Shown piece after piece: positions 1 through 64,000 of a stretch of DNA of 64,000 bases. Source of the DNA: Patescibacteria group bacterium (lineage in GTDB: Bacteria; Patescibacteriota; Microgenomatia; UBA1400; UBA1449). How positions within the stretch are numbered: position 1 is the stretch's first letter; each line of letters begins with the position of its first letter. Under the pieces are notes generated by a model. It worked only from the letters and a program-made list of their open reading frames with translations, was not told the origin of the DNA and made no database searches. The stretch spans positions 307 to 64,306 of the forward strand of contig JBMNOG010000005.1 in assembly GCA_050942955.1 (NCBI GenBank), given 5' to 3'. A program made the position numbers and the translations under genes.

Positions 1-458
1 AAGCCCTGAAACTATATTTTGCCAATTACAAAAAACTTTTTCCGGGAATACCTCATATTATCGAAAAAAACTTTGAAATTAGTATGGGGGATATAAACTT
101 AACCGGCAGGATTGACAGAGTTGACAAACTAAGTAAAAGTTTTGAACTCATTGACTATAAAACCGGTTCTTTAAAAGATCAGAAAGCGGTTGATAAAGAT
201 GACCAGTTGACTATCTACGCTATGGCTGCTAACAGCATTCTTGGGGAACTTCCTGAGACTTTGTCATTGTACTTTGTTGAAGTAGGCAAAAAAGTAACTA
301 CATACCGGACTGAAAAGCAGATCAAAGCAGTAAAAGATGAGATTACAGAAGTTGTTAAGGAAATCAGGAAAGGTAAATTTGAACCCAAACCAGGATTTGC
401 TTGCAGTTTTTGTCCTTACAACCAAATCTGTCCCTTTGCCGCTAAAAAGAACTATTGA
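1..458 (+). CDS. PD-(D/E)XK-family nuclease, C-terminal fragment (Cas4/AddB-like nuclease with C-terminal Cys cluster); gene starts upstream of the window
   Basis: The frame is open from nt 3 with no stop before the listed ATG at 84. The RIDRVD...ELIDYKTG motifs fit the D...ExK PD-(D/E)XK nuclease signature. The C-terminal CSFCPYNQICPF Cys cluster is typical of the Cas4/AddB Fe-S nuclease domain. Confidence 0.5.
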   Translation, partial: ALKLYFANYKKLFPGIPHIIEKNFEISMGDINLTGRIDRVDKLSKSFELIDYKTGSLKDQKAVDKDDQLTIYAMAANSILGELPETLSLYFVEVGKKVTTYRTEKQIKAVKDEITEVVKEIRKGKFEPKPGFACSFCPYNQICPFAAKKNY

Positions 459-459
459 C

Positions 460-1503
460 TTAAAAGGGTAGTTTTGCCTTAAGTTTTAACCATTTCCAGC
501 GCAGATTATCCGCTACTGTGTAAAGTTTGTACTTAGGCTCATCGATCACATAGTCATACGTGCCCACAAATTCCATAAGCGTAGGTCCATACCCCTCTTT
601 AAAACGGTGAAAGCCAATCCAGGGGTCCTTGGAGTTAGGATTTGGTCCCAGACTACCCCACATGTCAAAAGTACGACAATTCATTCTTTTCCCAAAACGA
701 ATAGCTTCCCACATTATAAGATTGCTGGCCATGACTTCACGGTTTTCAGAAGACGAAGCACCATAGGGATAATAGAGAATGTTGTTAAAAGTAAACACAA
801 TCCAGGTAACCAGTGTTTGACCTTGGTAAGTTGCTTTAAGAAGGTGAGCTATGCCTGAAGCATACATAGTTTCCCACATGTCTCGGTGATACTGACGGTT
901 ATGCGCATAAAAACCCTGACGCTTTGTTGTTTCTTCAAATGTAAGCCTAAGGTAATCCTCAAAAGCCTGGGGAGAATTATCCTCACTCACGACTACTCCC
1001 TTGCGTTCAGCCAGGCGGACGTTGTATCTGGTCTTTGATTTCATCTGGGCAAGGAGTTCTTCTTCTGATTTTGTTAAATCAAGCATGAAGCTGTACTTTG
1101 TAAACAAAGGTCTGCCGGGTATACATCCCATCTCTGTAAGGTATTCGTGAGACTTTGTAAAATTTGAAGAACTGTAATCGCTTACCGGATAATACACGTT
1201 TGGCTCAAGTTTAAAAAAGACAATTTGTTTAGCCAAAGCAAGGTCTTTTAGCGCTGCAAATACCTTTTTTTCGGGCAAGATGCTTTTAGGCATGTAACCT
1301 ATATAAAGTTGGGAAAACTTGGGAAGCGGGTGGAGAGTAATTTGAAAACCACTAATCATTTTATCTCCTTCAAACTCTCCCAGTCTAACTACTTCCACTC
1401 CGGTTTTTTTTCTGAATTCTCCCCATTCCCAGGACTGCAGGGGATGCGTGACAACTTGGTTAAAGGCGGTACGTTCTTCTGGTAGGATTTCCCTGATTAT
1501 CAT
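460..1503 (-). CDS. FemAB-family peptidoglycan interpeptide-bridge aminoacyltransferase
   Basis: 347 aa. KTRYNVRLAERKG and WEAIRFGK... resemble FemA/FemX motifs. Length and absence of TM segments are typical of Fem transferases. Confidence 0.7.
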   Translation of the reverse strand: MIIREILPEERTAFNQVVTHPLQSWEWGEFRKKTGVEVVRLGEFEGDKMISGFQITLHPLPKFSQLYIGYMPKSILPEKKVFAALKDLALAKQIVFFKLEPNVYYPVSDYSSSNFTKSHEYLTEMGCIPGRPLFTKYSFMLDLTKSEEELLAQMKSKTRYNVRLAERKGVVVSEDNSPQAFEDYLRLTFEETTKRQGFYAHNRQYHRDMWETMYASGIAHLLKATYQGQTLVTWIVFTFNNILYYPYGASSSENREVMASNLIMWEAIRFGKRMNCRTFDMWGSLGPNPNSKDPWIGFHRFKEGYGPTLMEFVGTYDYVIDEPKYKLYTVADNLRWKWLKLKAKLPF

Positions 1504-1574
1504 AGTGGTGCCATTTTAATGTTATAATGAAAAAGTTTGCAAACTCTACTTAGTTAACTACTGATTTTTGTCCG

Positions 1575-2687
1575 ATGTTGCCCTTTTACCATAAGATTAA
1601 ATTAGCATTTCCACGGCTTAAAAGAAAGCTTTTTCAGCACGTCTGGCTGGCAAGAATCATGATTTTAACAGGAATCATAGTTTTTATTGGTAGTTTATCT
1701 CTGCTTTTTGCGAAACCGCTGGAGATGCTTTTTGACAAAATTGTAACAGGTCCACAGGTTGTTTCTACTTTTTTTACTGATCCCCTGTACACACTGCCTT
1801 CTTACGATGGCCGTACGAATGTGTTATTTATTGGCATGGGTGGGGAAGAGCACGATGGATCAATGTTAACAGACACAATCATTTTTATTTCCCTGGATCT
1901 TAAAAACACAGGTGTAACTATGCTTTCAATCCCAAGAGATATCTGGGTTCCCTCAATTGAAGCTAAAATCAATGCCGCCTACGCTTTTGGAGAAAACAAA
2001 GAAAAAGGTGGGGGTTATCCTCTTATTGAAGATGCGGTTTACGAGATAGTGGGCCAACCGATTCATTATATTGTAAGTTTGGACTTTGAGAGTTTTACTC
2101 ACCTTATTGACCTTGTAGGGGGAATTGATGTTTATGTAGATAGAAGTTTTACAGACAACAACTACCCGATAAAAGGGAAAGAAAAAGACTTATGTGAAGG
2201 AGATCCCTTATACCGCTGTCGCTATGAAACTATTCACTTTGATAGGGGTGAGCAACACATGGATGGCGAAACAGCCCTTAAGTTTTCAAGATCAAGACAT
2301 GCAGAAGGTGAGGAAGGAACGGACTTTGCCAGATCATTAAGACAGCAGAAAGTGATACAGGCTCTAAAAGAAAAACTGGTTTCTTCAAAAATTCTGCTTA
2401 ATCCAAAAAAACTATGGGAATTTAAACAGTTAGCTTCTCAATACATCAAAGTAGAAGGGGAGCTTTCAGATAAAGAGTATGCCGCTTTTGCGGGTTTTGG
2501 GTTTTCGTTCTGGCGCTCTGGTAAAGAGATTAAAACACTGGTTCTTGAGATGGGTTCAGATGATAACCCTGGCTTTCTAGTGAGTCCCCCAATGGAAAAG
2601 TATGACCAGTGGGTTTTGGAGCCTCGTAGTGGAGGCTGGGAAGAGTTTCAGGCCTACTTGAGACTTAAATTAAAGGAAGATCTTTAA
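1575..2687 (+). CDS. LytR-CpsA-Psr (LCP) family cell-wall glycopolymer transferase
   Basis: N-terminal TM anchor followed by an LCP core: NVLFIGMGGEEHDGSMLTDTIIFISLD...LSIPRDIWVP...INAAYAFGE. Confidence 0.8.
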   Translation: MLPFYHKIKLAFPRLKRKLFQHVWLARIMILTGIIVFIGSLSLLFAKPLEMLFDKIVTGPQVVSTFFTDPLYTLPSYDGRTNVLFIGMGGEEHDGSMLTDTIIFISLDLKNTGVTMLSIPRDIWVPSIEAKINAAYAFGENKEKGGGYPLIEDAVYEIVGQPIHYIVSLDFESFTHLIDLVGGIDVYVDRSFTDNNYPIKGKEKDLCEGDPLYRCRYETIHFDRGEQHMDGETALKFSRSRHAEGEEGTDFARSLRQQKVIQALKEKLVSSKILLNPKKLWEFKQLASQYIKVEGELSDKEYAAFAGFGFSFWRSGKEIKTLVLEMGSDDNPGFLVSPPMEKYDQWVLEPRSGGWEEFQAYLRLKLKEDL

Positions 2688-2709
2688 TTTTTGAGTATTT
2701 TACTTAAAT

Positions 2710-4380
2710 TTATTTAATCTCATACACATTGCCGTAGGGTGACGCAATCAAAATATGATAATTTTCTTTGAAGAACTTTTCATTTGACATCAGTTCTTCC
2801 TGGGTTTTTCTATCGGTAACAACGAAGCGAATGTTGTATTTTTGAAGGAGTGTTTTAGCTTGAGGGGTCCCTCTATAAATTTGAGTAATATCTTTCTGCC
2901 TTTGGTTGTAATTAATGCCATGAGACCATAGCCAACCCCTATATCCCATAACAATTGACCTCCCTGAAGCCAATGGTACCCAATGCAAGTGATTATCTGA
3001 AGTAAGAACGATATCCTTTGGTTTTGAGTGCTCTCTTAAGAACTTAGCCAACTCAATTTCCTGTCCTGAAACCATCATATAAGATTCCTTTTGAGTATTT
3101 AAAACCCGTACTAGGTCAATTCCTCCTGAAGCAGTTAGACATAGAAATAAAAGTGCTGCCAGAATTTTTCCACCAAGGTGTTTTTCCCAAAGGGTAAGTA
3201 AAAAACCGGCAACAACAAAGCTGAAAATAAGGTAAACCCACAAGAGTAGTTTGGCATTATCCCAAGATGAAGGTTGAAAGGTGAAGAGATTGGCTAGCAA
3301 AAAGATAAAAATAAAGCCTGAGATAAACAGACCGGTTTTTGGTTTCTGCTTACCGACAAACATTCCGACAATAAACAAAGGAATCATAAGCCCCCAGTTT
3401 TTAAGCCAGAACCACCAAAACGGAATATTAAGCTCTCTTGGGTGAGATAACCAACCGGGTAAAAACTGAATGTACTGACTGTAGTCCGGACCGCTGAAAA
3501 AGATGAAAAAAGGTAATGCTGATACACTGGTTCCAAGTGCAAAACTAAGCCAGTGCTTGTAATGCTTTAAGTCAAACAAGAACAGATAAGCTGATAAGAA
3601 AAATAGCATGGCTAATGTGTGGTTATGAATGTATGCTAAAAGACCGCTAACTAGTCCAAGGCTTAGCATTTTTGCTAAGGAAACATCTTTAAAACTTTTT
3701 TGATAGTAAGAGAACAGGAAGTAAAGGATAAATAATCCAAAAGTCATGCCCAGTAAGAAAGCCCGCTGGGGTACCAAGTGTGCCAAAAGGGTGGTGGTCC
3801 AGTAGTAGCCGATATCTTTCATATGCGTATACTCATGAGGCGGGTATAAAGCTGTTTTAAGGGAAAAATTCTGAGCAAGGTCTTTGAAGTAATGGATAAA
3901 ACCAAGCCCGCCACTGGTTAGAAAAAGAGTAACAGCAAGGAGAGTCTGTCTGGAACTACCGGTTAAATGTTTCCCAAGTATGTAAAGCCCAAACAGAAGA
4001 AAAAAAGAGACGATTAAAGAAGGGATAATAAATGCGCTAACTGTATTAACACCTAAGCGTAATAGTAATCCGGAAATTAGGTTGAAGGTAAACGGGTAGG
4101 AAAGAGGTATGCCGGAGTATATAGGGTGATTTTGGAGAACGTGCAAAATTGGTTGGTATGCAAACGCATGGGCTTGGGTGATGTGCATTGCCCAGTCTCC
4201 CCAAATATTCCTCCAGCCTGCAACCAAATCTCCGGTTTTATTGGAGTAAAGCATCCTTGGCCAAAATAAGGCAAAGTACATTCCCCAGGTAAAGAAAAGC
4301 AAGAAAAGAGGTTTGATATTTTTCTTAATAAAACCGGCAACCTTTTTTTTAGTAACAATAAGTGGAATTAGCTGTTTCAT
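2710..4380 (-). CDS. Polytopic membrane protein, putative GT-C-fold glycosyltransferase (uncharacterised)
   Basis: 556 aa with more than 12 predicted TM helices and a soluble C-terminal domain. It is co-directional with, and 18 bp downstream of, the PMT-like gene. Confidence 0.4.
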   Translation of the reverse strand: MKQLIPLIVTKKKVAGFIKKNIKPLFLLFFTWGMYFALFWPRMLYSNKTGDLVAGWRNIWGDWAMHITQAHAFAYQPILHVLQNHPIYSGIPLSYPFTFNLISGLLLRLGVNTVSAFIIPSLIVSFFLLFGLYILGKHLTGSSRQTLLAVTLFLTSGGLGFIHYFKDLAQNFSLKTALYPPHEYTHMKDIGYYWTTTLLAHLVPQRAFLLGMTFGLFILYFLFSYYQKSFKDVSLAKMLSLGLVSGLLAYIHNHTLAMLFFLSAYLFLFDLKHYKHWLSFALGTSVSALPFFIFFSGPDYSQYIQFLPGWLSHPRELNIPFWWFWLKNWGLMIPLFIVGMFVGKQKPKTGLFISGFIFIFLLANLFTFQPSSWDNAKLLLWVYLIFSFVVAGFLLTLWEKHLGGKILAALLFLCLTASGGIDLVRVLNTQKESYMMVSGQEIELAKFLREHSKPKDIVLTSDNHLHWVPLASGRSIVMGYRGWLWSHGINYNQRQKDITQIYRGTPQAKTLLQKYNIRFVVTDRKTQEELMSNEKFFKENYHILIASPYGNVYEIK

Positions 4381-4398
4381 GCCGTTCCTAATTTTTAG

Positions 4399-5697
4399 TT
4401 ACTGCCACGATTCAAACCACTGAAACCGTTTCACTTCCTCTTTTGAAACAGGTATGGCTGTCCAGTAGGGGTAGAAAAACCAGAATAATATAAATGCTGC
4501 AGTCAGAAAAACAAGAGATATGTTTTTAAGTTTTGGACTGTATGAAGAGATTTTCTCCAGACTAAAAGCTAAGATAATGCCCAAGAAAGGAATGGCCGGC
4601 AAGTAATGGTAAAGAAACATAATCCTGGGAGAAAAGATCCAGGGCACCCAGAAAATGGCGTAGGCAATCAGAAGGTAAAACAACTTTTTCTCTTTATGAA
4701 CAATAGCGTACCAAATTGTAAAAGCAACAGCCAGTAACCCTCCCCAAAAAATTAAGGGATTGCCAAGGGCGTAAATATTCTCAACAGTAGTCTTGGAGTA
4801 ATCAACAAAGAACCAAACCGGACGTAGAAGAAGCGGCCAGCTTAAAGCTGATGATTGATAAGGGTGAGTAGCTTTCAAACCGGTATGATACCAGTACATT
4901 TGTTTTTGTAGTTCAACAAACTTATCCACTCCGTAATGATTAATAAGAGGCAGGTAGCTTAATAAGTAAACATCTACACCAACTACCAAATAAAGACTGA
5001 TAATTCCGGAAATTTTAAAAACAGTTTTTCCAATGACTTTCAGACTCTTTTTCCATGGAAAGTAGGTTAGGAGAGCCAAACCTATAAATCCTAAAGAGTA
5101 AATTGCTGTCCATTTTGTCGCTACTGCTGCTCCGAAAAGCAAGCTTGACAGTAAATAGTTTTTCTTTAAGAAAAAGTAAATCATAGAAAGTAAGAAAAAG
5201 GCCAGAATCGTATCTGCCAGGGCAGTACGCGACATAACCAGAAGTAAACCATCTAGAGCTGTGAGAGCAGCTGCCATTACCCCAATAGTAGGTTTTTTCG
5301 GGAAAAGCTCTTTGGCGATATGAAAAACAACAAAAGAAATAGCGACTCCAGCCAGAAGAGGCATGATTCTCCTGGAAAAACTGGATATTCCCAGAAGTTT
5401 AATAGGAACAGCCATGAAAAGCCGACCCATAGGTGGATGAGACCAATCGTAAGCAAACCCTTTTGGGGTTGGGTAGTCCCAGACCCAGGCTTTCATGTTT
5501 CCTTTTACATACTCTTCTGCAGTAAAACCTACATAAACCTCGTCAAAAACGTAAGTTTGAGGATGGTACAGATGCCAAGATTTTGTGGCGACAGCGAAAA
5601 AAAGAATAACAAGCAAAAACACTGTAGTTTTCTGTGGCTCGATAAACGTAGTGTAAAAACTGCGTATCATGTTACTCAAAATCTGTAATAGTTTCAT
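4399..5697 (-). CDS. PMT/GT39-family (protein O-mannosyltransferase-like) GT-C glycosyltransferase
   Basis: Loop-1 motif YVFDEVYVGF...DWSHPPMGRL matches the PMT signature (FDEVHFG...HPPLxK). Multi-TM topology. Confidence 0.65.
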   Translation of the reverse strand: MKLLQILSNMIRSFYTTFIEPQKTTVFLLVILFFAVATKSWHLYHPQTYVFDEVYVGFTAEEYVKGNMKAWVWDYPTPKGFAYDWSHPPMGRLFMAVPIKLLGISSFSRRIMPLLAGVAISFVVFHIAKELFPKKPTIGVMAAALTALDGLLLVMSRTALADTILAFFLLSMIYFFLKKNYLLSSLLFGAAVATKWTAIYSLGFIGLALLTYFPWKKSLKVIGKTVFKISGIISLYLVVGVDVYLLSYLPLINHYGVDKFVELQKQMYWYHTGLKATHPYQSSALSWPLLLRPVWFFVDYSKTTVENIYALGNPLIFWGGLLAVAFTIWYAIVHKEKKLFYLLIAYAIFWVPWIFSPRIMFLYHYLPAIPFLGIILAFSLEKISSYSPKLKNISLVFLTAAFILFWFFYPYWTAIPVSKEEVKRFQWFESWQ

Positions 5698-5748
5698 AGG
5701 AAAATTATATAAAATCTTCAGGCAGATGTTAACCTGAAAACTTTTGTG

Positions 5749-6900
5749 TTAGAAGAGAAGTCCAAGGACAACCAGGGCAATACCACCCAAAGTAAAGATA
5801 AGAGTAGGGGGTATTCCGCCCGCCTTTGGTAGTTCTGGTTTTTCCGGAGCCTGAGTAACAGGGGTTGGGGTGGGTTTTACTTTGCAAATGTTGTCATCTT
5901 TTTCATAATCGTCTTTGCATACGTATTCGCATTTTCTTGAGTCTGTGCATGAATCCACGAGCTTGCGAAGAGTATTAGCAGTAAGATTTTTGTCGTCGTC
6001 TTTGCAAAGCTCAGCGTTACTGGGAACATCGCCTGTACAACTATACGTAATAGGAACGCACTCCCCATCGTCATAGGTGTAATCATCATCACAAATGTAC
6101 TCACATTTGATCTCGTCAGTACATTTATCTACCAATGTTCTTTGAGTGTTTTCCGTTAAGCCTTCATTGTCTCCTGGACACATCTCTGAATCTTCAGGAA
6201 TATCTCCAGTACAGGAATATGTTGGGGTAACACACTCACCGTCTTCATAAATGTGGTCGTCGTCACAAATATACTCACACCATGCTCCAGTACACTCTTC
6301 TACAAGTTCATAGGTTTTGGGTTCAGTTAAAGGAGTTTCAGGGTCCTCACACGCTACCATGTCTTCAGGGACTTCGCCGTCACAAGAAAATGTCCCGACA
6401 GAAAAAGGAATTAAAGCTGAACATTCTTTCCCATCACTTATGTAGCCGGTAAACTCAACTAAACCCTCAGTCTCGCTTATGGTACAAGTGTATGTGATAG
6501 TTGTTGCATCATTCATTGTAGATGATGCTGGTAAACAGTCTATTACCCCAGACTCAGTAAAATCTATATTTTCTAGGTATTGACTATAGCTAAATGTAAA
6601 GGTGGCTTGTTCATTTAGGAGGGGCGGATTGGGATCGATGTCCGTAGTAATTTCAGGACATTCTATATCCGACAGTGTAAAGCTCACTTCGCAGCTTGGA
6701 GCTTGCTGATAGACCTCCGGTTCTTTCACAACTTCTGTTTGCTCTTCCACTTGACTGACTTCTGGTAATGGTGTCCCAGTTGGGGTTGGGGTAGGTTCCG
6801 GTTTTTTGCTGGATTCAAAATATAGTACAGCTGCACTTGAGCCGGCTATGGCAGTTGTAATTATGATAGCGATAATAAGGTAAAGTGTACTGCTTTTCAT
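5749..6900 (-). CDS. Secreted/surface Cys-rich repeat protein with a PT-rich linker and C-terminal LPKAG plus hydrophobic segment
   Basis: N-terminal signal/TM, then a PEPTPTPTGTP linker. Three diverged tandem copies of a ~50-aa CEY[IV]C[DK]DD...GECV module. The C-terminus ends in LPKAGG followed by a hydrophobic helix. Confidence 0.6.
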   Translation of the reverse strand: MKSSTLYLIIAIIITTAIAGSSAAVLYFESSKKPEPTPTPTGTPLPEVSQVEEQTEVVKEPEVYQQAPSCEVSFTLSDIECPEITTDIDPNPPLLNEQATFTFSYSQYLENIDFTESGVIDCLPASSTMNDATTITYTCTISETEGLVEFTGYISDGKECSALIPFSVGTFSCDGEVPEDMVACEDPETPLTEPKTYELVEECTGAWCEYICDDDHIYEDGECVTPTYSCTGDIPEDSEMCPGDNEGLTENTQRTLVDKCTDEIKCEYICDDDYTYDDGECVPITYSCTGDVPSNAELCKDDDKNLTANTLRKLVDSCTDSRKCEYVCKDDYEKDDNICKVKPTPTPVTQAPEKPELPKAGGIPPTLIFTLGGIALVVLGLLF

Positions 6901-6903
6901 ATG

Positions 6904-8403
6904 TTAGTATTCGTCCTGAATATGCCCCCAGCTGGTGCATGTATTGTTGGTATGACATATCTGACATTCGACAGTATAAGTCCCAGATGCTGCATCTTCT
7001 GGAATAAAATAATCCCACATGGCCTCTTTATTCTCATTTAAAGCAACGCCAGTTATACCTGTGTCTGGGATAATTTCATTGTTTAAAAGAACTCTAAAAT
7101 TGGCACTGCTGGCGTTGCTACCACTACCTTTGCAGGTGTAAGTGACAGTTTGTCCTCTGCTAGGATTGGAATTGGACGGGGAAAGCTCTGTACAGCTAAG
7201 TGGTTCTTGTACTTCTTCTACTGTAATCCATTTGATGCAGTTGTTACTACACGAAATTCCAAGGTTTTGCCAGTCAGCGGCATCTACAACACAGCGGTTT
7301 AATCCGACTGTGTTTTCATATAGAATACCCCCTACGGCACACAAGTACTTACACTGATTGCTTTCATATGCATTAGTCTCAAAAGCATAGATGCCAGGCT
7401 CGGTTGGAGTAAAAGTTCCCCTAATAGTATTACTACCTGTTGTTTCTAAGGTTGCAATACCAGTCCCTAAGATTACTCTACCTTTTTCCATGTTTGCTTC
7501 TGGAACCTTTGCATAACGGATAACCCCATAGTCACTTACATTTGCCTCAATAGATACGCTTGAACCCACTTGAGTTGTAGTACTACTTACTTTAAGACTA
7601 TTACAAGAGAAGTTTGGGTAAGTAGGAGTTGAGCAAAGACTATTATTCCAGCTGCAGCCAGTTGCCGCTCTCTGCCAGCCAGCTCCACTTACATCAAGTT
7701 GATAAATTCCACAAGTCGCTGGGGATGATAAGTCCATACATTCTCCAGGATCAAGAGTTACTGTGCGTGATTGACAACCGACACCTTTATTTGCATCAGC
7801 TTCGCACTGATCTTTGGTTTTGTCAGGCCAGTATTCTTCTTTACATTCTGCCACAGATAAGTCTACCGAGCTTCCTCCGGTATTACAAAAATGGTACGCA
7901 TCTCCTTCTAGAACTGCATCACCTGGTCCTTGGTTTACTTGGCAGGATCCGTTCAGCCAAGTACATCTTTCTCCATGAGTCCAGCATGTTGATTCATCTC
8001 CAATAGAGGTGCAAGGGGTGCAGGATCCATAGTGACACACTTGATCATCGCTACAGTCACTATTACTATCACAGTTAGAACTATCGTTATCACTACTATT
8101 ATCATCGCTATTGCTGCAAGGCCCAGCGCATTCTGTTCTACACTCTCCCCAAGAAGAACTCCATGTTCCATTTTCACATCGCCAAACTTCTGCTTCTCCT
8201 GCATCTTCATTACATCCACCGCAATTACCTGTACACCTCCGACTATAGGAACCTTCGGGAGAACAAGGTTCTCCTTGAGAAACAAATATCTCTGGAAGAG
8301 TTTGTTCTGAAAGTCTTAATGCTGTGATAACCGACCCTACACCCAAAGCGATGCAGACAAAAAAGACGAAAAGTGGTAGGACTTGGCCGGCGTTTCTCTT
8401 CAT
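6904..8403 (-). CDS. Secreted Cys-rich (~60 Cys) protein with an Asp/Ser/Asn low-complexity stretch
   Basis: N-terminal signal peptide MKRNAGQVLPLFVFFVCIALG. Dense Cys content. SDNDSSNCDSNSD low-complexity region at nt 8030-8110. The start lies 2 nt from the stop of the upstream gene. Confidence 0.55.
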   Translation of the reverse strand: MKRNAGQVLPLFVFFVCIALGVGSVITALRLSEQTLPEIFVSQGEPCSPEGSYSRRCTGNCGGCNEDAGEAEVWRCENGTWSSSWGECRTECAGPCSNSDDNSSDNDSSNCDSNSDCSDDQVCHYGSCTPCTSIGDESTCWTHGERCTWLNGSCQVNQGPGDAVLEGDAYHFCNTGGSSVDLSVAECKEEYWPDKTKDQCEADANKGVGCQSRTVTLDPGECMDLSSPATCGIYQLDVSGAGWQRAATGCSWNNSLCSTPTYPNFSCNSLKVSSTTTQVGSSVSIEANVSDYGVIRYAKVPEANMEKGRVILGTGIATLETTGSNTIRGTFTPTEPGIYAFETNAYESNQCKYLCAVGGILYENTVGLNRCVVDAADWQNLGISCSNNCIKWITVEEVQEPLSCTELSPSNSNPSRGQTVTYTCKGSGSNASSANFRVLLNNEIIPDTGITGVALNENKEAMWDYFIPEDAASGTYTVECQICHTNNTCTSWGHIQDEY

Positions 8404-8405
8404 AA

Positions 8406-9209
8406 CTACTTTAGGACTGGCAAAGCTTCTAACTGGGTTGGCAGTTTACTGTTGATAATCAAAAAAGAAATTACTAACGATACAATCAAAAATAGTGGGC
8501 CAAGAATTAAGAGAAGCTTGGCAACGTTGCCACCCTTTTTAACTTTCTTTTGTTCATTTGAAGGGTCTTTATCAGAACCAGATGTAGAAGCAGAACCTTT
8601 GGTATGAATTGTAGAAGGAAATGTACTCTCTGATTTATTAATAGTGGAGGGATCACTCTCAGTGTTGACTATTGGAGGTGGTACAACCATATCTCTGTTA
8701 TCCATTCCCGGGGATTTTTCACTAACAGGGGGTTCAGGTGCTGGGAAAACAGGAGGTAAAGTCTCTTCGAAATCATTACCTTGGTCAGCTGAAGCAAGTA
8801 TGTTATCGCTTTTAGTTGGAAGCTGGGGAGGTTTATCTGATTTTTTGGAGGTAACTTTGTCTACTCTCTCTTCAATTTCGCTATCTGTAACAGAAGAGTC
8901 TATTTTGGGTTGCACAAGAACAGGTCCAACCCCTTTTGGTTCAGGAGCTAAAGCTAAAGATTGGGGTTTAAGAAGGTCATCTGTTTCTTCGAGAGCTTTC
9001 AAGTCTTCTGGAGGGATATCGATTTCAATTGGCTTCTCTTCAGATTCTTTAGGTTCGTGTCTAGTTGTACTAATATTACCTTTCAGCTCTTCGTCCCCCC
9101 CTTTAGGCTTAGAAAGTGGAGTAGGAGAACTTGGGGTAGTGCTGGTAGTTTTAGTATCACTTGAAAAAGTACTAGAAGATGAGGTAGTGGAAAGTGAATC
9201 AAAATCCAT
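8406..9209 (-). CDS. Ser/Thr/Pro-rich disordered protein with a C-terminal TM anchor
   Basis: 267 aa, STP-rich, with C-terminal LLLILGPLFLIVSLVISFLII. It is co-directional with its neighbours. A 192-aa ORF on the opposite strand spans the same low-complexity DNA and was judged less likely. Confidence 0.4.
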   Translation of the reverse strand: MDFDSLSTTSSSSTFSSDTKTTSTTPSSPTPLSKPKGGDEELKGNISTTRHEPKESEEKPIEIDIPPEDLKALEETDDLLKPQSLALAPEPKGVGPVLVQPKIDSSVTDSEIEERVDKVTSKKSDKPPQLPTKSDNILASADQGNDFEETLPPVFPAPEPPVSEKSPGMDNRDMVVPPPIVNTESDPSTINKSESTFPSTIHTKGSASTSGSDKDPSNEQKKVKKGGNVAKLLLILGPLFLIVSLVISFLIINSKLPTQLEALPVLK

Positions 9210-9258
9210 AAATATTACTTAATTTATAATAGAATTTATAGTTTTTATCTGTCAATAT

Positions 9259-10683
9259 TTAACTTGCACTCCTTTTCCAACTATATCCACTGGCAATTAA
9301 ACCAAATCCGAAAAGCAAAAGAACTACGGTTGGAGTATTAACTCCCGAAACCGGAACTCCGCTTTTTGTTGAAGGCATAGATGTTCTGGCCGATAGGCTA
9401 GCAGTTGCCGTGGGTTTTGGAGTAGGAGAAATGGTGGGTATAGGTGAGGGTGAAGTATGGGCTGTGGGAGTAGCTTCAAATGCAGGTAAATCTTCAAGCC
9501 CGCCAGTAGCGTCACTGGCAATAATAAAGTCACGACTAAGTGTTTGGCTTCTAGCCATACTATCTATGTAGTCAACGGTTAGCGTATAATCTCCCGGATC
9601 AAGAGGGTCGCTAGGACTAAAACTCCAGTTTCCCTCATCATCCACTGTTTTTGTAGTTGAAATTGGTGATACTCCTCCAGCAATACTTACAGTTAATACT
9701 TTTTTAGCCGGACCCGTACCAAGAAACTCCGGTTGGGTGGTAAAAAGCTCCTCGCCATCTTCTGCTGGGTTTAAGATAGTAACCTCTTCTGATTCAATGC
9801 TTTGATCATATACTTCAGGTGTTTTTGCACTTTCAGTACTCTCAGAAGGGTCACTGCTCTTTGTGCTTTCTTCTGGTTCAAGAGGCAGCTGCTGAGACTG
9901 ATCTTGTTCTACTAGGGGTTTTTCAGGGACACTTGCAACTGTTTCTTGTGTAAAGTCATAAGTCTCACCTAGAGTAACAACTGGAACCGGTGATTTATTA
10001 GCAGCGTTTGTAACAATCTTGCTGGTTTTACTATCTCCCTGAACATCAATATTAATAGCAACAGTTTGAGGATCATAGGTTGCATATTCTGTAAGAGTGG
10101 TATTTCTAGCACTTGAGAGGTTAATAAGCCAGCTGCCATCCTTTTTTACTTGAGTGGATAGAGGGGCCACTCCGGGAATAGAAACGTAGACAATAGCTCC
10201 TTCAGCAGGTTTACCGGTTGTGAGATGAACAACTCCGTTTATCATGTCTGTTGGCGGTTGAGAACCAAGTGCCGGAGCTGTTTTTACAGAGTAGGGTTTT
10301 CCCGAATCATCAAACTGAGTATTTTTTTCTCCAGATCTTATCTTAAAGTAGTACTGTGTAGCTGGTTTGAGATTGGAGATAGTGACATGGTGAAGTTTTC
10401 TGGCCTGACTCTGTCCGGTCAATTGATCGCTATCATCAAGCTGTAGTTGTTCCAGCTTGGTATTGTCCCCGTACATTATTGAGCCGTTAGTTGGTTTTGC
10501 AGTAACCCAAGAAATTGTAAAACGATCATGGCTAACATTAGTGATTCTGATCTTGGTAGGTTTTATATCAGGATCAGGCTTAAAGGTTAGTAGGCCCTTT
10601 TGGTACACAAAGTATGTGCCTATGCCCAAACTAGCAAAAATAATAAATACACCGATAGTAGTAATCAGCTTCTTAATAGACAT
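9259..10683 (-). CDS. Surface protein with an FN3-like domain and a C-terminal sorting-signal-like tail
   Basis: N-terminal TM. FN3-like segment (FTISWVT...YYFKIRSG). PT-rich linker. The C-terminus is hydrophobic and followed by the basic tail KRSAS. The start codon overlaps the upstream stop (TAATG). Confidence 0.5.
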   Translation of the reverse strand: MSIKKLITTIGVFIIFASLGIGTYFVYQKGLLTFKPDPDIKPTKIRITNVSHDRFTISWVTAKPTNGSIMYGDNTKLEQLQLDDSDQLTGQSQARKLHHVTISNLKPATQYYFKIRSGEKNTQFDDSGKPYSVKTAPALGSQPPTDMINGVVHLTTGKPAEGAIVYVSIPGVAPLSTQVKKDGSWLINLSSARNTTLTEYATYDPQTVAINIDVQGDSKTSKIVTNAANKSPVPVVTLGETYDFTQETVASVPEKPLVEQDQSQQLPLEPEESTKSSDPSESTESAKTPEVYDQSIESEEVTILNPAEDGEELFTTQPEFLGTGPAKKVLTVSIAGGVSPISTTKTVDDEGNWSFSPSDPLDPGDYTLTVDYIDSMARSQTLSRDFIIASDATGGLEDLPAFEATPTAHTSPSPIPTISPTPKPTATASLSARTSMPSTKSGVPVSGVNTPTVVLLLFGFGLIASGYSWKRSAS

Positions 10684-11039
10684 TATTGGACAGGCTCACT
10701 GCTAGGCGTTGATTCTTCAACTTCACTTTCTTCAATATCTGGGCTTGGCGAGGCCACTTTTTGACTAGCTAAGCCTGTTAGTGCTTGTTTAGTATTTTCA
10801 GTATACGGAGGAATATCTTCAAGATCAACATCGGAAATAACCTGCCTTTGTTGAAGTTCTTCAACTACAGGAAGATTGAAAGAAGCAGGTAAAGATTTTG
10901 CTGCCTCTTGGGCTTCCTTAGATACTGTTCTTATTTCTTTTGTGGCTGAGACTTCAACAAAAAACCACACCAGAACAGTAATGAAGCTAAAAACTAAAAT
11001 TACATACCAGTAACTGAATGTTTTCTTTTTTACTATCAT
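10683..11039 (-). CDS. Small bitopic membrane protein (PilP-position gene)
   Basis: 118 aa with an N-terminal TM and an acidic disordered tail. It is translationally coupled to the downstream gene. Confidence 0.35.
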   Translation of the reverse strand: MIVKKKTFSYWYVILVFSFITVLVWFFVEVSATKEIRTVSKEAQEAAKSLPASFNLPVVEELQQRQVISDVDLEDIPPYTENTKQALTGLASQKVASPSPDIEESEVEESTPSSEPVQ

Positions 11040-11045
11040 AGATGG

Positions 11046-11702
11046 CTATTTAATATAGTAGTAAACACTTCCTCTTACTAGGAAGTTAGTCTCACCATTC
11101 TGACTTCGTTTGGCTGACTGAATTGAGATTTGTGAGATAGAGTTGATGCGGATATGGTTCTGTAGATTTGCAATAAAGTTTTTTAAGTTGTCATATGTTG
11201 CAGTTACGTTTAAAGAAAAAGTAACTTCAGACACATTTGGACTAATTGACTTTTTTGTTTGCTTTTTTTGACTTTCTTCCTTAGAAGGGGTTTCGGTGCT
11301 TTCTACTACAGGAAAACCCGAAAAAGAAAGAGAAGTAAGTGTCATGCCGTTTTTCTTGATTAAGTAGCGGAATTCCTTTTCTAAAGTGGGAAAGTTTGGA
11401 TTATCCGGCATGGCCTTGTCTATCAATGGAATACTTGGTTGGAGAGCTTGAAACTGAGGAGCAATTTTTTCCAATGCCTCTCTCTTTATGGTTAAATCCT
11501 TGCTCAACTTTTCAAGTTTCTTAATCTGTTCCCGCAGTGTAGTTATAGAAGTTATTGTAGGTCTAATAGCTATGGCAAAGAGAAAAATGATCAGTAAAAC
11601 AGTAGCAATAAAATCTGCCGAAGCACTCGCCAGTGGCAAACTTTGCAGCTGTTCATAAAAACTGATACGTTTTAATTTATCTTGAGGGTTAGGTATATGC
11701 AT
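11046..11702 (-). CDS. pilO: Type IV pilus assembly PilO-like protein
   Basis: Short cytoplasmic N-terminus, one TM, a coiled-coil (LREQIKKLEKLSKDLTIKREALEKI) and a periplasmic domain. It sits immediately downstream of the PilN-like gene. Confidence 0.45.
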   Translation of the reverse strand: MHIPNPQDKLKRISFYEQLQSLPLASASADFIATVLLIIFLFAIAIRPTITSITTLREQIKKLEKLSKDLTIKREALEKIAPQFQALQPSIPLIDKAMPDNPNFPTLEKEFRYLIKKNGMTLTSLSFSGFPVVESTETPSKEESQKKQTKKSISPNVSEVTFSLNVTATYDNLKNFIANLQNHIRINSISQISIQSAKRSQNGETNFLVRGSVYYYIK

Positions 11703-11704
11703 AG

Positions 11705-12325
11705 CTATTGAATCTCTTTAGTTTTTTCTTGACCAGTATTAATTTCAATTTGAATAGAAAAGGTTATCTCAGGATTAATCACACCTTTAGATTGAAGCTC
11801 ATCTACAGAAATTTCCTCAAATTCAGGTACTTTTTTAAGGGCAGCTAGCATGGCGGCAAACAGTTTTTCATTAAGTGTTTTCCCTTTAAATGTTAGACGG
11901 TTACCGCTAAAGCTAATTAGCTCAAGCTGTGTTCCTAATGGCAAACTATTTTCAATCTTTCGAAGAACAAGAACCATATCTTGGGAATTATCAGAAGTAA
12001 GAATTGTGTCAATTGTGTCCAGCTTGTCCTGAAGTCTTCTTATCTTGAACTCAATTTCACTGTACTCCTGAATGGCTGCTACATCTTCATCAATTTGCTC
12101 ATTAAGGGCAGAAACCTTTCTATCCAAGCTGAAACGATAAAGAAGAGCACCTACAACAACTGTAAAAGTTATAAAAACCAGTGTCTTCCCTATGGTGAGA
12201 GCCCAGTTAATTGCTTTACCTAGCTTCGAGTTTTCGAAGTTAGTACTAGTGAGGAAGTTGACTGTAAGAGTTTTTTTGTGTTTGGGCATGTAGGCAGAAA
12301 CGCACAAATATTGCTTGCCTATCAT
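11705..12325 (-). CDS. pilN: Type IV pilus assembly PilN-like protein
   Basis: 206 aa with a basic cytoplasmic N-terminal tail, a single TM (LVFITFTVVVGALLY), a coiled-coil and a C-terminal periplasmic domain. This is the PilN architecture. Confidence 0.5.
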   Translation of the reverse strand: MIGKQYLCVSAYMPKHKKTLTVNFLTSTNFENSKLGKAINWALTIGKTLVFITFTVVVGALLYRFSLDRKVSALNEQIDEDVAAIQEYSEIEFKIRRLQDKLDTIDTILTSDNSQDMVLVLRKIENSLPLGTQLELISFSGNRLTFKGKTLNEKLFAAMLAALKKVPEFEEISVDELQSKGVINPEITFSIQIEINTGQEKTKEIQ

Positions 12326-12437
12326 TATATTGGGGAAGTTATCGTTATGTAAAGTAGTGAAGATAAAAAAACTCTAGAGGTACGATAGTTGCTGAAAACA
12401 AAACCTTACATTATTTTAAAATGACAGACTGCTACAG

Positions 12438-12683
12438 CTACTTGGAAGTTTTACTAGCAGTTTTTGTAAGCCGGCTCTTAAGCCGATTGACTCTACCTTT
12501 AGGAAGAATATTCTTCTTGGCGGCCTTATCAAGTGAAGAAAAAGCTTGAGCGATATTTTCTGGCGTGGGTTTCTGCCGGGCTTTTTTAAGCAATGTTCGA
12601 GCACGGCTTCTGATTGGCTTATTTGCTTCTGCTTTTTTTAGGTTTTGTCTGAGAGCTTTTCTAGCTGATTGAGTAACTGGCAT
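12438..12683 (-). CDS. rpsT: 30S ribosomal protein S20
   Basis: 81 aa, very basic. The N-terminal SARKALRQNLKKAEANK matches the S20 signature. Confidence 0.85.
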   Translation of the reverse strand: MPVTQSARKALRQNLKKAEANKPIRSRARTLLKKARQKPTPENIAQAFSSLDKAAKKNILPKGRVNRLKSRLTKTASKTSK

Positions 12684-12787
12684 AAGTATTTGATTTTATT
12701 TTTAATACACTAATTCTGGCTGACAATTGGTGAATTGTATCAATTTGTCTCTATGATTACAAGATTTAACTTGGTAGTATAAATGCT

Positions 12788-14476
12788 ATGGTCAAAAACA
12801 TTTGGAGATCAAGTAGTAAGCTGTTCGCGCGGCGGCAAAATAGCATCCTTTCAGCCGCTTTGGTTTTGATGATGGCAGTACTTTTCTCGAGGATTTTAGG
12901 GCTTGTCCGTGACCGCCTTCTTGCCGGAAGCTTCTTTCTTAACGGTAATGAGTGGCAGCTTGATGTTTATTTTGCGGCTTTTAGAATTCCTGACATGCTT
13001 TTTCAACTACTGGTGTTAGGGGCTTTGTCCGCCGCCTTTATTCCTGTTTACAGTGGGTATATCCAAAAAAATGAGAAAAAATCCTGGCAGCTTGTTAATG
13101 GAGTCATTACCCTAGCTTGCTTGGGATTTGTAGTGTTGGCTGGTGGAATTTTTATTTTCACAGAACCTTTAAGCCGTTTGATTGCCCCAAACTTTGGTAA
13201 TGCTGAGATTGCTCTTATGGTAACGCTTACCCGGATTATGCTTATCTCACAGTTTTTCTTTGTGATTTCAAACTTCTTCACCGGTATTTTACAGTCCAAT
13301 CAGCGTTTTCTTCTACCGGCAATAGCTCCTATTCTCTACAATATCGGCATTATTTTTGGAATCATCTTTTTATCTCCCTCTTTAGGGATCTACGGACCTA
13401 CTATGGGAGTGGTTTTAGGGGCTCTACTGCACCTGCTAGTTCAGTACCCTCTAGTAAAGCAGCTAGGATTTACTTACACTCCTACCCTTGGTCTTCATTT
13501 AAAAGGAGTTAGGCAGATCGGGAAATTGATGATTCCAAGAACCTTAGCCTTAGCAGTAAACCAGATAGAGTTAACAGTAGCCGTTTTTTTGGCTTCAGCT
13601 TTAAGCGCAGGCTCTCTTAGTATTTTTTACTTTTCTCAACATCTTCAAGCTCTCCCAATCGGTCTTTTCGGACTAACAATTGGACAAGCAGCACTGCCTA
13701 TTCTTTCAAAAGAAGGTGACAGTGAAGGTAGTAACTCTAAGTTTAAAAGTCTCTTTATCTCCTCTTTTAACAATATTCTCTATTTTGCCCTACCAGCTAG
13801 CGTTCTTCTTTTGGTCTTAAGAATTCCTCTTGTCAGAATCGCTTTCGGATCTAAAAACTTCCCCTGGGAGGCTACTCTTCTAACAGGAAAAGTGGTAGCC
13901 GCCTTTGCGCTTTCCGTTGCTGCTCAGGCAGTAATTCAAATTTTAGTAAGAGCATTTTATGCTCTTCAGGATACCAGGACACCTCTTGTTGTTGGGGGAT
14001 TGTCGGTAGCTGTTAACGTGGGTCTTAGCTGGTGGCTGGTGCAGGGAATGGGGTTGGGGGTTGTTGGGTTAGGGTTGGCGATATCCATAGCAGGCATAGT
14101 TCAGGCGATCATACTGTTTGCTTTACTCGACAGGAGGGTGGGTAGATTTGAGTACATAAGCTATATTATTCCGATCCTAAAAATGTTTATGGCTTCAGTT
14201 CTAACAGGAATCGCATTATGGTTGCCTATGCGTTTTTTGGATCAGTTTGTCCTTGATACAACGAGGACGATCCAGCTTATTATCCTTACTGTTGTTGCTA
14301 GCGGCTGCGGTTTTATGGTTTATGTCGTTTTTTCAAAAATTTTCCAAATTGAAGAACTGGAACAGTTCTTAAGCATACTAAAGAAGTTCGGTGCTTGGAA
14401 GAGTATTCTCTCTGAATCAGAAGAAGTTTTAAGTGAAGCTTCCGCCTCGCCACCCACAACCACAACAGAGAATTAA
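12788..14476 (+). CDS. murJ: Lipid II flippase MurJ (MviN)
   Basis: 562 aa with 14 predicted TM helices. The N-terminal FSRILGLVRDRLLAGSFF matches the MurJ motif. Confidence 0.85.
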   Translation: MVKNIWRSSSKLFARRQNSILSAALVLMMAVLFSRILGLVRDRLLAGSFFLNGNEWQLDVYFAAFRIPDMLFQLLVLGALSAAFIPVYSGYIQKNEKKSWQLVNGVITLACLGFVVLAGGIFIFTEPLSRLIAPNFGNAEIALMVTLTRIMLISQFFFVISNFFTGILQSNQRFLLPAIAPILYNIGIIFGIIFLSPSLGIYGPTMGVVLGALLHLLVQYPLVKQLGFTYTPTLGLHLKGVRQIGKLMIPRTLALAVNQIELTVAVFLASALSAGSLSIFYFSQHLQALPIGLFGLTIGQAALPILSKEGDSEGSNSKFKSLFISSFNNILYFALPASVLLLVLRIPLVRIAFGSKNFPWEATLLTGKVVAAFALSVAAQAVIQILVRAFYALQDTRTPLVVGGLSVAVNVGLSWWLVQGMGLGVVGLGLAISIAGIVQAIILFALLDRRVGRFEYISYIIPILKMFMASVLTGIALWLPMRFLDQFVLDTTRTIQLIILTVVASGCGFMVYVVFSKIFQIEELEQFLSILKKFGAWKSILSESEEVLSEASASPPTTTTEN

Positions 14477-14490
14477 CTTCACCAAAAAAC

Positions 14491-14518
14491 TTGTCATATG
14501 GCTTATTTATCATATAAT
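14491..14518 (+). promoter_or_regulatory. Sigma70-like promoter for lepA: TTGTCA, 16-bp spacer, TATAAT
   Basis: TTGTCA at 14491-14496 and TATAAT at 14513-18, with a 16-bp spacer. A GGAAGGAG RBS follows ~10 nt before the ATG at 14552. Confidence 0.45.
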
Positions 14519-14551
14519 CCATATAGAAAATGGAAGGAGAAGTAAGTTTTC

Positions 14552-16336
14552 ATGAACTCACAGTATATTCGTAATTTCTGTATCATTGCTCATATTGATC
14601 ACGGCAAATCAACCTTAGCTGACCGGTTTTTGGAATATACCCACACTGTCTCTGGCAGGGAGATGCAGGATCAATTTCTGGACTCAAACCCAATTTCCAG
14701 AGAAAGGGGTATTACTATAAAGCTTGCACCGGTACGGATGCTTTATTCTCATGGTGGACAAGAGTATGAGTTAAATCTCATCGATACTCCAGGGCATGTG
14801 GATTTTTCTTACGAGGTTTCAAGAGCGTTGGCTGCATGTGAAGGTGCTATTCTTCTAGTTGACGCAGTGGCTGGTATTCAGGCTCAAACATTGACAGTTT
14901 TTAGGCAGGCCAAAGCTCAGAATCTAAAAATTATTCCTGTTCTCAATAAGGTTGACTTACCGGCTGCCAGAATTGACGAGGTTACTTTAGACTTATGTGA
15001 AGCATTTAGATTTGATCCTGAAGAAGTCTTGACAATCTCTGCAAAAACTGGTCAAGGTGTACCCGAAGTTTTAGATGCGGTTATTGCCAGGGTTCCAGCA
15101 CCGAATGCAGAAAATGATAGCCAAACCCTGAAAGCTCTAGTATTTGACTCCCGCTTTGATCAGCACCAAGGAGTGATTGCTGATATCCGGGTATTCAGCG
15201 GACAGATGCAATCTGGAGACCGCCTGAAGCTCATGGCAGCTAACCGGCCCTTTAATCCGACAGAGTTAGGTAAGTATGCGCCAGAGCATAAAAAGCAGCC
15301 GGTTTTACAAGCTGGTGAGGTAGGGTATATCTGTACTGGTCTTAAATCCCTTCAGGAAGTAAAAGTGGGAGATACGATTACTTCTGTTAATGCAGAAGCT
15401 CAAAAACCGCTACCTGGGTACAAAGAGCCTAAACCCATGGTGTTTTTAGGACTCTATCCCACCGATAATGATGCGTTTGGTGATTTAGCTGAGGCTCTGG
15501 AAAAACTCCATCTCAACGATGCCTCTTTTGTTTATAGTCCAGAGTTTTCTAGCAGTATGGGTAAAGGTTTTAGAGTAGGTTTTGCTGGCTTGCTGCATGC
15601 TGAAATTGTTCAGGAGAGACTTGAAAGAGAGTTTGATCTTGACCTTATTGTCTCTGTCCCCAACGTGGTGTACCAGTATGAGCTTAACGGGAAACAGTAT
15701 GAAGTGCAGACTGCTCGGGACCTTCCTGATGTAACCGACGCTGTTTTTGAACCCTGGCTTTCTGTGGAGGTCTTTTCTCCTAAAGACTATGTTGGGACCA
15801 TAATGGAGCTTTTTGATAGCCGCCGCGGTGTGTTTAAAAACATGAAATATCTCTCAGATGGAGTACAGCTATCGTATGACTTGCCCATGGCGGAGCTGGT
15901 TACTGATTTTTTTGACCGCCTAAAGTCAATTTCTTCCGGATATGCCAGTCTTGATTATGAGTTTACAGGTATGAGAAAAGTTGATGCAGTTAGGCTTGAT
16001 ATCTTAATTCATGGAGAAAGAGTAGATGCTTTGTCTCAGATAGTTGTTAAAGAAAAAGCTGATTACATTGGTCGGGAAACAGTCAAGAAACTAAAAGCTG
16101 TAATTCCCAGGCAAATGTTTGAGGTAGCAATCCAGGCAGCTATTGGCGGAAGAATTCTTGCCAGAGAGACCTTGCGCGGTTTTCGCAAAGATGTGACTGC
16201 CAAGCTCTATGGTGGCGATGTGACCAGGAGAATGAAACTTCTGGAAAAGCAGAAAAAAGGTAAAAAACGGATGAAACAATTTGGTAAAGTTCATATTCCC
16301 CAGGAAGCCTTCTTAGCAATAATGAAAAAAGATTAA
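14552..16336 (+). CDS. lepA: Elongation factor 4 (LepA)
   Basis: IRNFCIIAHIDHGKSTLADRFLE G-domain and a full-length LepA C-terminus. Confidence 0.95.
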   Translation: MNSQYIRNFCIIAHIDHGKSTLADRFLEYTHTVSGREMQDQFLDSNPISRERGITIKLAPVRMLYSHGGQEYELNLIDTPGHVDFSYEVSRALAACEGAILLVDAVAGIQAQTLTVFRQAKAQNLKIIPVLNKVDLPAARIDEVTLDLCEAFRFDPEEVLTISAKTGQGVPEVLDAVIARVPAPNAENDSQTLKALVFDSRFDQHQGVIADIRVFSGQMQSGDRLKLMAANRPFNPTELGKYAPEHKKQPVLQAGEVGYICTGLKSLQEVKVGDTITSVNAEAQKPLPGYKEPKPMVFLGLYPTDNDAFGDLAEALEKLHLNDASFVYSPEFSSSMGKGFRVGFAGLLHAEIVQERLEREFDLDLIVSVPNVVYQYELNGKQYEVQTARDLPDVTDAVFEPWLSVEVFSPKDYVGTIMELFDSRRGVFKNMKYLSDGVQLSYDLPMAELVTDFFDRLKSISSGYASLDYEFTGMRKVDAVRLDILIHGERVDALSQIVVKEKADYIGRETVKKLKAVIPRQMFEVAIQAAIGGRILARETLRGFRKDVTAKLYGGDVTRRMKLLEKQKKGKKRMKQFGKVHIPQEAFLAIMKKD

Positions 16337-16343
16337 CTTCTGC

Positions 16344-16382
16344 TTGACATGGGTTAGCAGTCTTGCTAGACTAGTGCTAGCA
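16344..16382 (+). promoter_or_regulatory. Promoter (TTGACA ... TAGACT) overlapped by a CIRCE-like inverted repeat, the HrcA operator
   Basis: TTGACA at 16344-49 and TAGACT at 16367-72, with a 17-bp spacer. TTAGCAGTC-N9-TAGTGCTAG at 16354-16380 differs from the CIRCE consensus TTAGCACTC-N9-GAGTGCTAA at 3 of 18 positions. Confidence 0.5.
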
Positions 16383-16457
16383 TTTACAAATTCCTAGTCC
16401 AAATATCGGGATGCGAAATATTTGCCCTTTTTCGTATTGCGATCTTTGGAATAAACA

Positions 16458-17195
16458 GTGGAATTTCCGAGCCTAACTGACAGACAGGTCCAAATTTTAA
16501 AATGTGTTATTGAAGAATATATTGAAAGTGGTGAGCCAGTAGGCTCTGAGACACTAGACAAAAAATATAACCTGGGAGTTTCTCCGGCAACCATCCGCAA
16601 TGAGATGGTAATTCTTACCCAGCAGCAATTTTTACACCAACCTCACACCTCTTCCGGCCGCGTGCCCTCTCCGATGGCTATGCGTTTTTACGTAAAGCAA
16701 CTCATGCAAGAAAAAGAATTGTCAGTTAGCGAAGAAGTAGATGTTAAGTCCCGAATTTGGGATTACCGTGATAAAGCTAACAAACTTCTAAGAGAGGCTA
16801 CGCACATTCTTTCTCAAAAAACTAACAGTATTGGCATAGCAATTACTGATCAGGACGAAGTTTTTCATGCCGGGTATGCCAATATTTTGGATATTCCTGA
16901 ATTTTTTGATATTGATGTCACCAAAACTGTACTTTCTATTCTAGATGACAAACAAAGACTAGAGTTTATTTTCAGTAAGGGGCAGGGTGAAGAACCAATC
17001 CATATTTTACTGGGAGATGACTTTGAGATAGAGTTTTTGCGTCCCTGCGGTGTTGTCTATACCAATTTTCGGTTAGGCTCCCGCGCAGAGGGCAATCTTG
17101 GAGTTATTGGTCCTTCAAGGTTAGATTATCCTTATGTTATTCCGTTCATCAGGTATTTCGGCCGATTGATAACAGAAGTAACCAAGGATTGGTAG
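16458..17195 (+). CDS. hrcA: Heat-inducible transcription repressor HrcA
   Basis: GTG start. LTDRQVQILKCVIEEYIESGEPVGSETL...SPATIRNEM is the HrcA winged-helix N-terminus. 245 aa (somewhat short). Confidence 0.8.
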   Translation: MEFPSLTDRQVQILKCVIEEYIESGEPVGSETLDKKYNLGVSPATIRNEMVILTQQQFLHQPHTSSGRVPSPMAMRFYVKQLMQEKELSVSEEVDVKSRIWDYRDKANKLLREATHILSQKTNSIGIAITDQDEVFHAGYANILDIPEFFDIDVTKTVLSILDDKQRLEFIFSKGQGEEPIHILLGDDFEIEFLRPCGVVYTNFRLGSRAEGNLGVIGPSRLDYPYVIPFIRYFGRLITEVTKDW

Positions 17196-17252
17196 TATTT
17201 CACGGTCCACTTCATTTTATTTTAATGCACAAAAGTTACAATATAGTCCATT

Positions 17253-17747
17253 ATGAAAAAAAGTATTGATGATACAAGTAAACAAATAAAAAAACACAAA
17301 AAAGAAAATGAAAAAGCTGGAATAAAAGAGCTAAAGCAGGAATTGCAAGATACCCAGCAGAAATGGTTGAGGGCTGTAGCTGATTACCAGAACTTAGAAA
17401 GAAGACTACAAAAGGAACGTGAGGAGTGGGTAAAGTTTTCCAATGTTAATCTTTTGAATCGGATACTGGATGCTATTGATCAGATGGATAGGGCAGCAGT
17501 ATTTGTTAAAGACCCAGGATTGGAAATGATTCGCAAAAGCTTTAAAGATATACTACATGAATTCGGAGTTGAGGAACTTGAGATTGAGGGTAAAGAGTTT
17601 GATCCGGCGTTAATGGAATGTGTGGATAAAAAACAAGGTAAGGAGAATAAGGTTTTAGAAGTTGCGCAAAAAGGTTACAAATTACATGATCGGGTGCTTA
17701 GACCTGCCAAAGTAGTGGTAGGTAGCAGCCAAAACTCAAATAGTTAA
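17253..17747 (+). CDS. grpE: Nucleotide exchange factor GrpE
   Basis: Coiled-coil N-terminus. VADYQNLERR matches the GrpE motif. It precedes dnaK. Confidence 0.85.
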   Translation: MKKSIDDTSKQIKKHKKENEKAGIKELKQELQDTQQKWLRAVADYQNLERRLQKEREEWVKFSNVNLLNRILDAIDQMDRAAVFVKDPGLEMIRKSFKDILHEFGVEELEIEGKEFDPALMECVDKKQGKENKVLEVAQKGYKLHDRVLRPAKVVVGSSQNSNS

Positions 17748-17776
17748 CATAAATAAATAGTTTACGAGGAGGTATT

Positions 17777-19696
17777 ATGGCAACAAACTCAAAAATCATC
17801 GGTATAGATTTGGGAACCACCAATTCGGCGGTGGCCATTATGGAAGGTGGTAAACCCAAAGTTATTCCTTCAGCTGAAGGTGGGAATGTGATTCCTTCAA
17901 TTGTTGAGCCAGAAAAAAATCTGGTGGGAGAAGTAGCAAAACGCCAGATGATTCTTAATCCGGAAAACACAGTTTACAGTGTTAAAAGATTAATGGGAAG
18001 AAAGATTAATGATGATGAAGTTAAGAAAATTCAAGATATGGTGCCCTACAAAATTGTTGAAGGGAAAAACGGCTCAGCTGCGATAAAAGTAAGTGGCAAA
18101 ACGTATACGCCCCAAGAAATTTCAGCCAAAATCTTGCAAAAGATTAAAGCTGATGCAGAGGCGTACTTGGGTGAAACAGTCGATAGAGCAGTAATTACTG
18201 TTCCGGCTTATTTTAACGACTCTCAGCGTCAAGCTACAAAACAGGCAGGCGAAATTGCTGGGCTTAAAGTTGAAAGAATTATCAACGAACCTACGGCTGC
18301 AGCTTTAGCCTATGGTAGTGAACAGCAGAAAAACGAGAAGATTGCCGTCTATGATCTCGGTGGCGGTACGTTTGATATCTCCATTCTGGAATTGGGTGAT
18401 AATGTCTATGAGGTAATTTCAACTAATGGTGATACCCATCTTGGTGGAGATGATTTCGACCAGGCGATCATAGACTGGATTGTGTCTGAGTTTAAGAAAG
18501 AAAATGGCATTGATCTAAAGCAAGACAAGCAGGCTCTGCAGAGAATTAAGGATGCTGCTGAAAAAGCCAAGAAAGAACTCAGTTCTTCCCAGGAGACAGA
18601 AATTAACCAGCCCTTTATTACCCAATCCAAAGAAGGCCAACCGCTTCATTTAACTATGAAGTTGACTCGATCCAAACTTGAACAACTCACTGATCATCTA
18701 ATTGAGAGAAGTATGGAAACAGTCAGAAAGGCTCTCAAAGATGCCAAACTGGAACCCAAAGACATTAATGAAGTGATTTTGGTTGGAGGACAAACCAGAA
18801 TGCCTAAAGTTCAGCAGGTTGTCAAAGACTTTTTTGGCAAAGAACCTAATAGATCTGTAAACCCTGATGAGGTTGTAGCTGTTGGGGCTGCTGTGCAGGC
18901 AGGAGTTTTAATGGGAGATGTTAAGGATGTTTTGCTTTTGGATGTCACACCGTTAACTCTGGGTATTGAAACCTTGGGTGGGGTGATGACTCCCATGATT
19001 GAGCGCAATACAACAGTCCCAACCTCAAAATCTCAGGTGTACTCCACAGCTGCCGATAACCAGACCCAAGTAGAAATTCACGTTCTCCAGGGGGAAAGGC
19101 CGATGGCAGTGGATAACAAGTCTTTAGGCAGATTTATTCTGGATGGTATTCCGCCAGCTCCAAGAGGGGTTCCTCAGATTGAAGTGACGTTTGAGCTGGA
19201 TGCAAATGGGATTCTTAACGTCACTGCTAAAGATAAAGCCACTAACAAAGAGCAAAAAATTACCATTAAAGGCTCGACTGAACTTACTGATGAGGAAGTT
19301 GAGAAGATGCGCAAAGAGGCAGAGTCTCATGCTGAAGAAGACCGGCTCAAGAAGGAAAGAGCAGAGGTGCGTAATCAGGCCGATACTCTCATCTTTACTG
19401 CAGAGAAAACGCTAAAAGATGCCGGAGATAAGGCTAAAGCAGAAGACAAAAAAGCGGTTGAGGAAGCCAAAGAAGACCTTAAAAAAGCAATTGAAAAAGA
19501 AGACTTTAACAAAGAAGATGTTGAAGCCAAATCAAAACTTCTTTCTGAGGCCTTGCAAAAAATCGGAGCTGCTATGTATCAATCTGAACAGCAGGCAGCC
19601 GGCGGTGCCCAGCCAGCAGGAGACAGCGAAGCTAAAAAAGAAGAGAAAAAAGAAGGTGAAGGTTCCGTGGAAGAGGGTGAAGTGGTGAATGAGTAA
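17777..19696 (+). CDS. dnaK: Chaperone DnaK (Hsp70)
   Basis: [21 protein letters not shown] and the full Hsp70 architecture. A GAGGAGG RBS sits 7 nt upstream. Confidence 0.97.
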
Positions 19697-19720
19697 AAAT
19701 TGGCAATGTTATTATAGGAA

Positions 19721-19752
19721 ATGGGGGTTCGTCTGAACCCCCATATTTTTAC
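19721..19752 (+). terminator. Rho-independent terminator after dnaK
   Basis: Perfect 10-bp stem ATGGGGGTTC/GAACCCCCAT with a GTCT loop, followed by ATTTTTA. Confidence 0.55.
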
Positions 19753-19757
19753 CAAGG

Positions 19758-19785
19758 TTACTCCTAACTGAAAACATACTATAAT
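19758..19785 (+). promoter_or_regulatory. Candidate promoter for dnaJ: weak -35, TATAAT -10
   Basis: TATAAT at 19780-85. A weak -35, TTACTC, lies 16 bp upstream. The element sits between the dnaK terminator and dnaJ. Confidence 0.3.
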
Positions 19786-19823
19786 TAATCTGACATATAA
19801 CAAGAAAAACACAGTATCAATTT

Positions 19824-20672
19824 ATGACTACAAAACGAGATTTTTACGAAGTTTTAGGGGTTCAAAAAACCGCGACACAGGATGAAATAAAGAGAGCCTA
19901 CCGCAAGTTAGCTCTCCAGTACCATCCTGATAAAAACAAAGCCGCTGATGCAGCCGATAAGTTCAAAGAGGTCAATGAGGCGTATGAGGTGTTGTCAGAC
20001 TCCAAGAAACGTCAACAGTATGACCAGTTCGGCCATGCCGCTTTTGACCCGGCTTCAGGTTTTGGCGGTTTCCAGGGTGGACGAACCTATCGTTCCGGGC
20101 CGTTTACCTACACGTACTCATCTAACTTTGGTGAAGGTTTTGATTTTGGCGGTTTTTCTGACCCGTTTGAAATCTTTGAACAGTTTTTTGGGGGGGGCTT
20201 TAGGAGAGCGCAGGCAAAACCACGTTACTCTTTGAAAATTGACTTTATGGAGTCAGTAAGAGGGACGGAGAGGAAAATTGTCCACCAGGGTAAAGAGCAT
20301 ACCATAAAAATTCCGGCCGGAGTGGATGACGGCACGAGAATTAGATTTGATGAGTTTGATGTTACTATTGATGTCCTGCCTCACAAAGAGTTTAAAAGAG
20401 AGGGGTACGATATCTTTATTGACCATGAAATTCCGTTTACCCTGGCGGCTTTAGGAGGGACCACAGAAGTGCCTACCCTTGACGGCAGTTTGAAAGTAAA
20501 AGTTAGGCCAGGTACACAGTCCGGAACGATGATGCGCTTAAGGGGTAAAGGAGTGCCGTACTTAAGAAGAAGTGGAGCAGGAGATGAATATATCAGGCTC
20601 ATTGTTGATGTTCCTCAACGTTTGAGCCGCGAACAAAAAAGGATACTCGAAGAGTTTCAAAAAACATTGTAA
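19824..20672 (+). CDS. dnaJ: DnaJ-family co-chaperone of CbpA type (J domain plus G/F region plus C-terminal domains, no Cys-rich zinc finger)
   Basis: J domain DFYEVLGV...[17 protein letters not shown]-rich linker. The CxxCxGxG repeats are absent. Confidence 0.8.
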
Positions 20673-20687
20673 AGTAAGATAATTTCT

Positions 20688-22139
20688 ATGGAATCAACAC
20701 CGTTAGTAGTCCGAAGCCGTATTGCTCCTTCTCCAACAGGCTATCCTCACATTGGCACGATCTATCAAGCTTGGCTCAACTACAGTTATGCAAGAAAAAC
20801 TTGCGGAGCTTTTTTAGTTCGTATTGAGGACACCGACCGGACCCGTTTTGTTGAGGATGCCGAAGAAAAACTGTTTGAAGCTTTGGATTGGTTCAGAATT
20901 TCTGAGCAGGAAAGCCCGAGAAAAGGCGGAGATTATGGTCCGTATAGGCAATCTGAACGTCTTTCTATTTACCACAAATACATAGATGAACTGCTTGCAA
21001 AAGGGTACGTTTATCCTTGTTTTTGCAGCCAGGAGCGTTTAGCGGAGGTAAGAAAAGAGATACAGAAAAAAGGGTTGCCGCCAATGTACGACAAACACTG
21101 CCGCAACCTTTCTCCGGAGGAAGTGAAGGAGAGGATAGCCAAAGGTGAAAAATACGTTGTCCGCCTTAAAGTTCCTGAGAACGAAACAATTATCATGAAT
21201 GACTTGATTAGAGGTGAGATTAAGTTTGACAGTAACGGTGTTGACGATCAGATTCTTATTAAATCTGACGGCTTTCCTACTTACCACTTTGCGGTGGTGG
21301 TTGATGATCACCTCATGGAAATTACCCACGTGGTTAGGGGTGAGGAGTGGCTGCCATCAAGCCCCAAGCACATTCTGTTGTACCGGATGTTTGGCTGGGA
21401 TATACCGGTATTTGTTCATACACCGACGCTGCGAAATCCTGACAAAAGCAAGCTATCTAAGCGCCAGGGGCATACAAATGTTGTCTGGTACAAAGAACAG
21501 GGATTTTTACCTGAAGCGGTTCTAAACTTTCTGAGTTTACTCGGCTGGACTCACCCTGAGGAAAAGGAAATTTTTGATAGGGATGAGTTTATTAAGCTAT
21601 TTGACTTTAAAGACCTGTCCCCAGCCGGTCCGGTATTTAATGAAGAGAAACTCAGGTGGATGAATGGCAAGTATATTAGGGAAAAACTAGGCGATGAGGA
21701 GATTTTTAAAAGAGTAAAGCCATATTTGAAACTGGAAGTATCGGATGAAACTCTGAAGGCTGCTATTCCTCTTATTAAAGAACGGATGGAAGTGTTTTTG
21801 GATGTTAACCACCTGCTCAAGTTTTTAGAGCCAAATATTGAGATAGATGTTGCGGAAATTAAAAAACAAAGTAAAAAAGAAGATTTGGAAATCAAGAAAC
21901 TGCTTACAGACCTAAGAGCCGGCTTAGCCTCTCAAGCAGAGTGGACTACACCCGCTCTTGAGCAAATGGTCAGGGGACTTAAAGCTTCGTATGAAGACTG
22001 GAAAGGCAAAGAATATTTTATGACCATCAGGGTAGCTACAACTGCATTCCCTGTTACTCCGCCTCTGTTTGAGTCAATGGAGATTTTGGGGAGAAATCTT
22101 GTTCTCAAAAGGTTAAACGAGGTGATCGAGAAGTTATAG
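20688..22139 (+). CDS. gltX: Glutamate--tRNA ligase
   Basis: HIGH-class motif APSPTGYPHIGT and KMSKS-class motif KLSKRQG. Ends with TAG. Confidence 0.9.
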   Translation: MESTPLVVRSRIAPSPTGYPHIGTIYQAWLNYSYARKTCGAFLVRIEDTDRTRFVEDAEEKLFEALDWFRISEQESPRKGGDYGPYRQSERLSIYHKYIDELLAKGYVYPCFCSQERLAEVRKEIQKKGLPPMYDKHCRNLSPEEVKERIAKGEKYVVRLKVPENETIIMNDLIRGEIKFDSNGVDDQILIKSDGFPTYHFAVVVDDHLMEITHVVRGEEWLPSSPKHILLYRMFGWDIPVFVHTPTLRNPDKSKLSKRQGHTNVVWYKEQGFLPEAVLNFLSLLGWTHPEEKEIFDRDEFIKLFDFKDLSPAGPVFNEEKLRWMNGKYIREKLGDEEIFKRVKPYLKLEVSDETLKAAIPLIKERMEVFLDVNHLLKFLEPNIEIDVAEIKKQSKKEDLEIKKLLTDLRAGLASQAEWTTPALEQMVRGLKASYEDWKGKEYFMTIRVATTAFPVTPPLFESMEILGRNLVLKRLNEVIEKL

Positions 22140-22290
22140 GTGATACTTTGATCCATTTTCTCCTTTTAGCTATCTTACTGACAGATTAAAAAAGGTGGTT
22201 TCTTATATCTTGAATAGACTAACTGCGTTCAATGGGGATTTTTTAGGATTGCTTTAACCCTAAATGTAGAGCTCATCACCTATTAGACCT

Positions 22291-22317
22291 TTGTTTCAGG
22301 CAATAATTTGGTAAAAT
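22291..22317 (+). promoter_or_regulatory. Candidate extended -10 promoter for tRNA-Gln
   Basis: TGgTAAAAT at 22309-22317, with TTGTTT at 22291-96 ~15 bp upstream. The tRNA 5' end lies 18 nt downstream. Confidence 0.3.
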
Positions 22318-22334
22318 ATACAAATATTCTCCAT

Positions 22335-22407
22335 TGCGGGATCGTCTAACGGTAGGACATGCGACTCTGAATCGCAGAATCTTGGTTCGAATCCAGGTCC
22401 CGCAGCC
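22335..22407 (+). tRNA. tRNA-Gln (anticodon CUG)
   Basis: Folded by hand. Acceptor stem TGCGGGA/TCCCGCA. 4-bp D stem. Anticodon stem TGCGA/TCGCA with loop CTCTGAA, giving anticodon CTG flanked by U33 and A37. T arm CTTGG-TTCGAAT-CCAGG. Discriminator G followed by CC. Confidence 0.8.
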
Positions 22408-22607
22408 CTAGCCTCAATCCAATATTAATTTTCCAACTTTAGCTTTTTTTAATAAAGAAAACTTCTAACACTGCTGTTGCTACTATTTCACAATTACTTC
22501 TTCCTACCTTACAGACCTCTTGCCAATCCTTAATAGACCTCTCAACCTTCTATCTTAGGGTAGGGAGTGTAGATTATTGAGCAGTTAAAGAAAGGTGGTG
22601 AAACAAC

Positions 22608-23162
22608 ATGGCAAATGGATATTGGGGAGGTCGTGGTGGAGGCTACTATGATCCATACTACGGAGGAGGATATGGCGGCTATGGGGGATATGGTGGTTAC
22701 TATGATCCCTATTATGGTGGCGGTTACTGGGGCGGTCCGTACTACGGTGGTTACGGAGGTGGCTATGGCGGCTGGGGTGGAGGAGGTTACTATGAACCTT
22801 ACACTTATAGCGGTTACTACTCAAGACCATACTGGGAAGGACCTTGGACTGGAGGCAGATACTACGACTACAATGCCAACTACATTCTAGAAGATGATGA
22901 GATAGCGGATTTAGTGAGAGACAATATTGATCTAGACCCATACATCTCACGTTCTGATAAAGATAAAATTGAAGTAGAAGTCAAAGACGGCACTGTCCAT
23001 CTTTCTGGTAATGTCCGTGACAGGCGCAGTAAGCCTCTGGCATACGCAGACGCGTTCTGGACAGATGGGGTGGTGGATGTAGAAAGCGAGATCAAAGTCC
23101 AGCAGAGGGAAGAAAAAGAAGGCAAGGAGCGGAAAAGTGGTAGGGGCAGGGGTAGATCGTAA
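22608..23162 (+). CDS. Gly/Tyr-rich low-complexity protein with a C-terminal BON (OsmY-like) domain
   Basis: The N-terminal ~80 aa consist of GGYGGY/YYDPYYGGGY repeats. The C-terminus (DNIDLDPYISRSDKDKIEVEVKDGTVHLSGNVRDRRSKPLAYADAFWTDGVVDVESEI) fits the BON-domain pattern. Confidence 0.6.
   Translation: MANGYWGGRGGGYYDPYYGGGYGGYGGYGGYYDPYYGGGYWGGPYYGGYGGGYGGWGGGGYYEPYTYSGYYSRPYWEGPWTGGRYYDYNANYILEDDEIADLVRDNIDLDPYISRSDKDKIEVEVKDGTVHLSGNVRDRRSKPLAYADAFWTDGVVDVESEIKVQQREEKEGKERKSGRGRGRS
22620..22830 (+). repeat. Low-complexity GGY/TAY-GGT codon repeat (encodes the Gly/Tyr-rich segment)
   Basis: Reiterated GGTGGTTAC/GGAGGCTAT units. They generate long spurious ORFs in the other frames and on the opposite strand. 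Confidence 0.6.
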
Positions 23163-23335
23163 GCTTTCTCATGCAATAGAGATTTATGGCAGCACTTGGT
23201 GTTTGAATTTAAGGTGTTGCATGCTGATTTTTGCCTACTTAGCTTATTAAAGTTATCTTACCCGTTTCTTACATAAAACTTACTGTGCTCTATGGAATAG
23301 ACTCTACCATAAAGGCTGAAAGGAGGTTCTGATGT

Positions 23336-23869
23336 ATGGCACAAAATAAACCGCAAACCAAAAAAGAAGAGCTTATAAGAGAAGTGAAGGGCGATCTAAT
23401 TGATCCGACACAGAATGCCCAGGAATTTGTCGTAGATACCCAAGGATTTACAGGGGTAACTGTTAGCAATCAGGGCGATGACATTACCCAGACCGATATT
23501 TTTGGAAAGCTGAATGAGCCAAGTGTGCGGGAAGGGATGTCAGATGCCCAAAGGGACATTAACAGGTATAAAAGTTTAGATCCTGAAGAAGACAGGAAGA
23601 ATAATGATACAGTACCGAAAAATCTTGCTAAACCTCCAGAGTTAGATATTAGAGGTACAGGGAATGATACTCTCAATGAAGCTACGCCGCCCTCTGTAGA
23701 AGGAGAGCAGTCTGTAAGTGGAGATATGCCTGATCCGGCCTCAGATGACGATACTCTGGAGAATGCGCAGAATATGGGTTTTAAGCTAGATGAAGACACC
23801 GAACATCCAAAACCTCTAGATACGGCAGGTGATATCGATAGGGCTGAAGAATATCACCGGAGAAAGTAA
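23336..23869 (+). CDS. Acidic, intrinsically disordered hydrophilic protein (hypothetical)
   Basis: 177 aa, rich in D, E, T, N, Q and P, with no hydrophobic core. A GGAGG RBS lies upstream. The stop overlaps the next start (ATGG / TAATG). Confidence 0.4.
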   Translation: MAQNKPQTKKEELIREVKGDLIDPTQNAQEFVVDTQGFTGVTVSNQGDDITQTDIFGKLNEPSVREGMSDAQRDINRYKSLDPEEDRKNNDTVPKNLAKPPELDIRGTGNDTLNEATPPSVEGEQSVSGDMPDPASDDDTLENAQNMGFKLDEDTEHPKPLDTAGDIDRAEEYHRRK

Positions 23870-24192
23870 TGGCAAGAAGTACTAAGGTCACTACTGACCA
23901 TACTGAAATTAGAGCTTGGGTAGAAAAGTATCAAGGTCGGCCAGCTCTTATTACTCTTCCAACTTCTGAAAGTGACGATATTGCTCTTAGAATTGATTTT
24001 CCTGGCAGCCAAGATGAAGAGCTTCTAAGTAAAACCAAGCCTTCAAAGCCAATATCTTGGGAGGATTTTTTTAAGGTGTTTGAAGAAAGCAACCTGGCGT
24101 TTGTGTATGACCAGAGACCGCAGTTTGACAACCCCACTTTAGCCTACAGATTCATCTACCGTTCAGGGCAAAATACCCCTCCTGAAATCTAG
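23869..24192 (+). CDS. Hypothetical small protein
   Basis: 107 aa, translationally coupled to the upstream gene. No recognised motif. Confidence 0.35.
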   Translation: MARSTKVTTDHTEIRAWVEKYQGRPALITLPTSESDDIALRIDFPGSQDEELLSKTKPSKPISWEDFFKVFEESNLAFVYDQRPQFDNPTLAYRFIYRSGQNTPPEI

Positions 24193-24202
24193 TTTCTCCT
24201 CA

Positions 24203-24916
24203 TTGGTTCACAACTGCTGTAAGAATACGCTATCATGGGTAATAGTAGATATACTTACCTTATCCATGTTGGACTTTAGTGAATTTAAGGGATTGAAAAA
24301 TGCAGTAGAGCTAAAGTCTGCCCTTCAGCAGGCCAGTAACCGCAGTACTCCTACAGCTCAGAGAGAACAAAGAACGGCAGCTGAAATGCTGGGTTTAAAC
24401 CCAATGTCACTTGGCTCTTCTACTTTTCCTGTTTTTAATGCTCAGGGAGAGGTTTTTGCCGGCTCAGATATTGGAAAAAATGATTATGCTTTGCAAGTAA
24501 AGGGAAGCATCAAAGAAGGTGAACTGATTGAGTTTGAAAGTGAGTCTGGTGATTCGAAATACGGAGTAGTTATTGAGCCTCCCTTTTTATTCAATAAACA
24601 AGGTGTGTATGTAAGAGATATTTCTAAAGACGAGTTTACCAGTATTCTTTCAAAAAAAAAGGCAAATGTAGTTAAAATCAGTGAAAGTTCACTTAAGAAA
24701 GTAAAGCAACCAGTGAAATGGGGGACTACTGATTCTGTTCAGGGATTTATTTTAAGTCTTTTTAAAGAAACTTTTAAGAACATGAAACAGTTATCAAAGA
24801 TAATTGGTGAATACTGGTTGCTGTTCTACCTTCTTATACTTATCACGTTTTTAATACTAAGTATTCTCACCTTGTCAGAAGGCAGCCTGTTGGCCTTTTT
24901 CAGGTTATTTGAATAA
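24203..24916 (+). CDS. Hypothetical protein with a C-terminal TM anchor (true start may be the internal Met of MLDFSEF)
   Basis: C-terminal hydrophobic segment LLFYLLILITFLILSILTL. The N-terminal 20 aa are Cys- and Trp-rich and atypical. Confidence 0.35.
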   Translation: MVHNCCKNTLSWVIVDILTLSMLDFSEFKGLKNAVELKSALQQASNRSTPTAQREQRTAAEMLGLNPMSLGSSTFPVFNAQGEVFAGSDIGKNDYALQVKGSIKEGELIEFESESGDSKYGVVIEPPFLFNKQGVYVRDISKDEFTSILSKKKANVVKISESSLKKVKQPVKWGTTDSVQGFILSLFKETFKNMKQLSKIIGEYWLLFYLLILITFLILSILTLSEGSLLAFFRLFE

Positions 24917-24965
24917 GTAAAGTTTTAGGTGTACTATCCCACCTGTATTTGCTAACTTAGATACT

Positions 24966-25802
24966 ATGGAGCAGCCTTATCACAAATCAATTTTTGGCCC
25001 GATTTCCTATAGTCCCCGCAAAGACCTTTTGCTATTTATCTACTTAATACTCATTGTCTTAGCTACAGTAGCCTTTTTCAAGTATTGGGTGGCGCTAAGT
25101 TTTAATGCCATTATGTTTGGTTACTTTATCTTCCGTGAGATGAGATGGGCTACAGTAATTTTTGCTGTTATTATCAGAGCAATTTTATACCCTCTGGGAA
25201 GGTTGCGAAAAAGATTTGAGAAGAAAGTTGATGTAGCTCAGGATGATCTAGACACTAATGTAAAATCAGTGAAACACCCCTTGCTTAAGGATAAAGCTAA
25301 AAGGTCGTGGTTAGCAAAGTATCGTTCAGTATTGGTTTTTGAGTGGTTTTGTTTTTGTTTTTACACCATGAATGCTTTGTCGGTTGGATACATTTTCTTA
25401 AAACCCTTTACTGAGGAACGTGTTAAAAGTGAACTTTTCACTCAATATTTACTGCCAAAATTTCCTCTTAATACCACTGGCTGGATTCCGCTTGTGGGTA
25501 TGGTTGACTTAACGGAAGTTAATATGCCATTAAATCTTATCTCAGCTATTGGAGCTGGTTTAGTAGGATTAGTTGAAGTTATTTTGCACAAAAAAACCAC
25601 AAGAAAACAACTATTTATGTATCTAATTATGTTCCCGCTTGGGGCTTACTTTATCACTATGTGGGTGCCAGCCGGTTTCGAGTTTACGCTTGTAGTTTTT
25701 GAGGCCTTAACAATCCTCATTGTTTTTGCTGAAAAAATTGCTGAGTTTGGAAAAGGAGTCACCAAGAAAGTTTCTCCGAACGCAGAGGCAGCTCAAACAT
25801 AG
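24966..25802 (+). CDS. Polytopic membrane protein (hypothetical)
   Basis: 278 aa with ~6 TM helices. Confidence 0.4.
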   Translation: MEQPYHKSIFGPISYSPRKDLLLFIYLILIVLATVAFFKYWVALSFNAIMFGYFIFREMRWATVIFAVIIRAILYPLGRLRKRFEKKVDVAQDDLDTNVKSVKHPLLKDKAKRSWLAKYRSVLVFEWFCFCFYTMNALSVGYIFLKPFTEERVKSELFTQYLLPKFPLNTTGWIPLVGMVDLTEVNMPLNLISAIGAGLVGLVEVILHKKTTRKQLFMYLIMFPLGAYFITMWVPAGFEFTLVVFEALTILIVFAEKIAEFGKGVTKKVSPNAEAAQT

Positions 25803-25814
25803 TACAATACATAT

Positions 25815-26393
25815 ATGGCTTTTGAAGATCTTGTTGTCACTCTATTAGTTGATGAAGTGGTAGGGGGGTTTTTTATATCCGTGCCGCCTGGACATATCGC
25901 CTGTATTCATGACTTGGGAGTGGGAGTTTTGCCAAAAGTCTATGGTCCCGGTCTTCACTTCAAAATTCCTTTCTGGCAAACAGCCAAACTTTTTAATGCT
26001 CAGACTCTTGAATACACCATTTCTGAAGAGTTTGATCCCTCTCATCCAGAAAGCTTGGGTGATAAGCCGATTGAAGTTACGACACAGGATGGTGTGCCTT
26101 TGCAGGTAAAAGGAACAATTCTCTTTAAACTTAACAAGGCAGAGGCACCGATGCTTTGGGAAAATGTCGGAGACCATTTTGTGCCCAAGGTAGTTAGACC
26201 TTTTACTCGAAACCAGATTTCTTCTGTCTTTTCAAGAGTAACTATAGATCAGATTGCTGCCTACAGGCATCAAATAGAGCACGAGATTTACGAAAGACTT
26301 GGTAATCAACTTAAAGATAAAGGTCTAATTCTTGAAAAAGTTTTACTTTCAGAGATCAAAAGAATAGAGCATAAAGAAGAAGCAGGTAACTAG
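25815..26393 (+). CDS. SPFH/Band-7 (prohibitin/HflK-like) domain protein
   Basis: PGLHFKIPFWQTAKLFNAQTLEY...TQDGVPLQVKGTILFKL is the SPFH core pattern. Confidence 0.6.
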   Translation: MAFEDLVVTLLVDEVVGGFFISVPPGHIACIHDLGVGVLPKVYGPGLHFKIPFWQTAKLFNAQTLEYTISEEFDPSHPESLGDKPIEVTTQDGVPLQVKGTILFKLNKAEAPMLWENVGDHFVPKVVRPFTRNQISSVFSRVTIDQIAAYRHQIEHEIYERLGNQLKDKGLILEKVLLSEIKRIEHKEEAGN

Positions 26394-26487
26394 TCTTACT
26401 CTAGAAGAAACCTCCGTTTTAGCTTATAGTTAGTAACGTTAATAACACCAGTGATGCTCAGGAGTTTGAATTGTTCCTATTTAACTG

Positions 26488-27210
26488 TTGGGCAGCCGGA
26501 TTATGCGTATGAAGATTTTCGAAGATTTACTTAACGTACTGCTTTCTTTTGCTAACAAAGTTCCTATAGAGCTCTACGCTATTATCGGGCCTTTTGCTGA
26601 AGAAATTGTCTCGCCGATTCCCTCACCCTTTGTAATGGCCTCAGCAGGATCAATTGCTGCTGCTCAGAATAAAGCTTTGATTTACTTAGCTTGGCTAGCT
26701 TTACTGGGGGCATTTGGTAAAACGATTGCCTCTTGGATACTTTATTTTGCCGCTGATAAAGCAGAAGATGTTGTTGTTGGCAGGTTTGGTAAGTTCATCG
26801 GTATTTCCCATAAAGAAGTTGAAGATTTGGGTAGGCACTTCAATGGCGGTTGGCGGGATAATGTGATTATCTTTTTTGCCCGTTTTATTCCGATTATTCC
26901 CAGCTCTCCGATTTCGGTTGTATGTGGGGCTATTAAGATTAACGTCTGGACATTTATTTCTTCAACATTTTTAGGAACCATTTTTAGAAACATGTTTTAC
27001 CTTTATTTCGGGTATGCCGGTCTTAATGCTTATGAATCCACTCTAAAAGGGCTCGATAGCGCTGAGTCGGTGGTACAGATTGTTATGGTAGTTGCAGTTG
27101 CAGTGGTTTTAGTTTGGCTTTACTATAAGCGCAGCAAGGGGGCAGGCTTTAAGAGTCTTGAGAAACTGGCTTCAAAAAAGGTAAAAAAAAATAGTCAAGT
27201 TGACAAATAA
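26488..27210 (+). CDS. DedA/TVP38 family membrane protein
   Basis: ELYAIIGPFAEEIVSPIPSPFVMASAG resembles the DedA signature. Multi-TM. Confidence 0.6.
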   Translation: MGSRIMRMKIFEDLLNVLLSFANKVPIELYAIIGPFAEEIVSPIPSPFVMASAGSIAAAQNKALIYLAWLALLGAFGKTIASWILYFAADKAEDVVVGRFGKFIGISHKEVEDLGRHFNGGWRDNVIIFFARFIPIIPSSPISVVCGAIKINVWTFISSTFLGTIFRNMFYLYFGYAGLNAYESTLKGLDSAESVVQIVMVVAVAVVLVWLYYKRSKGAGFKSLEKLASKKVKKNSQVDK

Positions 27211-27218
27211 CTGCATGT

Positions 27219-27656
27219 ATGAATAAAGACCTAAAAGTTAAGGCTGTATATCCGTACGAAAGGAAAGAGGATTATAAGTTACCTCTTTACACCACCAAGG
27301 TTCCTGCCGGGTTTCCTTCTCCGGCTGATGACTATATCGAAAGTAAATTGGACCTAAACAAATTTCTGGTAAAACATCCTAGCGCTACGTTTTTTGTGAG
27401 AGTTGAAGGGGAGTCCATGAAGGACGCCGGTATTTACCCCAACGATATTCTGATTGTGGATAGAGCCGTAGAGCCTAAAGCCAACCACGTGGTTATTGCT
27501 GCTGTTAATGGAGAGCTGACAGTGAAAAGGATTTATGTTTCCCGAAAGAAGTTGTTCCTTATCCCCCAAAATCCCCAGTACAAACCTATGGAAATAACAA
27601 AGGATATGGATTTTGAGATTTGGGGGGTTGTTACTCACGTTCTTCACAAAGTCTAA
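27219..27656 (+). CDS. umuD: UmuD-like S24 peptidase (translesion polymerase accessory subunit)
   Basis: VPAGFPSPADDY...VRVEGESMKDAGIYPNDILIVDR...VIAAVNGELTVKRIY carries the Ser/Lys dyad context of UmuD/LexA C-terminal domains. Confidence 0.75.
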   Translation: MNKDLKVKAVYPYERKEDYKLPLYTTKVPAGFPSPADDYIESKLDLNKFLVKHPSATFFVRVEGESMKDAGIYPNDILIVDRAVEPKANHVVIAAVNGELTVKRIYVSRKKLFLIPQNPQYKPMEITKDMDFEIWGVVTHVLHKV

Positions 27657-27682
27657 ATTTTTCTTGGGTATAGTGGGAGGTA

Positions 27683-28585
27683 ATGAAGATAGGTTATGCC
27701 TCAACAAATACTTCTCTTCCCTGTAAAAGTACAAAAACCTTTCGGTTCAGCTCGTTTTCGGAAGCCCGTTTTCGTGAGACTGTTGTCAATAACCTAGACT
27801 GTTTAAAGCAAATCTTAAACTTCAATCTCCAGCACAATATCTTATTTTTCCGTATTACTTCTGACCTTATTCCTTTTGCTTCTCATCCTATAAACAGAAT
27901 TCCCTGGCAGGAGATGTATGCAGACAAACTAGCATCTTTGGGAAAATTTGTTTGGGAAAAGGGTATGAGAGTTGGGATGCATCCGGATCAGTTTGTGGTT
28001 ATTAACTCTTCCTCTTCGGAAGTGGTTAAAAACAGCGTAGCGGAACTTGTTTACCATGTAGAAGTTTTGAATCTGATGAACCTGGACTACTCTCACAAAA
28101 TCCAGATTCACATTGGGGGAGCATACGGGGATAAGCTTTCAGCCACTGCACGTTTTATAAACCGCTATAAAAGCTTACCGGAAACAGTTAAGCGTCGGTT
28201 GGTAATTGAAAATGATGAAACGCTTTACGGAGTCAAGGATTGTCTTTGGGTTTCTGAGCAAACAGGCATTCCGATTGTTTTTGACATTTTCCATTACCGG
28301 ATTAAAGAGTATAAAGATACTGTAAAAGAAGTGATGCAAAAAGTGGCCTTGACTTGGAAACAGGTTGATGGGCTGCCTATTGTTGACTACAGCAACCAAG
28401 CTCCTAATAAGCGTTTTGGGTCACACAGTCAAACTATTGATACTGCCGATTTTATGCGCACAGTACAAGAACTAAAAGGTTTTGACTTTGACATTATGCT
28501 TGAAGTAAAAGATAAAGAAATAAGTGCAATTAAAGCTTTAGAAGCTATAAAACAAAGGTATGCAAAAGAAAGTAGCTCTCATTGA
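27683..28585 (+). CDS. uvdE: UV-damage endonuclease UvdE
   Basis: MKIGYASTNTSLP...ITSDLIPFASHP matches the UvdE TIM-barrel family N-terminus. 300 aa. Confidence 0.7.
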   Translation: MKIGYASTNTSLPCKSTKTFRFSSFSEARFRETVVNNLDCLKQILNFNLQHNILFFRITSDLIPFASHPINRIPWQEMYADKLASLGKFVWEKGMRVGMHPDQFVVINSSSSEVVKNSVAELVYHVEVLNLMNLDYSHKIQIHIGGAYGDKLSATARFINRYKSLPETVKRRLVIENDETLYGVKDCLWVSEQTGIPIVFDIFHYRIKEYKDTVKEVMQKVALTWKQVDGLPIVDYSNQAPNKRFGSHSQTIDTADFMRTVQELKGFDFDIMLEVKDKEISAIKALEAIKQRYAKESSSH

Positions 28586-29834
28586 CTGCAATAACTTCTT
28601 TGTTTCCTGCGAAAGACTTTTTAATCCTCAACTTAAAGACAAACCAATAGTAGTCTTGTCCAACAACGACGGCTGTATTGTTTCTCGTTCTAATGAGGCT
28701 AAGGCTCTAGGGATTGCCATGGGGATGCCTTTATTTAAATGTCTAGATGTGGTCAAAAAATATGACGTCCAAGTTTTTTCTTCTAACTTTATTTTGTATG
28801 GAGATATTTCACACCGGGTTATGGATACATTAAGACAATTTTCACCTGAGGTTGAAATATACTCAATTGATGAAGCTTTTATAGCTTTAAATCTAAATAC
28901 CAATCAAGAAACTGTTGAGTACGGAAAAAAGATCCGTGAAACGATACTAAAATGGGTGGGAGTTCCGGTCTCAGTTGGCATTAGTTCCACTAAAACTCTA
29001 GCTAAAGCTGCCAGCGAGATTGCCAAGAAAAACCTTGATTTTGAAGGAGTATTAGAAATAGACAAAGAAAACGTTGATATTATGCTATCTGTTTTGCCTG
29101 TTGGAGATGTGTGGGGAATAGGCAGGCAGTACGCTAGGTTCTTAAAAAAACATGCAGTTGAAACTGCTCTTGATCTTCGTGAACTATCTGACGAATGGGT
29201 TAGGAAAAATCTTACTGTCTCAGGACTGAAAACTGTTTGGGAACTGAGAGGTAAAGGCTGCATTGATTTTGAGCATGTGCCTCCTGCCAGAAAATCAATT
29301 ATCAGTTCACGATCGTTTGGAAAACCGGTGGCCGACTATATCAGCTTACGGGAAGCGGTTGCCAGTTACACTTCAATAGCTGCAGAGAAGTTGCGCAACC
29401 AGAAACTGGTAGCCTCTTGTGTTTTAGTTTACATAACTACCAACCGGTTTAAAGAGCAAGAAAAACAGTATTCCAATTCTTATGTTCTTAGATTACTGGA
29501 AGCTACCAATGATACATCTATCCTAGTAAAACACGCCACTGAAGCCTTGAAAAAGATTTACAAAAAGGGTTTTAAGTATAAAAAAGCTGGAGTGCTCTTG
29601 CTGGATCTGGTTTCTGAAAACAATATACAGGCAAACTTATTTACCAACCAGCGAGGAAAGATTAAAAGAAGTAAACTCCTGCATGCTTTAGATTTCATTA
29701 ACAACCGCTGGGGAGGCAACACAGTAAGTGTCGCGGCAGCCGGCATTAAAAAACCGTGGAAGGCAAACCAAGCTAGAAAAACAGGCAGACTAACTACTTC
29801 TTGGGACGAGCTTCCGAAAGTTAAAACTAGATAG
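28560..29834 (+). CDS. umuC: Y-family translesion DNA polymerase UmuC
   Basis: VALIDCNNFFVSCERLFNPQLKDKPIVVLSNNDGCIVSRS is the canonical UmuC/DinB N-terminus. It overlaps the uvdE 3' end by 26 nt. Confidence 0.85.
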   Translation: MQKKVALIDCNNFFVSCERLFNPQLKDKPIVVLSNNDGCIVSRSNEAKALGIAMGMPLFKCLDVVKKYDVQVFSSNFILYGDISHRVMDTLRQFSPEVEIYSIDEAFIALNLNTNQETVEYGKKIRETILKWVGVPVSVGISSTKTLAKAASEIAKKNLDFEGVLEIDKENVDIMLSVLPVGDVWGIGRQYARFLKKHAVETALDLRELSDEWVRKNLTVSGLKTVWELRGKGCIDFEHVPPARKSIISSRSFGKPVADYISLREAVASYTSIAAEKLRNQKLVASCVLVYITTNRFKEQEKQYSNSYVLRLLEATNDTSILVKHATEALKKIYKKGFKYKKAGVLLLDLVSENNIQANLFTNQRGKIKRSKLLHALDFINNRWGGNTVSVAAAGIKKPWKANQARKTGRLTTSWDELPKVKTR

Positions 29835-29893
29835 CTATGGGTTTTGGGGAATAGCTGGTATAGTATGGTAGTTCGATTTATACTACCCTGCCT

Positions 29894-31954
29894 ATGGCTA
29901 TTGATCTTAGTAAACATCTAAACCCGTCCCAGTACAAAGCAGTGGTAACGACAGATAAGCCTGTTTTAGTTATTGCCGGCGCAGGTTCAGGCAAGACTCG
30001 GGTAATTGAGTATAAAGTGATTCATTTGCTGGAGAAAAAAATTAATCCACAGTCTATTTTGCTCTTAACGTTTACACGTAAAGCTGCTTCTGAAATGCTG
30101 TCGCGAGCCGGCAGACATGATGTCCGCTGTGAGCAAATTGAAGGAGGTACGTTTCACTCTTTTGCATACAAAGTCCTCAAACGTTTTGCCCAAAAAGTTG
30201 GATTGCCTAACTCGTTTTCAATCTTGGATGATAGCGACGCTAATGAACTTATTGCTAGATGTACGGTTAAGCTCGGTCTTCTGGATGTAGAAAAGCGTTT
30301 TCCGAAAAACGAAACCCTCAAAAGCATTATTAGTAAATCCATAAACAAGCAATCTTCAATTAAGGCTGTTTTGGAACGGGAATATCCGCAGTTTGAAGAG
30401 TTCAGCCAGGAGATAACCCGGCTTAGAGAAGTTTATTTCCGTTATAAACGGGAAGTGGGATATGTGGATTATGATGATCTACTAGTTTACCTTAAGATGT
30501 TGCTTGAAGTGTCTGACTTGCGGCAGAGGATAGCTTCCCAGTTCCAGTATGTTATGGTTGATGAGTACCAGGACACGAATAAACTCCAGGGAGATATTGC
30601 CTATCTATTAGCTGAAAGCCACGGGAACATTATGGCTGTAGGTGATGATGCCCAGAGTATTTATGGCTTTAGGGGTGCAACCCACCAAAACATCATGGAG
30701 TTTCCCCTGCAATTTCCAGGGTGTGAAGTTATTAAGCTTGAGCAAAACTACCGCAGTACCCAGTCTATCCTTGATGTTTCCAATGTGGTTTTGGATAACA
30801 TGAGTAAAAAATATGAGAAACGCCTGGTTGCCTCAAAAGAGGATTTGGGGCTAAGACCCCAGTTTGTTGGTTTCAAAAATTCTTACCAGGAAGCAGAGTG
30901 GGTAGCAAAAACTATAAAAGAGCTAAGAGATGATGGTATACCTCTTGGCAAACAGGCCGTGTTGTTTAGGTCTGCGTACATTTCCATTTCTCTTCAGGCT
31001 GAACTTAACCGGTTAGGTATTCCCTTTAGAGTCTATGGTGGTTTGAAGTTTTATGAAACAGCCCACGTCAAAGACATGGTGGCTTTACTTAAAATTCTGC
31101 AAAGTCCTAGAGATGAGTTGGCGTGGAGTCGGGTACTAAGGTTTATTGAAGGCGTTGGACCCGTAACTGTAGATAAAATCACTGCTGCGTTTGCTGAAGA
31201 AACTACTTTAACAGGTGTTTTGACTATACTGGAGAAACAGTTTGGACGAGGATTTAAATTTTCAAAAGATATTGAAAAGATTGTCAAGGTCTACGAAAAC
31301 CTTATCGGTATAGATTCAGTTGAAATTCAATTTATTAAACTAATCGAGTACTATGACTCGATTTTGCGTAAAAAGTATGACGAATGGCATCTTAGACGCA
31401 ATGATTTAGATGTGTTAGCTGAAATCGCTTCCGGTTATAAATCCCTTGAGCAGTTTCTGGTTGATTTAGCCTTAGAACCACCCCAGCAGGGTGTAGCTGA
31501 AGTAGGGGCGGAGTTGGACGATGAAACTCCGCTGACTCTTTCTACTATCCACTCAGCCAAGGGTCTTGAGTGGGATGTAGTATTTGTTATCGGTATGGTT
31601 GATGGAGTCTTGCCGAGCCGTTTCTCTCTTCGTTTTAAAGATCAGCTTGAAGAAGAACACCGCCTTTTTTACGTGGCAGTTACCAGAGCCAAGCAGTATC
31701 TGTATTTGACCATGCACCATGAAGGTAGTCGTTATGGGTTATCTCAATTCAACCGGGTGTCCCGATTTTTAGAAAGTAGAAATATCTTAGAAAAACTTGA
31801 TCAGCAACTTATTGAGCATAAAACGTTTCAAATAGAAAGAACGAAGCTTGCCAAAGATAAAAGAATGCGTTTAGTAAGTGATGACTTTGAGGAGATCGAC
31901 ACTACCGATAAAAAGTCTCTATTCAAAAAAATCAATGATTCGTGGAAGTGGTAG
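29894..31954 (+). CDS. UvrD/PcrA-family ATP-dependent DNA helicase
   Basis: Walker A AGAGSGKT. DEYQDTN. QNYRST. VTRAK near the C-terminus. 686 aa. Confidence 0.85.
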   Translation: MAIDLSKHLNPSQYKAVVTTDKPVLVIAGAGSGKTRVIEYKVIHLLEKKINPQSILLLTFTRKAASEMLSRAGRHDVRCEQIEGGTFHSFAYKVLKRFAQKVGLPNSFSILDDSDANELIARCTVKLGLLDVEKRFPKNETLKSIISKSINKQSSIKAVLEREYPQFEEFSQEITRLREVYFRYKREVGYVDYDDLLVYLKMLLEVSDLRQRIASQFQYVMVDEYQDTNKLQGDIAYLLAESHGNIMAVGDDAQSIYGFRGATHQNIMEFPLQFPGCEVIKLEQNYRSTQSILDVSNVVLDNMSKKYEKRLVASKEDLGLRPQFVGFKNSYQEAEWVAKTIKELRDDGIPLGKQAVLFRSAYISISLQAELNRLGIPFRVYGGLKFYETAHVKDMVALLKILQSPRDELAWSRVLRFIEGVGPVTVDKITAAFAEETTLTGVLTILEKQFGRGFKFSKDIEKIVKVYENLIGIDSVEIQFIKLIEYYDSILRKKYDEWHLRRNDLDVLAEIASGYKSLEQFLVDLALEPPQQGVAEVGAELDDETPLTLSTIHSAKGLEWDVVFVIGMVDGVLPSRFSLRFKDQLEEEHRLFYVAVTRAKQYLYLTMHHEGSRYGLSQFNRVSRFLESRNILEKLDQQLIEHKTFQIERTKLAKDKRMRLVSDDFEEIDTTDKKSLFKKINDSWKW

Positions 31955-31965
31955 GTGAGAGAGTT

Positions 31966-32220
31966 TTACTCGTTCGTGTGCTGATAGTACTGAATGTAGT
32001 CCTGATACTCTTCTGACTCTGCAAATGCTCCCAAAATTCTCTCGTTTCTGGCAGTTACACTTACACCAATAATAATGCCAATTGAAAGAAGAATAATGAG
32101 TACAGCCAAGCGCATAACTTCTTTATGATGATCAATAGTGCTTTTTTTAGTAGATTTATTGGAGCGTTTTACTTTTTTTGGCATGTTGTTGAAGAAAATT
32201 TTTAATCCTATATCCATCAT
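31966..32220 (-). CDS. Small basic membrane protein (hypothetical)
   Basis: 84 aa with one TM (LAVLIILLSIGIIIGV). Weak support. Confidence 0.3.
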   Translation of the reverse strand: MMDIGLKIFFNNMPKKVKRSNKSTKKSTIDHHKEVMRLAVLIILLSIGIIIGVSVTARNERILGAFAESEEYQDYIQYYQHTNE

Positions 32221-32409
32221 AAAAGCTTTACTATCTGACTGTCAATATCCTAACTATCTAAAAACCACTCCAGTGCAGATTTCCTGGAAAGAAACTATAT
32301 TCTTGCTTTTCACTAAAGAGTTTTCAGGGTAAAATAGGTGAGTTATTACTTAAGTATGATATTCTTCACCTACTTTTATTGAAGAAGAGTTTCGGAGGGT
32401 AGCAAGACT

Positions 32410-35187
32410 ATGATCTTAAACTGGTTGAAATCTTTGGTTGACGAGAATAAAAAAATACTGACAAGTTATGAGACTATAGTTAGGGCAATTAACGAACTTG
32501 AGCCCGAGATGAAAAAGCTCAAAGATAAGGATTTTGCTGCCAAAACAGCAGAGTTTAAAGAAAGACTTAATACCCATGAAACTTTAGATGATGTTCTTCC
32601 GGAAGCGTATGCTCTTGTTCGTGAGGCTGCGCTTAGGGTCTTGGGGTTGCGGATGCACGATGTGCAGCTAATAGCAGCTATCGCTTTTCATAAAGGCCAA
32701 GTAGCTGAGCAAAAAACAGGAGAGGGCAAAACCCTTTCGGCTGTTCCGGCTTTATACCTAAACAGCCTGACGGGTAAAGGGGCTCATTTGGTGACTGTAA
32801 ACGATTACTTAGCTAGAATTGGCGCAGGTTGGAATGGCCCCATTTTTCAACTGCTCGATGTTTCGGTGGGGGTGATTTACTCTGGGAAAGGGGAGCAGCC
32901 TGCCAGGCTCTATGACCCTTCATTTACAGAATCAAACCAATATGATGAGCGCTTAAGTCACCTGCGACCTGTTACCCGCCAGGAAGCGTACAAAGCTGAT
33001 ATTACCTATGGTACTAACAACGAGTTTGGCTTTGATTACTTAAGAGATAATATGGTCCAGAGTCTTAGGGAAATGGTTCAGCGAGGGCATCACTTTGCCA
33101 TTGTTGATGAGGTAGACTCAATTCTTATTGATGAAGCCAGAACTCCGCTTATTATTTCAGCGCCTGATACTGAACCAACGGACAAGTATTACCAGTTTGC
33201 TCAGCTTATTGATGGGCTTTCACCTGATACTGATTACATTATCGACGAAAAAGTTAAATCAGCAAGCCTTACTGAACACGGTATTGCCAAAGTAGAGAAA
33301 AGGCTGGGAATTGATAACTTGTATGAAAAAGATTTCGAAGTTATTCACCACATTGAAAATGCCTTGAAGGCAAGGTCACTTTATCTTAAAGATAGGGATT
33401 ATGTAGTTAAGGAAGATCAAGTTATCATTGTTGACGAGTTTACTGGTAGGCTTATGTATGGTCGGCGCTGGTCAGAGGGTTTGCACCAGGCAGTTGAAGC
33501 CAAAGAAGGAGTTAAAATTCAGCAGGAATCAAAGACTTTGGCAACTATTTCTTTTCAAAACTACTTCAGAATGTACGAAAAGTTGTCTGGTATGACAGGA
33601 ACGGCTGCGACAGAAGCAGAGGAGTTTAGACGAATTTATGGTTTAGAAGTGGTAGTAGTTCCGACTCATAAACCCGTAGCCAGAATTGATAATCCTGATG
33701 TCGTCTATAAGACTCAGCGGGCTAAGTATGCTGCTATTGCCGAAGAGGTCAGAAGGCTCTATGAAAAAGGCCAGCCGGTTCTGGTCGGTACCACTTCCAT
33801 TGAAAAGAACGAAATTGTTTCAAGTCTCCTTAAACGCAAGAAAATTCCTCATAACGTCTTGAATGCTAAAAACCATGAGAGAGAAGCCGCGATTATCGCT
33901 GATGCCGGCAAGGTCAATGGGGTGACTATTGCTACCAACATTGCCGGAAGAGGAGTGGATATTGTGCTCGGTGGTGCTCCTCCTGAAAAAGAGAATTTCA
34001 AGGAAAAGAAAGCCTATGAAAAAGAACTGAAGAAGTGGCAGGAACAGCATGACAGGATTATCGAGCTAGGCGGTTTGTTTGTTCTGGGCACGGAAAGACA
34101 TGAGGCCAGGCGTATTGATAACCAGCTAAGAGGCCGTTCAGGCCGTCAGGGAGATCCAGGGGAGTCTAGATTTTACGTTGCTTTAGATGATGACATCATG
34201 AGGATATTTGGAGGTGAACAAGTAGCCAGGCTTATGGATATGTTTAAACTTCCTGAAGATATTCCTTTGGAGCACAGCATGGTTTCAAGGGCTATTGAGC
34301 AAGCTCAGGTGAAGGTGGAAGGTTTTCACTTTGATTCCAGAAAACATGTGGTTGAGTACGACGATGTCATGAATAAACAGAGGGAAATCATTTACAAGAG
34401 AAGGAAAAATGTTCTGGAAATGGCTGCGGAGTTGGAAAAAGAGCTTGATGGTGAACAGGTTGACATGGATAAAGTTAAAAAGCGGTTTGAAGATTTCGCG
34501 CTTAGAAAGACTATTATTGACAACATCGAAGAAGATATCGAGAACTTAGTCACTATCCGTATGCCGGATGGTATAGCTGATGTTGAGTACGAACAAATGG
34601 TGCGTGATTTTGCCGAGATTGTCCCCTTTGACCTTGCATCACAAAAAAGAATTCAGAAAGAGATAGAGAAAATTCATGAACCGGAGAAAATAATCCAGAA
34701 ACTGAAGGATATCTTCAGTAAGGTTTATAGCCAGAGGTTAGCTGAGCTTGGGCCGATTCTAATGGCTCAGATAGAAGTGTATGTAACTCTGCGAACTATT
34801 GATAAACTATGGATGGATCACCTGGATGCTATTGATGACCTGAGAGAAGGTATAGGTCTTAGGGGATATGGTCAAAGAGATCCGTTAGTTGAGTATAAAA
34901 ACGAAGCCTTTAATATGTTTGAGAGATTGTTGGCCAATGTAGATTATGAAATTGGAAGACAAGTGCTGCGTATTCATGTAGCTCAGCAGCCAACTATGTC
35001 AACCGAGGTAGTTACTAAACACCCTCAGGTTAGCCAGCCGAAAGCTAGTCCGATAAACCAACCTCTTCAGCAGACTTCAATGCCGCAACGGACAGTGAAA
35101 AATCGCAAAAAAATTGGCCGCAACGACCCTTGTTGGTGTGGAAGCGGTAAAAAGTGGAAAAAATGCCACTATCCGCAAACAGGCTAG
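32410..35187 (+). CDS. secA: Preprotein translocase ATPase SecA
   Basis: Full SecA motor. C-terminal zinc motif CWCGSGKKWKKCH. Ends with TAG. Confidence 0.97.
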   Translation: MILNWLKSLVDENKKILTSYETIVRAINELEPEMKKLKDKDFAAKTAEFKERLNTHETLDDVLPEAYALVREAALRVLGLRMHDVQLIAAIAFHKGQVAEQKTGEGKTLSAVPALYLNSLTGKGAHLVTVNDYLARIGAGWNGPIFQLLDVSVGVIYSGKGEQPARLYDPSFTESNQYDERLSHLRPVTRQEAYKADITYGTNNEFGFDYLRDNMVQSLREMVQRGHHFAIVDEVDSILIDEARTPLIISAPDTEPTDKYYQFAQLIDGLSPDTDYIIDEKVKSASLTEHGIAKVEKRLGIDNLYEKDFEVIHHIENALKARSLYLKDRDYVVKEDQVIIVDEFTGRLMYGRRWSEGLHQAVEAKEGVKIQQESKTLATISFQNYFRMYEKLSGMTGTAATEAEEFRRIYGLEVVVVPTHKPVARIDNPDVVYKTQRAKYAAIAEEVRRLYEKGQPVLVGTTSIEKNEIVSSLLKRKKIPHNVLNAKNHEREAAIIADAGKVNGVTIATNIAGRGVDIVLGGAPPEKENFKEKKAYEKELKKWQEQHDRIIELGGLFVLGTERHEARRIDNQLRGRSGRQGDPGESRFYVALDDDIMRIFGGEQVARLMDMFKLPEDIPLEHSMVSRAIEQAQVKVEGFHFDSRKHVVEYDDVMNKQREIIYKRRKNVLEMAAELEKELDGEQVDMDKVKKRFEDFALRKTIIDNIEEDIENLVTIRMPDGIADVEYEQMVRDFAEIVPFDLASQKRIQKEIEKIHEPEKIIQKLKDIFSKVYSQRLAELGPILMAQIEVYVTLRTIDKLWMDHLDAIDDLREGIGLRGYGQRDPLVEYKNEAFNMFERLLANVDYEIGRQVLRIHVAQQPTMSTEVVTKHPQVSQPKASPINQPLQQTSMPQRTVKNRKKIGRNDPCWCGSGKKWKKCHYPQTG

Positions 35188-35232
35188 ATATCCAAGAGAA
35201 AAAGTAACTTTTATTGCAGGTCTTAAAATAAA

Positions 35233-35256
35233 ACCCGCTGGTTCCAGCGGGTTTTG
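35233..35256. terminator. Bidirectional rho-independent terminator between convergent secA and the lipoprotein gene
   Basis: Stem CCCGCTGG/CCAGCGGG with T-runs on both sides (AAAATAAAA ... TTTTG). Confidence 0.55.
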
Positions 35257-35280
35257 AATTACCAAACTGTCAAAACACAA

Positions 35281-35949
35281 TTATTCCTCTGCTTCAAGGT
35301 CTCCCATTCCGCCCATTAACTCCTCAAGTTCTTCAGCTGAAGGGATATCTGAGGGTTTCATGTCTTGAAACTGTTTCACACTCTCCATGAGCTGAGCCAT
35401 ATCCTGAAACTGAATATCAGAAGGCGGGGTAAACTCACTGTCACTAATAGTTTGAGGAGTACAATTTACTTCGTAATCATCTTCGATCTCATCTGCCCAT
35501 TTTTCCATATCTCCCCAACTTTCTGCTTGTTCATTAGTGCCTGTGTCTTCATTAGCTAGACCTTCAAGAGCGCTGATTTTATACTTTATCCCAGCTTTGG
35601 TACTCCCATCCCAAAAGTAGACCCATTCACCGTCATTAATGACCCCTCCTTCTTCAATTGCTTCAGTTTCCGGATTGTAATCAATGCCATACACTCTTGT
35701 TTTATTGCCTTTAATAGCTACTGTAATTTCTGCACCGTCTTCATTATAGGTACACTTAGCGCTTTCACCTCTTGAAAAAATACTCTTTAAGCTATTGCCA
35801 ATTGTCTGTTCAGACTGTTCCTCTTGCTGCTCTTGTTGGAGGCCATCTTCATTAGAAGTTGAAGTCTGATTATTTGAAAACAGGGTGCAACTGGTTAGAA
35901 GTAAGGAAACAATAGCAAATAGTAAAAAGTTGAGTTTTTTCATAATCAC
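35281..35949 (-). CDS. Acidic secreted lipoprotein (hypothetical)
   Basis: Lipobox-like LLLTSC after a hydrophobic leader. Highly acidic mature part. Confidence 0.5.
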   Translation of the reverse strand: MIMKKLNFLLFAIVSLLLTSCTLFSNNQTSTSNEDGLQQEQQEEQSEQTIGNSLKSIFSRGESAKCTYNEDGAEITVAIKGNKTRVYGIDYNPETEAIEEGGVINDGEWVYFWDGSTKAGIKYKISALEGLANEDTGTNEQAESWGDMEKWADEIEDDYEVNCTPQTISDSEFTPPSDIQFQDMAQLMESVKQFQDMKPSDIPSAEELEELMGGMGDLEAEE

Positions 35950-36116
35950 CTTTCTTTATTAATTTGTATGTACCTATGTATATAACATCATCATAGAACC
36001 CGAGCAAGTAGTCTTTTATAACACTCAGTTTCAGTAAGAAATATTCTTTATATAGAAAAGAAATAAAAAAATGGGACTGACAATGAGTCTTGAATTTCTA
36101 CTGGAAATAAGAGAAA

Positions 36117-37793
36117 TTGGAAAGTATGAAACTTACAACTCAGTTTCAAGATATTTCAAAGCATAGTCACCTAATAGCAGTTATTGTTCTGGCTTTTTTT
36201 CTAGGGCTAGGCAATCTCTTTTTTGACTTTCCCCTGGCATTTACTGTTGGGGATGAGTTTGAAAGTCAAAGAGTAGCTCTTGAAATACTTAATAGTTATT
36301 CTTTGCGCCAATACTCGACCTATTTTCCTTTATGGTCCTGGATACAGCTGCCGTTCATTGTAATTACCCTTTTGGTTTTAAAAGTTTTTGGCTTCTTTTC
36401 TTCATTTGAAGCTGTTAAAAATGAAGTTTTACTGTATTCACCAGGGTTGTTTATGTTTATACCAAGACTTTTATCTGCTATAGTTTCAAGCTTAGCTGTG
36501 ATCTGGTTGTATAAAATTGGAAAGACATTAAAGTCTGGGCGCCTTGGTCTAATAATGAGTATTCTTTTCTGCTTCAACTTCCTACGTGTTCAGTAGGCGC
36601 ACTTTGGAAGGGTGACTTCGCTTTATCTATTTATGAGTTTAGGAATGCTCTACTATCTGATTTCTTTTCTTAAAACTAAATCATGCCGAAACTTCTGTTT
36701 CTCTATTATTTTTCTTGTAGGAGCTATTGCAGCTTACCCAATGGGAATTACTTTTATCTCCGCGGTGGTTCTTTGCTACTACTTATCTAAGAGTAGATTT
36801 AGTGTAAAAGATATAAAAAATGTAAAGCTAGTTAGTGTGGGAGGTCTTATTTTTATAGGAATCCTCCATTATCTTACACCCGGGATAATCTCGGCTTATA
36901 CTTCCCAGGTATCAGTTTTTTCTTCTGAGGTTTCACTTATTGGAAAAATAATTTACTACGGGAAAGTGCTGTTCTTGTATGACCCACTAGTTTTAATACT
37001 TGGCGTTGTGGGTTTGGTTGGTGCAGCTCAAAAGCACAAAAAACTGCTTTCTTTAATTCTTGCTTTTGCCGGATTCTCCTTTTTACCATACTTGTTTAAA
37101 AGTACGGCTGAACCTCGGTATGCGGTTTCTTTGTTCATTATGTTGACTATAGGAACTGCTTTTATTGTGGATAAGATTTTACAAAAGGTGGGTAAGAAAA
37201 AGTATGCATGGGTAGTAGTATTCTTAATTGTAATGTATCCAGCTATCTTAAATTTTCGAATGGTTCAGCTTATGTACTAAAAAAGCACTTATTTACTAGC
37301 GAAACATTGGATAGAGAAAAATATTCCCACAAATCATCCGCTTCTGGTAGATCGGAATAACTTCTATCTTTTGCCAACCAAAAAAGCCCAGTTTCCCAAT
37401 CATCTTTACAATACTTCTTATTATGTCCGGCTTAGACAAGCACTATCAACTCTTAGTGAAGAAGAAAAAGGTAATCTACCAAACCTAAAGCTTGTTAGGT
37501 CTATAAGCAACATGAAAATGCTTTCTGGAGAGGTTGACTGGAAGTATTTAAAAGCTAAAGATTACGACTATGTGGTTATTGAGTATTTTACCGACACCGA
37601 AAAGCAGTCTTTTATGAAAAAAATCGATTTTTCCCCAAGCCAGTTTATGTTAGTTAAAACAATAGCTCCCAGTAAAAAGATCACTAACATCTCAACTGTC
37701 CTTAATATTGAAAATCCGGTAGTTGATTTGTTTTCAATTGACCGCTTTGGACCGTATTTCGAAATCTATGAGAAACGTTGGAAACTGCAGTAG
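36117..37793 (+). pseudogene. ArnT/PMT_2-like GT-C glycosyltransferase interrupted by two in-frame stops (TAG at 36594-36596, TAA at 37278-37280)
   Basis: Three ORFs (36117-36596, 36612-37280, 37371-37793) share one reading frame. Their 15-nt and 90-nt linkers contain no other stops. The combined ~559-aa product is multi-TM with a DE motif (VGDEFESQRVALEIL) and a soluble C-terminal domain. Confidence 0.5.
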
Positions 37794-37794
37794 C

Positions 37795-38952
37795 TTAGGA
37801 GAGTTTCAGAGTCTGATATATTTTCTTCAGGTTGCTCACTTGTATCTTGAAAGAATAGAAAGTCTCTGAATGTTTTTTAGCTGCTCTGCCCAGTTTCTGG
37901 ACAAATGTATTGTCATCAACTAAGGCAATGATGGCTTTTGCAAGAGCCGGGACATCTTTGTTCTTCACTACTATTCCAGTTTTATTATGAACAACTGTTT
38001 CAGGATACTGTTTATCTCCAAAGCAAACTGTAGGGATGCTAAAGCTACCTGCTTCTATATTAACCATTTCTAAGGCACTGAAGATAATGTTGGGATTAAC
38101 TAAGATGTCAATTTGAGAGAGAAAGTCCCAGCGCTGCATTGTTCCCGGGAATTTTACTAAACCTTTTAGGTTATGAGTTTTTACAAATTCTTCCAGTAAA
38201 CTTCTTTCAGGTCCATCTCCGGCGATCAAAACTCTTGCTTTTGCCTGTCTTAGTTCTTTTTGTACTAGGTCTACTGCCCTTAGCAAGTATATGGGCCCCT
38301 TATCGGGGTAGAGGCGGCCAAGAAATCCAATGGTTATGTTCTTTCTTATAGTCTTAACTAGTTTTGAAGGTTTAACTCCAGGATTGTAGAAAGCCACTAA
38401 TTTGCCAGGAAATTTCTTTGATAAAACTAAAGCATAAGTTTTGGAGTTAGCTGCAACGAGATCGGCATTATTAAAGGAGAAACTGGAGATAGTATTGAAA
38501 ACAAATTTTTTGAGAAAAACAGGAATGAATTTAAAACGATTCTTCAAAATTTCATCATACGTGGTTCTAAACTCCACAATAACAGGGATGGAAAACAACT
38601 TACCTAGAGCTGCTGCTACTGGACCACTAATATGGGGAGACTCGGCGTGAATAATGCTGACTTTGTGTGTTCTCAAAAAAAAGTAGCCTTTTACAAAAAG
38701 TAAAATACCGGCAAAGTAGTACCACAAAGAATGGTCAAAGCCGTTGATATGCACAAGATGGACTTTGTTTTCAAGTTTAGTTTTAGTAGGATTTTTTGTG
38801 GAAGTATTGTAAAAGCTCTTGCCTGATCGTCCTAAAGCATATACGCATTTAACTGCCTTTTGGGCTGCAATAACTCTAAGCTCTCCCGGAGATAGGGTTT
38901 TGCTATGGTAAGAAGGTGGGAGGATAGATTCAAAAAGAAAAAGAACGTTCAT
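37795..38952 (-). CDS. GT4-family (GT-B) glycosyltransferase
   Basis: C-terminal half ARVLIAGDGPERSLLEEF...NIEAGSFSIPTVCFGD fits the GT4 nucleotide-sugar-binding domain. Confidence 0.7.
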   Translation of the reverse strand: MNVLFLFESILPPSYHSKTLSPGELRVIAAQKAVKCVYALGRSGKSFYNTSTKNPTKTKLENKVHLVHINGFDHSLWYYFAGILLFVKGYFFLRTHKVSIIHAESPHISGPVAAALGKLFSIPVIVEFRTTYDEILKNRFKFIPVFLKKFVFNTISSFSFNNADLVAANSKTYALVLSKKFPGKLVAFYNPGVKPSKLVKTIRKNITIGFLGRLYPDKGPIYLLRAVDLVQKELRQAKARVLIAGDGPERSLLEEFVKTHNLKGLVKFPGTMQRWDFLSQIDILVNPNIIFSALEMVNIEAGSFSIPTVCFGDKQYPETVVHNKTGIVVKNKDVPALAKAIIALVDDNTFVQKLGRAAKKHSETFYSFKIQVSNLKKIYQTLKLS

Positions 38953-39022
38953 ATACTACTTTATGGCCTTGTTGACCAGTTTCTTTTGCAAGAAATAGTT
39001 ATCTGAGTTTAGTCCGGGATTT

Positions 39023-39808
39023 TTAATGCATACCATAAAAAAAAAGTTCACCTAAGCATGAGGGAAGAGGAAAACCTAAGAGTGAAAGAATTTGCGAAGG
39101 GTATTTTATAAGTATGTTTTGAACTGAATTTGGGATATGGGGAAAATACGGAGGATCCATAAGGCCATTGTAAAATGTCTTCATAGGAATAAAGCCTGCC
39201 TTTTTGACCATCAATCCCCACTCAAGTGGACTGTAGAAAGAAATGTGAGTAGGATCAGAAAAGCCAAACCATTTATCCCATTTCAATTGCAGGCCAAAAC
39301 TAGAGGGATTAGGAGCAGAGAAGACAAATATACCATCTGGTTTAAGGATTCTATAAATAGAATCTAATGTAGTGGGTTTAACTAGAACATGCTCCAGAAC
39401 ATCGAAACAAGTGATTACATCATATTTTTTAGCGGGGAGACTATCTAGATCGTATATCGATTTTATCTGAAAGTGTGCTTTTGGAGCTCTTCTTTTTGCC
39501 TCATTTAATCCGTTTTGTGATATATCAATTCCTGTACAATTAAAGTAATGTTGGGCGTGCTGCAAAAACAGACCATTGCCACAACCTATGTCGAGCAAAG
39601 AAGATTTTGACCGCTTCTGCTTCTTCAGGAAAGAAAATACTGGCTCTTTTCTGTCAATGTACTTAATAAATAGTTGTTGAAGGAAAGGTCTTTTACGATA
39701 CCTATTAAAGTAGTTTTTGTCGTATACTTCCTTTAGAAAGTTACTACTATTTTTCATAGAATTGTGATCAAACCTAGCGTTGCAGTTTTGATTCTTAATT
39801 ATAAACAA
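39023..39808 (-). CDS. Class I SAM-dependent methyltransferase (likely true start at the internal Met, ~39757)
   Basis: SAM motif I LLDIGCGNGLF. The acidic motif II CFDVLEHV. The annotated 5' end overlaps the divergent GT2 gene by 45 nt. Confidence 0.7.
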   Translation of the reverse strand: MFIIKNQNCNARFDHNSMKNSSNFLKEVYDKNYFNRYRKRPFLQQLFIKYIDRKEPVFSFLKKQKRSKSSLLDIGCGNGLFLQHAQHYFNCTGIDISQNGLNEAKRRAPKAHFQIKSIYDLDSLPAKKYDVITCFDVLEHVLVKPTTLDSIYRILKPDGIFVFSAPNPSSFGLQLKWDKWFGFSDPTHISFYSPLEWGLMVKKAGFIPMKTFYNGLMDPPYFPHIPNSVQNILIKYPSQILSLLGFPLPSCLGELFFYGMH

Positions 39809-40681
39809 CCTAACCTAACTTTACAGTGTCTTAAGAGTCTTTCCAAGCTTTCTTACTCTAATTACCATATTTATCTTTTGGACAATGAAAGTGATGGAAA
39901 CCTTGAAAAACGGCTTTCTCAAAACTGTAAACTCAAGTATTTTAAACGAAAAGATAATCTTGGGTTTACTAAAGGAAATAATTTTCTTATTAAGAAAGCC
40001 TTGAAAGATAAAGCTGAATATCTATTACTTTTAAATAATGACACAGAAATTAAACCTGGCCTTATTGAGGCGATGCTTGGTGAATATAAAGATGAAACAG
40101 CAGGTTTGGTAGGTTCGGTAATAACTTACTTTAATAAGTCAAATATAGTCTGGTTTGCAGGGGGGAGTTTGCATCCTCTTTTTTTCTATACCCGCCACCC
40201 AGGGATGAATAAAGTTTTTTCGAGTACGAGAAAACTTGGAAAGATAGACTGGATAACAGGCTGCTGTTTGATGATTAAAAGGAGTGTGATTGAGAAAATA
40301 GGACTGCTTGATGATGATTACGGTTCATATTGGGAGGATGTCGACTGGTGCTACAGAGTAAAACAGGCAGGCTATGGACTGAGAGTTGTTAATAAACCCT
40401 TAGTGCTTCATAAAGTCTCCTCAAGTTTTGGGAAACAAGGTACAAACACGCTAACTTCTCAAAGAGCTTATTTTTACGGCTGCAACCCAATGCTCTTTAT
40501 CCGAAAACATGTCAAAGGGTGGCGAAAGTATGTTGGGGTTTTAGGTCAGTTACTTTTGCAGTTGCCGTACTATATGTTTGTCATGGCCTTATCACGCCAA
40601 TTTTCTGCCATTATAGAATACCTGAGAGGAATAGTTGACGGTTTAGTAAAGGGAATTTCAAATCATAATAACAACTTCTAG
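39764..40681 (+). CDS. GT2-family glycosyltransferase
   Basis: VAVLILNYKQPNLTLQCLKSL...YLLDNESDG is the GT2 (GT-A) N-terminal fold with a DxD-like motif. Confidence 0.75.
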   Translation: MIKPSVAVLILNYKQPNLTLQCLKSLSKLSYSNYHIYLLDNESDGNLEKRLSQNCKLKYFKRKDNLGFTKGNNFLIKKALKDKAEYLLLLNNDTEIKPGLIEAMLGEYKDETAGLVGSVITYFNKSNIVWFAGGSLHPLFFYTRHPGMNKVFSSTRKLGKIDWITGCCLMIKRSVIEKIGLLDDDYGSYWEDVDWCYRVKQAGYGLRVVNKPLVLHKVSSSFGKQGTNTLTSQRAYFYGCNPMLFIRKHVKGWRKYVGVLGQLLLQLPYYMFVMALSRQFSAIIEYLRGIVDGLVKGISNHNNNF

Positions 40682-40696
40682 CCTGTTCTTTAGTGT

Positions 40697-41572
40697 CTAC
40701 CTGTTTACCATTTTCCACACATAAGGGTTTCTTCCGAAAATATGAAAATCAATCCAGCCTAACATCCTGCCGTAGCCTTCAAGAGCTAAAAGTTTAAGCA
40801 GAGGAAGAAGGTCAGTCGGGTGATTTAGAAGATACTCCAGTATTGCTTTCAAACTGTTTTCAACCCCCATAGTAGATACCCTATAGTTATACTTAGCACT
40901 AATCCACTGATGTCCGGCATAAACTCTCCTGCGTTGTGTTAGGAATTCTTCAGTAGAAAGTGGAGCTTTATTGTAAACAATGGCTCTGGGAGCATAAACG
41001 ACCTTATACCCTACAAGCTTGAGAAGAACTTCCAAAGTGGCTTCATCAACCGCCGATTGTTCAGGAATGGAGTGAATAACGTTTCGGAAAGCGACCATCT
41101 CTCCGCACTTGGGATGTTTAAGTGAGACGTAATGATGCAACTCCCAGAGAAGTTTTACTTCTTTTCCAATACTGCTAAGATGAGAGTTTGAAGGAATAGG
41201 ATGGGCTCCAACCATACCAACGTCTTCGTGAAGGAAAGGAAGAGTGATTTCTTCTACTGCATCACTTCGAAGTCTCAAATCAGCACTGACTGCCAGTAGG
41301 ACTGAAGAAGAAGCCTTACGGACAAAAAGGTTTATGGCGGCAGATTTTCCCTCTCTTCTAAGTTGGTCCAAAAGCTTAACCCGGCTATCTTTCTTGGCTA
41401 GCTTTCTGGCAATAGTATTTGTATGGTCATTACTACCTGAAGAAATTATGAGAATCTCTTTGATTCGGGCGATCTCTAGGTTTTGTTTAAAGATAGAATT
41501 AACTGTTTTTTCAAGATTTTTTTCCTCGTTGTATGCAAAGATACCAATACTGACATTAATTTTTTTTGCCAT
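40697..41572 (-). CDS. GT2-family glycosyltransferase (start taken at Met-29 of the listed ORF, MAKKINVSIGIFAYNEE)
   Basis: VSIGIFAYNEEKNLEKTVNSIFKQ is a GT2 signature. The listed ORF's first 28 aa would overlap the upstream gene. Confidence 0.65.
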   Translation of the reverse strand: MAKKINVSIGIFAYNEEKNLEKTVNSIFKQNLEIARIKEILIISSGSNDHTNTIARKLAKKDSRVKLLDQLRREGKSAAINLFVRKASSSVLLAVSADLRLRSDAVEEITLPFLHEDVGMVGAHPIPSNSHLSSIGKEVKLLWELHHYVSLKHPKCGEMVAFRNVIHSIPEQSAVDEATLEVLLKLVGYKVVYAPRAIVYNKAPLSTEEFLTQRRRVYAGHQWISAKYNYRVSTMGVENSLKAILEYLLNHPTDLLPLLKLLALEGYGRMLGWIDFHIFGRNPYVWKMVNR

Positions 41573-43082
41573 ATGGATCGGAGTTCTGGGGATTAACATT
41601 AGCAGAGGCTGTGGTTTCAACTTTATACAGTTCCAGCCATTTTCCATTACTTTCAAACCGGTTTAACGGTTGTACTTGAAAGTAGTCAAGCAACTGCCGG
41701 CAATATCTTTGCCCGGGTGAGTATGGGTGTAGGTAGAGAATTTGTGTTTGCGAAGGGTGGTACTCAAAGTTTCTGCAGTAGTCAAAGTTGAAAACTTTCT
41801 GAGTGTAGCCTTGGTAAGGCTGGGTTAGTTGGTAGACTTCAGGAAAGTCTCCATATACTTCTGCGTTCTCAAAGTTTACCTGTAAGTAATGAGCTGCTTG
41901 AAGACCAATCGTAATGATATCCTGGTACGCTAGGTTTTCAGGGGGTCTAAAGTCATAAATGGCGGTTGGTTCGACCTTAGGGTGCCACAAGGAGAGAAAG
42001 ATAATGCAAGGAATAATTATTATCACCCAGAACACTTTTTGTGAAACAATTTTATAGACCAAATATACTGTTGTTATTGCAATAGGGGGTAGAAGAAAAA
42101 TACCATATCTTAGTCCGAATTCTCCCATGAGAGCATAAAAACTGATACCTGCTAATAAAGAGACGAGTAAGGCAGTAACTTTTGGGGTAATAGTCTCCTT
42201 AAGCATTTTACGTGATAAGAGAATAGCTAAGCTCAGTGCAGCGATTACTGTTAAAGACCAGCGGCCCTGGTCCCACAGCAAAGTTTTTACAACAAACGCA
42301 AATGATTGAGTTACTTGGGAAAAAGTGTGAGGCATGTAGTTTAGTCTGCCAGGCCTACTAAGATACCATCCGGTTTGCTGATAATGATAGAAAAGCCAGG
42401 AGAGTAAAGTTATAAGCGGTAATAGTAGAGGCAGGAAACTACTTCTTTGGATATTCTTTCTCTTAAAAAGGTAAACTGTAAACGCCAGGAGGAGAGTTAT
42501 AGCTGGCAGTTTTACCAAAACTGCTAATGAAAGCATGAGACTGGCTACTAAAATATTCTCGGAAAATAGCAATGCTATAGATGCTGTTGTTAACGCTGCC
42601 ATAGGCAGGTCAATATAAACAACCCCATACTCTGCAACTACGATGGGGGCTAGACCTACTAAAAAAGCACTTACAGCTCCGATAGTCAGGTTTAAGATTT
42701 TTTTACCAATAAAGTAAGTGCTTATCATTAAAAGAGGTAAGAAGGGAAACATTAGCAAATGAGAATTAAGGATTGTGTTCCCCAAAATTTTCCAGGTAAA
42801 ACCTAGTAGTATCATGAAAAGGGGTGGATGGGCAAAATCAGACCCAGTAGGAATGAGGGGGGAGAAGTTCGAATCTACAAGGTTTCTGGTAGTATTAATG
42901 ATAAAACCGGCACTATCCCAATGGTAGGGTAGATTTTTTGTGGTCCACCAAATTACAAAACTGTACAGGATTATCAGGCTTATGATAAGCACATCTACAT
43001 ACTTAATCTTCAAAAAGGTGGATTCAGTTTGAGGTTGAAGTTTGTTTAAAGATTTCTTGCGTTTCTTCTTTCCCATGCCCAT
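41556..43082 (-). CDS. PMT-like GT-C membrane glycosyltransferase (uncharacterised)
   Basis: 508 aa, multi-TM. The loop motif WDSAGFI...SDFAHPPLFMILLG echoes the D/E...HPPL motif of PMT-type enzymes. Confidence 0.45.
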   Translation of the reverse strand: MGMGKKKRKKSLNKLQPQTESTFLKIKYVDVLIISLIILYSFVIWWTTKNLPYHWDSAGFIINTTRNLVDSNFSPLIPTGSDFAHPPLFMILLGFTWKILGNTILNSHLLMFPFLPLLMISTYFIGKKILNLTIGAVSAFLVGLAPIVVAEYGVVYIDLPMAALTTASIALLFSENILVASLMLSLAVLVKLPAITLLLAFTVYLFKRKNIQRSSFLPLLLPLITLLSWLFYHYQQTGWYLSRPGRLNYMPHTFSQVTQSFAFVVKTLLWDQGRWSLTVIAALSLAILLSRKMLKETITPKVTALLVSLLAGISFYALMGEFGLRYGIFLLPPIAITTVYLVYKIVSQKVFWVIIIIPCIIFLSLWHPKVEPTAIYDFRPPENLAYQDIITIGLQAAHYLQVNFENAEVYGDFPEVYQLTQPYQGYTQKVFNFDYCRNFEYHPSQTQILYLHPYSPGQRYCRQLLDYFQVQPLNRFESNGKWLELYKVETTASANVNPQNSDPYGKKN

Positions 43083-43129
43083 ACTCTATCAAAAAGTAAT
43101 CTAGCTAGCCAGAGGGGAATAAGCAAAAC

Positions 43130-43744
43130 TTAACGACACTCAAGAGCTTCGTGAAGCATAACTAAGTGGTCTTCAACAAAGATGAGCATCTGTTGGCGAT
43201 TAGTACTTTCAGCCAAAACTGCTGCCAGTTGATAATCACCGATAACATCATCTACCCATTTGGCGATATCATTTGGTTCTCTTTCCAAATGGAACTCAAC
43301 AGTTTCATCATCAACTTTTTCCAGAATGTCTTTGAGTTCTTCCAGGCTTGCTACTTTCTTGCCGTCAACAAAGTGGAAAGGTAGGTCTACTTTATTTAAC
43401 CAACGCTGGGCAACGTAGTAGGGCAAGTTAACAGTTCTCATCATTTGTCTCTCCAGAGCAACAATAAGTCCCCATCGGTAAGTAGTTTTTCTTAGTTCAT
43501 TGGCTAAGTCTTTATCACCAACAACATTTTCTACCCAGTTAGCAATATCATTTCTGCCCTCATGAACGTGTTCGGCAATAATATCTTCACGGACAACGCG
43601 TAAAGCTTGCTTGAGTTCCCAGAGGTTATTGATAACCACGCCATTGTTGAATTTGAATGCGGCGCTACTTGGAGTCACACGAGCCTGCCATTTAGCGGCC
43701 AGATAACGGTTAGCTGAAGTGTAAAACATGTCGACACAATTCAA
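43130..43744 (-). CDS. Hypothetical protein built from two tandem homologous ~70-aa domains
   Basis: Internal duplication: FKFNNGVVINNLWELKQAL...NDIANWVENVVGDKDLANEL versus FHFVDGKKVASLEELKDIL...NDIAKWVDDVIGDYQLAAVL. Confidence 0.45.
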   Translation of the reverse strand: MNCVDMFYTSANRYLAAKWQARVTPSSAAFKFNNGVVINNLWELKQALRVVREDIIAEHVHEGRNDIANWVENVVGDKDLANELRKTTYRWGLIVALERQMMRTVNLPYYVAQRWLNKVDLPFHFVDGKKVASLEELKDILEKVDDETVEFHLEREPNDIAKWVDDVIGDYQLAAVLAESTNRQQMLIFVEDHLVMLHEALECR

Positions 43745-43879
43745 AACAGGATTCTGCTTTGAATCTGGGCAAGAATTCTAATTACTACTATCTTACTATC
43801 TATATTGAACGTATTTACTAGCTTTGTAAAGGGGTGGTTTTGAGGTAGCTGGCAGTAAGGATAAAGAATATGTCAGTAG

Positions 43880-45190
43880 TTATTTCCTCCAAAGTTCTGC
43901 TTTCCCTGGGGGTAGTGAAGATGAAGAGGTTAGTTTGTGAACTAATCCTGTTTGTGAAGGGAAAATAAACTCTAAAGATTGGTCTTTTTTTGAGAAGTTT
44001 AAAGCAATGCGGTATCTATCATTGCTGAAAGTTAGAATGTTATTGCAGACAGCAATTTTCTCCAATTTTGATACATTGCGATCTATTTGTTTGTGCAAAT
44101 TAAAAAGTTTCCGTATTGTAGTGGGCACAACGTTTTTTATTTCAAGATACTTACTATCTAAAGGTTCAAACCAATGGTGGGCTAAACGATGAACTAATCC
44201 TTGGAATGTGCCGTTGTAAATAAAAGGGATATCAGGAATAAATAAGATCAGAGCAAGCAGAGCTTCAAGGTACTGATGGCTTAGTTTATGTAGAGAGGGG
44301 GTTGTTGTTTTGTTGTCAAAAGGAGGATCATCATGATTAAAAAAGTAGTTAACTTTTAACCCTGGTTGGTTTTCATGTAAGCTTTCAAGGTATGCTTTTA
44401 GGAATTCTATTGGTTGGTTTTCAAAAACAACTTTTTTTGTGTTTTCAAATAAGCCATTATTGTAGATGGCATCAAAGCCAGCAGAATAGAGGTTATGAAT
44501 ATTCTGATAGTCAAATAAAGAAACAGGATAGGCTTCAGCGATAAATGCAAAATCAGGATTATGGTTTTTTACAGTTTCTATTGCTTTCTTCCAGAAAAAA
44601 TCAGGGACCAAGTGGGCCATATCGCAGCGGACTCCATCAACTCCCAGTTTAGCTATCCAGAGTAAAACCTTAACCATCTCATCTTGGAGGTTGGGATTCT
44701 CATAGTTGAGCTTAAGCACATCACCGCTGAACTCGGCGGTTAGTCGATCATTATTTTTTACATAGTAGTCCGGGTGATTTTTAACCCAGGGATGAACGAT
44801 AGATGTATGGTTGGGGACAAAATCAACGATTGCAAAACCTCCTAGTTCATGAAGATGCTCAACCAATGCAATAAACTCTTCTTGAGTGCCTAAGTTCTGA
44901 TTTAGCTGCTTGTGATTAGATATAGCAAAAATTGAAGGAACTCTTGGATATTGGGAGGGGGGTAAACTTTTCCCGTTTTCCTCCATAACAATGATCGGTC
45001 CGGAGTTATCAAAAATGCCTAAAAAGTAGAAGGTGTTAAGACCAAGATCAAGAAGTTTACTCCAGTCTCTTTTGGAAAGTTCATTGAAAGTGTCATTATA
45101 AATAATCTTATTAGCGGATATTTTGGCTTCCCATCTTCCGGTAAATATCTGATAAATAACCGCTTTTTTAAGCCAGGCAGGAGGAGTCAT
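43880..45190 (-). CDS. GH13-family alpha-amylase/alpha-glucanotransferase
   Basis: FAIVDFVPNHTS (region I), GVDGVRCDMAHLV (region II, nucleophile Asp), FAFIAEAY (region III, acid/base Glu) and FFNHDDP (region IV). Confidence 0.75.
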   Translation of the reverse strand: MTPPAWLKKAVIYQIFTGRWEAKISANKIIYNDTFNELSKRDWSKLLDLGLNTFYFLGIFDNSGPIIVMEENGKSLPPSQYPRVPSIFAISNHKQLNQNLGTQEEFIALVEHLHELGGFAIVDFVPNHTSIVHPWVKNHPDYYVKNNDRLTAEFSGDVLKLNYENPNLQDEMVKVLLWIAKLGVDGVRCDMAHLVPDFFWKKAIETVKNHNPDFAFIAEAYPVSLFDYQNIHNLYSAGFDAIYNNGLFENTKKVVFENQPIEFLKAYLESLHENQPGLKVNYFFNHDDPPFDNKTTTPSLHKLSHQYLEALLALILFIPDIPFIYNGTFQGLVHRLAHHWFEPLDSKYLEIKNVVPTTIRKLFNLHKQIDRNVSKLEKIAVCNNILTFSNDRYRIALNFSKKDQSLEFIFPSQTGLVHKLTSSSSLPPGKAELWRK

Positions 45191-45260
45191 ACAAAAAAAT
45201 AAAGTTTAAATTGACTATAACAGCTTTCCCCTATATTATGCAAAGTATACATTAATATCC

Positions 45261-47630
45261 TTGCTTGAACGTATGAAAAAAAACACAAAACCTACTTCAA
45301 AAGTCAGAAAGTCTACTAAAACTCGCCAGTCTTCCAATAAAAACAAAGTAAAATCTGCATCAAAGTCTTTAGTAAAAGCTGTAGTTACTAAGAAAACCAC
45401 TTCTAAACCCTCACTTATTAAGAGTAGTAAAACAGAAAAGCTGTTAAATTGTTACATTCCAAAAGTAGCTTGGTACGGTGCTTTAGTCTTAGGATTTGTT
45501 TTTTTTCTACTTTATCTTTTTACAGCTCCTAAAACAAACGTTGCTTACACTGATTCTGATCTCTTCCTAACAGTTGCCTATAAACTAGGACTTGCAGAAC
45601 CACCGGGTGTACCTTTATATATGGTGCTGCTTCATTTTTTTCTTAATCTCCCCATCCCGGGATCAATCGCTTTCAGGGGTCATTTTCTAAGCACCCTTCT
45701 GCATACAGGCTCTTTAGTTATTGTGTTTGTATCAGTATGGAGGTTAATTCAGTTTCTTCAAAACAACAACAATGCAAAACTAATAATAGTTTCAAAGCAA
45801 GTTGATAGGTGGTTAGTTAGTGGTATAGCTACAGCTTCCCTAGGATCTTCATACCTGTTTTGGCAGTACGGAATTGTAGCTGAAAAATATGCCTTTATTG
45901 ATCTTTTAGTTGCTGCTGTGATTGGTATTGGAGTTTATGTGGCTACTACTGCTAAATCAAAAACAAATCTTTCTTACTGGTATGCCCTTGCCGGTTTAAT
46001 TGGGATCTTAGTTATTCATCATCCAATCTCTTTTGTTTTACTGCCTTTTGTCGCAATTTTAGTTTGGTTGAAAAAAGATATCTTTTCGAGAAAACAATAT
46101 ATGGGAATGGTGTTATCACTGTTAGTTTCTATAAGTATTAGCATAGGTGTTTTACTTGGATTAAATGCCTTAGAAAGAGAAATTAACTGGAACTTTAAGC
46201 CAACTGTTAAAGAAACAATAGACTATGTGTTTACCCAGGGTTTTAGTCGTAGTATTGCTGAAAACTTTGAAGAATACTCAGCCTTTGCTCAGATTAGCAG
46301 TGGCTCAGTTTTTAAGTCCTTAATGCAGTTTGGTAAAGTGTTTGTACAGCACTTTGGTTTGGGATCAGTCGCGCTTTTAGTGGTAGGAATTGCCTTTTTA
46401 TACTCCTCTTCAAAAAAAATGAGTTTAGTAATTCTAAGCGGCTGGACAACCGTAGGGCTGTTACTACCAGTGTTTCTGAAATGGCCAGAGAGCATGAGTT
46501 TTCAGGCTTTACGGGTACGTGACTACCTTATGGGGTACATGTTTACTCCTTTACTTGTAGGTTTGGGGGGTTGGATGGTGCTGGCGCGGTTTAATAAAGC
46601 TCTTAAAATACTTTTGCAAAACAACCGTGTTTCAACAGGGGTTACTCTTGTTGTTCCTGCGCTCATTTTAATCGTATCTATTGTAAATACTTTTAAACAC
46701 GTAAATTTACGTAACTTTACAGTATTTAGCCGTTTTCATGAATCGGTTCTTGAAAACCTTCCTCATGATGCGCTGATTGGATGTTTTACGGATACGACTT
46801 GCTCAGCTCTTTTGTATGAACAAGAGGTTAAAGGTGTAAGAAAAGATGTAATTATTGTTTCTCCTTCGCACCAGTTAATACAGAAAAAGCTTAACAGTAT
46901 TGATAACCTCAAAGGTTTTGATTACACGAATAATACCTGGTTGGTGCATGACTACTTGACTTGGAATATCGGTAAAAGGCCGGTGTATGTTATTGATCTA
47001 CCTAAAACCTATTACAACCTTCTCGGTTTAACCTACGGATTTACGTACTACATTCCAAATGGGTATGTAGGTGAATTGACTCGTGAAGTTCCAGAGGTAA
47101 CTCCATCTGTCAAGTATTCTTTTTCCGAAGAGATCGAAAACATGAATGTTCCCTCAAAAGACTTAATGCGGACTTGGCTTAAAACCTCATACGCACAGCT
47201 CCATTACTTTAATGCCGTCATGTATCTAAAAATGGATTACAGGAGCTTGGCGCGGTCAGAGTTGAATACTTTTTCTAACATTCTCCATCAAGTAGAAGCT
47301 ATTTCTAATAAAGAGATAGAAGATTCTCGGAGCTATGTTGAAGGTTCTCATCCATTAGTCAATTTTTCGCCTGGATCTGAAGTACAGCCTCTTAGCGAGA
47401 TTATGAACGGAGTTAACGCGTATTTAAATGATGGGAAACTACAGAGAGCATATACAGGTGCACTGGGGATTATTACAATTGATCCGCTCAATGAAGAAGG
47501 TCGGCTGAAACTGGCTGAGATTTATGAAAAAATGGGTAATACCCAAATGGCAAAAGTGGAGTATCAGCACGTGCTCAAGTATTACCCAAGTAACACTCAA
47601 GCTCAAACTAAACTTGCAGAGCTTAAATAG
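45261..47630 (+). CDS. DUF2723/TMEM260-like GT-C glycosyltransferase with C-terminal TPR repeats (paralog 1)
   Basis: Basic Ser/Lys-rich N-terminus. Multi-TM domain with YTDSDLFLTVAYKLGLAEPPGVPLYMVL. TPR repeats at the C-terminus. Confidence 0.55.
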   Translation: MLERMKKNTKPTSKVRKSTKTRQSSNKNKVKSASKSLVKAVVTKKTTSKPSLIKSSKTEKLLNCYIPKVAWYGALVLGFVFFLLYLFTAPKTNVAYTDSDLFLTVAYKLGLAEPPGVPLYMVLLHFFLNLPIPGSIAFRGHFLSTLLHTGSLVIVFVSVWRLIQFLQNNNNAKLIIVSKQVDRWLVSGIATASLGSSYLFWQYGIVAEKYAFIDLLVAAVIGIGVYVATTAKSKTNLSYWYALAGLIGILVIHHPISFVLLPFVAILVWLKKDIFSRKQYMGMVLSLLVSISISIGVLLGLNALEREINWNFKPTVKETIDYVFTQGFSRSIAENFEEYSAFAQISSGSVFKSLMQFGKVFVQHFGLGSVALLVVGIAFLYSSSKKMSLVILSGWTTVGLLLPVFLKWPESMSFQALRVRDYLMGYMFTPLLVGLGGWMVLARFNKALKILLQNNRVSTGVTLVVPALILIVSIVNTFKHVNLRNFTVFSRFHESVLENLPHDALIGCFTDTTCSALLYEQEVKGVRKDVIIVSPSHQLIQKKLNSIDNLKGFDYTNNTWLVHDYLTWNIGKRPVYVIDLPKTYYNLLGLTYGFTYYIPNGYVGELTREVPEVTPSVKYSFSEEIENMNVPSKDLMRTWLKTSYAQLHYFNAVMYLKMDYRSLARSELNTFSNILHQVEAISNKEIEDSRSYVEGSHPLVNFSPGSEVQPLSEIMNGVNAYLNDGKLQRAYTGALGIITIDPLNEEGRLKLAEIYEKMGNTQMAKVEYQHVLKYYPSNTQAQTKLAELK

Positions 47631-47635
47631 CTGCC

Positions 47636-49885
47636 ATGAAGTTAACTAACAGTAAGTTTAAAGTTATCGGTGCTTTTGTAGTATGTTTACTTTCCTTTGC
47701 TCTTTATACATACAGTGCGGCTAGGACAAACCCTGGATATGCGGATTCAGATGAGCTCATTACTGCTGGTTATCTCCTAGGTTCAGCTCACCCTCCAGGG
47801 TATCCTCTTCAGATAGTTCTAGTTAAACTGTTTACCCTGCTTCCTGTTCCCGGAACAGTGGCATTTAAAGCTAATCTTCTCGCCGCTTTTCTGCAGAGTT
47901 TGACTGTAGTTTTCACCTATCTTACCGGTTTGGAAATATTGCTATTATTAACTTCCAGAAAAAAACTCAAAAAAGAAAAAGACGAAAAGCTTGCAAACGT
48001 TACTATTTTACATACTGTAGTTTCAGCTGGTGGGGCTCTACTACTGGCTCTTTCGGCGCTTTTCTGGCTTTACAGCTCAGTAATTGAAGTAATGTCCTTG
48101 AATAACTTCCTGGCAGCTTTAGCAGTCTGGTGCGGCTTTCAGTGGAAAAAGAACTATAAAAAAACAAAACAAAAGCAGGATATTCCTTGGTTTTTAGCAA
48201 CCTGTTTCGTAGTAGGTTTAGGGCTGTCTCATGTTCATACTTTTGTCCTGCTACTTCCTGGATTTGCCTTTCTGCTTTTTATAACCATATATAAAAAGGG
48301 TAACTGCCAGAAGGAGATAGCAGAGAGAGGGCTATATATTCTAGGCGCAGTTTTACTCGGATTTTTGTCACCTAACCTTTTGCTTTTTTGGTTGAATACT
48401 AGAAAAGCAAAAGTCAGTTGGTACTTCCCTCAGAGCTTACAGGGATGGATTAATCACATTAGTAGAAGAGTGTACTCAGGGTATTTAGTGGAAAACAGCA
48501 GTGAAGTTAGTGCTTACCTGGCCAAGTTTAACCTTAGCCAATACGTAAAAACCTTCCCTTTATATTGGCAGTTTTTAGGTTCTCATTTTGTCTATGTTGG
48601 ATTGGTCCTTGGACTAGTGGGAGTTGTTTGGCTAGCCAGAAAACACAGAGAGTTGCTAATGGTATTGGGTACACTTTACCTTTTTCCAGGTCTACTACTG
48701 GCTCTTTACATGGGAATGCCGGACAAATCTCCGGTAGAGAATCTGGAGTATCGAAGCATTGTAGGAGTTTCCCAAAGGCAAATGCTATTGGGTGAAACTA
48801 TGTGGGGACTTCTAGTTATTGTAGGTTTGTGGGGAGTAGTTACCTTACTTCATCACTTCATAAAAAATAAAATTGTAGCTCTCTTTTTAGGAGTTTCATT
48901 CTTAGTGCTTACGTTAGGCTTATCTTTTTGGCAGAACCGGACAATGGGAGTGCAAAGAAACAACACTATTGCCTGGGACTATGCCAAAGAAGTCTTAAGC
49001 AAAGCTGAAGAAAACTCTGTTCTTATTTGTTTTGCTGACTTTTCTTGCTTCTCTTTGTTTTATATGCAGGAAGTTGAGGGTTTTCGTCCTGATGTAGCTG
49101 TCCTTAGCAAAAATGCATACCTTAAAAAGAATTACTTGGAAAAGAACCCTCATCTTAAAGGTTTTGATTATATTGATAATCCTTACTTTGTGGCTGATTT
49201 AATTACCTGGAATGTTAGCCAAAGAACGACATACCTTACAGACACCTCAGGTTTTTACTCTAAATACCTTGGTTTTGAAGGTGATCCGTTTTATTTGGTT
49301 CCGGAAGGATATCTCTACCGAGTAACTACAAAACTGCCTCAAAAAGTGTCTGATAATGACTATACTCTTACACAAAAACTGTTGCACTTATCGAAATCAG
49401 AAAAAGATTACTGGATAAATGGGTTGCAGGATTACTTTGCCAACTTCCATACTATTAGTGGTACCATTTTTAGCTACTTAAATGAAAAAGAAGAAGCAAG
49501 GGAAAACTTTAGATTAGCAACTGAACTTTCGCCAGACTATGCTTTAGCTCAAACACTTCAAGATAGTCTCTCCGGATATTTTGGCAATCCTAACTATGAA
49601 TTAGGTCAAGAAAGTTCTAGTTCGGCAGAGTTTTTACAAAGTGGCCTTGAGAAAATTGAACAGGGAGAAATCGAAGCTGCTTATAAAGATATTCAAAAAG
49701 CTACATTTCTTGATCCTCTTAATAAGGATGCGAGACTTAAGTTGATGGAACTGTACGAACTGGGAGGATATTACCGTGAAGCTGTCATGGAATGCCGTAA
49801 TATTCTCAAGTATTATCCAGAGGAGCCAGGAGTAGTTGAAGAATTAAAACAACTTGAAAATGCAATTAAAACTGAGATTAATTGA
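47636..49885 (+). CDS. DUF2723/TMEM260-like GT-C glycosyltransferase with C-terminal TPR repeats (paralog 2)
   Basis: YADSDELITAGYLLGSAHPPGYPLQIVL motif with the same architecture. Starts 5 nt after paralog 1. Confidence 0.55.
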   Translation: MKLTNSKFKVIGAFVVCLLSFALYTYSAARTNPGYADSDELITAGYLLGSAHPPGYPLQIVLVKLFTLLPVPGTVAFKANLLAAFLQSLTVVFTYLTGLEILLLLTSRKKLKKEKDEKLANVTILHTVVSAGGALLLALSALFWLYSSVIEVMSLNNFLAALAVWCGFQWKKNYKKTKQKQDIPWFLATCFVVGLGLSHVHTFVLLLPGFAFLLFITIYKKGNCQKEIAERGLYILGAVLLGFLSPNLLLFWLNTRKAKVSWYFPQSLQGWINHISRRVYSGYLVENSSEVSAYLAKFNLSQYVKTFPLYWQFLGSHFVYVGLVLGLVGVVWLARKHRELLMVLGTLYLFPGLLLALYMGMPDKSPVENLEYRSIVGVSQRQMLLGETMWGLLVIVGLWGVVTLLHHFIKNKIVALFLGVSFLVLTLGLSFWQNRTMGVQRNNTIAWDYAKEVLSKAEENSVLICFADFSCFSLFYMQEVEGFRPDVAVLSKNAYLKKNYLEKNPHLKGFDYIDNPYFVADLITWNVSQRTTYLTDTSGFYSKYLGFEGDPFYLVPEGYLYRVTTKLPQKVSDNDYTLTQKLLHLSKSEKDYWINGLQDYFANFHTISGTIFSYLNEKEEARENFRLATELSPDYALAQTLQDSLSGYFGNPNYELGQESSSSAEFLQSGLEKIEQGEIEAAYKDIQKATFLDPLNKDARLKLMELYELGGYYREAVMECRNILKYYPEEPGVVEELKQLENAIKTEIN

Positions 49886-50996
49886 TTACCGGTGTCTCAG
49901 TTTGAATAATAACCTCATTATACTTTTCAACGACAATTTTTTTGTTGCCTTTAAAATCGCTTAACCATAAACGTTTAAACTGAGCTGGTCCGTCGGGAAC
50001 GATTTCCTCAATGAGAAATTGGTTTTCAGACCAGGGGATGGAGCGGGGCTTGTTAAGTTCTGAAGCAATAGTTATTGGAGTACGTGCTACCTCTTTTCGT
50101 TGATAGTAATCGAAAACATGCCAGTATCCCTTTTTGCTTAAAACAAAAATTTTATCGTTAATACATTTCACAGATAGAATAGCATTATCTTCATTCAAGG
50201 AAACAATAGTTTCCGGGTTTTCAGGATTGATAACGGTGTAAAGCTCAAGTGTACTATTGTTAATAGTAACCACTCCAGTAGAGTCAGGTGCCCAAAAAAC
50301 ATAGTTTCTGTCTGCTAGATTAGTTTTGGTGGAGAACTGATGAGATGATCTCCCTCCTTTTGTAGTAAACATGAATTTGGGTTTATCAGTTGTTTGTCCG
50401 TATCCTGAAACGAACAGAATCATACTCCCATTAGGTGAAAGTTTAAAGACGTTACCGTAAGGGTAAGGGATGGGAGCTTGAATCACAGTTCCATTTGCCA
50501 GGTTATGATGGTACAGAGTATTTCCTTCATCTGTGATAAACATAACAACATTTGAGTTAGGAGAGAAATCTAAGTATGGATTGGTGTTAAGGAAACTATT
50601 TGGAGGGTAAATACTGTAAATTTCTTGTGATTTAATACTTAAAGCCATTACACCTTTAATAGGAGTGTACCAAACGACCCATTGCTTAGTTGGACTTATA
50701 ATAAAGCTCTCTATTTCGGGTGCTGGGGGTTGTTCTTCACTTTTGAAAGCATAGATAGCAAGAGGTCTGGCAAACTCAGGGTCAACAAGGTAAAGGGAGT
50801 TATTATTTGCAAACGCAACTAAACTATTTCCCTGAAGGATATCATCTATAGAGATTGGACTATTTTCTACTGGGTTTTCAGGACCTTTTGAACTTAGTTG
50901 AAACTGAGAAAAATCAATCTTTGGGGAACAGGCTGTTAAAAAGAGTCCTAAAAGGCAGAAAAGAACTAGGTAAATACCATACTTAATTGATCCCAT
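49878..50996 (-). CDS. Secreted lipoprotein, probable beta-propeller (TolB/WD40-like) fold
   Basis: Lipobox LFLTAC. Repetitive beta-strand-rich sequence. Confidence 0.4.
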   Translation of the reverse strand: MGSIKYGIYLVLFCLLGLFLTACSPKIDFSQFQLSSKGPENPVENSPISIDDILQGNSLVAFANNNSLYLVDPEFARPLAIYAFKSEEQPPAPEIESFIISPTKQWVVWYTPIKGVMALSIKSQEIYSIYPPNSFLNTNPYLDFSPNSNVVMFITDEGNTLYHHNLANGTVIQAPIPYPYGNVFKLSPNGSMILFVSGYGQTTDKPKFMFTTKGGRSSHQFSTKTNLADRNYVFWAPDSTGVVTINNSTLELYTVINPENPETIVSLNEDNAILSVKCINDKIFVLSKKGYWHVFDYYQRKEVARTPITIASELNKPRSIPWSENQFLIEEIVPDGPAQFKRLWLSDFKGNKKIVVEKYNEVIIQTETPVIN

Positions 50997-51052
50997 ATTA
51001 TCTCGGTAGCGAACCTACCTCATACTATACCATACTTTATGAACAAGGGAAG

Positions 51053-52474
51053 TTACTTCTGCTCTTTAACTTGCTTAACTTTGTCAGTGTTGATTTCATC
51101 TAAAATACTGCTAACAGATTCACTAAATTCTGCCTCAAATCTTTCTTTGCCTTCTTTTTCTTTTATTATTTCCATCTTGCTTTCTAGTGCTGCCAACTCT
51201 CCTGATATTACTTCCTGAATATAACGCACTTTAAGCTTATTGCTTCGCGAGTTCATGACCATCTTCCAGATGATGATAGTAAGCAGCATAAGGAAAGTGA
51301 GAGTAGAGATGAAGTTAATAAGAACAACAGTCTTATCGGCTCTAGATTTACCCGGAATGAGCAGATCTCTTAAACTCTGAACAGACATAACTTCTCCAGC
51401 CTCCCCTGGTTCCATGGGGTATGATTCAGGAATTTCAAACGGGGTGGCATTGGGTCTTGGAGTGAGGTTAATTGGTGCTGGTACTGTATTATCTTCTTCT
51501 ACCACTTCAAGTTCACTAGTTCCCGATGTGCTCGTTTTTTTTGTGCCACCGCTACTTTTAAAGTTATCAGTAACGTCAACTACATTGACATCGTCAAATA
51601 GAGTAGTTTGGTTAACAATAGGAGTTGGGTTCGGGTTGGCTGAGGCTGTGGCTGTAGGGGTAACTGTGGGTGTAGGTGTTGGCGTTGGTGTTGGTGTAGC
51701 TGTAGGCTCTGATGAAGAAGTTGGAGTAGCTGAGGGAGTAGGGCTAGGAGAGGGTGTGGGTGTAGCAACTGTTTCTCCTTGAATACTAATATTAAATATC
51801 GGTTGTGTTCCGGGTGTTTTAATTTGTCCATTATAAAGTAGGATAATATCTGAAAAAGTCATGGAGGTATTGCCTGGAGCATATGGTTTTATGACAAAAG
51901 TAGCAATCTTACCGTCTCCGTTAAATCCATCTGTGCCTCCGACCCCTGCAGTAAAGATGATTTTATGGTTGTAGGCGTAAGGTGTAGAAGTGCTGTAATC
52001 TTTTCCTGGTGGAACAGAGTTTGCAGGGGTGAAAAAGGGGAAAACAGTCCCATTTTTATTAATTCTTGCCGTTATCCAGCCCGCCCAGTAGCCATTAATG
52101 TCAGACTGGAAGTAATCAGGAGAATAGTTAACAACCACCTGCATTGTACCTATTTGTTGGCTGCAAGTATTGAGCCGTAATTCCACTGTTGATTCTGTCC
52201 CTGCAGTGAATCCCGTACTGGAGCTTAAGTAGAAAAATGGAGCATTTCCTTGTTCCTCGCAGGTGTAAGCGTATACGCTAGGAGTAAGAATTCCAAAAAA
52301 AAGGAAAGAAATAATCAGTAGTAGAAAAAACCTAACTAGCTTAGAATTCATAGTCTGCCTAAAATTATGCCTGGTTGAGAAACATTTTTCAATGAAGAAG
52401 TTTAAATACATCAAGAGTGTCTGTCTACTAGGCTTTTCTTTTTCTAATAAGCCACAAGATTGTGTTAACTGCAA
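51053..52474 (-). CDS. Surface protein: cohesin-like domain, PT-rich linker, TM anchor, cytoplasmic coiled-coil tail (probable true start at MNSKLVRFF, ~52351)
   Basis: Signal peptide after Met-42. Cohesin-like segment ATFVIKPYAPGNTSMTFSD. A (TPTPSP)n linker. TM segment LTFLMLLTIIIWKMVM. Confidence 0.45.
   Translation of the reverse strand: MQLTQSCGLLEKEKPSRQTLLMYLNFFIEKCFSTRHNFRQTMNSKLVRFFLLLIISFLFFGILTPSVYAYTCEEQGNAPFFYLSSSTGFTAGTESTVELRLNTCSQQIGTMQVVVNYSPDYFQSDINGYWAGWITARINKNGTVFPFFTPANSVPPGKDYSTSTPYAYNHKIIFTAGVGGTDGFNGDGKIATFVIKPYAPGNTSMTFSDIILLYNGQIKTPGTQPIFNISIQGETVATPTPSPSPTPSATPTSSSEPTATPTPTPTPTPTVTPTATASANPNPTPIVNQTTLFDDVNVVDVTDNFKSSGGTKKTSTSGTSELEVVEEDNTVPAPINLTPRPNATPFEIPESYPMEPGEAGEVMSVQSLRDLLIPGKSRADKTVVLINFISTLTFLMLLTIIIWKMVMNSRSNKLKVRYIQEVISGELAALESKMEIIKEKEGKERFEAEFSESVSSILDEINTDKVKQVKEQK
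51610..51770 (-). repeat. Pro/Thr-linker codon repeat (GGTGTTGGCGTTGGTGTTGGTGTAGC on the + strand)
   Basis: Short tandem units encoding (TPTPSP)n. They produce a spurious GVGVGV ORF on the plus strand. Confidence 0.55.
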
Positions 52475-53162
52475 AGATACATCCCAATGTACCGATAGTG
52501 GTTATAAATACCCAGTTAGTTGGTGTTTGAGTGATGGTTTTTGAACTAGATACAGAAGAATCGCCATCATAAAAAGGAATAGCAGGTGCAAAAGTAGAGT
52601 TAGTTTCAAACTGGGGTGGAGGAGTGCCATCAGGTTCTCCGATTTTCATCCTAAAACTATCCATAGCTCCCGGCTTGATAATTGTGCCCAAAAACTGAAA
52701 ACTGGGATAGACAAAGGAAATTGCAGTATATCCCTTCTGTTTTGCTTTTAAGGAGAAAATTGCTATTAGACCTTCATCGTCATCATATGCTTTTGATTCA
52801 GGAAAACTGCAGGCAAAGATAAGTTTAGAACCGTAGTAGTAAGGGGTAGTCCTTTCAAAATTTTCACCGGGAGGGATTGAGACGGCCGGCTTCCATGAGG
52901 AACAAACTGAATTTTGAACATTAAGAGCATGAAAGTCCCAGTACTCCTCATCAAACTGAATAGCAATTTGCACTGTTTCCAGTTGGCTGCCATCACTGTT
53001 TAAGAATAACTTGAAAATGCCAACATCACCTTCGTTATAGTACTCTTCGCCAGTAAGGTAAAAAAAAGGATTTGCGGTAACTACGGAAGGATGCGCTAAT
53101 ACACAAAAAGAAAGAATGATTGTAATAGAAAAACTTCGGATTAATAGTCTCAATCTAATCAT
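52428..53162 (-). CDS. Cohesin-like domain protein with a C-terminal TM anchor (paralog)
   Basis: PFFYL...TPYYYGSKLIFA...IAIFSLKAKQKGYTAISFV parallels the neighbouring gene. C-terminal TM followed by RKRKA. Confidence 0.45.
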   Translation of the reverse strand: MIRLRLLIRSFSITIILSFCVLAHPSVVTANPFFYLTGEEYYNEGDVGIFKLFLNSDGSQLETVQIAIQFDEEYWDFHALNVQNSVCSSWKPAVSIPPGENFERTTPYYYGSKLIFACSFPESKAYDDDEGLIAIFSLKAKQKGYTAISFVYPSFQFLGTIIKPGAMDSFRMKIGEPDGTPPPQFETNSTFAPAIPFYDGDSSVSSSKTITQTPTNWVFITTIGTLGCIFAVNTILWLIRKRKA

Positions 53163-53232
53163 ACCTTCAACGTATCTTAGAATTATGACGATTTAGACTG
53201 GAATTTGCAATAAACGGAAGTTTTAAAAATAT

Positions 53233-53778
53233 TCAGATGTGGTTGACGATCATCACGGTTTGTTCAGAGGGTTGTGAAAAAATGTTGGTTCCCTTGCCGT
53301 CATTTAAAAGGATCAAGCTGTTTTCACTAATCTTTATTTTAGTTTCTCCGACCGTTTTTGCCATAAAAGTGATTTCAGCAATAGTGTTTTGCCCTTTAAA
53401 ACCCGGACTGGGAGATCCGCACTCAATAGAAATTGTTCCTTTTGTATCGTTAAATTTATTAACAGGATAAAACTGGCAAAAAGATTTTGAAGTATCCACA
53501 TTCACAATGGAAAGTTTGTCAGGATCGAATGATACAAAAAGAGCCACCGCGTTTGCAGCTTGATTATCGCTATCAGCTATAATTTGTGCTTTGAACATAG
53601 TACTAACTAAAACTTCCCTATCGGCTTCAATATAAAATGCACCATTTCCTTGTGTTTTTTTACCCAGCACTAGTTTTCCAAAAAAATTTTGGCTTATTAA
53701 AATATAGCTTAAGGAAATGAGAGCAATTAAAGCAAAAGAGGCTAAAACTACCCAGTAGAATAGTTCTTTTCGTTTCAT
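53233..53778 (-). CDS. N-terminally anchored cohesin-like domain protein
   Basis: N-terminal TM. Segment NTIAEITFMAKTVGETKIKISENSLILLNDGKG resembles cohesin beta-sandwich strands 8 and 9. Confidence 0.45.
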   Translation of the reverse strand: MKRKELFYWVVLASFALIALISLSYILISQNFFGKLVLGKKTQGNGAFYIEADREVLVSTMFKAQIIADSDNQAANAVALFVSFDPDKLSIVNVDTSKSFCQFYPVNKFNDTKGTISIECGSPSPGFKGQNTIAEITFMAKTVGETKIKISENSLILLNDGKGTNIFSQPSEQTVMIVNHI

Positions 53779-53779
53779 T

Positions 53780-55474
53780 TTAAATGAATTCTAGAGAGCT
53801 CAATATAACATCTATTCTCTTTGCATCATCCTCTGAGAGAGTAGGACTGAAGGTAGCATACCAAATATCAAAAATATAGTCATTGTGTTTGACTAGATAT
53901 TTATCTCCAGGATACTCGGAAAAGTCTTCAAGCTCCAAAAACAATGCCTCTTTATTTTTAAATGTAGTCTCTTTAACCTTGTAGTTTAAACTGCTGGCCT
54001 TTATTAGTTTCCAGTATTCTTTAACTTCTAGGGCAGTCTCAGCGACTTGAATCTTAAAAATGTACCCTGTCTTTCGGATGAAAGTGATACTACTGTCAGT
54101 TTTAATAACATTCACCGCATTTTTGGGATAGTTTAACTGTATACCGATAGTGCCATCCTTAATAGTATCCCACTGGGTTTCGGCAAAAGGCACATTAGCT
54201 TGTGATTCTGCATACTTCTCGTCACTTACCCCTTTAGTTTGAGGTTGAGATTGCGTTTGAGTCTCAGGAGGAGTGGTTGGCTGAGAAGATTCGTTTATTT
54301 TTTTTCCCAACTCTGCTTGTTCTGTTACTGGTTGAGCGTCAGGGGGCAGATATTCTTGGAGTAGTGTTGTATCTACTTCCGTATTGCGGTTGAGAGTCAT
54401 CCATACAACTCCACCAATAATTGAAACTAAAAGTATTGTTGAACCTAGAACTACAAGAGGTTTAGGGATCTTCGAAAAGAACCCTTTTTTTTCATTTTTT
54501 TCAGGTTGGGTTGGGGTTTGCTTAGTTGATGGTTGGTTTTGGGCCAATTTATCCTGGACGGGAACTGACTGTGCTGGTTGCTCTTGAGTTAGCCTAGATT
54601 GCTCTGATTGAGTAGTGGTCGCTTGTTCAGGTTTTTGCTCCTCTGGTTTGGCTGCTGGTTGAGTCTGAGGTTGAGATTCTTGTGGAGAGGTATTAGTTTC
54701 GGTTGATGTACTTACTTGAGTATTAGTTTGAGATGCTTCCGGTTGGACAGGCGCAGGTGAAGCAGATACTGGTGCCGGCTGGTTTACGGGAGTAGTCACT
54801 GCAATCTTTTCGCTCTCAATTAGTTGATTCATGGCTTGAACTACTTCCTGAAGCTCTTTAGAAATGGTGAAAAACTTATTCTTGGTGATAGGCTCACTGC
54901 GATGCATGTCTTTTCGTAAGCTCTTGATGGTACTCTCCAGTTTCTTCTTCTCGTCAGTAAAAGAATCCTTCATCTCTTCAAGTTCTTTTTTAAGACGGCT
55001 TTCTTTTTTTGAAGAATGTTCTATTTTCTTTTCGATGAGTGAAAGTTTCTCATTCACATCGTGATTTACAAAATCCGGCTTATTGTCTACTTCTGCTTCT
55101 TGTTCAACTATGCTTTTTGGTAGTGAAAATTCCTCTGATAAGCTAGTCTCTGAAGCTGGAAGTTCGGTCTCAGAAACTGGCGACAAAGTGGAGTTATGCT
55201 TTTGAGAAACTTTTTCTATCTGTTTAATAGATTCAAGCTTTTCTAACTGAGTTTTTATCTTCTGATCCAATTCCTCTTTCAATCTTTGAGCTTGTTTAAT
55301 TTTCTCTTCAAGCTCGTTGAGCTCAGGAGCGTCCTGTTTTAAGGGTGGATTAGACTTAGAAGAGGAGATAGGCGAATAAGATTCCTGGGATTGCTTCAGA
55401 CGTTTAATTGGTCTGTAAAATCCAGGTTTTGACCGGCCTGCGGAACTAGTAAGATACTTCTTTGTTCTTGCCAT
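53780..55474 (-). CDS. Large coiled-coil / PQT-rich protein with a central TM segment (hypothetical)
   Basis: N-terminal coiled coils, a Gln/Pro/Thr-rich region, a TM (VVLGSTILLVSIIGGVVWM) and a C-terminal globular domain. Confidence 0.45.
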   Translation of the reverse strand: MARTKKYLTSSAGRSKPGFYRPIKRLKQSQESYSPISSSKSNPPLKQDAPELNELEEKIKQAQRLKEELDQKIKTQLEKLESIKQIEKVSQKHNSTLSPVSETELPASETSLSEEFSLPKSIVEQEAEVDNKPDFVNHDVNEKLSLIEKKIEHSSKKESRLKKELEEMKDSFTDEKKKLESTIKSLRKDMHRSEPITKNKFFTISKELQEVVQAMNQLIESEKIAVTTPVNQPAPVSASPAPVQPEASQTNTQVSTSTETNTSPQESQPQTQPAAKPEEQKPEQATTTQSEQSRLTQEQPAQSVPVQDKLAQNQPSTKQTPTQPEKNEKKGFFSKIPKPLVVLGSTILLVSIIGGVVWMTLNRNTEVDTTLLQEYLPPDAQPVTEQAELGKKINESSQPTTPPETQTQSQPQTKGVSDEKYAESQANVPFAETQWDTIKDGTIGIQLNYPKNAVNVIKTDSSITFIRKTGYIFKIQVAETALEVKEYWKLIKASSLNYKVKETTFKNKEALFLELEDFSEYPGDKYLVKHNDYIFDIWYATFSPTLSEDDAKRIDVILSSLEFI

Positions 55475-55556
55475 GACAGAAGTTTAGGAAAAGATACCTT
55501 ATATAACAGTAGCAACTTTGGATTTTTCTTGCAAGATGGAAGAAAGATTACTACTG

Positions 55557-56801
55557 CTATGTTCCCCAGTAGTACATCATAATGCTGAAGTCGATTAGGT
55601 TGACAGTCCCGTCGCTATTAATATCCGCTGAAGCACTGGTAGTTCCCCAGTAGTACATGAGAATACTGAAGTCAGTGAGGTTAGTGTGAGAATCACAGTT
55701 CAAATCTCCTTGAGAAATACCACAGCCTGGAGGTGAAGGAGTGGGTCCGGAACTGGGTAAAACTGAAAATTGCAAGGAGTTACTAAAAAGACTTTGGGAA
55801 CCTGTACCATTTTGGACTAAGCTATAGATTCGGTAGTCTCCCGGTATATACTCACTTGTGTTGTCTATAGTGTAATCCCAATTTCCAGAAGTATCTGCAG
55901 TAGCGTAGTAGGTTCTGAGAGGAGATTCAGTAAAAATACTCAAGTCTCCTGAAATAATTGTTGAACCGCTAACAATAAGCGGGTCACCTTGAGTAACTTC
56001 GGTTGCATCAATTTCAATCGTTGGCGAAAGCAGAAGGTCAGATACAGTAGTCTGTTGATAAATTGGAGTTTGAACTTCAATAGGAAGGATGGATGTAGTT
56101 CGATTGTCTAGATCAACTCCGTACATAGTGATATTATGAGTTCCGGGATCAAGTCCAAGCAGTAGTTTGGTAAAGGTACCAAGTAGGCCTGCAGTTTCTG
56201 TTCCGATCACAGTACCGTTTTCTGTAAAAGTGATAAATGTTCCGGGTGCAGAATACCCTGAAATGAGTAGAGAAGCTGTAGCCGGAGCAATAGATGCAGA
56301 TACAGTGACTGATCCACCCCATCCTGTAGCGAGGAATGAAGTAATGTTTTTAATAATCAGCCCTTCAGCATCTTCAGTGACACTTACCTGAACCTGGTAA
56401 AGGTTTTGAGAGTCTGGGTTAGTAGCTGTTATACCTGAGATGGTAATTCTATTACCTCTTAGAACAGCTATCCCGGTGACTTTTATCGTGTTTCCTTCCT
56501 GACTAAACTCAGGATTTCCGAGATAACTTCCTGTTACTTGTCCGTTAACAAGTGTAACGTCGGTAAAATGTGGTAAATCTATGTGAATGTAGTCAGATGA
56601 ACTGATAATTTCAGAATCCAAAGGCAAAGTAAAACTGACCATGTGAGAAACGTTAGGCAAACTAGTTTGGTCGTGGCTAATAACATCCTGTCCATCAAGT
56701 AAATAGCCTGAGGCATGAGCTAAGGGGGTAAAAATTAGGCTGACTAAGGGAAAAATACAAAGAAGGCCAAAATAATAGCGAGCAGTATGAGGCATAAGCA
56801 A
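55557..56801 (-). CDS. Secreted Ig-like repeat protein with a C-terminal type-I dockerin module
   Basis: Signal peptide. The C-terminus has two 22-aa Ca-binding repeats, GDLNCDSHTNLTDFSILMYYWG and ADINSDGTVNLIDFSIMMYYWG, each fitting DxNxDxxxNxxD. Confidence 0.6.
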   Translation of the reverse strand: MLMPHTARYYFGLLCIFPLVSLIFTPLAHASGYLLDGQDVISHDQTSLPNVSHMVSFTLPLDSEIISSSDYIHIDLPHFTDVTLVNGQVTGSYLGNPEFSQEGNTIKVTGIAVLRGNRITISGITATNPDSQNLYQVQVSVTEDAEGLIIKNITSFLATGWGGSVTVSASIAPATASLLISGYSAPGTFITFTENGTVIGTETAGLLGTFTKLLLGLDPGTHNITMYGVDLDNRTTSILPIEVQTPIYQQTTVSDLLLSPTIEIDATEVTQGDPLIVSGSTIISGDLSIFTESPLRTYYATADTSGNWDYTIDNTSEYIPGDYRIYSLVQNGTGSQSLFSNSLQFSVLPSSGPTPSPPGCGISQGDLNCDSHTNLTDFSILMYYWGTTSASADINSDGTVNLIDFSIMMYYWGT

Positions 56802-56871
56802 TTACTAGCTACCAAAGAATAGTTAGTCCTTCCATGATTGTAGCAAGAGGGGTAGAAAGAAAAAAGATAGA

Positions 56872-57819
56872 TTAACCCTTAAACATTACTTTCAGGACTT
56901 TAGCCAAGCGTTTTCGGCCGACAACCAGAGTCAAAACAAAACCCACGATTGCTACTGCCGCAACAAACCCTAAGATGAGTACCATTTTTGGAATGACTGT
57001 AAACTTAGTTGCAGCAGTTAACGGCAATTTATTTTGTCCGTACGTAGCTATTAGAGTTGCGGTAAAGACACCCATTACGTTTGCCTGATCCCATGTAGTC
57101 TCCATTTTCCGAATAGCCCCTGGAAGAACATTTCTGCCTTCAAGTGGAATTTCAGCTACTTTTTTACCGAAAATGTTGGTAATAACAATGGTACCTTGAG
57201 GAATAATGTGAGTATTACTCTCATTTTTAACCCTGGCTAAAAGTTTTACGGGCCCCTTTTCCAGATATTTAGGTGCAGAAAAATCTTCAAGTATTGCCTT
57301 TTCAACTACGTTTCCTGAAACTCTGAGCAGCACCAATGTACCCACTCTTTGTGCCACTTTGGCTCCTCCCGGCACATCTGTATCAGCACCTGTCTGGAAA
57401 AGGATTGAAGCGTAGTGTCCTCCAGGTTCACCATTCCGGGGAATATTAATCATGAAATTAAATGCCTGTTCTTCCTTAGGCTGGAGGATTATGTCTCGAG
57501 TTGATGGCTCAATCCATTTTGCTAACGAATACGATGCATCAGATTCTCCCTCTTCCAACACCACATGTCCTTCTTCCCCGCTTGTGGTAAAGTCTTCAAC
57601 GAGGATACTATACGTCATTGGTTCATCTGACTCATTTCTCACTCTGATTTTTTCTGAAATGGTGTCTCCGGGATTACCAAATAACTCAAACTTAGGTGGA
57701 ATAACAGTAAGTGCACTGCTATTCTGAGCCTGAGCAGGAGAGCTTACTAGTATGGCAGTGAGCAGAAAGGAGATAAGGGCGAGGGGCAGCTTATGAGATG
57801 AGGAGCTTAAGAGTTTCAT
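56872..57819 (-). CDS. Cell-surface protein with signal peptide and C-terminal TM plus basic tail (DUF916/DUF3324-like architecture)
   Basis: Signal peptide ending AQAQ. ~270-aa ectodomain. TM LILGFVAAVAIVGFVLTLVV followed by GRKRLAK. Confidence 0.4.
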   Translation of the reverse strand: MKLLSSSSHKLPLALISFLLTAILVSSPAQAQNSSALTVIPPKFELFGNPGDTISEKIRVRNESDEPMTYSILVEDFTTSGEEGHVVLEEGESDASYSLAKWIEPSTRDIILQPKEEQAFNFMINIPRNGEPGGHYASILFQTGADTDVPGGAKVAQRVGTLVLLRVSGNVVEKAILEDFSAPKYLEKGPVKLLARVKNESNTHIIPQGTIVITNIFGKKVAEIPLEGRNVLPGAIRKMETTWDQANVMGVFTATLIATYGQNKLPLTAATKFTVIPKMVLILGFVAAVAIVGFVLTLVVGRKRLAKVLKVMFKG

Positions 57820-57917
57820 AGATTATTTTTGATATTAACTCAAAAGATATAAGCTTGTCAAAGTTTTTAACTAAGTATTGTAATAGTAATCTAAGAAAGC
57901 TTTTTTGTCCACAGTTA

Positions 57918-59336
57918 TTAGAAACTTCTTCCAGCGATTTGTTGATACAGGCTGTAGTAGTTCTTTGCCGACTGCTTCCATGAAAAATCTTTCTTCATGC
58001 ACTGTGTTTGTATATAGATGAGTTTATCTTTGCTGTCAATAGCTGCCCAGGCTTTATGAAGAGCAGTGCAAAATGCTTGAGTGCTATAGTCTGAAAACAA
58101 AAACCCATTTTCTCCTTCAGAAACCGTATCTGCCAACCCACCGGTTTTACGGACTACCGGGATTGTTCCATAGCGCATGGCAATCATCTGGACTAACCCA
58201 CAGGGTTCGTACTTTGAGGGCATAATGATTACTTCGCTGGCAGCGTACAATTTGTGGGCAAGAACAGGATCAAACTTGCAAACGGCAACCACATTAGGAT
58301 TTTGAACACTAATATTTATAATTTCATCCTCAAGCCATTGGTCTCCGGTCCCCAAAAAAGCAAACTGACGTTTTGCTGTACCTAAAGTGCCATTCTTTAG
58401 AGCTTCCAGAATTAATTCTACTCCTTTTTGTTTTCCATCCACTCTGCCAATATAGCTAACCAGAGTTGCTTGGGGATTTGTAGGTAGTCCTAACTCTTTT
58501 TGAACCAGGGCTTTATTTTGTTTTTTACCTTCTAAAGCAGTTTTGGGAGAGTATGGAATAATATGAGGGTCAGTTTCTGGGTTCCAGATATTGTAATCAA
58601 TGCCGTTAAGAATACCTGAAAGTTTCCCTGAAAGAGAATTAATTACCGGGTCCAGAAAAGCCCCGTACTCAGGAGTCAGAATCTCTTTGGCGTACGTTGG
58701 GCTAACTGTATTAACATAATCAGCATGAATAATACCTTCCATTAAAAGATTAACATCACCGTTTTCTGTGTCCCACTTCAGAATTGGACAAGAAGAAAGG
58801 TTAATCCCTGTTTTTTGGATAACAGTCTGAGGCGCAACACCTTGAAAGTTTAGGTTATGGATAGTTAACAATGATTTATATCCGTTACTGTTGTACAAGT
58901 GTCTGAAAATTGCAGGAACTAAAGCTGTATGCCAATCGTTGAGATGAATAAGTGTTGGTTGCCAGGGTTCCTGTTTTTCTCGAAGCCAGGTACATAAAGC
59001 AAGAGAGAAAAATACGAATTTATCAATTGAGTCATCGGCTACCCCGGATGGTTGGGACAGATATGTATTATTTGCAAATAGGTAAAGGGGAAGGGTAGTG
59101 TCGGGGACCGTAGCTCTCCAAACTGTCACCAGTTCCGGTTTGGCATCAAAAATTACAAGAATTTCTTCTTCTTTGCGCCAATGCTTTTGAGGGGTAATGG
59201 CACTATGAAAGGGGAGAGCAATGCGGATATCAGCACCTTCATGCTGCAGGGCTAAGGGCAGGCTGTGTGCAACATCTCCTAAACCACCCAGCTGATACAC
59301 TGTGGCTAGTTCTGAAACACCAAATAAGACATTCAT
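57918..59336 (-). CDS. glgA: Glycogen (starch) synthase, GT5 family
   Basis: N-terminal VYQLGGLGDV (KTGGL motif). C-terminal VRKTGGLADTV. Confidence 0.85.
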   Translation of the reverse strand: MNVLFGVSELATVYQLGGLGDVAHSLPLALQHEGADIRIALPFHSAITPQKHWRKEEEILVIFDAKPELVTVWRATVPDTTLPLYLFANNTYLSQPSGVADDSIDKFVFFSLALCTWLREKQEPWQPTLIHLNDWHTALVPAIFRHLYNSNGYKSLLTIHNLNFQGVAPQTVIQKTGINLSSCPILKWDTENGDVNLLMEGIIHADYVNTVSPTYAKEILTPEYGAFLDPVINSLSGKLSGILNGIDYNIWNPETDPHIIPYSPKTALEGKKQNKALVQKELGLPTNPQATLVSYIGRVDGKQKGVELILEALKNGTLGTAKRQFAFLGTGDQWLEDEIINISVQNPNVVAVCKFDPVLAHKLYAASEVIIMPSKYEPCGLVQMIAMRYGTIPVVRKTGGLADTVSEGENGFLFSDYSTQAFCTALHKAWAAIDSKDKLIYIQTQCMKKDFSWKQSAKNYYSLYQQIAGRSF

Positions 59337-59338
59337 AC

Positions 59339-60061
59339 TTAATTACTGCCTTGAGGAGGGTAGAGGTATTCAACATCTACCCCTTTTAAAACAATTGGGT
59401 TTTCCGGAGAGACACCAGACATATGAAGCGCCCACGTAAGTTTGCCTTCTTCGATAGCAGCATTACTTGCGTCAACTATTGCATCTGCTACTGTGTACCC
59501 ATCATCCTCGTAGTGTTTATGGTAGGTAGTAAGGATATAGTCAGCCTGTTCAAAATCCGTCTCTGTCTCAAGGGGAATAACATTTCCTTTGGCAATTAAC
59601 TCTTTTCCGGCAATAAGAGGGTCGGCAATAATTGTGGCATCTGCGGGAGGGTTTGATAAAAATGCCTCAACAGACTGAAAGGTAGGTACTTTTTGAAAAA
59701 GAGTGTATTCCTGATTCTCTTTTGCAGCCCACTCAAGATTGTCTAAAAAAGGATGAGAAATCAGCACCATAACAAGTTCAGCACCCTGTATCGTGTCAAC
59801 ACTTAACCACATCTCTGTGGGTTGAGCTGGCGGCTTAAATGAAGTCTTGACAAGAACTTTGCTAAGAACAGGAAATGTATCAATTTTAAAATAAGCTATT
59901 GGAGCAGTAACTATCTGGTCATTATTTTTCTTAGGTATAAGGGTTAGCTGGTTTTTTTTCCAAGAAAAGTAGCCTCCACTTACTATAAATAAGAAGAGTA
60001 GCAGAATTATCCCATACCTAAACCAAGGATAAGATTTTGGAGGAGCTCCATTTTTTGACAT
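59339..60061 (-). CDS. Hypothetical N-terminally anchored protein
   Basis: 240 aa with one N-terminal TM. Lies 2 nt downstream of ppsA. Confidence 0.4.
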   Translation of the reverse strand: MSKNGAPPKSYPWFRYGIILLLFLFIVSGGYFSWKKNQLTLIPKKNNDQIVTAPIAYFKIDTFPVLSKVLVKTSFKPPAQPTEMWLSVDTIQGAELVMVLISHPFLDNLEWAAKENQEYTLFQKVPTFQSVEAFLSNPPADATIIADPLIAGKELIAKGNVIPLETETDFEQADYILTTYHKHYEDDGYTVADAIVDASNAAIEEGKLTWALHMSGVSPENPIVLKGVDVEYLYPPQGSN

Positions 60062-60085
60062 ACCATTAGCTCTTAGTACAAGAAT

Positions 60086-62401
60086 TTACTTCTTTTTTTG
60101 TTCTTTAGCTTTTTGTTCAGATTCGTAAACTATTACTCTGGTTTTGTCAATCATATCCGGGCTAACTGAAACACTAGTTGCTCCCCATTCGACTAATTTT
60201 TCGGTAATATCGGGATAAATCGATGGAGCTTGGCCGCAGATTGAACAAGCGATCTTGTACTTTTTAGCGGTCTTACAGATTTTCTCAAGTGCCATAAGCG
60301 GACCCTCATCATGGATGTCAAAAATGTGGGCCACCTGCTCGTTGTCTCTGTCTACTCCCATGATTAACATAGTTAAGTCATTTGAGCCGATTGAAATGCC
60401 GTCAATGCCGACTTCAATAAAGTCTTCAAGATGGAGAACGTTATTTGGAATCTCTGCCATCATGAAAAGTTTGAAGTTCGGACCGCGTCTAAGGCCTGAA
60501 TCGTTGATCATCTGCTTGATTTGCCTAAGTTCAGAGACGGTTCTAACAAAAGGAACCATTACATGAAGGTTCTTCCAAGCATATTTGTTACGAACCATCT
60601 TAATAGCTTCAAGTTCAAGCTCAAATGTTTCACCATCTTGGATATACCGATCACAACCTCGGTATCCGATGAGAGGGTTGCTCTCGATCGGTTCGTATTC
60701 TTCTCCGCCCTCTAACTCTCGATACTCGTTGGTTTTAAAGTCTGTAAATCGGTAGATGATAGGTCTTGGGTAGAAAGCCCGGCAAAACTCTTCCAGTCCT
60801 TCAGCAAGCTTGGTGACAAAAAAGTTCTGGTGCCTCTCTTTAATAAGCTTTTTTGGATGAATCCCAATGAACTCCGAGATGATAAACTCGGCTCTTAATA
60901 AGCCCACCCCATCAACGTATTTCTTGGCAACATCAAAAGCCATGTCAGGTTCACCAAGGTTAACATACACCTTCATCTTTGTCTTAATCTCATCAATACT
61001 CTTAAAGCCTCGGGGCATGCGCATCTTTTCATGCTTGATTTCGATCTTACCCAGGTAAATGTCTCCCTTATTGGCATCAACAGTGATAGTCTGACCATTC
61101 TTCAACTTAACTGTCGCTTTTTGGGTACCGACAATACAAGGCACTCCAAGTTCTCGGCTGACAATAGCAGCGTGAGAGGTCTGTCCTCCCTGATCGGTAA
61201 CAATAGCCGCCGCCCGTTTCATGGCTGGCACATAATCAGGAGTAGTCATTTGGGCAACTAAGACATCACCTTCCTGTACTTTATCGATTTCATCCGGTGA
61301 TTTAAGAACCTTAACTATGCCGGTTGTCACACCTGGACTGGCTGGTGCTCCGGTTAAAACGGCGTTTTTCTTTGTTTCACCCAGAACTGTTTGTTCGCTG
61401 ACTGAGATTTTTTTAGCTACAGCATCCTGAGTAGTAATCGGCCTTGTCTGTACGATGTAGATCTTACCTTTTTCATAGGCCCACTCAACGTCCTGGGGCC
61501 AGCGGTAGTGCTTTTCCAGTTTTTCACCTAGTTTTGCTACTTCAATAATTAACTTATCGGAAAGTTTCTGCTTGCCAATTAGTTCCTTAGGAACTTTCCT
61601 TTCTTTGGTAATGCCATCAACTTTTACCAGCTGGATATCCTGTTCAGAAATCTCTTTATGAATAATTCTCCAGTTTCTGGAATCAATTTCAAAGTGGTCA
61701 GGAGTAGCACTACCCTGTACAATCATTTCTCCCAGGCCAAAAATGGACTCGACCACAACGACAAACTTATCATTATTAACCGGATTAATAGTAAACATAA
61801 CTCCGGAAACCTCGCTTTGAACCATCTTTTGAACAGGCACTGCGATGCCGACTTTGAAGTGGTCGTAGCCCCTTTCTTCTCTGTAGAAAATGGCACGGGA
61901 TTCAAAAAGGGAAGCCCAGGCTTTTTGAACATATTTGACCACATCTTTTGAACCTGAAATGTTAAGAAACGTTGCCTGCTGGCCGGCAAATGAAGCATCA
62001 GGAAGATCTTCAGCTGTAGCTGAGGAACGCACGGCAACTAAAGTCTTATCTTTCTCTGGCATCTTTTCGTAGGCTTCGATAATCGCTTTTTCAAGATCTT
62101 CCGGCATCTTGGCTTCAATGATCATTTTCTGCACCTTATCTCTAGCTGCGTTTAGAGATTTACCGCGATTGATATCAACGTCTTTAAGGGTTTCTTTTAT
62201 CTTCTCTCTTAAATTGTTGTAATCAAGAAAATAAAAGTAGGCTGGAGCGGTAACACAAAAGCCGTCAGGGACAGGAATACCTGCTTTGGTCATTTCTCCT
62301 AAGTTGGCTCCTTTACCGCCAACTAGGGGAATATCATCGTGATCAATTTCAGAAAACCAAACAATATGTGGGAGAGCGTGTTTATTCATGAGCAGGGACA
62401 T
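60086..62401 (-). CDS. ppsA: Phosphoenolpyruvate synthase (pyruvate, water dikinase)
   Basis: VGGKGANLGEM ATP-grasp motif. Phospho-His domain GGQTSHAAIVSRELGVPCIVG. C-terminal CSICGQAPS. 771 aa fits PpsA rather than PPDK. Confidence 0.75.
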   Translation of the reverse strand: MSLLMNKHALPHIVWFSEIDHDDIPLVGGKGANLGEMTKAGIPVPDGFCVTAPAYFYFLDYNNLREKIKETLKDVDINRGKSLNAARDKVQKMIIEAKMPEDLEKAIIEAYEKMPEKDKTLVAVRSSATAEDLPDASFAGQQATFLNISGSKDVVKYVQKAWASLFESRAIFYREERGYDHFKVGIAVPVQKMVQSEVSGVMFTINPVNNDKFVVVVESIFGLGEMIVQGSATPDHFEIDSRNWRIIHKEISEQDIQLVKVDGITKERKVPKELIGKQKLSDKLIIEVAKLGEKLEKHYRWPQDVEWAYEKGKIYIVQTRPITTQDAVAKKISVSEQTVLGETKKNAVLTGAPASPGVTTGIVKVLKSPDEIDKVQEGDVLVAQMTTPDYVPAMKRAAAIVTDQGGQTSHAAIVSRELGVPCIVGTQKATVKLKNGQTITVDANKGDIYLGKIEIKHEKMRMPRGFKSIDEIKTKMKVYVNLGEPDMAFDVAKKYVDGVGLLRAEFIISEFIGIHPKKLIKERHQNFFVTKLAEGLEEFCRAFYPRPIIYRFTDFKTNEYRELEGGEEYEPIESNPLIGYRGCDRYIQDGETFELELEAIKMVRNKYAWKNLHVMVPFVRTVSELRQIKQMINDSGLRRGPNFKLFMMAEIPNNVLHLEDFIEVGIDGISIGSNDLTMLIMGVDRDNEQVAHIFDIHDEGPLMALEKICKTAKKYKIACSICGQAPSIYPDITEKLVEWGATSVSVSPDMIDKTRVIVYESEQKAKEQKKK

Positions 62402-62715
62402 AACAAAAAATTTTGTTATGCTTGAAAAACTTTTACAACAATTATAGTTAATTACTACAAAAAGAGGCTACAAACCTCTGTTAATCATAGTAAAGTAAAA
62501 AACCAAGCATTGCAAGGGTTAACAAGGCAAGAATAAAATATTGAGAAAGTTTTATTTTAGAAAATATCCCTTGTTGGTTACTTTCCTAAGTTTCAAACAA
62601 ACAAAGAAGAGATAAAAGATAGATAACTACAAAACATATGTTGTTTTGATAAAGGAGGTAGGTAGTACGCTATGAGACTCAATATTGAAGTTACCAATAA
62701 GGATGTAGAAAATTG

Positions 62716-64000
62716 TTACCGCAGAATCCAGGTGTTGCTATTTAGCGCTTTTTCTAAATTTGCCCTAGTACTGTCAAGATTTGGATTTGCTTTCAGCGCT
62801 TTTTCATAGTACTTAATTGCTTCTTCAATTCTACCTTCATTGGCACAGATTGTCCCTAGGTTGTTTAAAACTTCGGCATAGTTTGGTTTGGTTTCCAGAG
62901 CTTTGTTGTAAAGCTGGGTCGCTTTTACAAACTCGCCCTTTTGAGCATACTTGGTTCCCAGGGCATTGTAGGCTTCAGACAGATTTACCTGAGCTCGAAG
63001 GTAGTTGGGGTCAATTTCTAAAGCTTTTTGGAAGTACTCGATAGCTGCCTCTAGATAAGACTCTTTCATATAGACTACTCCAAGGTTATTATGTGCCTCA
63101 ATAGACTTAGGCTCAAACTCTAGAGCCTTTTTGTAATAGTATCGGGCCTGAGGCAGATCGCCTTTTCTTTCAGCAATAACTCCCAAGTTGGTATAAGCGG
63201 GGGCTAAATCAGGAGTTAAATACAGAGCAGTCTGGTACGATCTCACTGCCTCATCAAAACGTTCCTGATCTCTGTAGGCTGAACCGAGCTTGTAATGAAC
63301 CATGCTATTTAAAGGTGACTGCAAAACTGTTTTTTTCCAAAGAACCACGTCATCTTTCCAATCTTTGTTTCTTTGATACGTTAGGTTTGTGTAAGTTAAA
63401 ACAATAATAGCTAGAACCCCTACTAAAGCGATTCTGGGAATTATTACTAATTTTGGAAGCCTGTCAAACAGATTGGCAAATAACCAGGCGGTGGACAAAC
63501 AGAAGCTATAAGAAGCTATATATGCGTACTTCTCCCCTAATAAATTAGCATTTGGGATAACGATGTTTAGTGCTGGTAAAAGGGTAATTAAAAACCAACC
63601 AATACAAAATGTAACGATGGGTGTCCGTTTCAAACTTTTATAAGCCCAGACAAGAAGTGTTCCTAACAATATTATGGCAAAAAGACTGGTAAGCTCAAAG
63701 ACTGACTGATTTAAAACTGCTTCCCGATTATATCGAGGGAAAGTATGGGCAAAAATATTGCCTGGAAGAGTATGGTTAATGCTTAAGTTAATGGGAACGA
63801 TAAGAAGCTTAAGGTATGCAACTATGACTTTTAATGAAACAAATTGAGTAAGAAAAAAGTTATCGGCTTGGTAAGATGATCTGGCTTCAATTTTCAAGAC
63901 AAACACTCTGATAACAAAGTAAAAGAGAGCCAGGCTAAAATAGGGAAGGTAGCGCAAATAAGTCTTTTTTAATTTAGCAAAATCTAGTTTACGAAAACAA
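62716..64000 (-). CDS. TMTC-like membrane + TPR-repeat protein, 5'-partial (ORF open to the window edge)
   Basis: Multi-TM N-terminal region followed by at least 6 TPR repeats (AYTNLGVIAERKGDLPQARYYYKKALEFEP...). No in-frame stop between the listed TTG start and nt 64000. Confidence 0.5.
   Translation of the reverse strand, partial: CFRKLDFAKLKKTYLRYLPYFSLALFYFVIRVFVLKIEARSSYQADNFFLTQFVSLKVIVAYLKLLIVPINLSINHTLPGNIFAHTFPRYNREAVLNQSVFELTSLFAIILLGTLLVWAYKSLKRTPIVTFCIGWFLITLLPALNIVIPNANLLGEKYAYIASYSFCLSTAWLFANLFDRLPKLVIIPRIALVGVLAIIVLTYTNLTYQRNKDWKDDVVLWKKTVLQSPLNSMVHYKLGSAYRDQERFDEAVRSYQTALYLTPDLAPAYTNLGVIAERKGDLPQARYYYKKALEFEPKSIEAHNNLGVVYMKESYLEAAIEYFQKALEIDPNYLRAQVNLSEAYNALGTKYAQKGEFVKATQLYNKALETKPNYAEVLNNLGTICANEGRIEEAIKYYEKALKANPNLDSTRANLEKALNSNTWILR

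Follow-up and report, generated by a model that had tools for sequence, protein, structure and literature searches.

A cohesin–dockerin gene block in a Patescibacteria bacterium encodes putative membrane-tethered surface modules

Three consecutive genes of a Microgenomates/Beckwithbacteria-type bacterium, here named A, B and C, encode small proteins that we think reasonably likely to be extracytoplasmic, membrane-tethered cohesin-fold modules, belonging to a conserved surface operon and capturing a dockerin-bearing protein. Because the cohesin genes lie in a conserved operon with the dockerin protein, they probably make up a small system for surface tethering, with no part in cellulose digestion. 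The cohesin fold and the general principle were already known, and C is annotated as a cohesin by NCBI; two "hypothetical" proteins, A and B, are now given a family and a fold. Most knowledge of cohesin–dockerin pairs comes from cellulosomes, and few of their non-cellulosomal roles have been established. No description of the cluster was found in the literature on cohesins and dockerins in CPR, Patescibacteria or Microgenomates. The analysis delimits a cohesin–dockerin operon in Patescibacteria that is compact, conserved and amenable to experiment, with a bearing on how the surface of these bacteria is built and how they attach to their hosts.

Gene structure and predicted topology

Positions 51053-53778 of the window (the whole 64-kb stretch of DNA analyzed) are filled exactly by three consecutive minus-strand ORFs, bounded by 51053-52474 (A), 52428-53162 (B) and 53233-53778 (C). 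The first-pass annotation had described three adjacent membrane-anchored proteins, with one held at its N-terminus and two at their C-termini, one of these through a PT linker and with a cytoplasmic coiled-coil tail. The ORFs and the hydropathy profiles bear out this arrangement.

Gene A (51053..52351, minus strand) most likely starts at the ATG at position 52351, giving 432 aa, since this start agrees with the A-family alignment and with an exact match to the NCBI protein MGI5827884.1, labeled hypothetical protein ACOX6V_02560. The predicted protein comprises, in order, a signal peptide, a divergent cohesin-like module, a PT linker, a conserved stalk with a juxtamembrane motif, a transmembrane (TM) helix and a charged helical cytoplasmic tail. 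The module, supported by alignments, BLASTP to B and the A-family HMM, covers residues ~37-192 (51776..52243, minus strand), and the Pro/Thr/Ser-rich linker read from the translation covers residues ~195-245 (51617..51769, minus strand). This linker is a candidate O-glycosylation stalk. Its DNA contains a tandem repeat of a 6-bp unit at 51637-51706, and variant P0031 carries an in-frame deletion of 30 residues in it. Hydropathy analysis identified a signal-like segment at the N-terminus, a TM helix at residues 343-361 and a charged tail of 71 residues, the helix and tail together occupying 51056..51325 on the minus strand. Just before the helix, the motif GEV.SVQSLR(D/E)LLIPGKS.ADKTVVLIN is found family-wide, and two A-family alignments show almost invariant columns through the juxtamembrane, TM and tail regions, including an Asn in the TM helix.

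Gene B (52428..53162, minus strand) encodes 244 aa, with a predicted signal peptide, a cohesin-like module at residues 31-175 (52638-53072, minus strand), a short linker and a C-terminal TM helix. By hydropathy, the N-terminal segment is signal-like and the helix spans residues 218-236, followed by RKRKA. Sortase/LPXTG anchoring of B was rejected, as the translation has no LPXTG-like motif ahead of this helix. Gene C (53233..53778, minus strand) encodes 181 aa and is named cohesin domain-containing protein by NCBI. It has a single, N-terminal TM helix (residues 10-28, hydropathy) and a cohesin module at residues 46-178 (53245-53643, minus strand), supported by the Pfam Cohesin score and the AlphaFold model.

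Homology among the three modules

The mutual similarity claimed for the three modules is significant at the profile level. A and B are clearly paralogues on sequence comparison, with 30% identity over 223 residues in BLASTP (E 5e-22). Plain BLASTP of C against A or B gave no significance (E 0.03-0.13), and profiles were therefore needed to link C. Aligned with hhalign, the A/B profile and the C-family profile matched with 92.9% probability (E 3.7e-7, 114 columns). An HMM built from 32 A-family proteins, with no C sequence included, matched C at E 3.7e-13, while the next unrelated ORF piece of the window reached only E 0.022. Reciprocal cross-matches were also obtained in five other genomes. 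By these profile comparisons, C is a remote homologue of A and B.

A word-indexed search of 5.8 billion sequences gave a single non-self close homologue of B (P0002). An exhaustive profile search of 1.84 billion proteins was needed to expose the A family, with 68 representatives at E<=1e-3. Among the landmarks initially ascribed to all three modules, only the strand pair is common to A, B and C; PFFYL and TPY.Y..K[IL]IF are confined to A and B. In the alignments, C has GAFYI in place of PFFYL and lacks the whole TPY-containing insertion, the A and B modules having an inserted loop of ~25 residues. The A module is devoid of the family's two conserved cysteines, and two other cysteines sit further upstream. 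Both the ~25-residue insertion of A and B and the family Cys pair are absent from the Pfam-model match, and these features could alter the binding face.

Pfam matches and predicted fold

Against the Pfam Cohesin family (PF00963, gathering score 24.1 bits), C scored 23.7 bits (E 6e-5), slightly under the cut-off, and A and B gave nothing at E<=1. Within the families, PF00963 matches at E<=0.01 were found in 14 of 27 C-family members (best 8e-8), and matches were found in two of 33 A-family members (best 3.7e-6). A scan of A, B and C against NCBIfam returned no match. A and B are best described, from their sequences, as a divergent cohesin-like subfamily.

The hallmark of cohesins is a Ca2+-dependent, high-affinity binding of dockerins on the 8-3-6-5 sheet. 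The AlphaFold model of C has a pLDDT of 90.0, and its best 20 Foldseek matches in the PDB are all cohesin modules (2jh2_A, E 7e-12; TM-score of 0.81 with 2vo8, normalized to the target). The B model, with an overall pLDDT of 78.5 and domain blocks mostly above 90, had cohesins as all of its best 10 matches (2jh2_A, 3e-7; 2vo8, TM-score 0.77), the next fold class, CARDB, being ~1000-fold weaker. Cohesins are jelly-roll beta-sandwiches of ~140 residues with nine main strands, and both models have a fold of this kind, nearest to solved cohesins. As cohesins are the best PDB matches of the B and C models, the cohesin-like identity proposed in the first-pass annotation is supported for these two proteins. 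Searches of PDB sequences by phmmer and hmmsearch with C, B and the C-family profile retrieved no cohesin, so the tie to solved cohesins rests on Pfam and the predicted folds.

A dockerin protein encoded upstream

The same organism encodes a protein matching Dockerin_1, in conserved linkage with the cohesin genes. This predicted secreted protein of 414 aa (55557..56801, minus strand) has Ig-like/beta-sandwich regions and a C-terminal dockerin, according to Pfam and PDB similarity, and carries the sole dockerin motif of the window. Its gene is located two genes upstream of C and was absent from the first-pass annotation. The dockerin, at residues 365-414 (55560-55709, minus strand), scored 30.5 bits against Dockerin_1 (PF00404; cut-off 22.9) and resembles cellulosomal dockerins in the PDB (dockerin-bearing 2yik_A, E 1.6e-5). 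As in type I dockerins, it consists of two ~22-residue repeats with ligands at positions 1, 3, 5, 9 and 12 followed by a helix. These repeats, DLNCDSHTNLTD followed by FSILMYYWGT and DINSDGTVNLID followed by FSIMMYYWGT, both retain the calcium-ligand pattern D1-N3-D5-N9-D12 and are kept in 10 orthologues.

Across these 10 orthologues, the Cys pair and both calcium-loop patterns are conserved, and the dockerin region, judged by eye, varies less than the stretch that immediately precedes it. In a separate nine-sequence alignment, the whole protein is 49-61% identical to its orthologues. The little variation of the dockerin implies a conserved partner. The presence of a putatively secreted dockerin protein encoded nearby in conserved synteny strengthens the reading of A, B and C as receptor modules, and we propose from these sequence features that the 414-aa protein is the ligand of the cohesin modules.

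Conserved gene order and neighboring genes

The dockerin gene is upstream of the cohesin gene or genes in 10 related loci (nine species genomes and one JGI metagenome contig), and C is directly upstream of A in every locus with sufficient sequence. Starting from the dockerin, a same-strand cohesin-like gene was found at most 3 kb downstream in 51 of the 66 metagenome loci with enough downstream sequence. The median gap between the two genes is 4 bp in the metagenome loci, and the ORFs are usually overlapping or near-abutting. The reverse order, a cohesin-like gene upstream of the dockerin, occurs in only 2 of 44 metagenome loci. In a distant locus (L041), a dockerin (33.2 bits) is followed by two proteins combining a cohesin and a TM helix (26.9 and 20.9 bits). 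In five loci (L002, L004, L006, L017 and L019), the C–A pair is present but 5-10 kb of locus sequence shows no dockerin gene; the pair may thus have a role that needs no adjacent dockerin. The recurring core is the C–A pair, after which most loci have a 372-aa lipoprotein and two TMEM260-like glycosyltransferases. A separate B-like gene was found only in the window and in L001, and B is an additional, lineage-specific copy of the A-type module.

The first gene of the block encodes a 315-aa WxLIP/DUF916-type protein with a C-terminal TM helix, CscA-like (56872..57819, minus strand; WxLIP_PGBD 28.6 bits, cut-off 27.3). It lies directly upstream of the dockerin gene, a position kept in both genome and metagenome loci. 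The ORF separating the dockerin gene from C (53780..55474, minus strand) encodes a 564-aa protein, bitopic by hydropathy, with a cytoplasmic coiled-coil-like, PQ-rich N-terminal half, a TM helix at residues 340-358 and an extracytoplasmic C-terminal domain. No Pfam family matched this protein, which has orthologues at the same position in L001-L003, L008-L013, L015, L017, L018 and L020. The block ends with the predicted 372-aa lipoprotein (49878..50996, minus strand; LTAC lipobox), which shows only weak, beta-propeller-like DPPIV_N and TolB matches and, in most loci, has an orthologue immediately after gene A. Convergent with the block, two tandem TMEM260-like GT-C glycosyltransferases with TPR tails (45261..49885, plus strand; Pfam TMEM260-like 2e-34 and 1e-19) are syntenic in L002-L005, L008-L010, L012-L018 and L020. 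Starch- and glycogen-related genes are also present near the cluster, with an alpha-amylase gene ~6 kb off.

A scan for promoters and terminators returned 19 sites for 18.5 expected, which is the chance level, and the operon structure is consequently inferred from gene spacing and synteny only. The conserved gene order supplies a specific candidate binding partner for the modules and a group of potential substrates of bacterial TMEM260-like O-mannosyltransferases. The human TMEM260 enzyme glycosylates Ig-like IPT domains (PMC10214176), and the enzymes of the window are candidates for the glycosylation of the cluster's surface proteins.

Proposed model and alternative explanations

The operon would read, in order, the WxLIP-like protein, the dockerin-bearing Ig-like protein, the 564-aa bitopic protein, C, B where present, A and the lipoprotein. 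In our model, C would be held by an N-terminal signal anchor, while A and B would be exported through their signal peptides and retained by their C-terminal TM helices, A standing on a long PT-rich stalk and extending a conserved tail into the cytoplasm. The 414-aa protein, which has a signal peptide but carries no anchor, would be secreted, and its Ca2+-dependent dockerin would bind at least one cohesin module, leading to its capture at the cell surface. The cohesin modules would probably tether the dockerin protein in this way, yielding a non-cellulosomal surface complex, probably structural or adhesive. It is plausible that the adjacent TMEM260-like GT-C enzymes add O-glycans to the PT stalk or to the beta-sandwich domains.

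The strongly conserved TM helix and cytoplasmic tail of A form a counterpoint to this model, being needless for a passive anchor. Together with the near-invariant juxtamembrane region and the Asn in the membrane, they would fit a different function, in which the cohesin-fold modules are not dockerin receptors and C, A, the 564-aa protein and the 372-aa lipoprotein assemble into a heteromeric complex of the envelope. Such a complex would serve as a scaffold or in signaling/anchoring, coupling outside to inside via the TM helix and tail, and the dockerin protein would join it only occasionally, as an accessory. The universal adjacency of C and A, their opposite membrane orientations, the dockerin gene missing from the flanks of five loci and the long cytoplasmic coiled-coil-like half of the 564-aa protein are consistent with it. 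However, the close succession of dockerin and cohesin-like genes in 51 of 66 loci and the conserved partner implied by the dockerin alignment argue against an accessory role, so that we hold this explanation possible though unlikely; the two functions are also compatible with each other. A further extension, which we regard as quite unlikely, would make the seven window genes, flanked by the two TMEM260-like O-glycosyltransferases, a hitherto undescribed, lineage-wide surface organelle of Microgenomates-type Patescibacteria, in which the cohesin–dockerin joint links a glycosylated adhesin on the outside to the cell interior via the TM helix and tail of A and the coiled-coil protein. If true, this organelle would be a host-attachment or envelope-organizing device of ultra-small episymbiotic bacteria, and cohesin–dockerin pairing would be an ancient module for surface assembly in general, not one that arose with cellulosomes.

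It is improbable that the modules act instead as adhesins or glycan-binding beta-sandwiches touching a host cell or a polymer, the cohesin fold being a generic scaffold in an episymbiont host-attachment locus. The proteins of the cluster all appear as surface-exposed, non-enzymatic beta-sandwich proteins, collagen-binding adhesin and CARDB domains are among the weaker fold matches, and starch- and glycogen-related genes are close by. Nevertheless, the E-values of cohesins are 3-5 orders of magnitude better than those of any other fold class, the Pfam and NCBIfam scans revealed no CBM or lectin family, and a protein–protein pair better explains the specific linkage of dockerin and cohesin genes. 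The cohesin and dockerin signatures and the nearby alpha-amylase gene could also evoke a miniature cellulosome, a surface scaffold organizing polysaccharide-degrading enzymes. This reading was rejected as highly improbable: A, B and C each have one module, where a scaffoldin has several cohesins per polypeptide, and the cargo is non-enzymatic, the sole dockerin of the window being on an Ig-like protein with no catalytic or carbohydrate-binding domain. Moreover, the amylase and the other scanned enzymes carry no dockerin, and the genes of the cluster gave neither a CBM nor a GH match.

Comparison with known systems

The best structural matches of both models are the non-cellulosomal cohesins of Clostridium perfringens GH84C/GH33 (2jh2, 2w1n, 2vo8) and Archaeoglobus fulgidus (2xdh). 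Non-cellulosomal cohesin modules were reportedly surveyed in 2009 by Peer and colleagues (FEMS Microbiol Lett 291:1). Like them, the window modules are single and outside any cellulosome, with a putative cognate dockerin in the same genome. By contrast, each window protein is small and bitopic, with the module as its only folded ectodomain, and both membrane orientations occur; A and B have the ~25-residue insertion and escape the Pfam model, and a Cys pair is conserved in the window family. The dockerin cargo is also non-enzymatic here, and a WxLIP-like protein and GT-C glycosyltransferases are encoded together with these proteins in a conserved operon.

The cellulosomal type I pairs compared, CohA2–Doc0917 of C. 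acetobutylicum (6kgc-6kgf), those of C. cellulolyticum (2vn5/2vn6, 1g1k) and ScaB/ScaC of A. cellulolyticus (4uyp, 5nrm), share the fold class of the window modules, and their dockerins resemble that of the window, with its two near-identical 22-residue repeats and EF-hand-like calcium ligands. Sequence identity between the window modules and solved cohesins is only 10-19%. In contrast to cellulosomal systems, there is no multi-cohesin scaffoldin, dockerin-bearing enzyme or CBM here, and anchoring would be provided by TM helices instead of SLH domains or a sortase.

The cell-surface Csc/WxL loci of Lactobacillales comprise CscA, a DUF916/WxLIP membrane protein, and WxL proteins. Among the neighbors of the window modules, no WxL domain was matched in the 18 proteins scanned, and no LPXTG protein was found among those scanned. 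Like CscA, the product of the first gene of the block has a WxLIP_PGBD domain and a C-terminal TM helix, and, as in these loci, the operon encodes several surface proteins thought to assemble non-covalently, but the assembly would run through cohesin–dockerin rather than WxL contacts.

Organization and anchoring of the three genes

ORF listing of 51053-53778 bore out the three consecutive minus-strand genes described in the first-pass annotation, namely A (51053-52351, 432 aa, starting at the ATG at 52351), B (52428-53162, 244 aa) and C (53233-53778, 181 aa). A longer A from a TTG at 52474 also figures in the ORF list; the family alignment backs the shorter form, an exact match to the NCBI protein MGI5827884.1. 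All three come from a MAG of the Patescibacteria group, in which NCBI names C "cohesin domain-containing protein" and A and B "hypothetical protein". Kyte-Doolittle hydropathy confirmed the anchoring already proposed, N-terminal for C and C-terminal for A and B. C has a single N-terminal hydrophobic helix (residues 10-28; 3-29 in its AlphaFold model). Both A and B begin with a signal-like segment; A continues through a Pro/Thr (PT) linker (~195-245) to a transmembrane segment (343-361) and a charged 71-residue tail, and B ends with a transmembrane segment (218-236) followed by RKRKA. A 6-bp tandem repeat lies beneath A's PT region (51637-51706). Opposite the linker, a 122-aa antisense ORF (51414-51782, plus strand), consisting mostly of GVGVGV repeats, was rejected as a gene, being a mirror-image artefact of repetitive codons.

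Predicted cohesin fold and kinship of the modules

Pfam Cohesin (PF00963) scored C at 23.7 bits, just below the cut-off of 24.1, and did not match A or B themselves. The same model matched 14 of 27 C-family members (best 8e-8) and only two of 33 A-family members (best 3.7e-6); sequence searches of the PDB found no cohesin. The AlphaFold2 model of C (pLDDT 90.0) retrieved only cohesin modules at ranks 1-20 of a Foldseek search against the PDB, including 2jh2_A (E 7e-12), 2vo8 (TM-score 0.81 on the target) and cohesins of C. acetobutylicum, C. cellulolyticum, A. cellulolyticus and Archaeoglobus. The next fold classes (collagen adhesin, integrin, complement, CARDB) began about five orders of magnitude weaker. 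Within the domain of B (overall pLDDT 78.5), 10-residue blocks mostly exceeded 90, with dips to 69-86 over an inserted loop and neighbouring stretches; ranks 1-10 were again cohesins (E 3e-7, TM-score up to 0.77), followed by CARDB at 5e-4.

A and B share 30% identity over 223 residues (BLASTP, E 5e-22), and C had no detectable BLASTP similarity to either (E 0.03-0.13). An A/B/P0002 profile, P0002 being a relative of B, nevertheless aligned to the 27-member C-family profile over 114 columns (hhalign, 92.9% probability, E 3.7e-7). When 243 six-frame ORF pieces of the window were searched with an HMM of 32 A-family proteins that excluded C-type sequences, C scored E 3.7e-13 (42.9 bits). The best unrelated piece reached E 0.022, and the window contains no other cohesin-like ORF. 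Reciprocal A/C cross-family matches also occurred in five other genomes. At the level of sequence profiles, the question of homology among the three modules is settled. As the first-pass annotation had supposed, the modules are significantly similar to one another and the folds predicted for B and C are cohesin-like.

The three sequence landmarks said to be shared fared less well. A and B carry an insertion of ~25 residues (PA.S.PPG....TPY.Y) that C lacks in the alignment, so two of the three are A/B-specific. The A and C families have in common two nearly invariant cysteines (...C..[FW]... and ...CG..PG[FY]). In the window's A (module about 51776-52243) these are replaced by F and A, and this joint loss suggests that the conserved pair forms a disulfide. 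Two other cysteines lie upstream of the lost pair, in YTCEE and NTCSQ, through which A may use an alternative disulfide.

Conservation of A beyond the module

Among 1.84 billion representatives, searched exhaustively with a profile, only 68 A-family proteins reached E<=1e-3, and 30 of these reached E<=1e-10; most are 340-430 aa long and have the architecture of A. Beyond the module they conserve D..IP.PP..L.PRP, then GEVLSVQSLRELLIPGKS.ADKTVVLINLISTL (also rendered GEVLSVQSLRELLIPGKS.ADKTVVLIN) running into the transmembrane segment, an invariant Asn within that segment, and the tail motif GEL..LE.K. Conservation is very strong at residues ~280-400 (about 51150-51510), spanning stalk, juxtamembrane region, transmembrane segment and tail, a region that matches no known family; judged from the alignment, it exceeds what a passive anchor needs. 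One variant, P0031 (375 aa), equals A except for T121I and two in-frame stalk deletions of 30 (PT linker) and 27 residues, either a population length polymorphism or an assembly or gene-calling artefact.

A dockerin protein in a conserved gene order

The product of the minus-strand gene two positions upstream of C (55557-56801) is 414 aa long. It opens with a signal-like segment, otherwise shows only weak Ig-like or BslA-like matches, and closes with a C-terminal Dockerin_1 domain (30.5 bits, cut-off 22.9; PDB 2yik_A at 1.6e-5). Its two repeats, DLNCDSHTNLTD-FSILMYYWGT and DINSDGTVNLID-FSIMMYYWGT, are almost identical and both retain calcium-ligand positions 1, 3, 5, 9 and 12. This dockerin motif is the sole one in the 64-kb window. 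Across 10 orthologues, judged by eye, the repeats vary far less than the residues that immediately precede them; another alignment, of nine sequences, put whole-length identity to the window protein at 49-61%.

With A as the starting point, 13 loci were found when one genome per species was scanned, among them Patescibacteria UBA1449, Ca. Beckwithbacteria and Microgenomates RBG_16_45_19, and exact-protein look-up added others. By tblastn, the conserved block comprises genes for a 240-aa protein, a 315-aa WxLIP-like protein, the dockerin protein, a 564-aa bitopic protein, C, A and a 372-aa lipoprotein, followed by two convergent TMEM260-like GT-C genes. C lies directly upstream of A in all loci with enough sequence, and 10 A-derived loci contain the dockerin gene. 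A separate B-like gene is confined to the window and to L001, the closest relative, which makes B a recent extra copy. In L001 (10876-13333), gene calling fragments the A and 372-aa homologues into several short genes that lie in different frames, probably through assembly frameshift errors rather than as pseudogenes. Ten MAG contigs with the cluster (L009, L011-L016, L018-L020) are labelled "uncultured Pseudomonadales" or "Gammaproteobacteria bacterium" and are syntenic with the Beckwithbacteria/Microgenomates loci; the taxonomy of these records looks wrong or like a placeholder.

A metagenome scan seeded with the dockerin protein returned 80 loci, of which 66 extend 700 bp or more downstream. 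In 51 of the 66, the dockerin gene is followed by a same-strand cohesin-like ORF that starts within 3 kb and matches the C or A profile at E<=1e-5, with a median gap of 4 bp; an upstream cohesin-like ORF occurs in only 2 of 44. The misses were mostly short contigs ending inside the 564-like gene. In a distant locus, L041, a WxLIP-like protein and a dockerin protein (33.2 bits) are followed by two proteins with signal peptide, cohesin (20.9 and 26.9 bits), Ig-like domain and transmembrane segment. The contig of L041 is 500 kb long. Duplicated gene pairs (5725-6801 and 11379-12470; 6850-7875 and 12665-13516), each encoding a ~360-aa secreted protein without Pfam match and a WxLIP-like membrane protein, lie on either side of its dockerin and cohesin genes, an arrangement that suggests a larger modular surface locus.

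Neighbouring genes

In the 564-aa protein (53780-55474, minus strand), the N-terminal half is rich in lysine and glutamate and resembles a coiled coil. The protein also has a long low-complexity region rich in P, Q and T, then one transmembrane segment and a ~200-residue C-terminal ectodomain, and it matches no family. Its gene is kept between the dockerin gene and C in the window's clade; distant loci lack it and have the cohesin and dockerin genes side by side. The TMEM260-like (DUF2723) pair (45261-47630 and 47636-49885, plus strand), with C-terminal TPRs, is convergent with the cohesin block and syntenic with it in most related loci. Genes for an alpha-amylase-family protein (43880-45190), a starch/glycogen synthase (GT5; 57918-59336) and pyruvate phosphate dikinase (60086-62401) flank the surface cluster; amylase genes adjoin the TMEM260-like pair also in two related loci, L002 and L004.

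Proposed function and alternatives

The best explanation, to which we give somewhat better than even confidence, is that the modules retain the secreted dockerin protein at the cell surface. It builds on three homologous modules, a cohesin fold predicted for B and C, a dockerin of canonical sequence in the same apparent operon, and a deeply conserved dockerin-then-cohesin order. The modules would face outward, since each comes after a signal peptide or an anchor and the C-terminal transmembrane segments are followed by positively charged residues. The 414-aa protein, secreted and anchorless, would be held by its dockerin binding at least one module. Type I dockerins can bind in either orientation, and the near-identical repeats would permit the same here. 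Human TMEM260 O-mannosylates Ig-like IPT domains (PMC10214176). The adjacent TMEM260-like enzymes may likewise glycosylate PT-rich or Ig-like surface proteins of the cluster, possibly O-glycosylating A's PT stalk or the beta-sandwich domains.

A structural or adhesive role is more likely for the complex than a degradative one, given that no catalytic domain is present in the cargo. A mini-cellulosome is disfavoured by the single module per protein and a dockerin carried by a non-enzyme, and no CBM was found. Alternatively, C and A, an invariant pair of opposite orientations, could form a dockerin-independent envelope complex with the 564-aa protein and the lipoprotein; five loci retain C-A without a dockerin gene in the 5-10 kb examined, and the conserved transmembrane segment and tail of A point the same way. 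Such a complex is compatible with dockerin binding. That the modules act as direct adhesins or glycan binders, contacting a host cell or polymer, is a weakly supported reading.

Comparison with known systems

The cohesin annotation of C is already known and the cohesin-dockerin principle is established. What appears undescribed is the divergent A/B subfamily together with the conserved operon; a literature search found no account of such a cluster in CPR/Patescibacteria. The nearest known systems are the non-cellulosomal cohesins of C. perfringens (2jh2/2vo8/2w1n) and A. fulgidus (2xdh), and the type I cohesin-dockerin pairs. The window's system departs from these in five respects. Each cohesin serves as the ectodomain of its own small bitopic membrane protein, with both orientations present; a loop is inserted in the A/B subfamily, which falls outside the Pfam model; a cysteine pair is conserved in the family; the cargo is non-enzymatic; and the operon is a fixed one that includes a WxLIP-like protein and GT-C glycosyltransferases.

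What the first reader, a model, noticed from the sequence alone, without database searches (positions are those of the whole stretch)
55557..56801. Canonical type-I dockerin duplicated Ca-binding motif at the C-terminus of a secreted Ig-repeat protein, two genes from the cohesin-like trio
GDLNCDSHTNLTDFSILMYYWG and ADINSDGTVNLIDFSIMMYYWG both fit the dockerin F-hand consensus D-x-N-x-D-G-x-x-N-x-x-D followed by a hydrophobic helix. A dockerin beside cohesin-like membrane proteins implies a non-cellulosomal cohesin-dockerin surface assembly system. No glycoside hydrolase is attached to the dockerin. If this organism is an episymbiont, the assembly could mediate host attachment or protein tethering.
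Basis: partly seen in the sequence, partly recalled or inferred. Interest (0 to 1): 0.7.

Follow-up and report, generated by a model that had tools for sequence, protein, structure and literature searches.

The report
Dockerin-cohesin surface tether in Patescibacteria
A secreted protein of an ultra-small Patescibacteria (CPR) bacterium ends in a genuine dockerin "plug", the membrane proteins encoded next to it carry the matching cohesin "socket", and this gene set recurs in most related loci across the radiation, so it is probably a standard cell-surface tether and not a cellulose-degrading machine.

Summary
ORF 55557-56801(-) encodes a signal-peptide protein with an N-terminal beta domain, two Ig domains and a C-terminal dockerin. 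The dockerin passes Pfam Dockerin_1 (30.5 bits, cut-off 22.9), and its nearest solved relatives are type-I dockerins.

The three downstream membrane proteins all carry one cohesin-like domain. For the 181-aa protein, the 20 best fold matches of its model are all cohesins. The 244- and 432-aa proteins match its family profile at 99.8% probability. NCBI already names the dockerin and 181-aa proteins "dockerin type I" and "cohesin domain-containing" (Patescibacteria).

The new result is conservation of the context. In 80 related loci from many CPR lineages the order is WxLIP-like gene, dockerin gene, then 1-5 cohesin genes. The next gene after a dockerin-bearing member is a cohesin in 52 of 79 cases. 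After dockerin-less paralogs it is a cohesin in 0 of 51.

There is no glycoside hydrolase, no carbohydrate-binding module and no multi-cohesin scaffoldin, so this is not a cellulosome.

Most likely the membrane cohesins hold the Ig-dockerin protein on the cell surface through a Ca2+-dependent bond, as part of a WxLIP-type surface complex. Binding itself and any role in host attachment are untested. I rate it a new variant of a known kind, of moderate interest.

The parts
57832..57861 (-). Promoter-like site (TTGACA, 18 nt, TAATAT) just upstream of the first gene of the cluster
   Evidence: 10 of 12 consensus matches. The count of such sites in the region is not above the shuffled expectation, so this is only suggestive.
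56872..57819 (-). WxLIP-like protein (315 aa): signal peptide, two Ig-like domains, C-terminal transmembrane helix and basic tail
   Evidence: Pfam WxLIP_PGBD scores 28.6 bits against a cut-off of 27.3. 21 of 29 family members match it. The family profile matches the solved E. faecium EfmWxLIP1 (9i25/9i1y) over residues 42-263, E 0.0025. The gene lies immediately upstream of the dockerin gene in 60 of 79 related cases.
55557..56801 (-). Secreted protein: N-terminal beta domain, Ig, Ig, dockerin. 414 aa from TTG; the annotated start is the ATG at 56795 (412 aa).
   Evidence: NCBI names the identical protein 'dockerin type I domain-containing protein [Patescibacteria group bacterium]'.
55560..55709 (-). 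Dockerin module: two 22-residue F-hand repeats whose starts are 27 residues apart
   Evidence: Pfam Dockerin_1 30.5 bits, E 4.2e-07. Across 72 related proteins the residues D1, N3, D5, N/D9, D12 and the following F-S-I are 87-100% conserved. The best solved-sequence matches are type-I dockerins: 5nrm_B E 4.9e-05, then 2y3n_B and CelS.
53780..55474 (-). 564-aa membrane protein. As read from the sequence: coiled-coil and P/Q-rich N-terminal part (probably cytoplasmic), one transmembrane helix, and a C-terminal domain of about 200 aa (probably external). Found only in close relatives.
   Evidence: No Pfam or NCBIfam family. Homologs lie between the dockerin and cohesin genes in 13 related loci.
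53233..53778 (-). 181-aa membrane-anchored cohesin: N-terminal transmembrane helix, linker of about 15 aa, cohesin domain. It is the best candidate partner of the dockerin.
   Evidence: Pfam Cohesin scores 23.7 bits against a cut-off of 24.1. 35 of 40 relatives match, best E 2e-10. The AlphaFold2 model has pLDDT 90. The 20 best Foldseek matches in the PDB are all cohesins (2jh2 E 7e-12; 2vo8 TM 0.81). NCBI name: 'cohesin domain-containing protein'. It keeps the family's near-invariant ILLNDGKGTNI motif.
52428..53162 (-). 244-aa cohesin-like protein: signal peptide, cohesin-like domain, C-terminal transmembrane anchor
   Evidence: It is a paralog of the 432-aa protein (30% identity, E 8e-20). 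Its family profile matches the 181-aa family profile with hhalign probability 99.8%, E 5e-29. It has no direct Pfam match. The NDGKGT motif is degenerate (alignment).
51053..52351 (-). 432-aa cohesin-like protein: signal peptide, cohesin-like domain, Pro/Thr-rich stalk, transmembrane helix, conserved tail after the helix (probably cytoplasmic)
   Evidence: The gene start at 52351 follows the gene call in L001. The tail motif LGELAALExKxD...EKG..G......EF is conserved in the orthologs of Microgenomates-, Berkelbacteria- and CPR2-type loci.

Best explanation
**What it is.** The gene belongs to a conserved cell-surface gene cluster of Patescibacteria. The gene order is: a WxLIP-like membrane protein, then a secreted protein with an N-terminal beta domain, two Ig domains and a dockerin, then one to five membrane-anchored single-cohesin proteins.

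**How it probably works.**
1. The Ig-dockerin protein is exported by the Sec pathway.
2. Its C-terminal dockerin folds around two Ca2+ ions.
3. The dockerin plugs non-covalently into a cohesin that sits on the outer face of the cytoplasmic membrane. The most likely partner is the 181-aa protein, which keeps the family's invariant NDGKGT motif.
4. The protein is thereby held on the cell, with its two Ig domains acting as a spacer and its N-terminal domain pointing outward.
5. The WxLIP-like protein encoded just upstream probably takes part in the same complex.

The system displays or tethers a protein. It does not scaffold enzymes.

**Shown here:** the dockerin and cohesin identities, the domain layouts including the hydrophobic anchor segments, and the conserved, dockerin-specific gene linkage.

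**Inferred:** the physical binding, which cohesin is the partner, the membrane orientation of the proteins, and the biological role (surface architecture or adhesion to a host cell).
For: **Dockerin.**
- Pfam score above cut-off in the window protein and in 26 of 26 relatives.
- The Ca-ligand residues are 87-100% conserved in 72 relatives.
- Two helices are predicted with pLDDT 84-92.
- The closest solved sequences are type-I dockerins.

**Cohesin.**
- The 20 best fold matches of a pLDDT-90 model are all cohesins, including the non-cellulosomal ones of C. perfringens and A. fulgidus.
- 35 of 40 relatives match Pfam Cohesin.
- The two other neighbours share the domain.

**Linkage.**
- 52 of 58 informative loci have a cohesin gene within 3 kb, 54 have the WxLIP-like gene, and 48 have both.
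- The gene directly downstream of a dockerin-bearing family member is a cohesin in 52 of 79 cases, and in 6 more it is a homolog of the window's 564-aa protein, which in this window lies between the dockerin and cohesin genes. For dockerin-less paralogs in the same loci the figure is 0 of 51.
- The loci come from Microgenomates, Berkelbacteria, CPR2, WWE3 and many Parcubacteria lineages.

**Stoichiometry in the window.** One dockerin and three cohesins.

**Topology.**
- The 181-aa protein has a transmembrane helix at residues 3-29.
- The WxLIP-like, 244-aa and 432-aa proteins have C-terminal transmembrane helices.

**Domain swap.** The dockerin-less paralogs share the N-terminal domain but end in a different domain of about 190 aa. 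That is what one expects if the C-terminal part is the exchangeable anchor.
Against: - No interaction was predicted or measured.
- The window's 181-aa protein is 0.4 bits under the Pfam Cohesin cut-off, and the 244- and 432-aa proteins match no Pfam family directly.
- Six of 58 relatives keep the dockerin protein without an adjacent cohesin gene: L007, L011-L014 and L020.
- The related loci were retrieved through dockerin peptide patterns. The sample therefore cannot show what happens where the dockerin is absent.
- The helix residues after the Ca loops (F-S-I-L/M-M-Y-Y-W) differ from those of studied dockerins, so the binding mode may differ.
- There is no expression or localisation data.
- The only experimentally studied CPR relative of the WxLIP half, the S. 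epibionticum cluster SEML1_0625-0628, was non-essential in co-culture.
Confidence: 0.65

Rival explanations
1. The cohesin-dockerin pairs are assembly joints of a larger self-built envelope structure, such as an S-layer anchor, a surface coat or a fibre. On this reading the Ig-dockerin protein is a structural envelope subunit and not a displayed adhesin. The cohesin proteins, with stalks of different length and tails beyond the membrane helix, would fix the layer to the membrane.
For: - The whole-protein model matches S-layer and giant-adhesin Ig arrays best (7ptp, SiiE, Bap).
- There are 1-5 cohesin proteins per locus, with stalks of graded length and charged tails after the membrane helix.
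- Conservation across the CPR is what one expects of a housekeeping envelope part.
Against: - The fold matches are generic Ig similarities with low TM-scores (0.1-0.4).
- No lattice-forming or SLH domains were detected.
- Nothing shows self-assembly.
- It overlaps with the best explanation, because it still needs the cohesin-dockerin bond.
Confidence: 0.15
2. The dockerin-like module does not bind the neighbouring cohesins. It would be a Ca2+-binding EF-hand-like domain that stabilises the protein or binds another ligand, such as a glycan, peptidoglycan or a host surface. The cohesin-like proteins would bind something else.
For: - Some family members also score on EF-hand Pfam families (7 of 26).
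- The helix residues are unusually hydrophobic compared with studied dockerins.
- Wang et al. 2023 speculated that a Saccharibacteria dockerin protein targets host glycans.
- Six relatives lack adjacent cohesin genes.
Against: - The adjacency is dockerin-specific: 52 of 79 against 0 of 51.
- Both modules belong to the two families whose only established function is to bind each other. That point rests on established knowledge (Peer et al. 2009, as cited in PMC9012536).
- Each side has a near-invariant surface motif across the radiation.
Confidence: 0.12
3. A miniature cellulosome-like system that scaffolds polysaccharide-degrading enzymes on the cell surface.
For: The dockerin is closest in sequence to cellulosomal type-I dockerins. 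The 432-aa protein has a Pro/Thr-rich linker like those of scaffoldins.
Against: - There is no glycoside hydrolase, carbohydrate-binding module or other catalytic domain in the dockerin protein or the cluster.
- The 64-kb window holds a single dockerin.
- Every cohesin protein has one cohesin.
- Anchoring is by transmembrane helices, not by SLH domains or sortase.
- In the 80 related loci the dockerin is always on the same non-enzymatic family.
Confidence: 0.03

Closest known systems
Non-cellulosomal cohesin-dockerin pairs of Clostridium perfringens (NagH/NagJ-type toxin complexes; PDB 2jh2, 2vo8, 2w1n, 2ozn)
   Same: They give the best structural matches of the 181-aa cohesin model (E 7e-12, TM up to 0.81). 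Each protein has a single cohesin or dockerin module, and the pair joins proteins outside a cellulosome. This functional description rests on established knowledge of that system.
   Different: There the modules sit on secreted glycoside hydrolases and join enzymes to each other. Here the dockerin is on a non-enzymatic Ig protein, and the cohesins are membrane-anchored by transmembrane helices.
Archaeal and other non-cellulosomal cohesin/dockerin modules (Archaeoglobus fulgidus 2xdh; survey by Peer et al. 2009; ANME archaea, PMC9012536)
   Same: These are cohesin and dockerin modules in organisms that do not degrade cellulose, with a proposed role in surface or cell-cell assembly. 2xdh is among the top fold matches.
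   Different: Those surveys report scattered, variable architectures. Here a single fixed operon layout is conserved across many lineages of one radiation, together with a WxLIP-like gene.
Cellulosomal type-I dockerins and anchoring scaffoldins (e.g. A. cellulolyticus DocCel5 5nrm, C. thermocellum CelS/Xyn10B dockerins)
   Same: They share the duplicated 22-residue F-hand with D/N ligands at positions 1, 3, 5, 9 and 12, and they are the best sequence matches. The two repeats are near-symmetrical, as in dual-binding-mode dockerins.
   Different: There is no enzyme cargo, no multi-cohesin scaffoldin, no carbohydrate-binding module and no SLH or sortase anchor. The inter-repeat linker is shorter. 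The helices are F-S-I-L/M-M-Y-Y-W, without the usual recognition residues. In the Microgenomates-type members a conserved Cys pair flanks the first loop.
WxL / WxLIP (Csc) cell-surface clusters of Firmicutes (Hassan et al. 2023, PMC10599100; EfmWxLIP1 9i25/9i1y)
   Same: The gene upstream of the dockerin gene has the WxLIP layout: signal peptide, two Ig-like domains and a C-terminal transmembrane helix. It matches PF06030 and EfmWxLIP1. It too lies in a cluster of surface proteins.
   Different: No WxL-domain protein was detected in the window. The neighbouring protein ends in a dockerin, and cohesin genes follow, which is not described for WxL clusters. WxLIP_HBD matched only 1 of 29 members.
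Essential dockerin-domain protein SEML1_0315 of the Saccharibacterium Southlakia epibionticum (Wang et al. 2023, PMC10633639)
   Same: It is a dockerin-bearing, Ig-rich envelope protein in a cultivated Patescibacterium. It is essential in Tn-seq and was proposed to act in host interaction.
   Different: It is 927 aa and stands alone between unrelated genes. The supplementary annotation tables that were searched contain no cohesin term. Orthology with the window protein was not established.

Membership tests
Dockerin type I (Pfam PF00404) | Match to the family HMM above the curated gathering score | tested here: met
   30.5 bits against 22.9, E 4.2e-07. 26 of 26 aligned relatives match, best E 1e-09.
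Dockerin type I (Pfam PF00404) | Two tandem repeats of about 22 residues, each a Ca-binding loop with D/N at positions 1, 3, 5, 9 and 12, followed by a helix | tested here: met
   The sequence shows it directly. Conservation is 87-100% at these positions in 72 relatives. Helices are predicted at 373-381 and 400-409.
Dockerin type I (Pfam PF00404) | Closest to experimentally defined type-I dockerins and not to type II or III | tested here: met
   The top PDB sequence matches are type-I dockerins: DocCel5 E 4.9e-05, then 2y3n_B, CelS and XynY. These are weak single-sequence E-values, so the type assignment stays provisional.
Dockerin type I (Pfam PF00404) | Ca2+-dependent, specific binding to a cohesin | not testable with these tools
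   No multimer prediction or experiment was available. Only genomic linkage supports it.
Cohesin (Pfam PF00963), 181-aa protein | Match to the family HMM above the gathering score | tested here: inconclusive
   The window protein scores 23.7 bits against 24.1, E 6.2e-05. 35 of 40 relatives match at E <= 0.01, best 2e-10. 12 of the 13 PDB profile matches are cohesins, all at weak E-values (best 0.012).
Cohesin (Pfam PF00963), 181-aa protein | Nine-stranded flattened beta-sandwich (jelly-roll) cohesin fold | tested here: met
   The AlphaFold2 model has pLDDT 90. The 20 best Foldseek matches in the PDB are all cohesins, E 7e-12 to 3e-08, target TM 0.64-0.81.
Cohesin (Pfam PF00963), 244-aa and 432-aa proteins | Homology to a cohesin domain | tested here: met
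   There is no direct Pfam match. hhalign of their family profile against the 181-aa family profile gives probability 99.8%, E 5.4e-29 over 124 columns. The family HMM gives E 1.8e-09 and 3.8e-07.
Cellulosome | Dockerins borne by several carbohydrate-active enzymes | tested here: not met
   The 64-kb window has one dockerin, and it is on a non-enzymatic protein. In 80 related loci the dockerin HMM hits only this protein family.
Cellulosome | Scaffoldin with multiple cohesins and a carbohydrate-binding module, anchored by SLH domains or sortase | tested here: not met
   The cohesin-family HMM matches one domain region in each of the three window proteins. The relatives match the 181-aa query at a single N-terminal region. 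No CBM or SLH match was found. The anchors are transmembrane helices.
WxL / WxLIP cluster (as defined by Hassan et al. 2023) | A WxLIP protein: DUF916 (PGBD), DUF3324 (HBD) and a C-terminal transmembrane helix | tested here: inconclusive
   PGBD is met: 28.6 bits against 27.3, and 21 of 29 members match. The profile aligns to EfmWxLIP1 across both domains, E 0.0025. A C-terminal transmembrane helix is present in the window protein; a crude hydrophobicity scan found one in 46 of 89 family members. The HBD Pfam family matched only 1 of 29 members.
WxL / WxLIP cluster (as defined by Hassan et al. 2023) | At least two WxL-domain proteins within four genes of the WxLIP gene | tested here: not met
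   No WxL Pfam match in any of the eight cluster proteins of the window at E <= 1, nor in ten dockerless paralogs from related loci.

The most novel reading that the evidence does not exclude
The cluster is an ancestral surface apparatus found across Patescibacteria. On this reading a WxL/WxLIP-type surface cluster exchanged its wall-binding anchor for a dockerin. That dockerin plugs into a graded set of membrane-spanning cohesins whose conserved tails lie inside the cell. The assembly would be a main host-contact or envelope-organising device of these episymbionts, and it could couple events at the surface to the cytoplasm.
Probability: 0.15. Interest if true: 0.8.

Novelty: new variant of a known kind. 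Interest (0 to 1): 0.55.

Why it matters
How Patescibacteria build their surface and hold on to host cells is largely unknown. Type IV pili are almost the only component studied so far.

A cohesin-dockerin tether encoded by one operon layout, recurring from Microgenomates to Parcubacteria, gives a concrete hypothesis that can be tested with recombinant proteins. It would explain how one conserved surface protein is attached to the cell. It also extends the cohesin-dockerin principle to membrane anchoring of a non-enzymatic protein, in a lineage with no link to cellulose degradation.

The module identities themselves are not new. NCBI's pipeline already names both proteins. The added value is the conserved context and the link to WxLIP-type clusters. 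Full-text searches of the held library found no paper that describes this.

Tried and rejected
1. **Homolog search with the 64-aa dockerin segment alone**. I wanted to see which other architectures carry this dockerin subtype. It returned only three short fragments, which was uninformative.
2. **Structure prediction of the cohesin with the deep alignment A2**. I redid it with alignment A4, built from database hits.
4. **Orthology with the essential S. epibionticum dockerin protein SEML1_0315**. That protein is 927 aa and sits in an unrelated neighbourhood, so I did not use it as functional evidence.
5. **Are the dockerless paralogs' C-terminal domains WxL domains?** There is no Pfam match and no PDB sequence match. 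The idea rests only on a remembered motif resemblance and on a structure-based WxL annotation of a gene in the Saccharibacteria cluster, so it is reported only as something noticed.
6. **Other conserved neighbours**. These were ATP synthase genes, FGE-sulfatase-like proteins and a 23S rRNA IVS protein. None looks part of the system.
7. **Promoter and terminator scan**. The counts are not above the shuffled expectation. Only the site upstream of the WxLIP-like gene is worth noting.
8. **Mirror-tree or co-variation test between dockerin and cohesin.** I considered it and did not run it. The dockerin is too short and too conserved for the result to be separable from shared phylogeny.
9. **Literature**. 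No paper in the held library links cohesin, dockerin, WxL or DUF916 to a conserved Patescibacteria operon.
Full report
**1. The observation**

The minus-strand ORF 55557-56801 is real. It is 414 aa from a TTG. Public gene calls start it at the ATG at 56795, giving 412 aa. Both quoted 22-residue segments are at its C-terminus.

Each segment has D, N, D, N, D at positions 1, 3, 5, 9 and 12 of the Ca-binding loop. The first repeat has S where the consensus has G at position 6, and C at position 4.

Pfam Dockerin_1 scores 30.5 bits (E 4.2e-07) against a gathering cut-off of 22.9. A strict F-hand pattern searched in all six frames of the 64-kb window matches only the second repeat of this ORF. A looser pattern finds both repeats plus one low-complexity stretch at 8056-8091. 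A family-specific dockerin HMM finds only this ORF. The closest solved sequences are type-I dockerins of cellulosomal enzymes: DocCel5 5nrm_B E 4.9e-05, then 2y3n_B, CelS and XynY.

**2. The protein**

I built the AlphaFold2 model on 26 homologs; its mean pLDDT is 88.8. It shows, in order:
- a signal-peptide helix (4-21)
- a beta domain (33-155)
- two Ig-like domains (174-255 and 266-346)
- two short dockerin helices (373-381 and 400-409)

The identical protein is in NCBI as [quoted passage not shown]. More than 200 homologs of about 410 aa exist, some labelled Beckwithbacteria or Microgenomates.

**3. The neighbours**

All genes from 57819 down to 51053 are on the minus strand with short gaps. 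A promoter-like site lies just upstream of the first gene.

- **315-aa protein (56872-57819).** It matches WxLIP_PGBD (28.6 bits, cut-off 27.3). Its family profile aligns with the solved E. faecium EfmWxLIP1 across both Ig domains (E 0.0025). It ends in a transmembrane helix. This is the WxLIP layout described by Hassan et al. 2023.
- **181-aa protein (53233-53778).**
  - It is 0.4 bits under the Pfam Cohesin cut-off, but 35 of 40 relatives match that family.
  - NCBI names it a cohesin domain protein.
  - Its AlphaFold2 model (pLDDT 90) is an N-terminal transmembrane helix plus a beta-sandwich.
  - The 20 best PDB matches of the model are all cohesins, led by the non-cellulosomal C. perfringens modules.
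- **244-aa and 432-aa proteins.** They are paralogs of each other. Their family profile matches the 181-aa family at hhalign probability 99.8%, E 5e-29.

The window holds exactly one dockerin, one WxLIP-like gene and three cohesin-like genes.

**4. Conservation**

A scan of one genome per GTDB species found more than 548 relatives. The best 80 loci were kept. They come from MAGs labelled Microgenomates, Berkelbacteria, CPR2, WWE3, Parcubacteria, Paceibacterota, Kerfeldbacteria, Falkowbacteria, Nomurabacteria, Nealsonbacteria and others. Some close relatives carry Pseudomonadales or Gammaproteobacteria labels. I take these to be mislabelled bins, because the loci are syntenic with the named CPR loci.

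Clustering the ORFs of these loci gives three large families: cohesin-like (157 members), Ig-dockerin (132) and WxLIP-like (89). The recurrent order is WxLIP-like, then dockerin, then one to five cohesins.

| Test | Result |
|---|---|
| Loci with enough flanking DNA | 58 |
| ...with a cohesin gene within 3 kb | 52 |
| ...with a WxLIP-like gene | 54 |
| ...with both | 48 |
| Dockerin-bearing members followed directly by a cohesin gene | 52 of 79 |
| Dockerin-less paralogs followed directly by a cohesin gene | 0 of 51 |

The last two rows are an internal control. The dockerin-less paralogs are instead followed by a WxLIP-like gene (28) or by another family member (10).

One caveat applies. The loci were retrieved through dockerin peptide patterns, so the sample is biased towards dockerin-bearing genes.

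**5. Conserved details that bear on mechanism**

- Across 72 relatives the loop ligands and the following F-S-I-(L/M)-(L/M)-(Y/F)-(Y/W)-W are almost invariant in both repeats. The dockerin is therefore highly symmetrical.
- The cohesin family has a near-invariant ILLNDGKGTNI motif. The window's 181-aa protein keeps it. The 244- and 432-aa proteins have degenerate versions (alignment). The 181-aa protein is therefore the best candidate partner.
- The cohesin proteins differ in anchor and in stalk length, as read from the sequences and alignments:

| Protein | Anchor | Linker or stalk |
|---|---|---|
| 181 aa | N-terminal transmembrane helix | about 15 residues |
| 244 aa | C-terminal transmembrane helix | about 50 residues |
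| 432 aa | transmembrane helix followed by a conserved tail | about 150 residues, Pro/Thr-rich |

**6. Explanation**

The most likely reading is a dedicated tether. The exported Ig-dockerin protein is held on the cell by a Ca2+-dependent bond to a membrane-anchored cohesin, within a WxLIP-type surface complex. The identities, domain layouts and linkage are shown. The binding, the partner and the role in surface architecture or host adhesion are inferred.

A cellulosome-like role is very unlikely. There are no enzymes, no carbohydrate-binding module, no multi-cohesin scaffoldin and only one dockerin.

**7. Comparison with known systems and novelty**

Non-cellulosomal cohesin-dockerin modules are known: C. 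perfringens, A. fulgidus, the survey by Peer et al. 2009, and ANME archaea. NCBI already labels both proteins. The bare finding is therefore a new member of a known kind.

What seems undescribed is the conserved operon and its association with a WxLIP-like gene. Six full-text searches found no paper that links cohesin, dockerin, WxL or DUF916 to a conserved Patescibacteria cluster. The Cell 2023 Saccharibacteria study mentions one essential dockerin protein, which stands alone and is not clearly orthologous. Its supplement lists a non-essential cluster of DUF916, a WxL-like protein and a giant protein.

I rate the finding a new variant of a known kind, with moderate interest.

Noticed in passing
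Related loci, e.g. L015:7078-8166, L025:7102-8205, L034:7630-8718; giant forms L029:26-6886 and L034:36-6449: These are dockerin-less paralogs of the window protein. They share its signal peptide and N-terminal beta domain (hhalign probability 94.6%, E 7e-08). They end in an unannotated domain of about 190 aa (ATVDPxLTF ... TNAxxGY ... QxAGxYxxTxxYxxxxxY) in place of Ig-Ig-dockerin. They usually sit just upstream of a WxLIP-like gene. The C-terminal motif recalls WxL domains, but no Pfam or PDB sequence match supports this.
   Followed up: partly
window 51122-51202 (-), tail of the 432-aa cohesin-like protein: After the transmembrane helix, and so probably inside the cell, there is a conserved motif, LGELAALExKxD...EKG..G......EF. 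It is present in the orthologs of Microgenomates-, Berkelbacteria- and CPR2-type loci. The largest Parcubacteria cohesin proteins have a different conserved charged tail (KETREAAESLKK...PGLSxxEK...EIEDIEKELK). This suggests the cohesin proteins contact something inside the cell.
   Followed up: partly
window 51053-52351 (-); L001:14445-15743 compared with L002:14445-15572: The same gene in a second metagenome (ERR10905741) is otherwise identical except for one substitution. It lacks 30 and 27 residues of the stalk, in frame (432 against 375 aa). This is either a stalk-length polymorphism or an assembly collapse.
   Followed up: partly
window 45261-47630 (+) and 47636-49885 (+): Two tandem TMEM260-like protein O-mannosyltransferase genes (PF11028, E 1e-19 and 2e-34) converge on the end of the surface cluster. 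They recur next to it in close relatives (L003, L004, L006) and lie nearby in L012, L014 and L018. They are candidate glycosylators of the Pro/Thr stalk or the Ig domains.
   Followed up: no
Protein library hits P0152-P0290: The Ig-Ig pair of the dockerin protein (profile positions about 175-352) occurs as a unit repeated 10-36 times in giant proteins of 1,500-6,800 aa. In total there are 1,076 representative proteins at E <= 1e-30 and 11,102 at E <= 0.001.
   Followed up: no
window 55700-55730 (-) in the dockerin; 181-aa protein residues 101 and 120: There are two conserved cysteine pairs. One Cys lies 8-10 residues before the first Ca loop and one at loop position 4; both are present in 35 of 82 dockerins, mainly the Microgenomates type. 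C101 and C120 are invariant in the 181-aa cohesin family. These may be stabilising disulfides.
   Followed up: no
window 53780-55474 (-): This 564-aa protein lies between the dockerin and cohesin genes. It has a coiled-coil and P/Q-rich N-terminal half, one transmembrane helix and an unannotated C-terminal domain of about 200 aa. It is conserved only in the closer relatives (13 loci).
   Followed up: no
Loci L004-L008, L010, L012-L014, L042, L064 and others: Many third-party (TPA) 'binchicken' MAGs that carry this CPR-type cluster are titled Pseudomonadales, Gammaproteobacteria or Coxiellaceae. One 3.5-kb contig is in a 'Pirellulales' bin. These are probably taxonomic mislabels or mis-binning.
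   Followed up: no
S. epibionticum genes SEML1_0625-0628 (PMC10633639 supplement): This cultivated Saccharibacterium has a cluster of an LPXTG-like protein, a DUF916 protein, a protein with a WxL-domain fold match (score 0.85 in the authors' annotation table) and a giant FN3 protein. All were non-essential in Tn-seq, and disruption of 0625 gave a growth advantage. No cohesin term appears in the annotation tables searched.
   Followed up: partly
window 49878-50996 (-): This 372-aa gene is the last on the strand. It encodes a putative lipoprotein, with a lipobox-like LTAC read from the sequence, and has only faint beta-propeller matches. Homologs were found in only a few close relatives: L003-L006 by tblastn, and L003, L004 and L006 at the cluster's end in the ORF clustering. 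It overlaps the end of the TMEM260-like gene by 8 bases.
   Followed up: no
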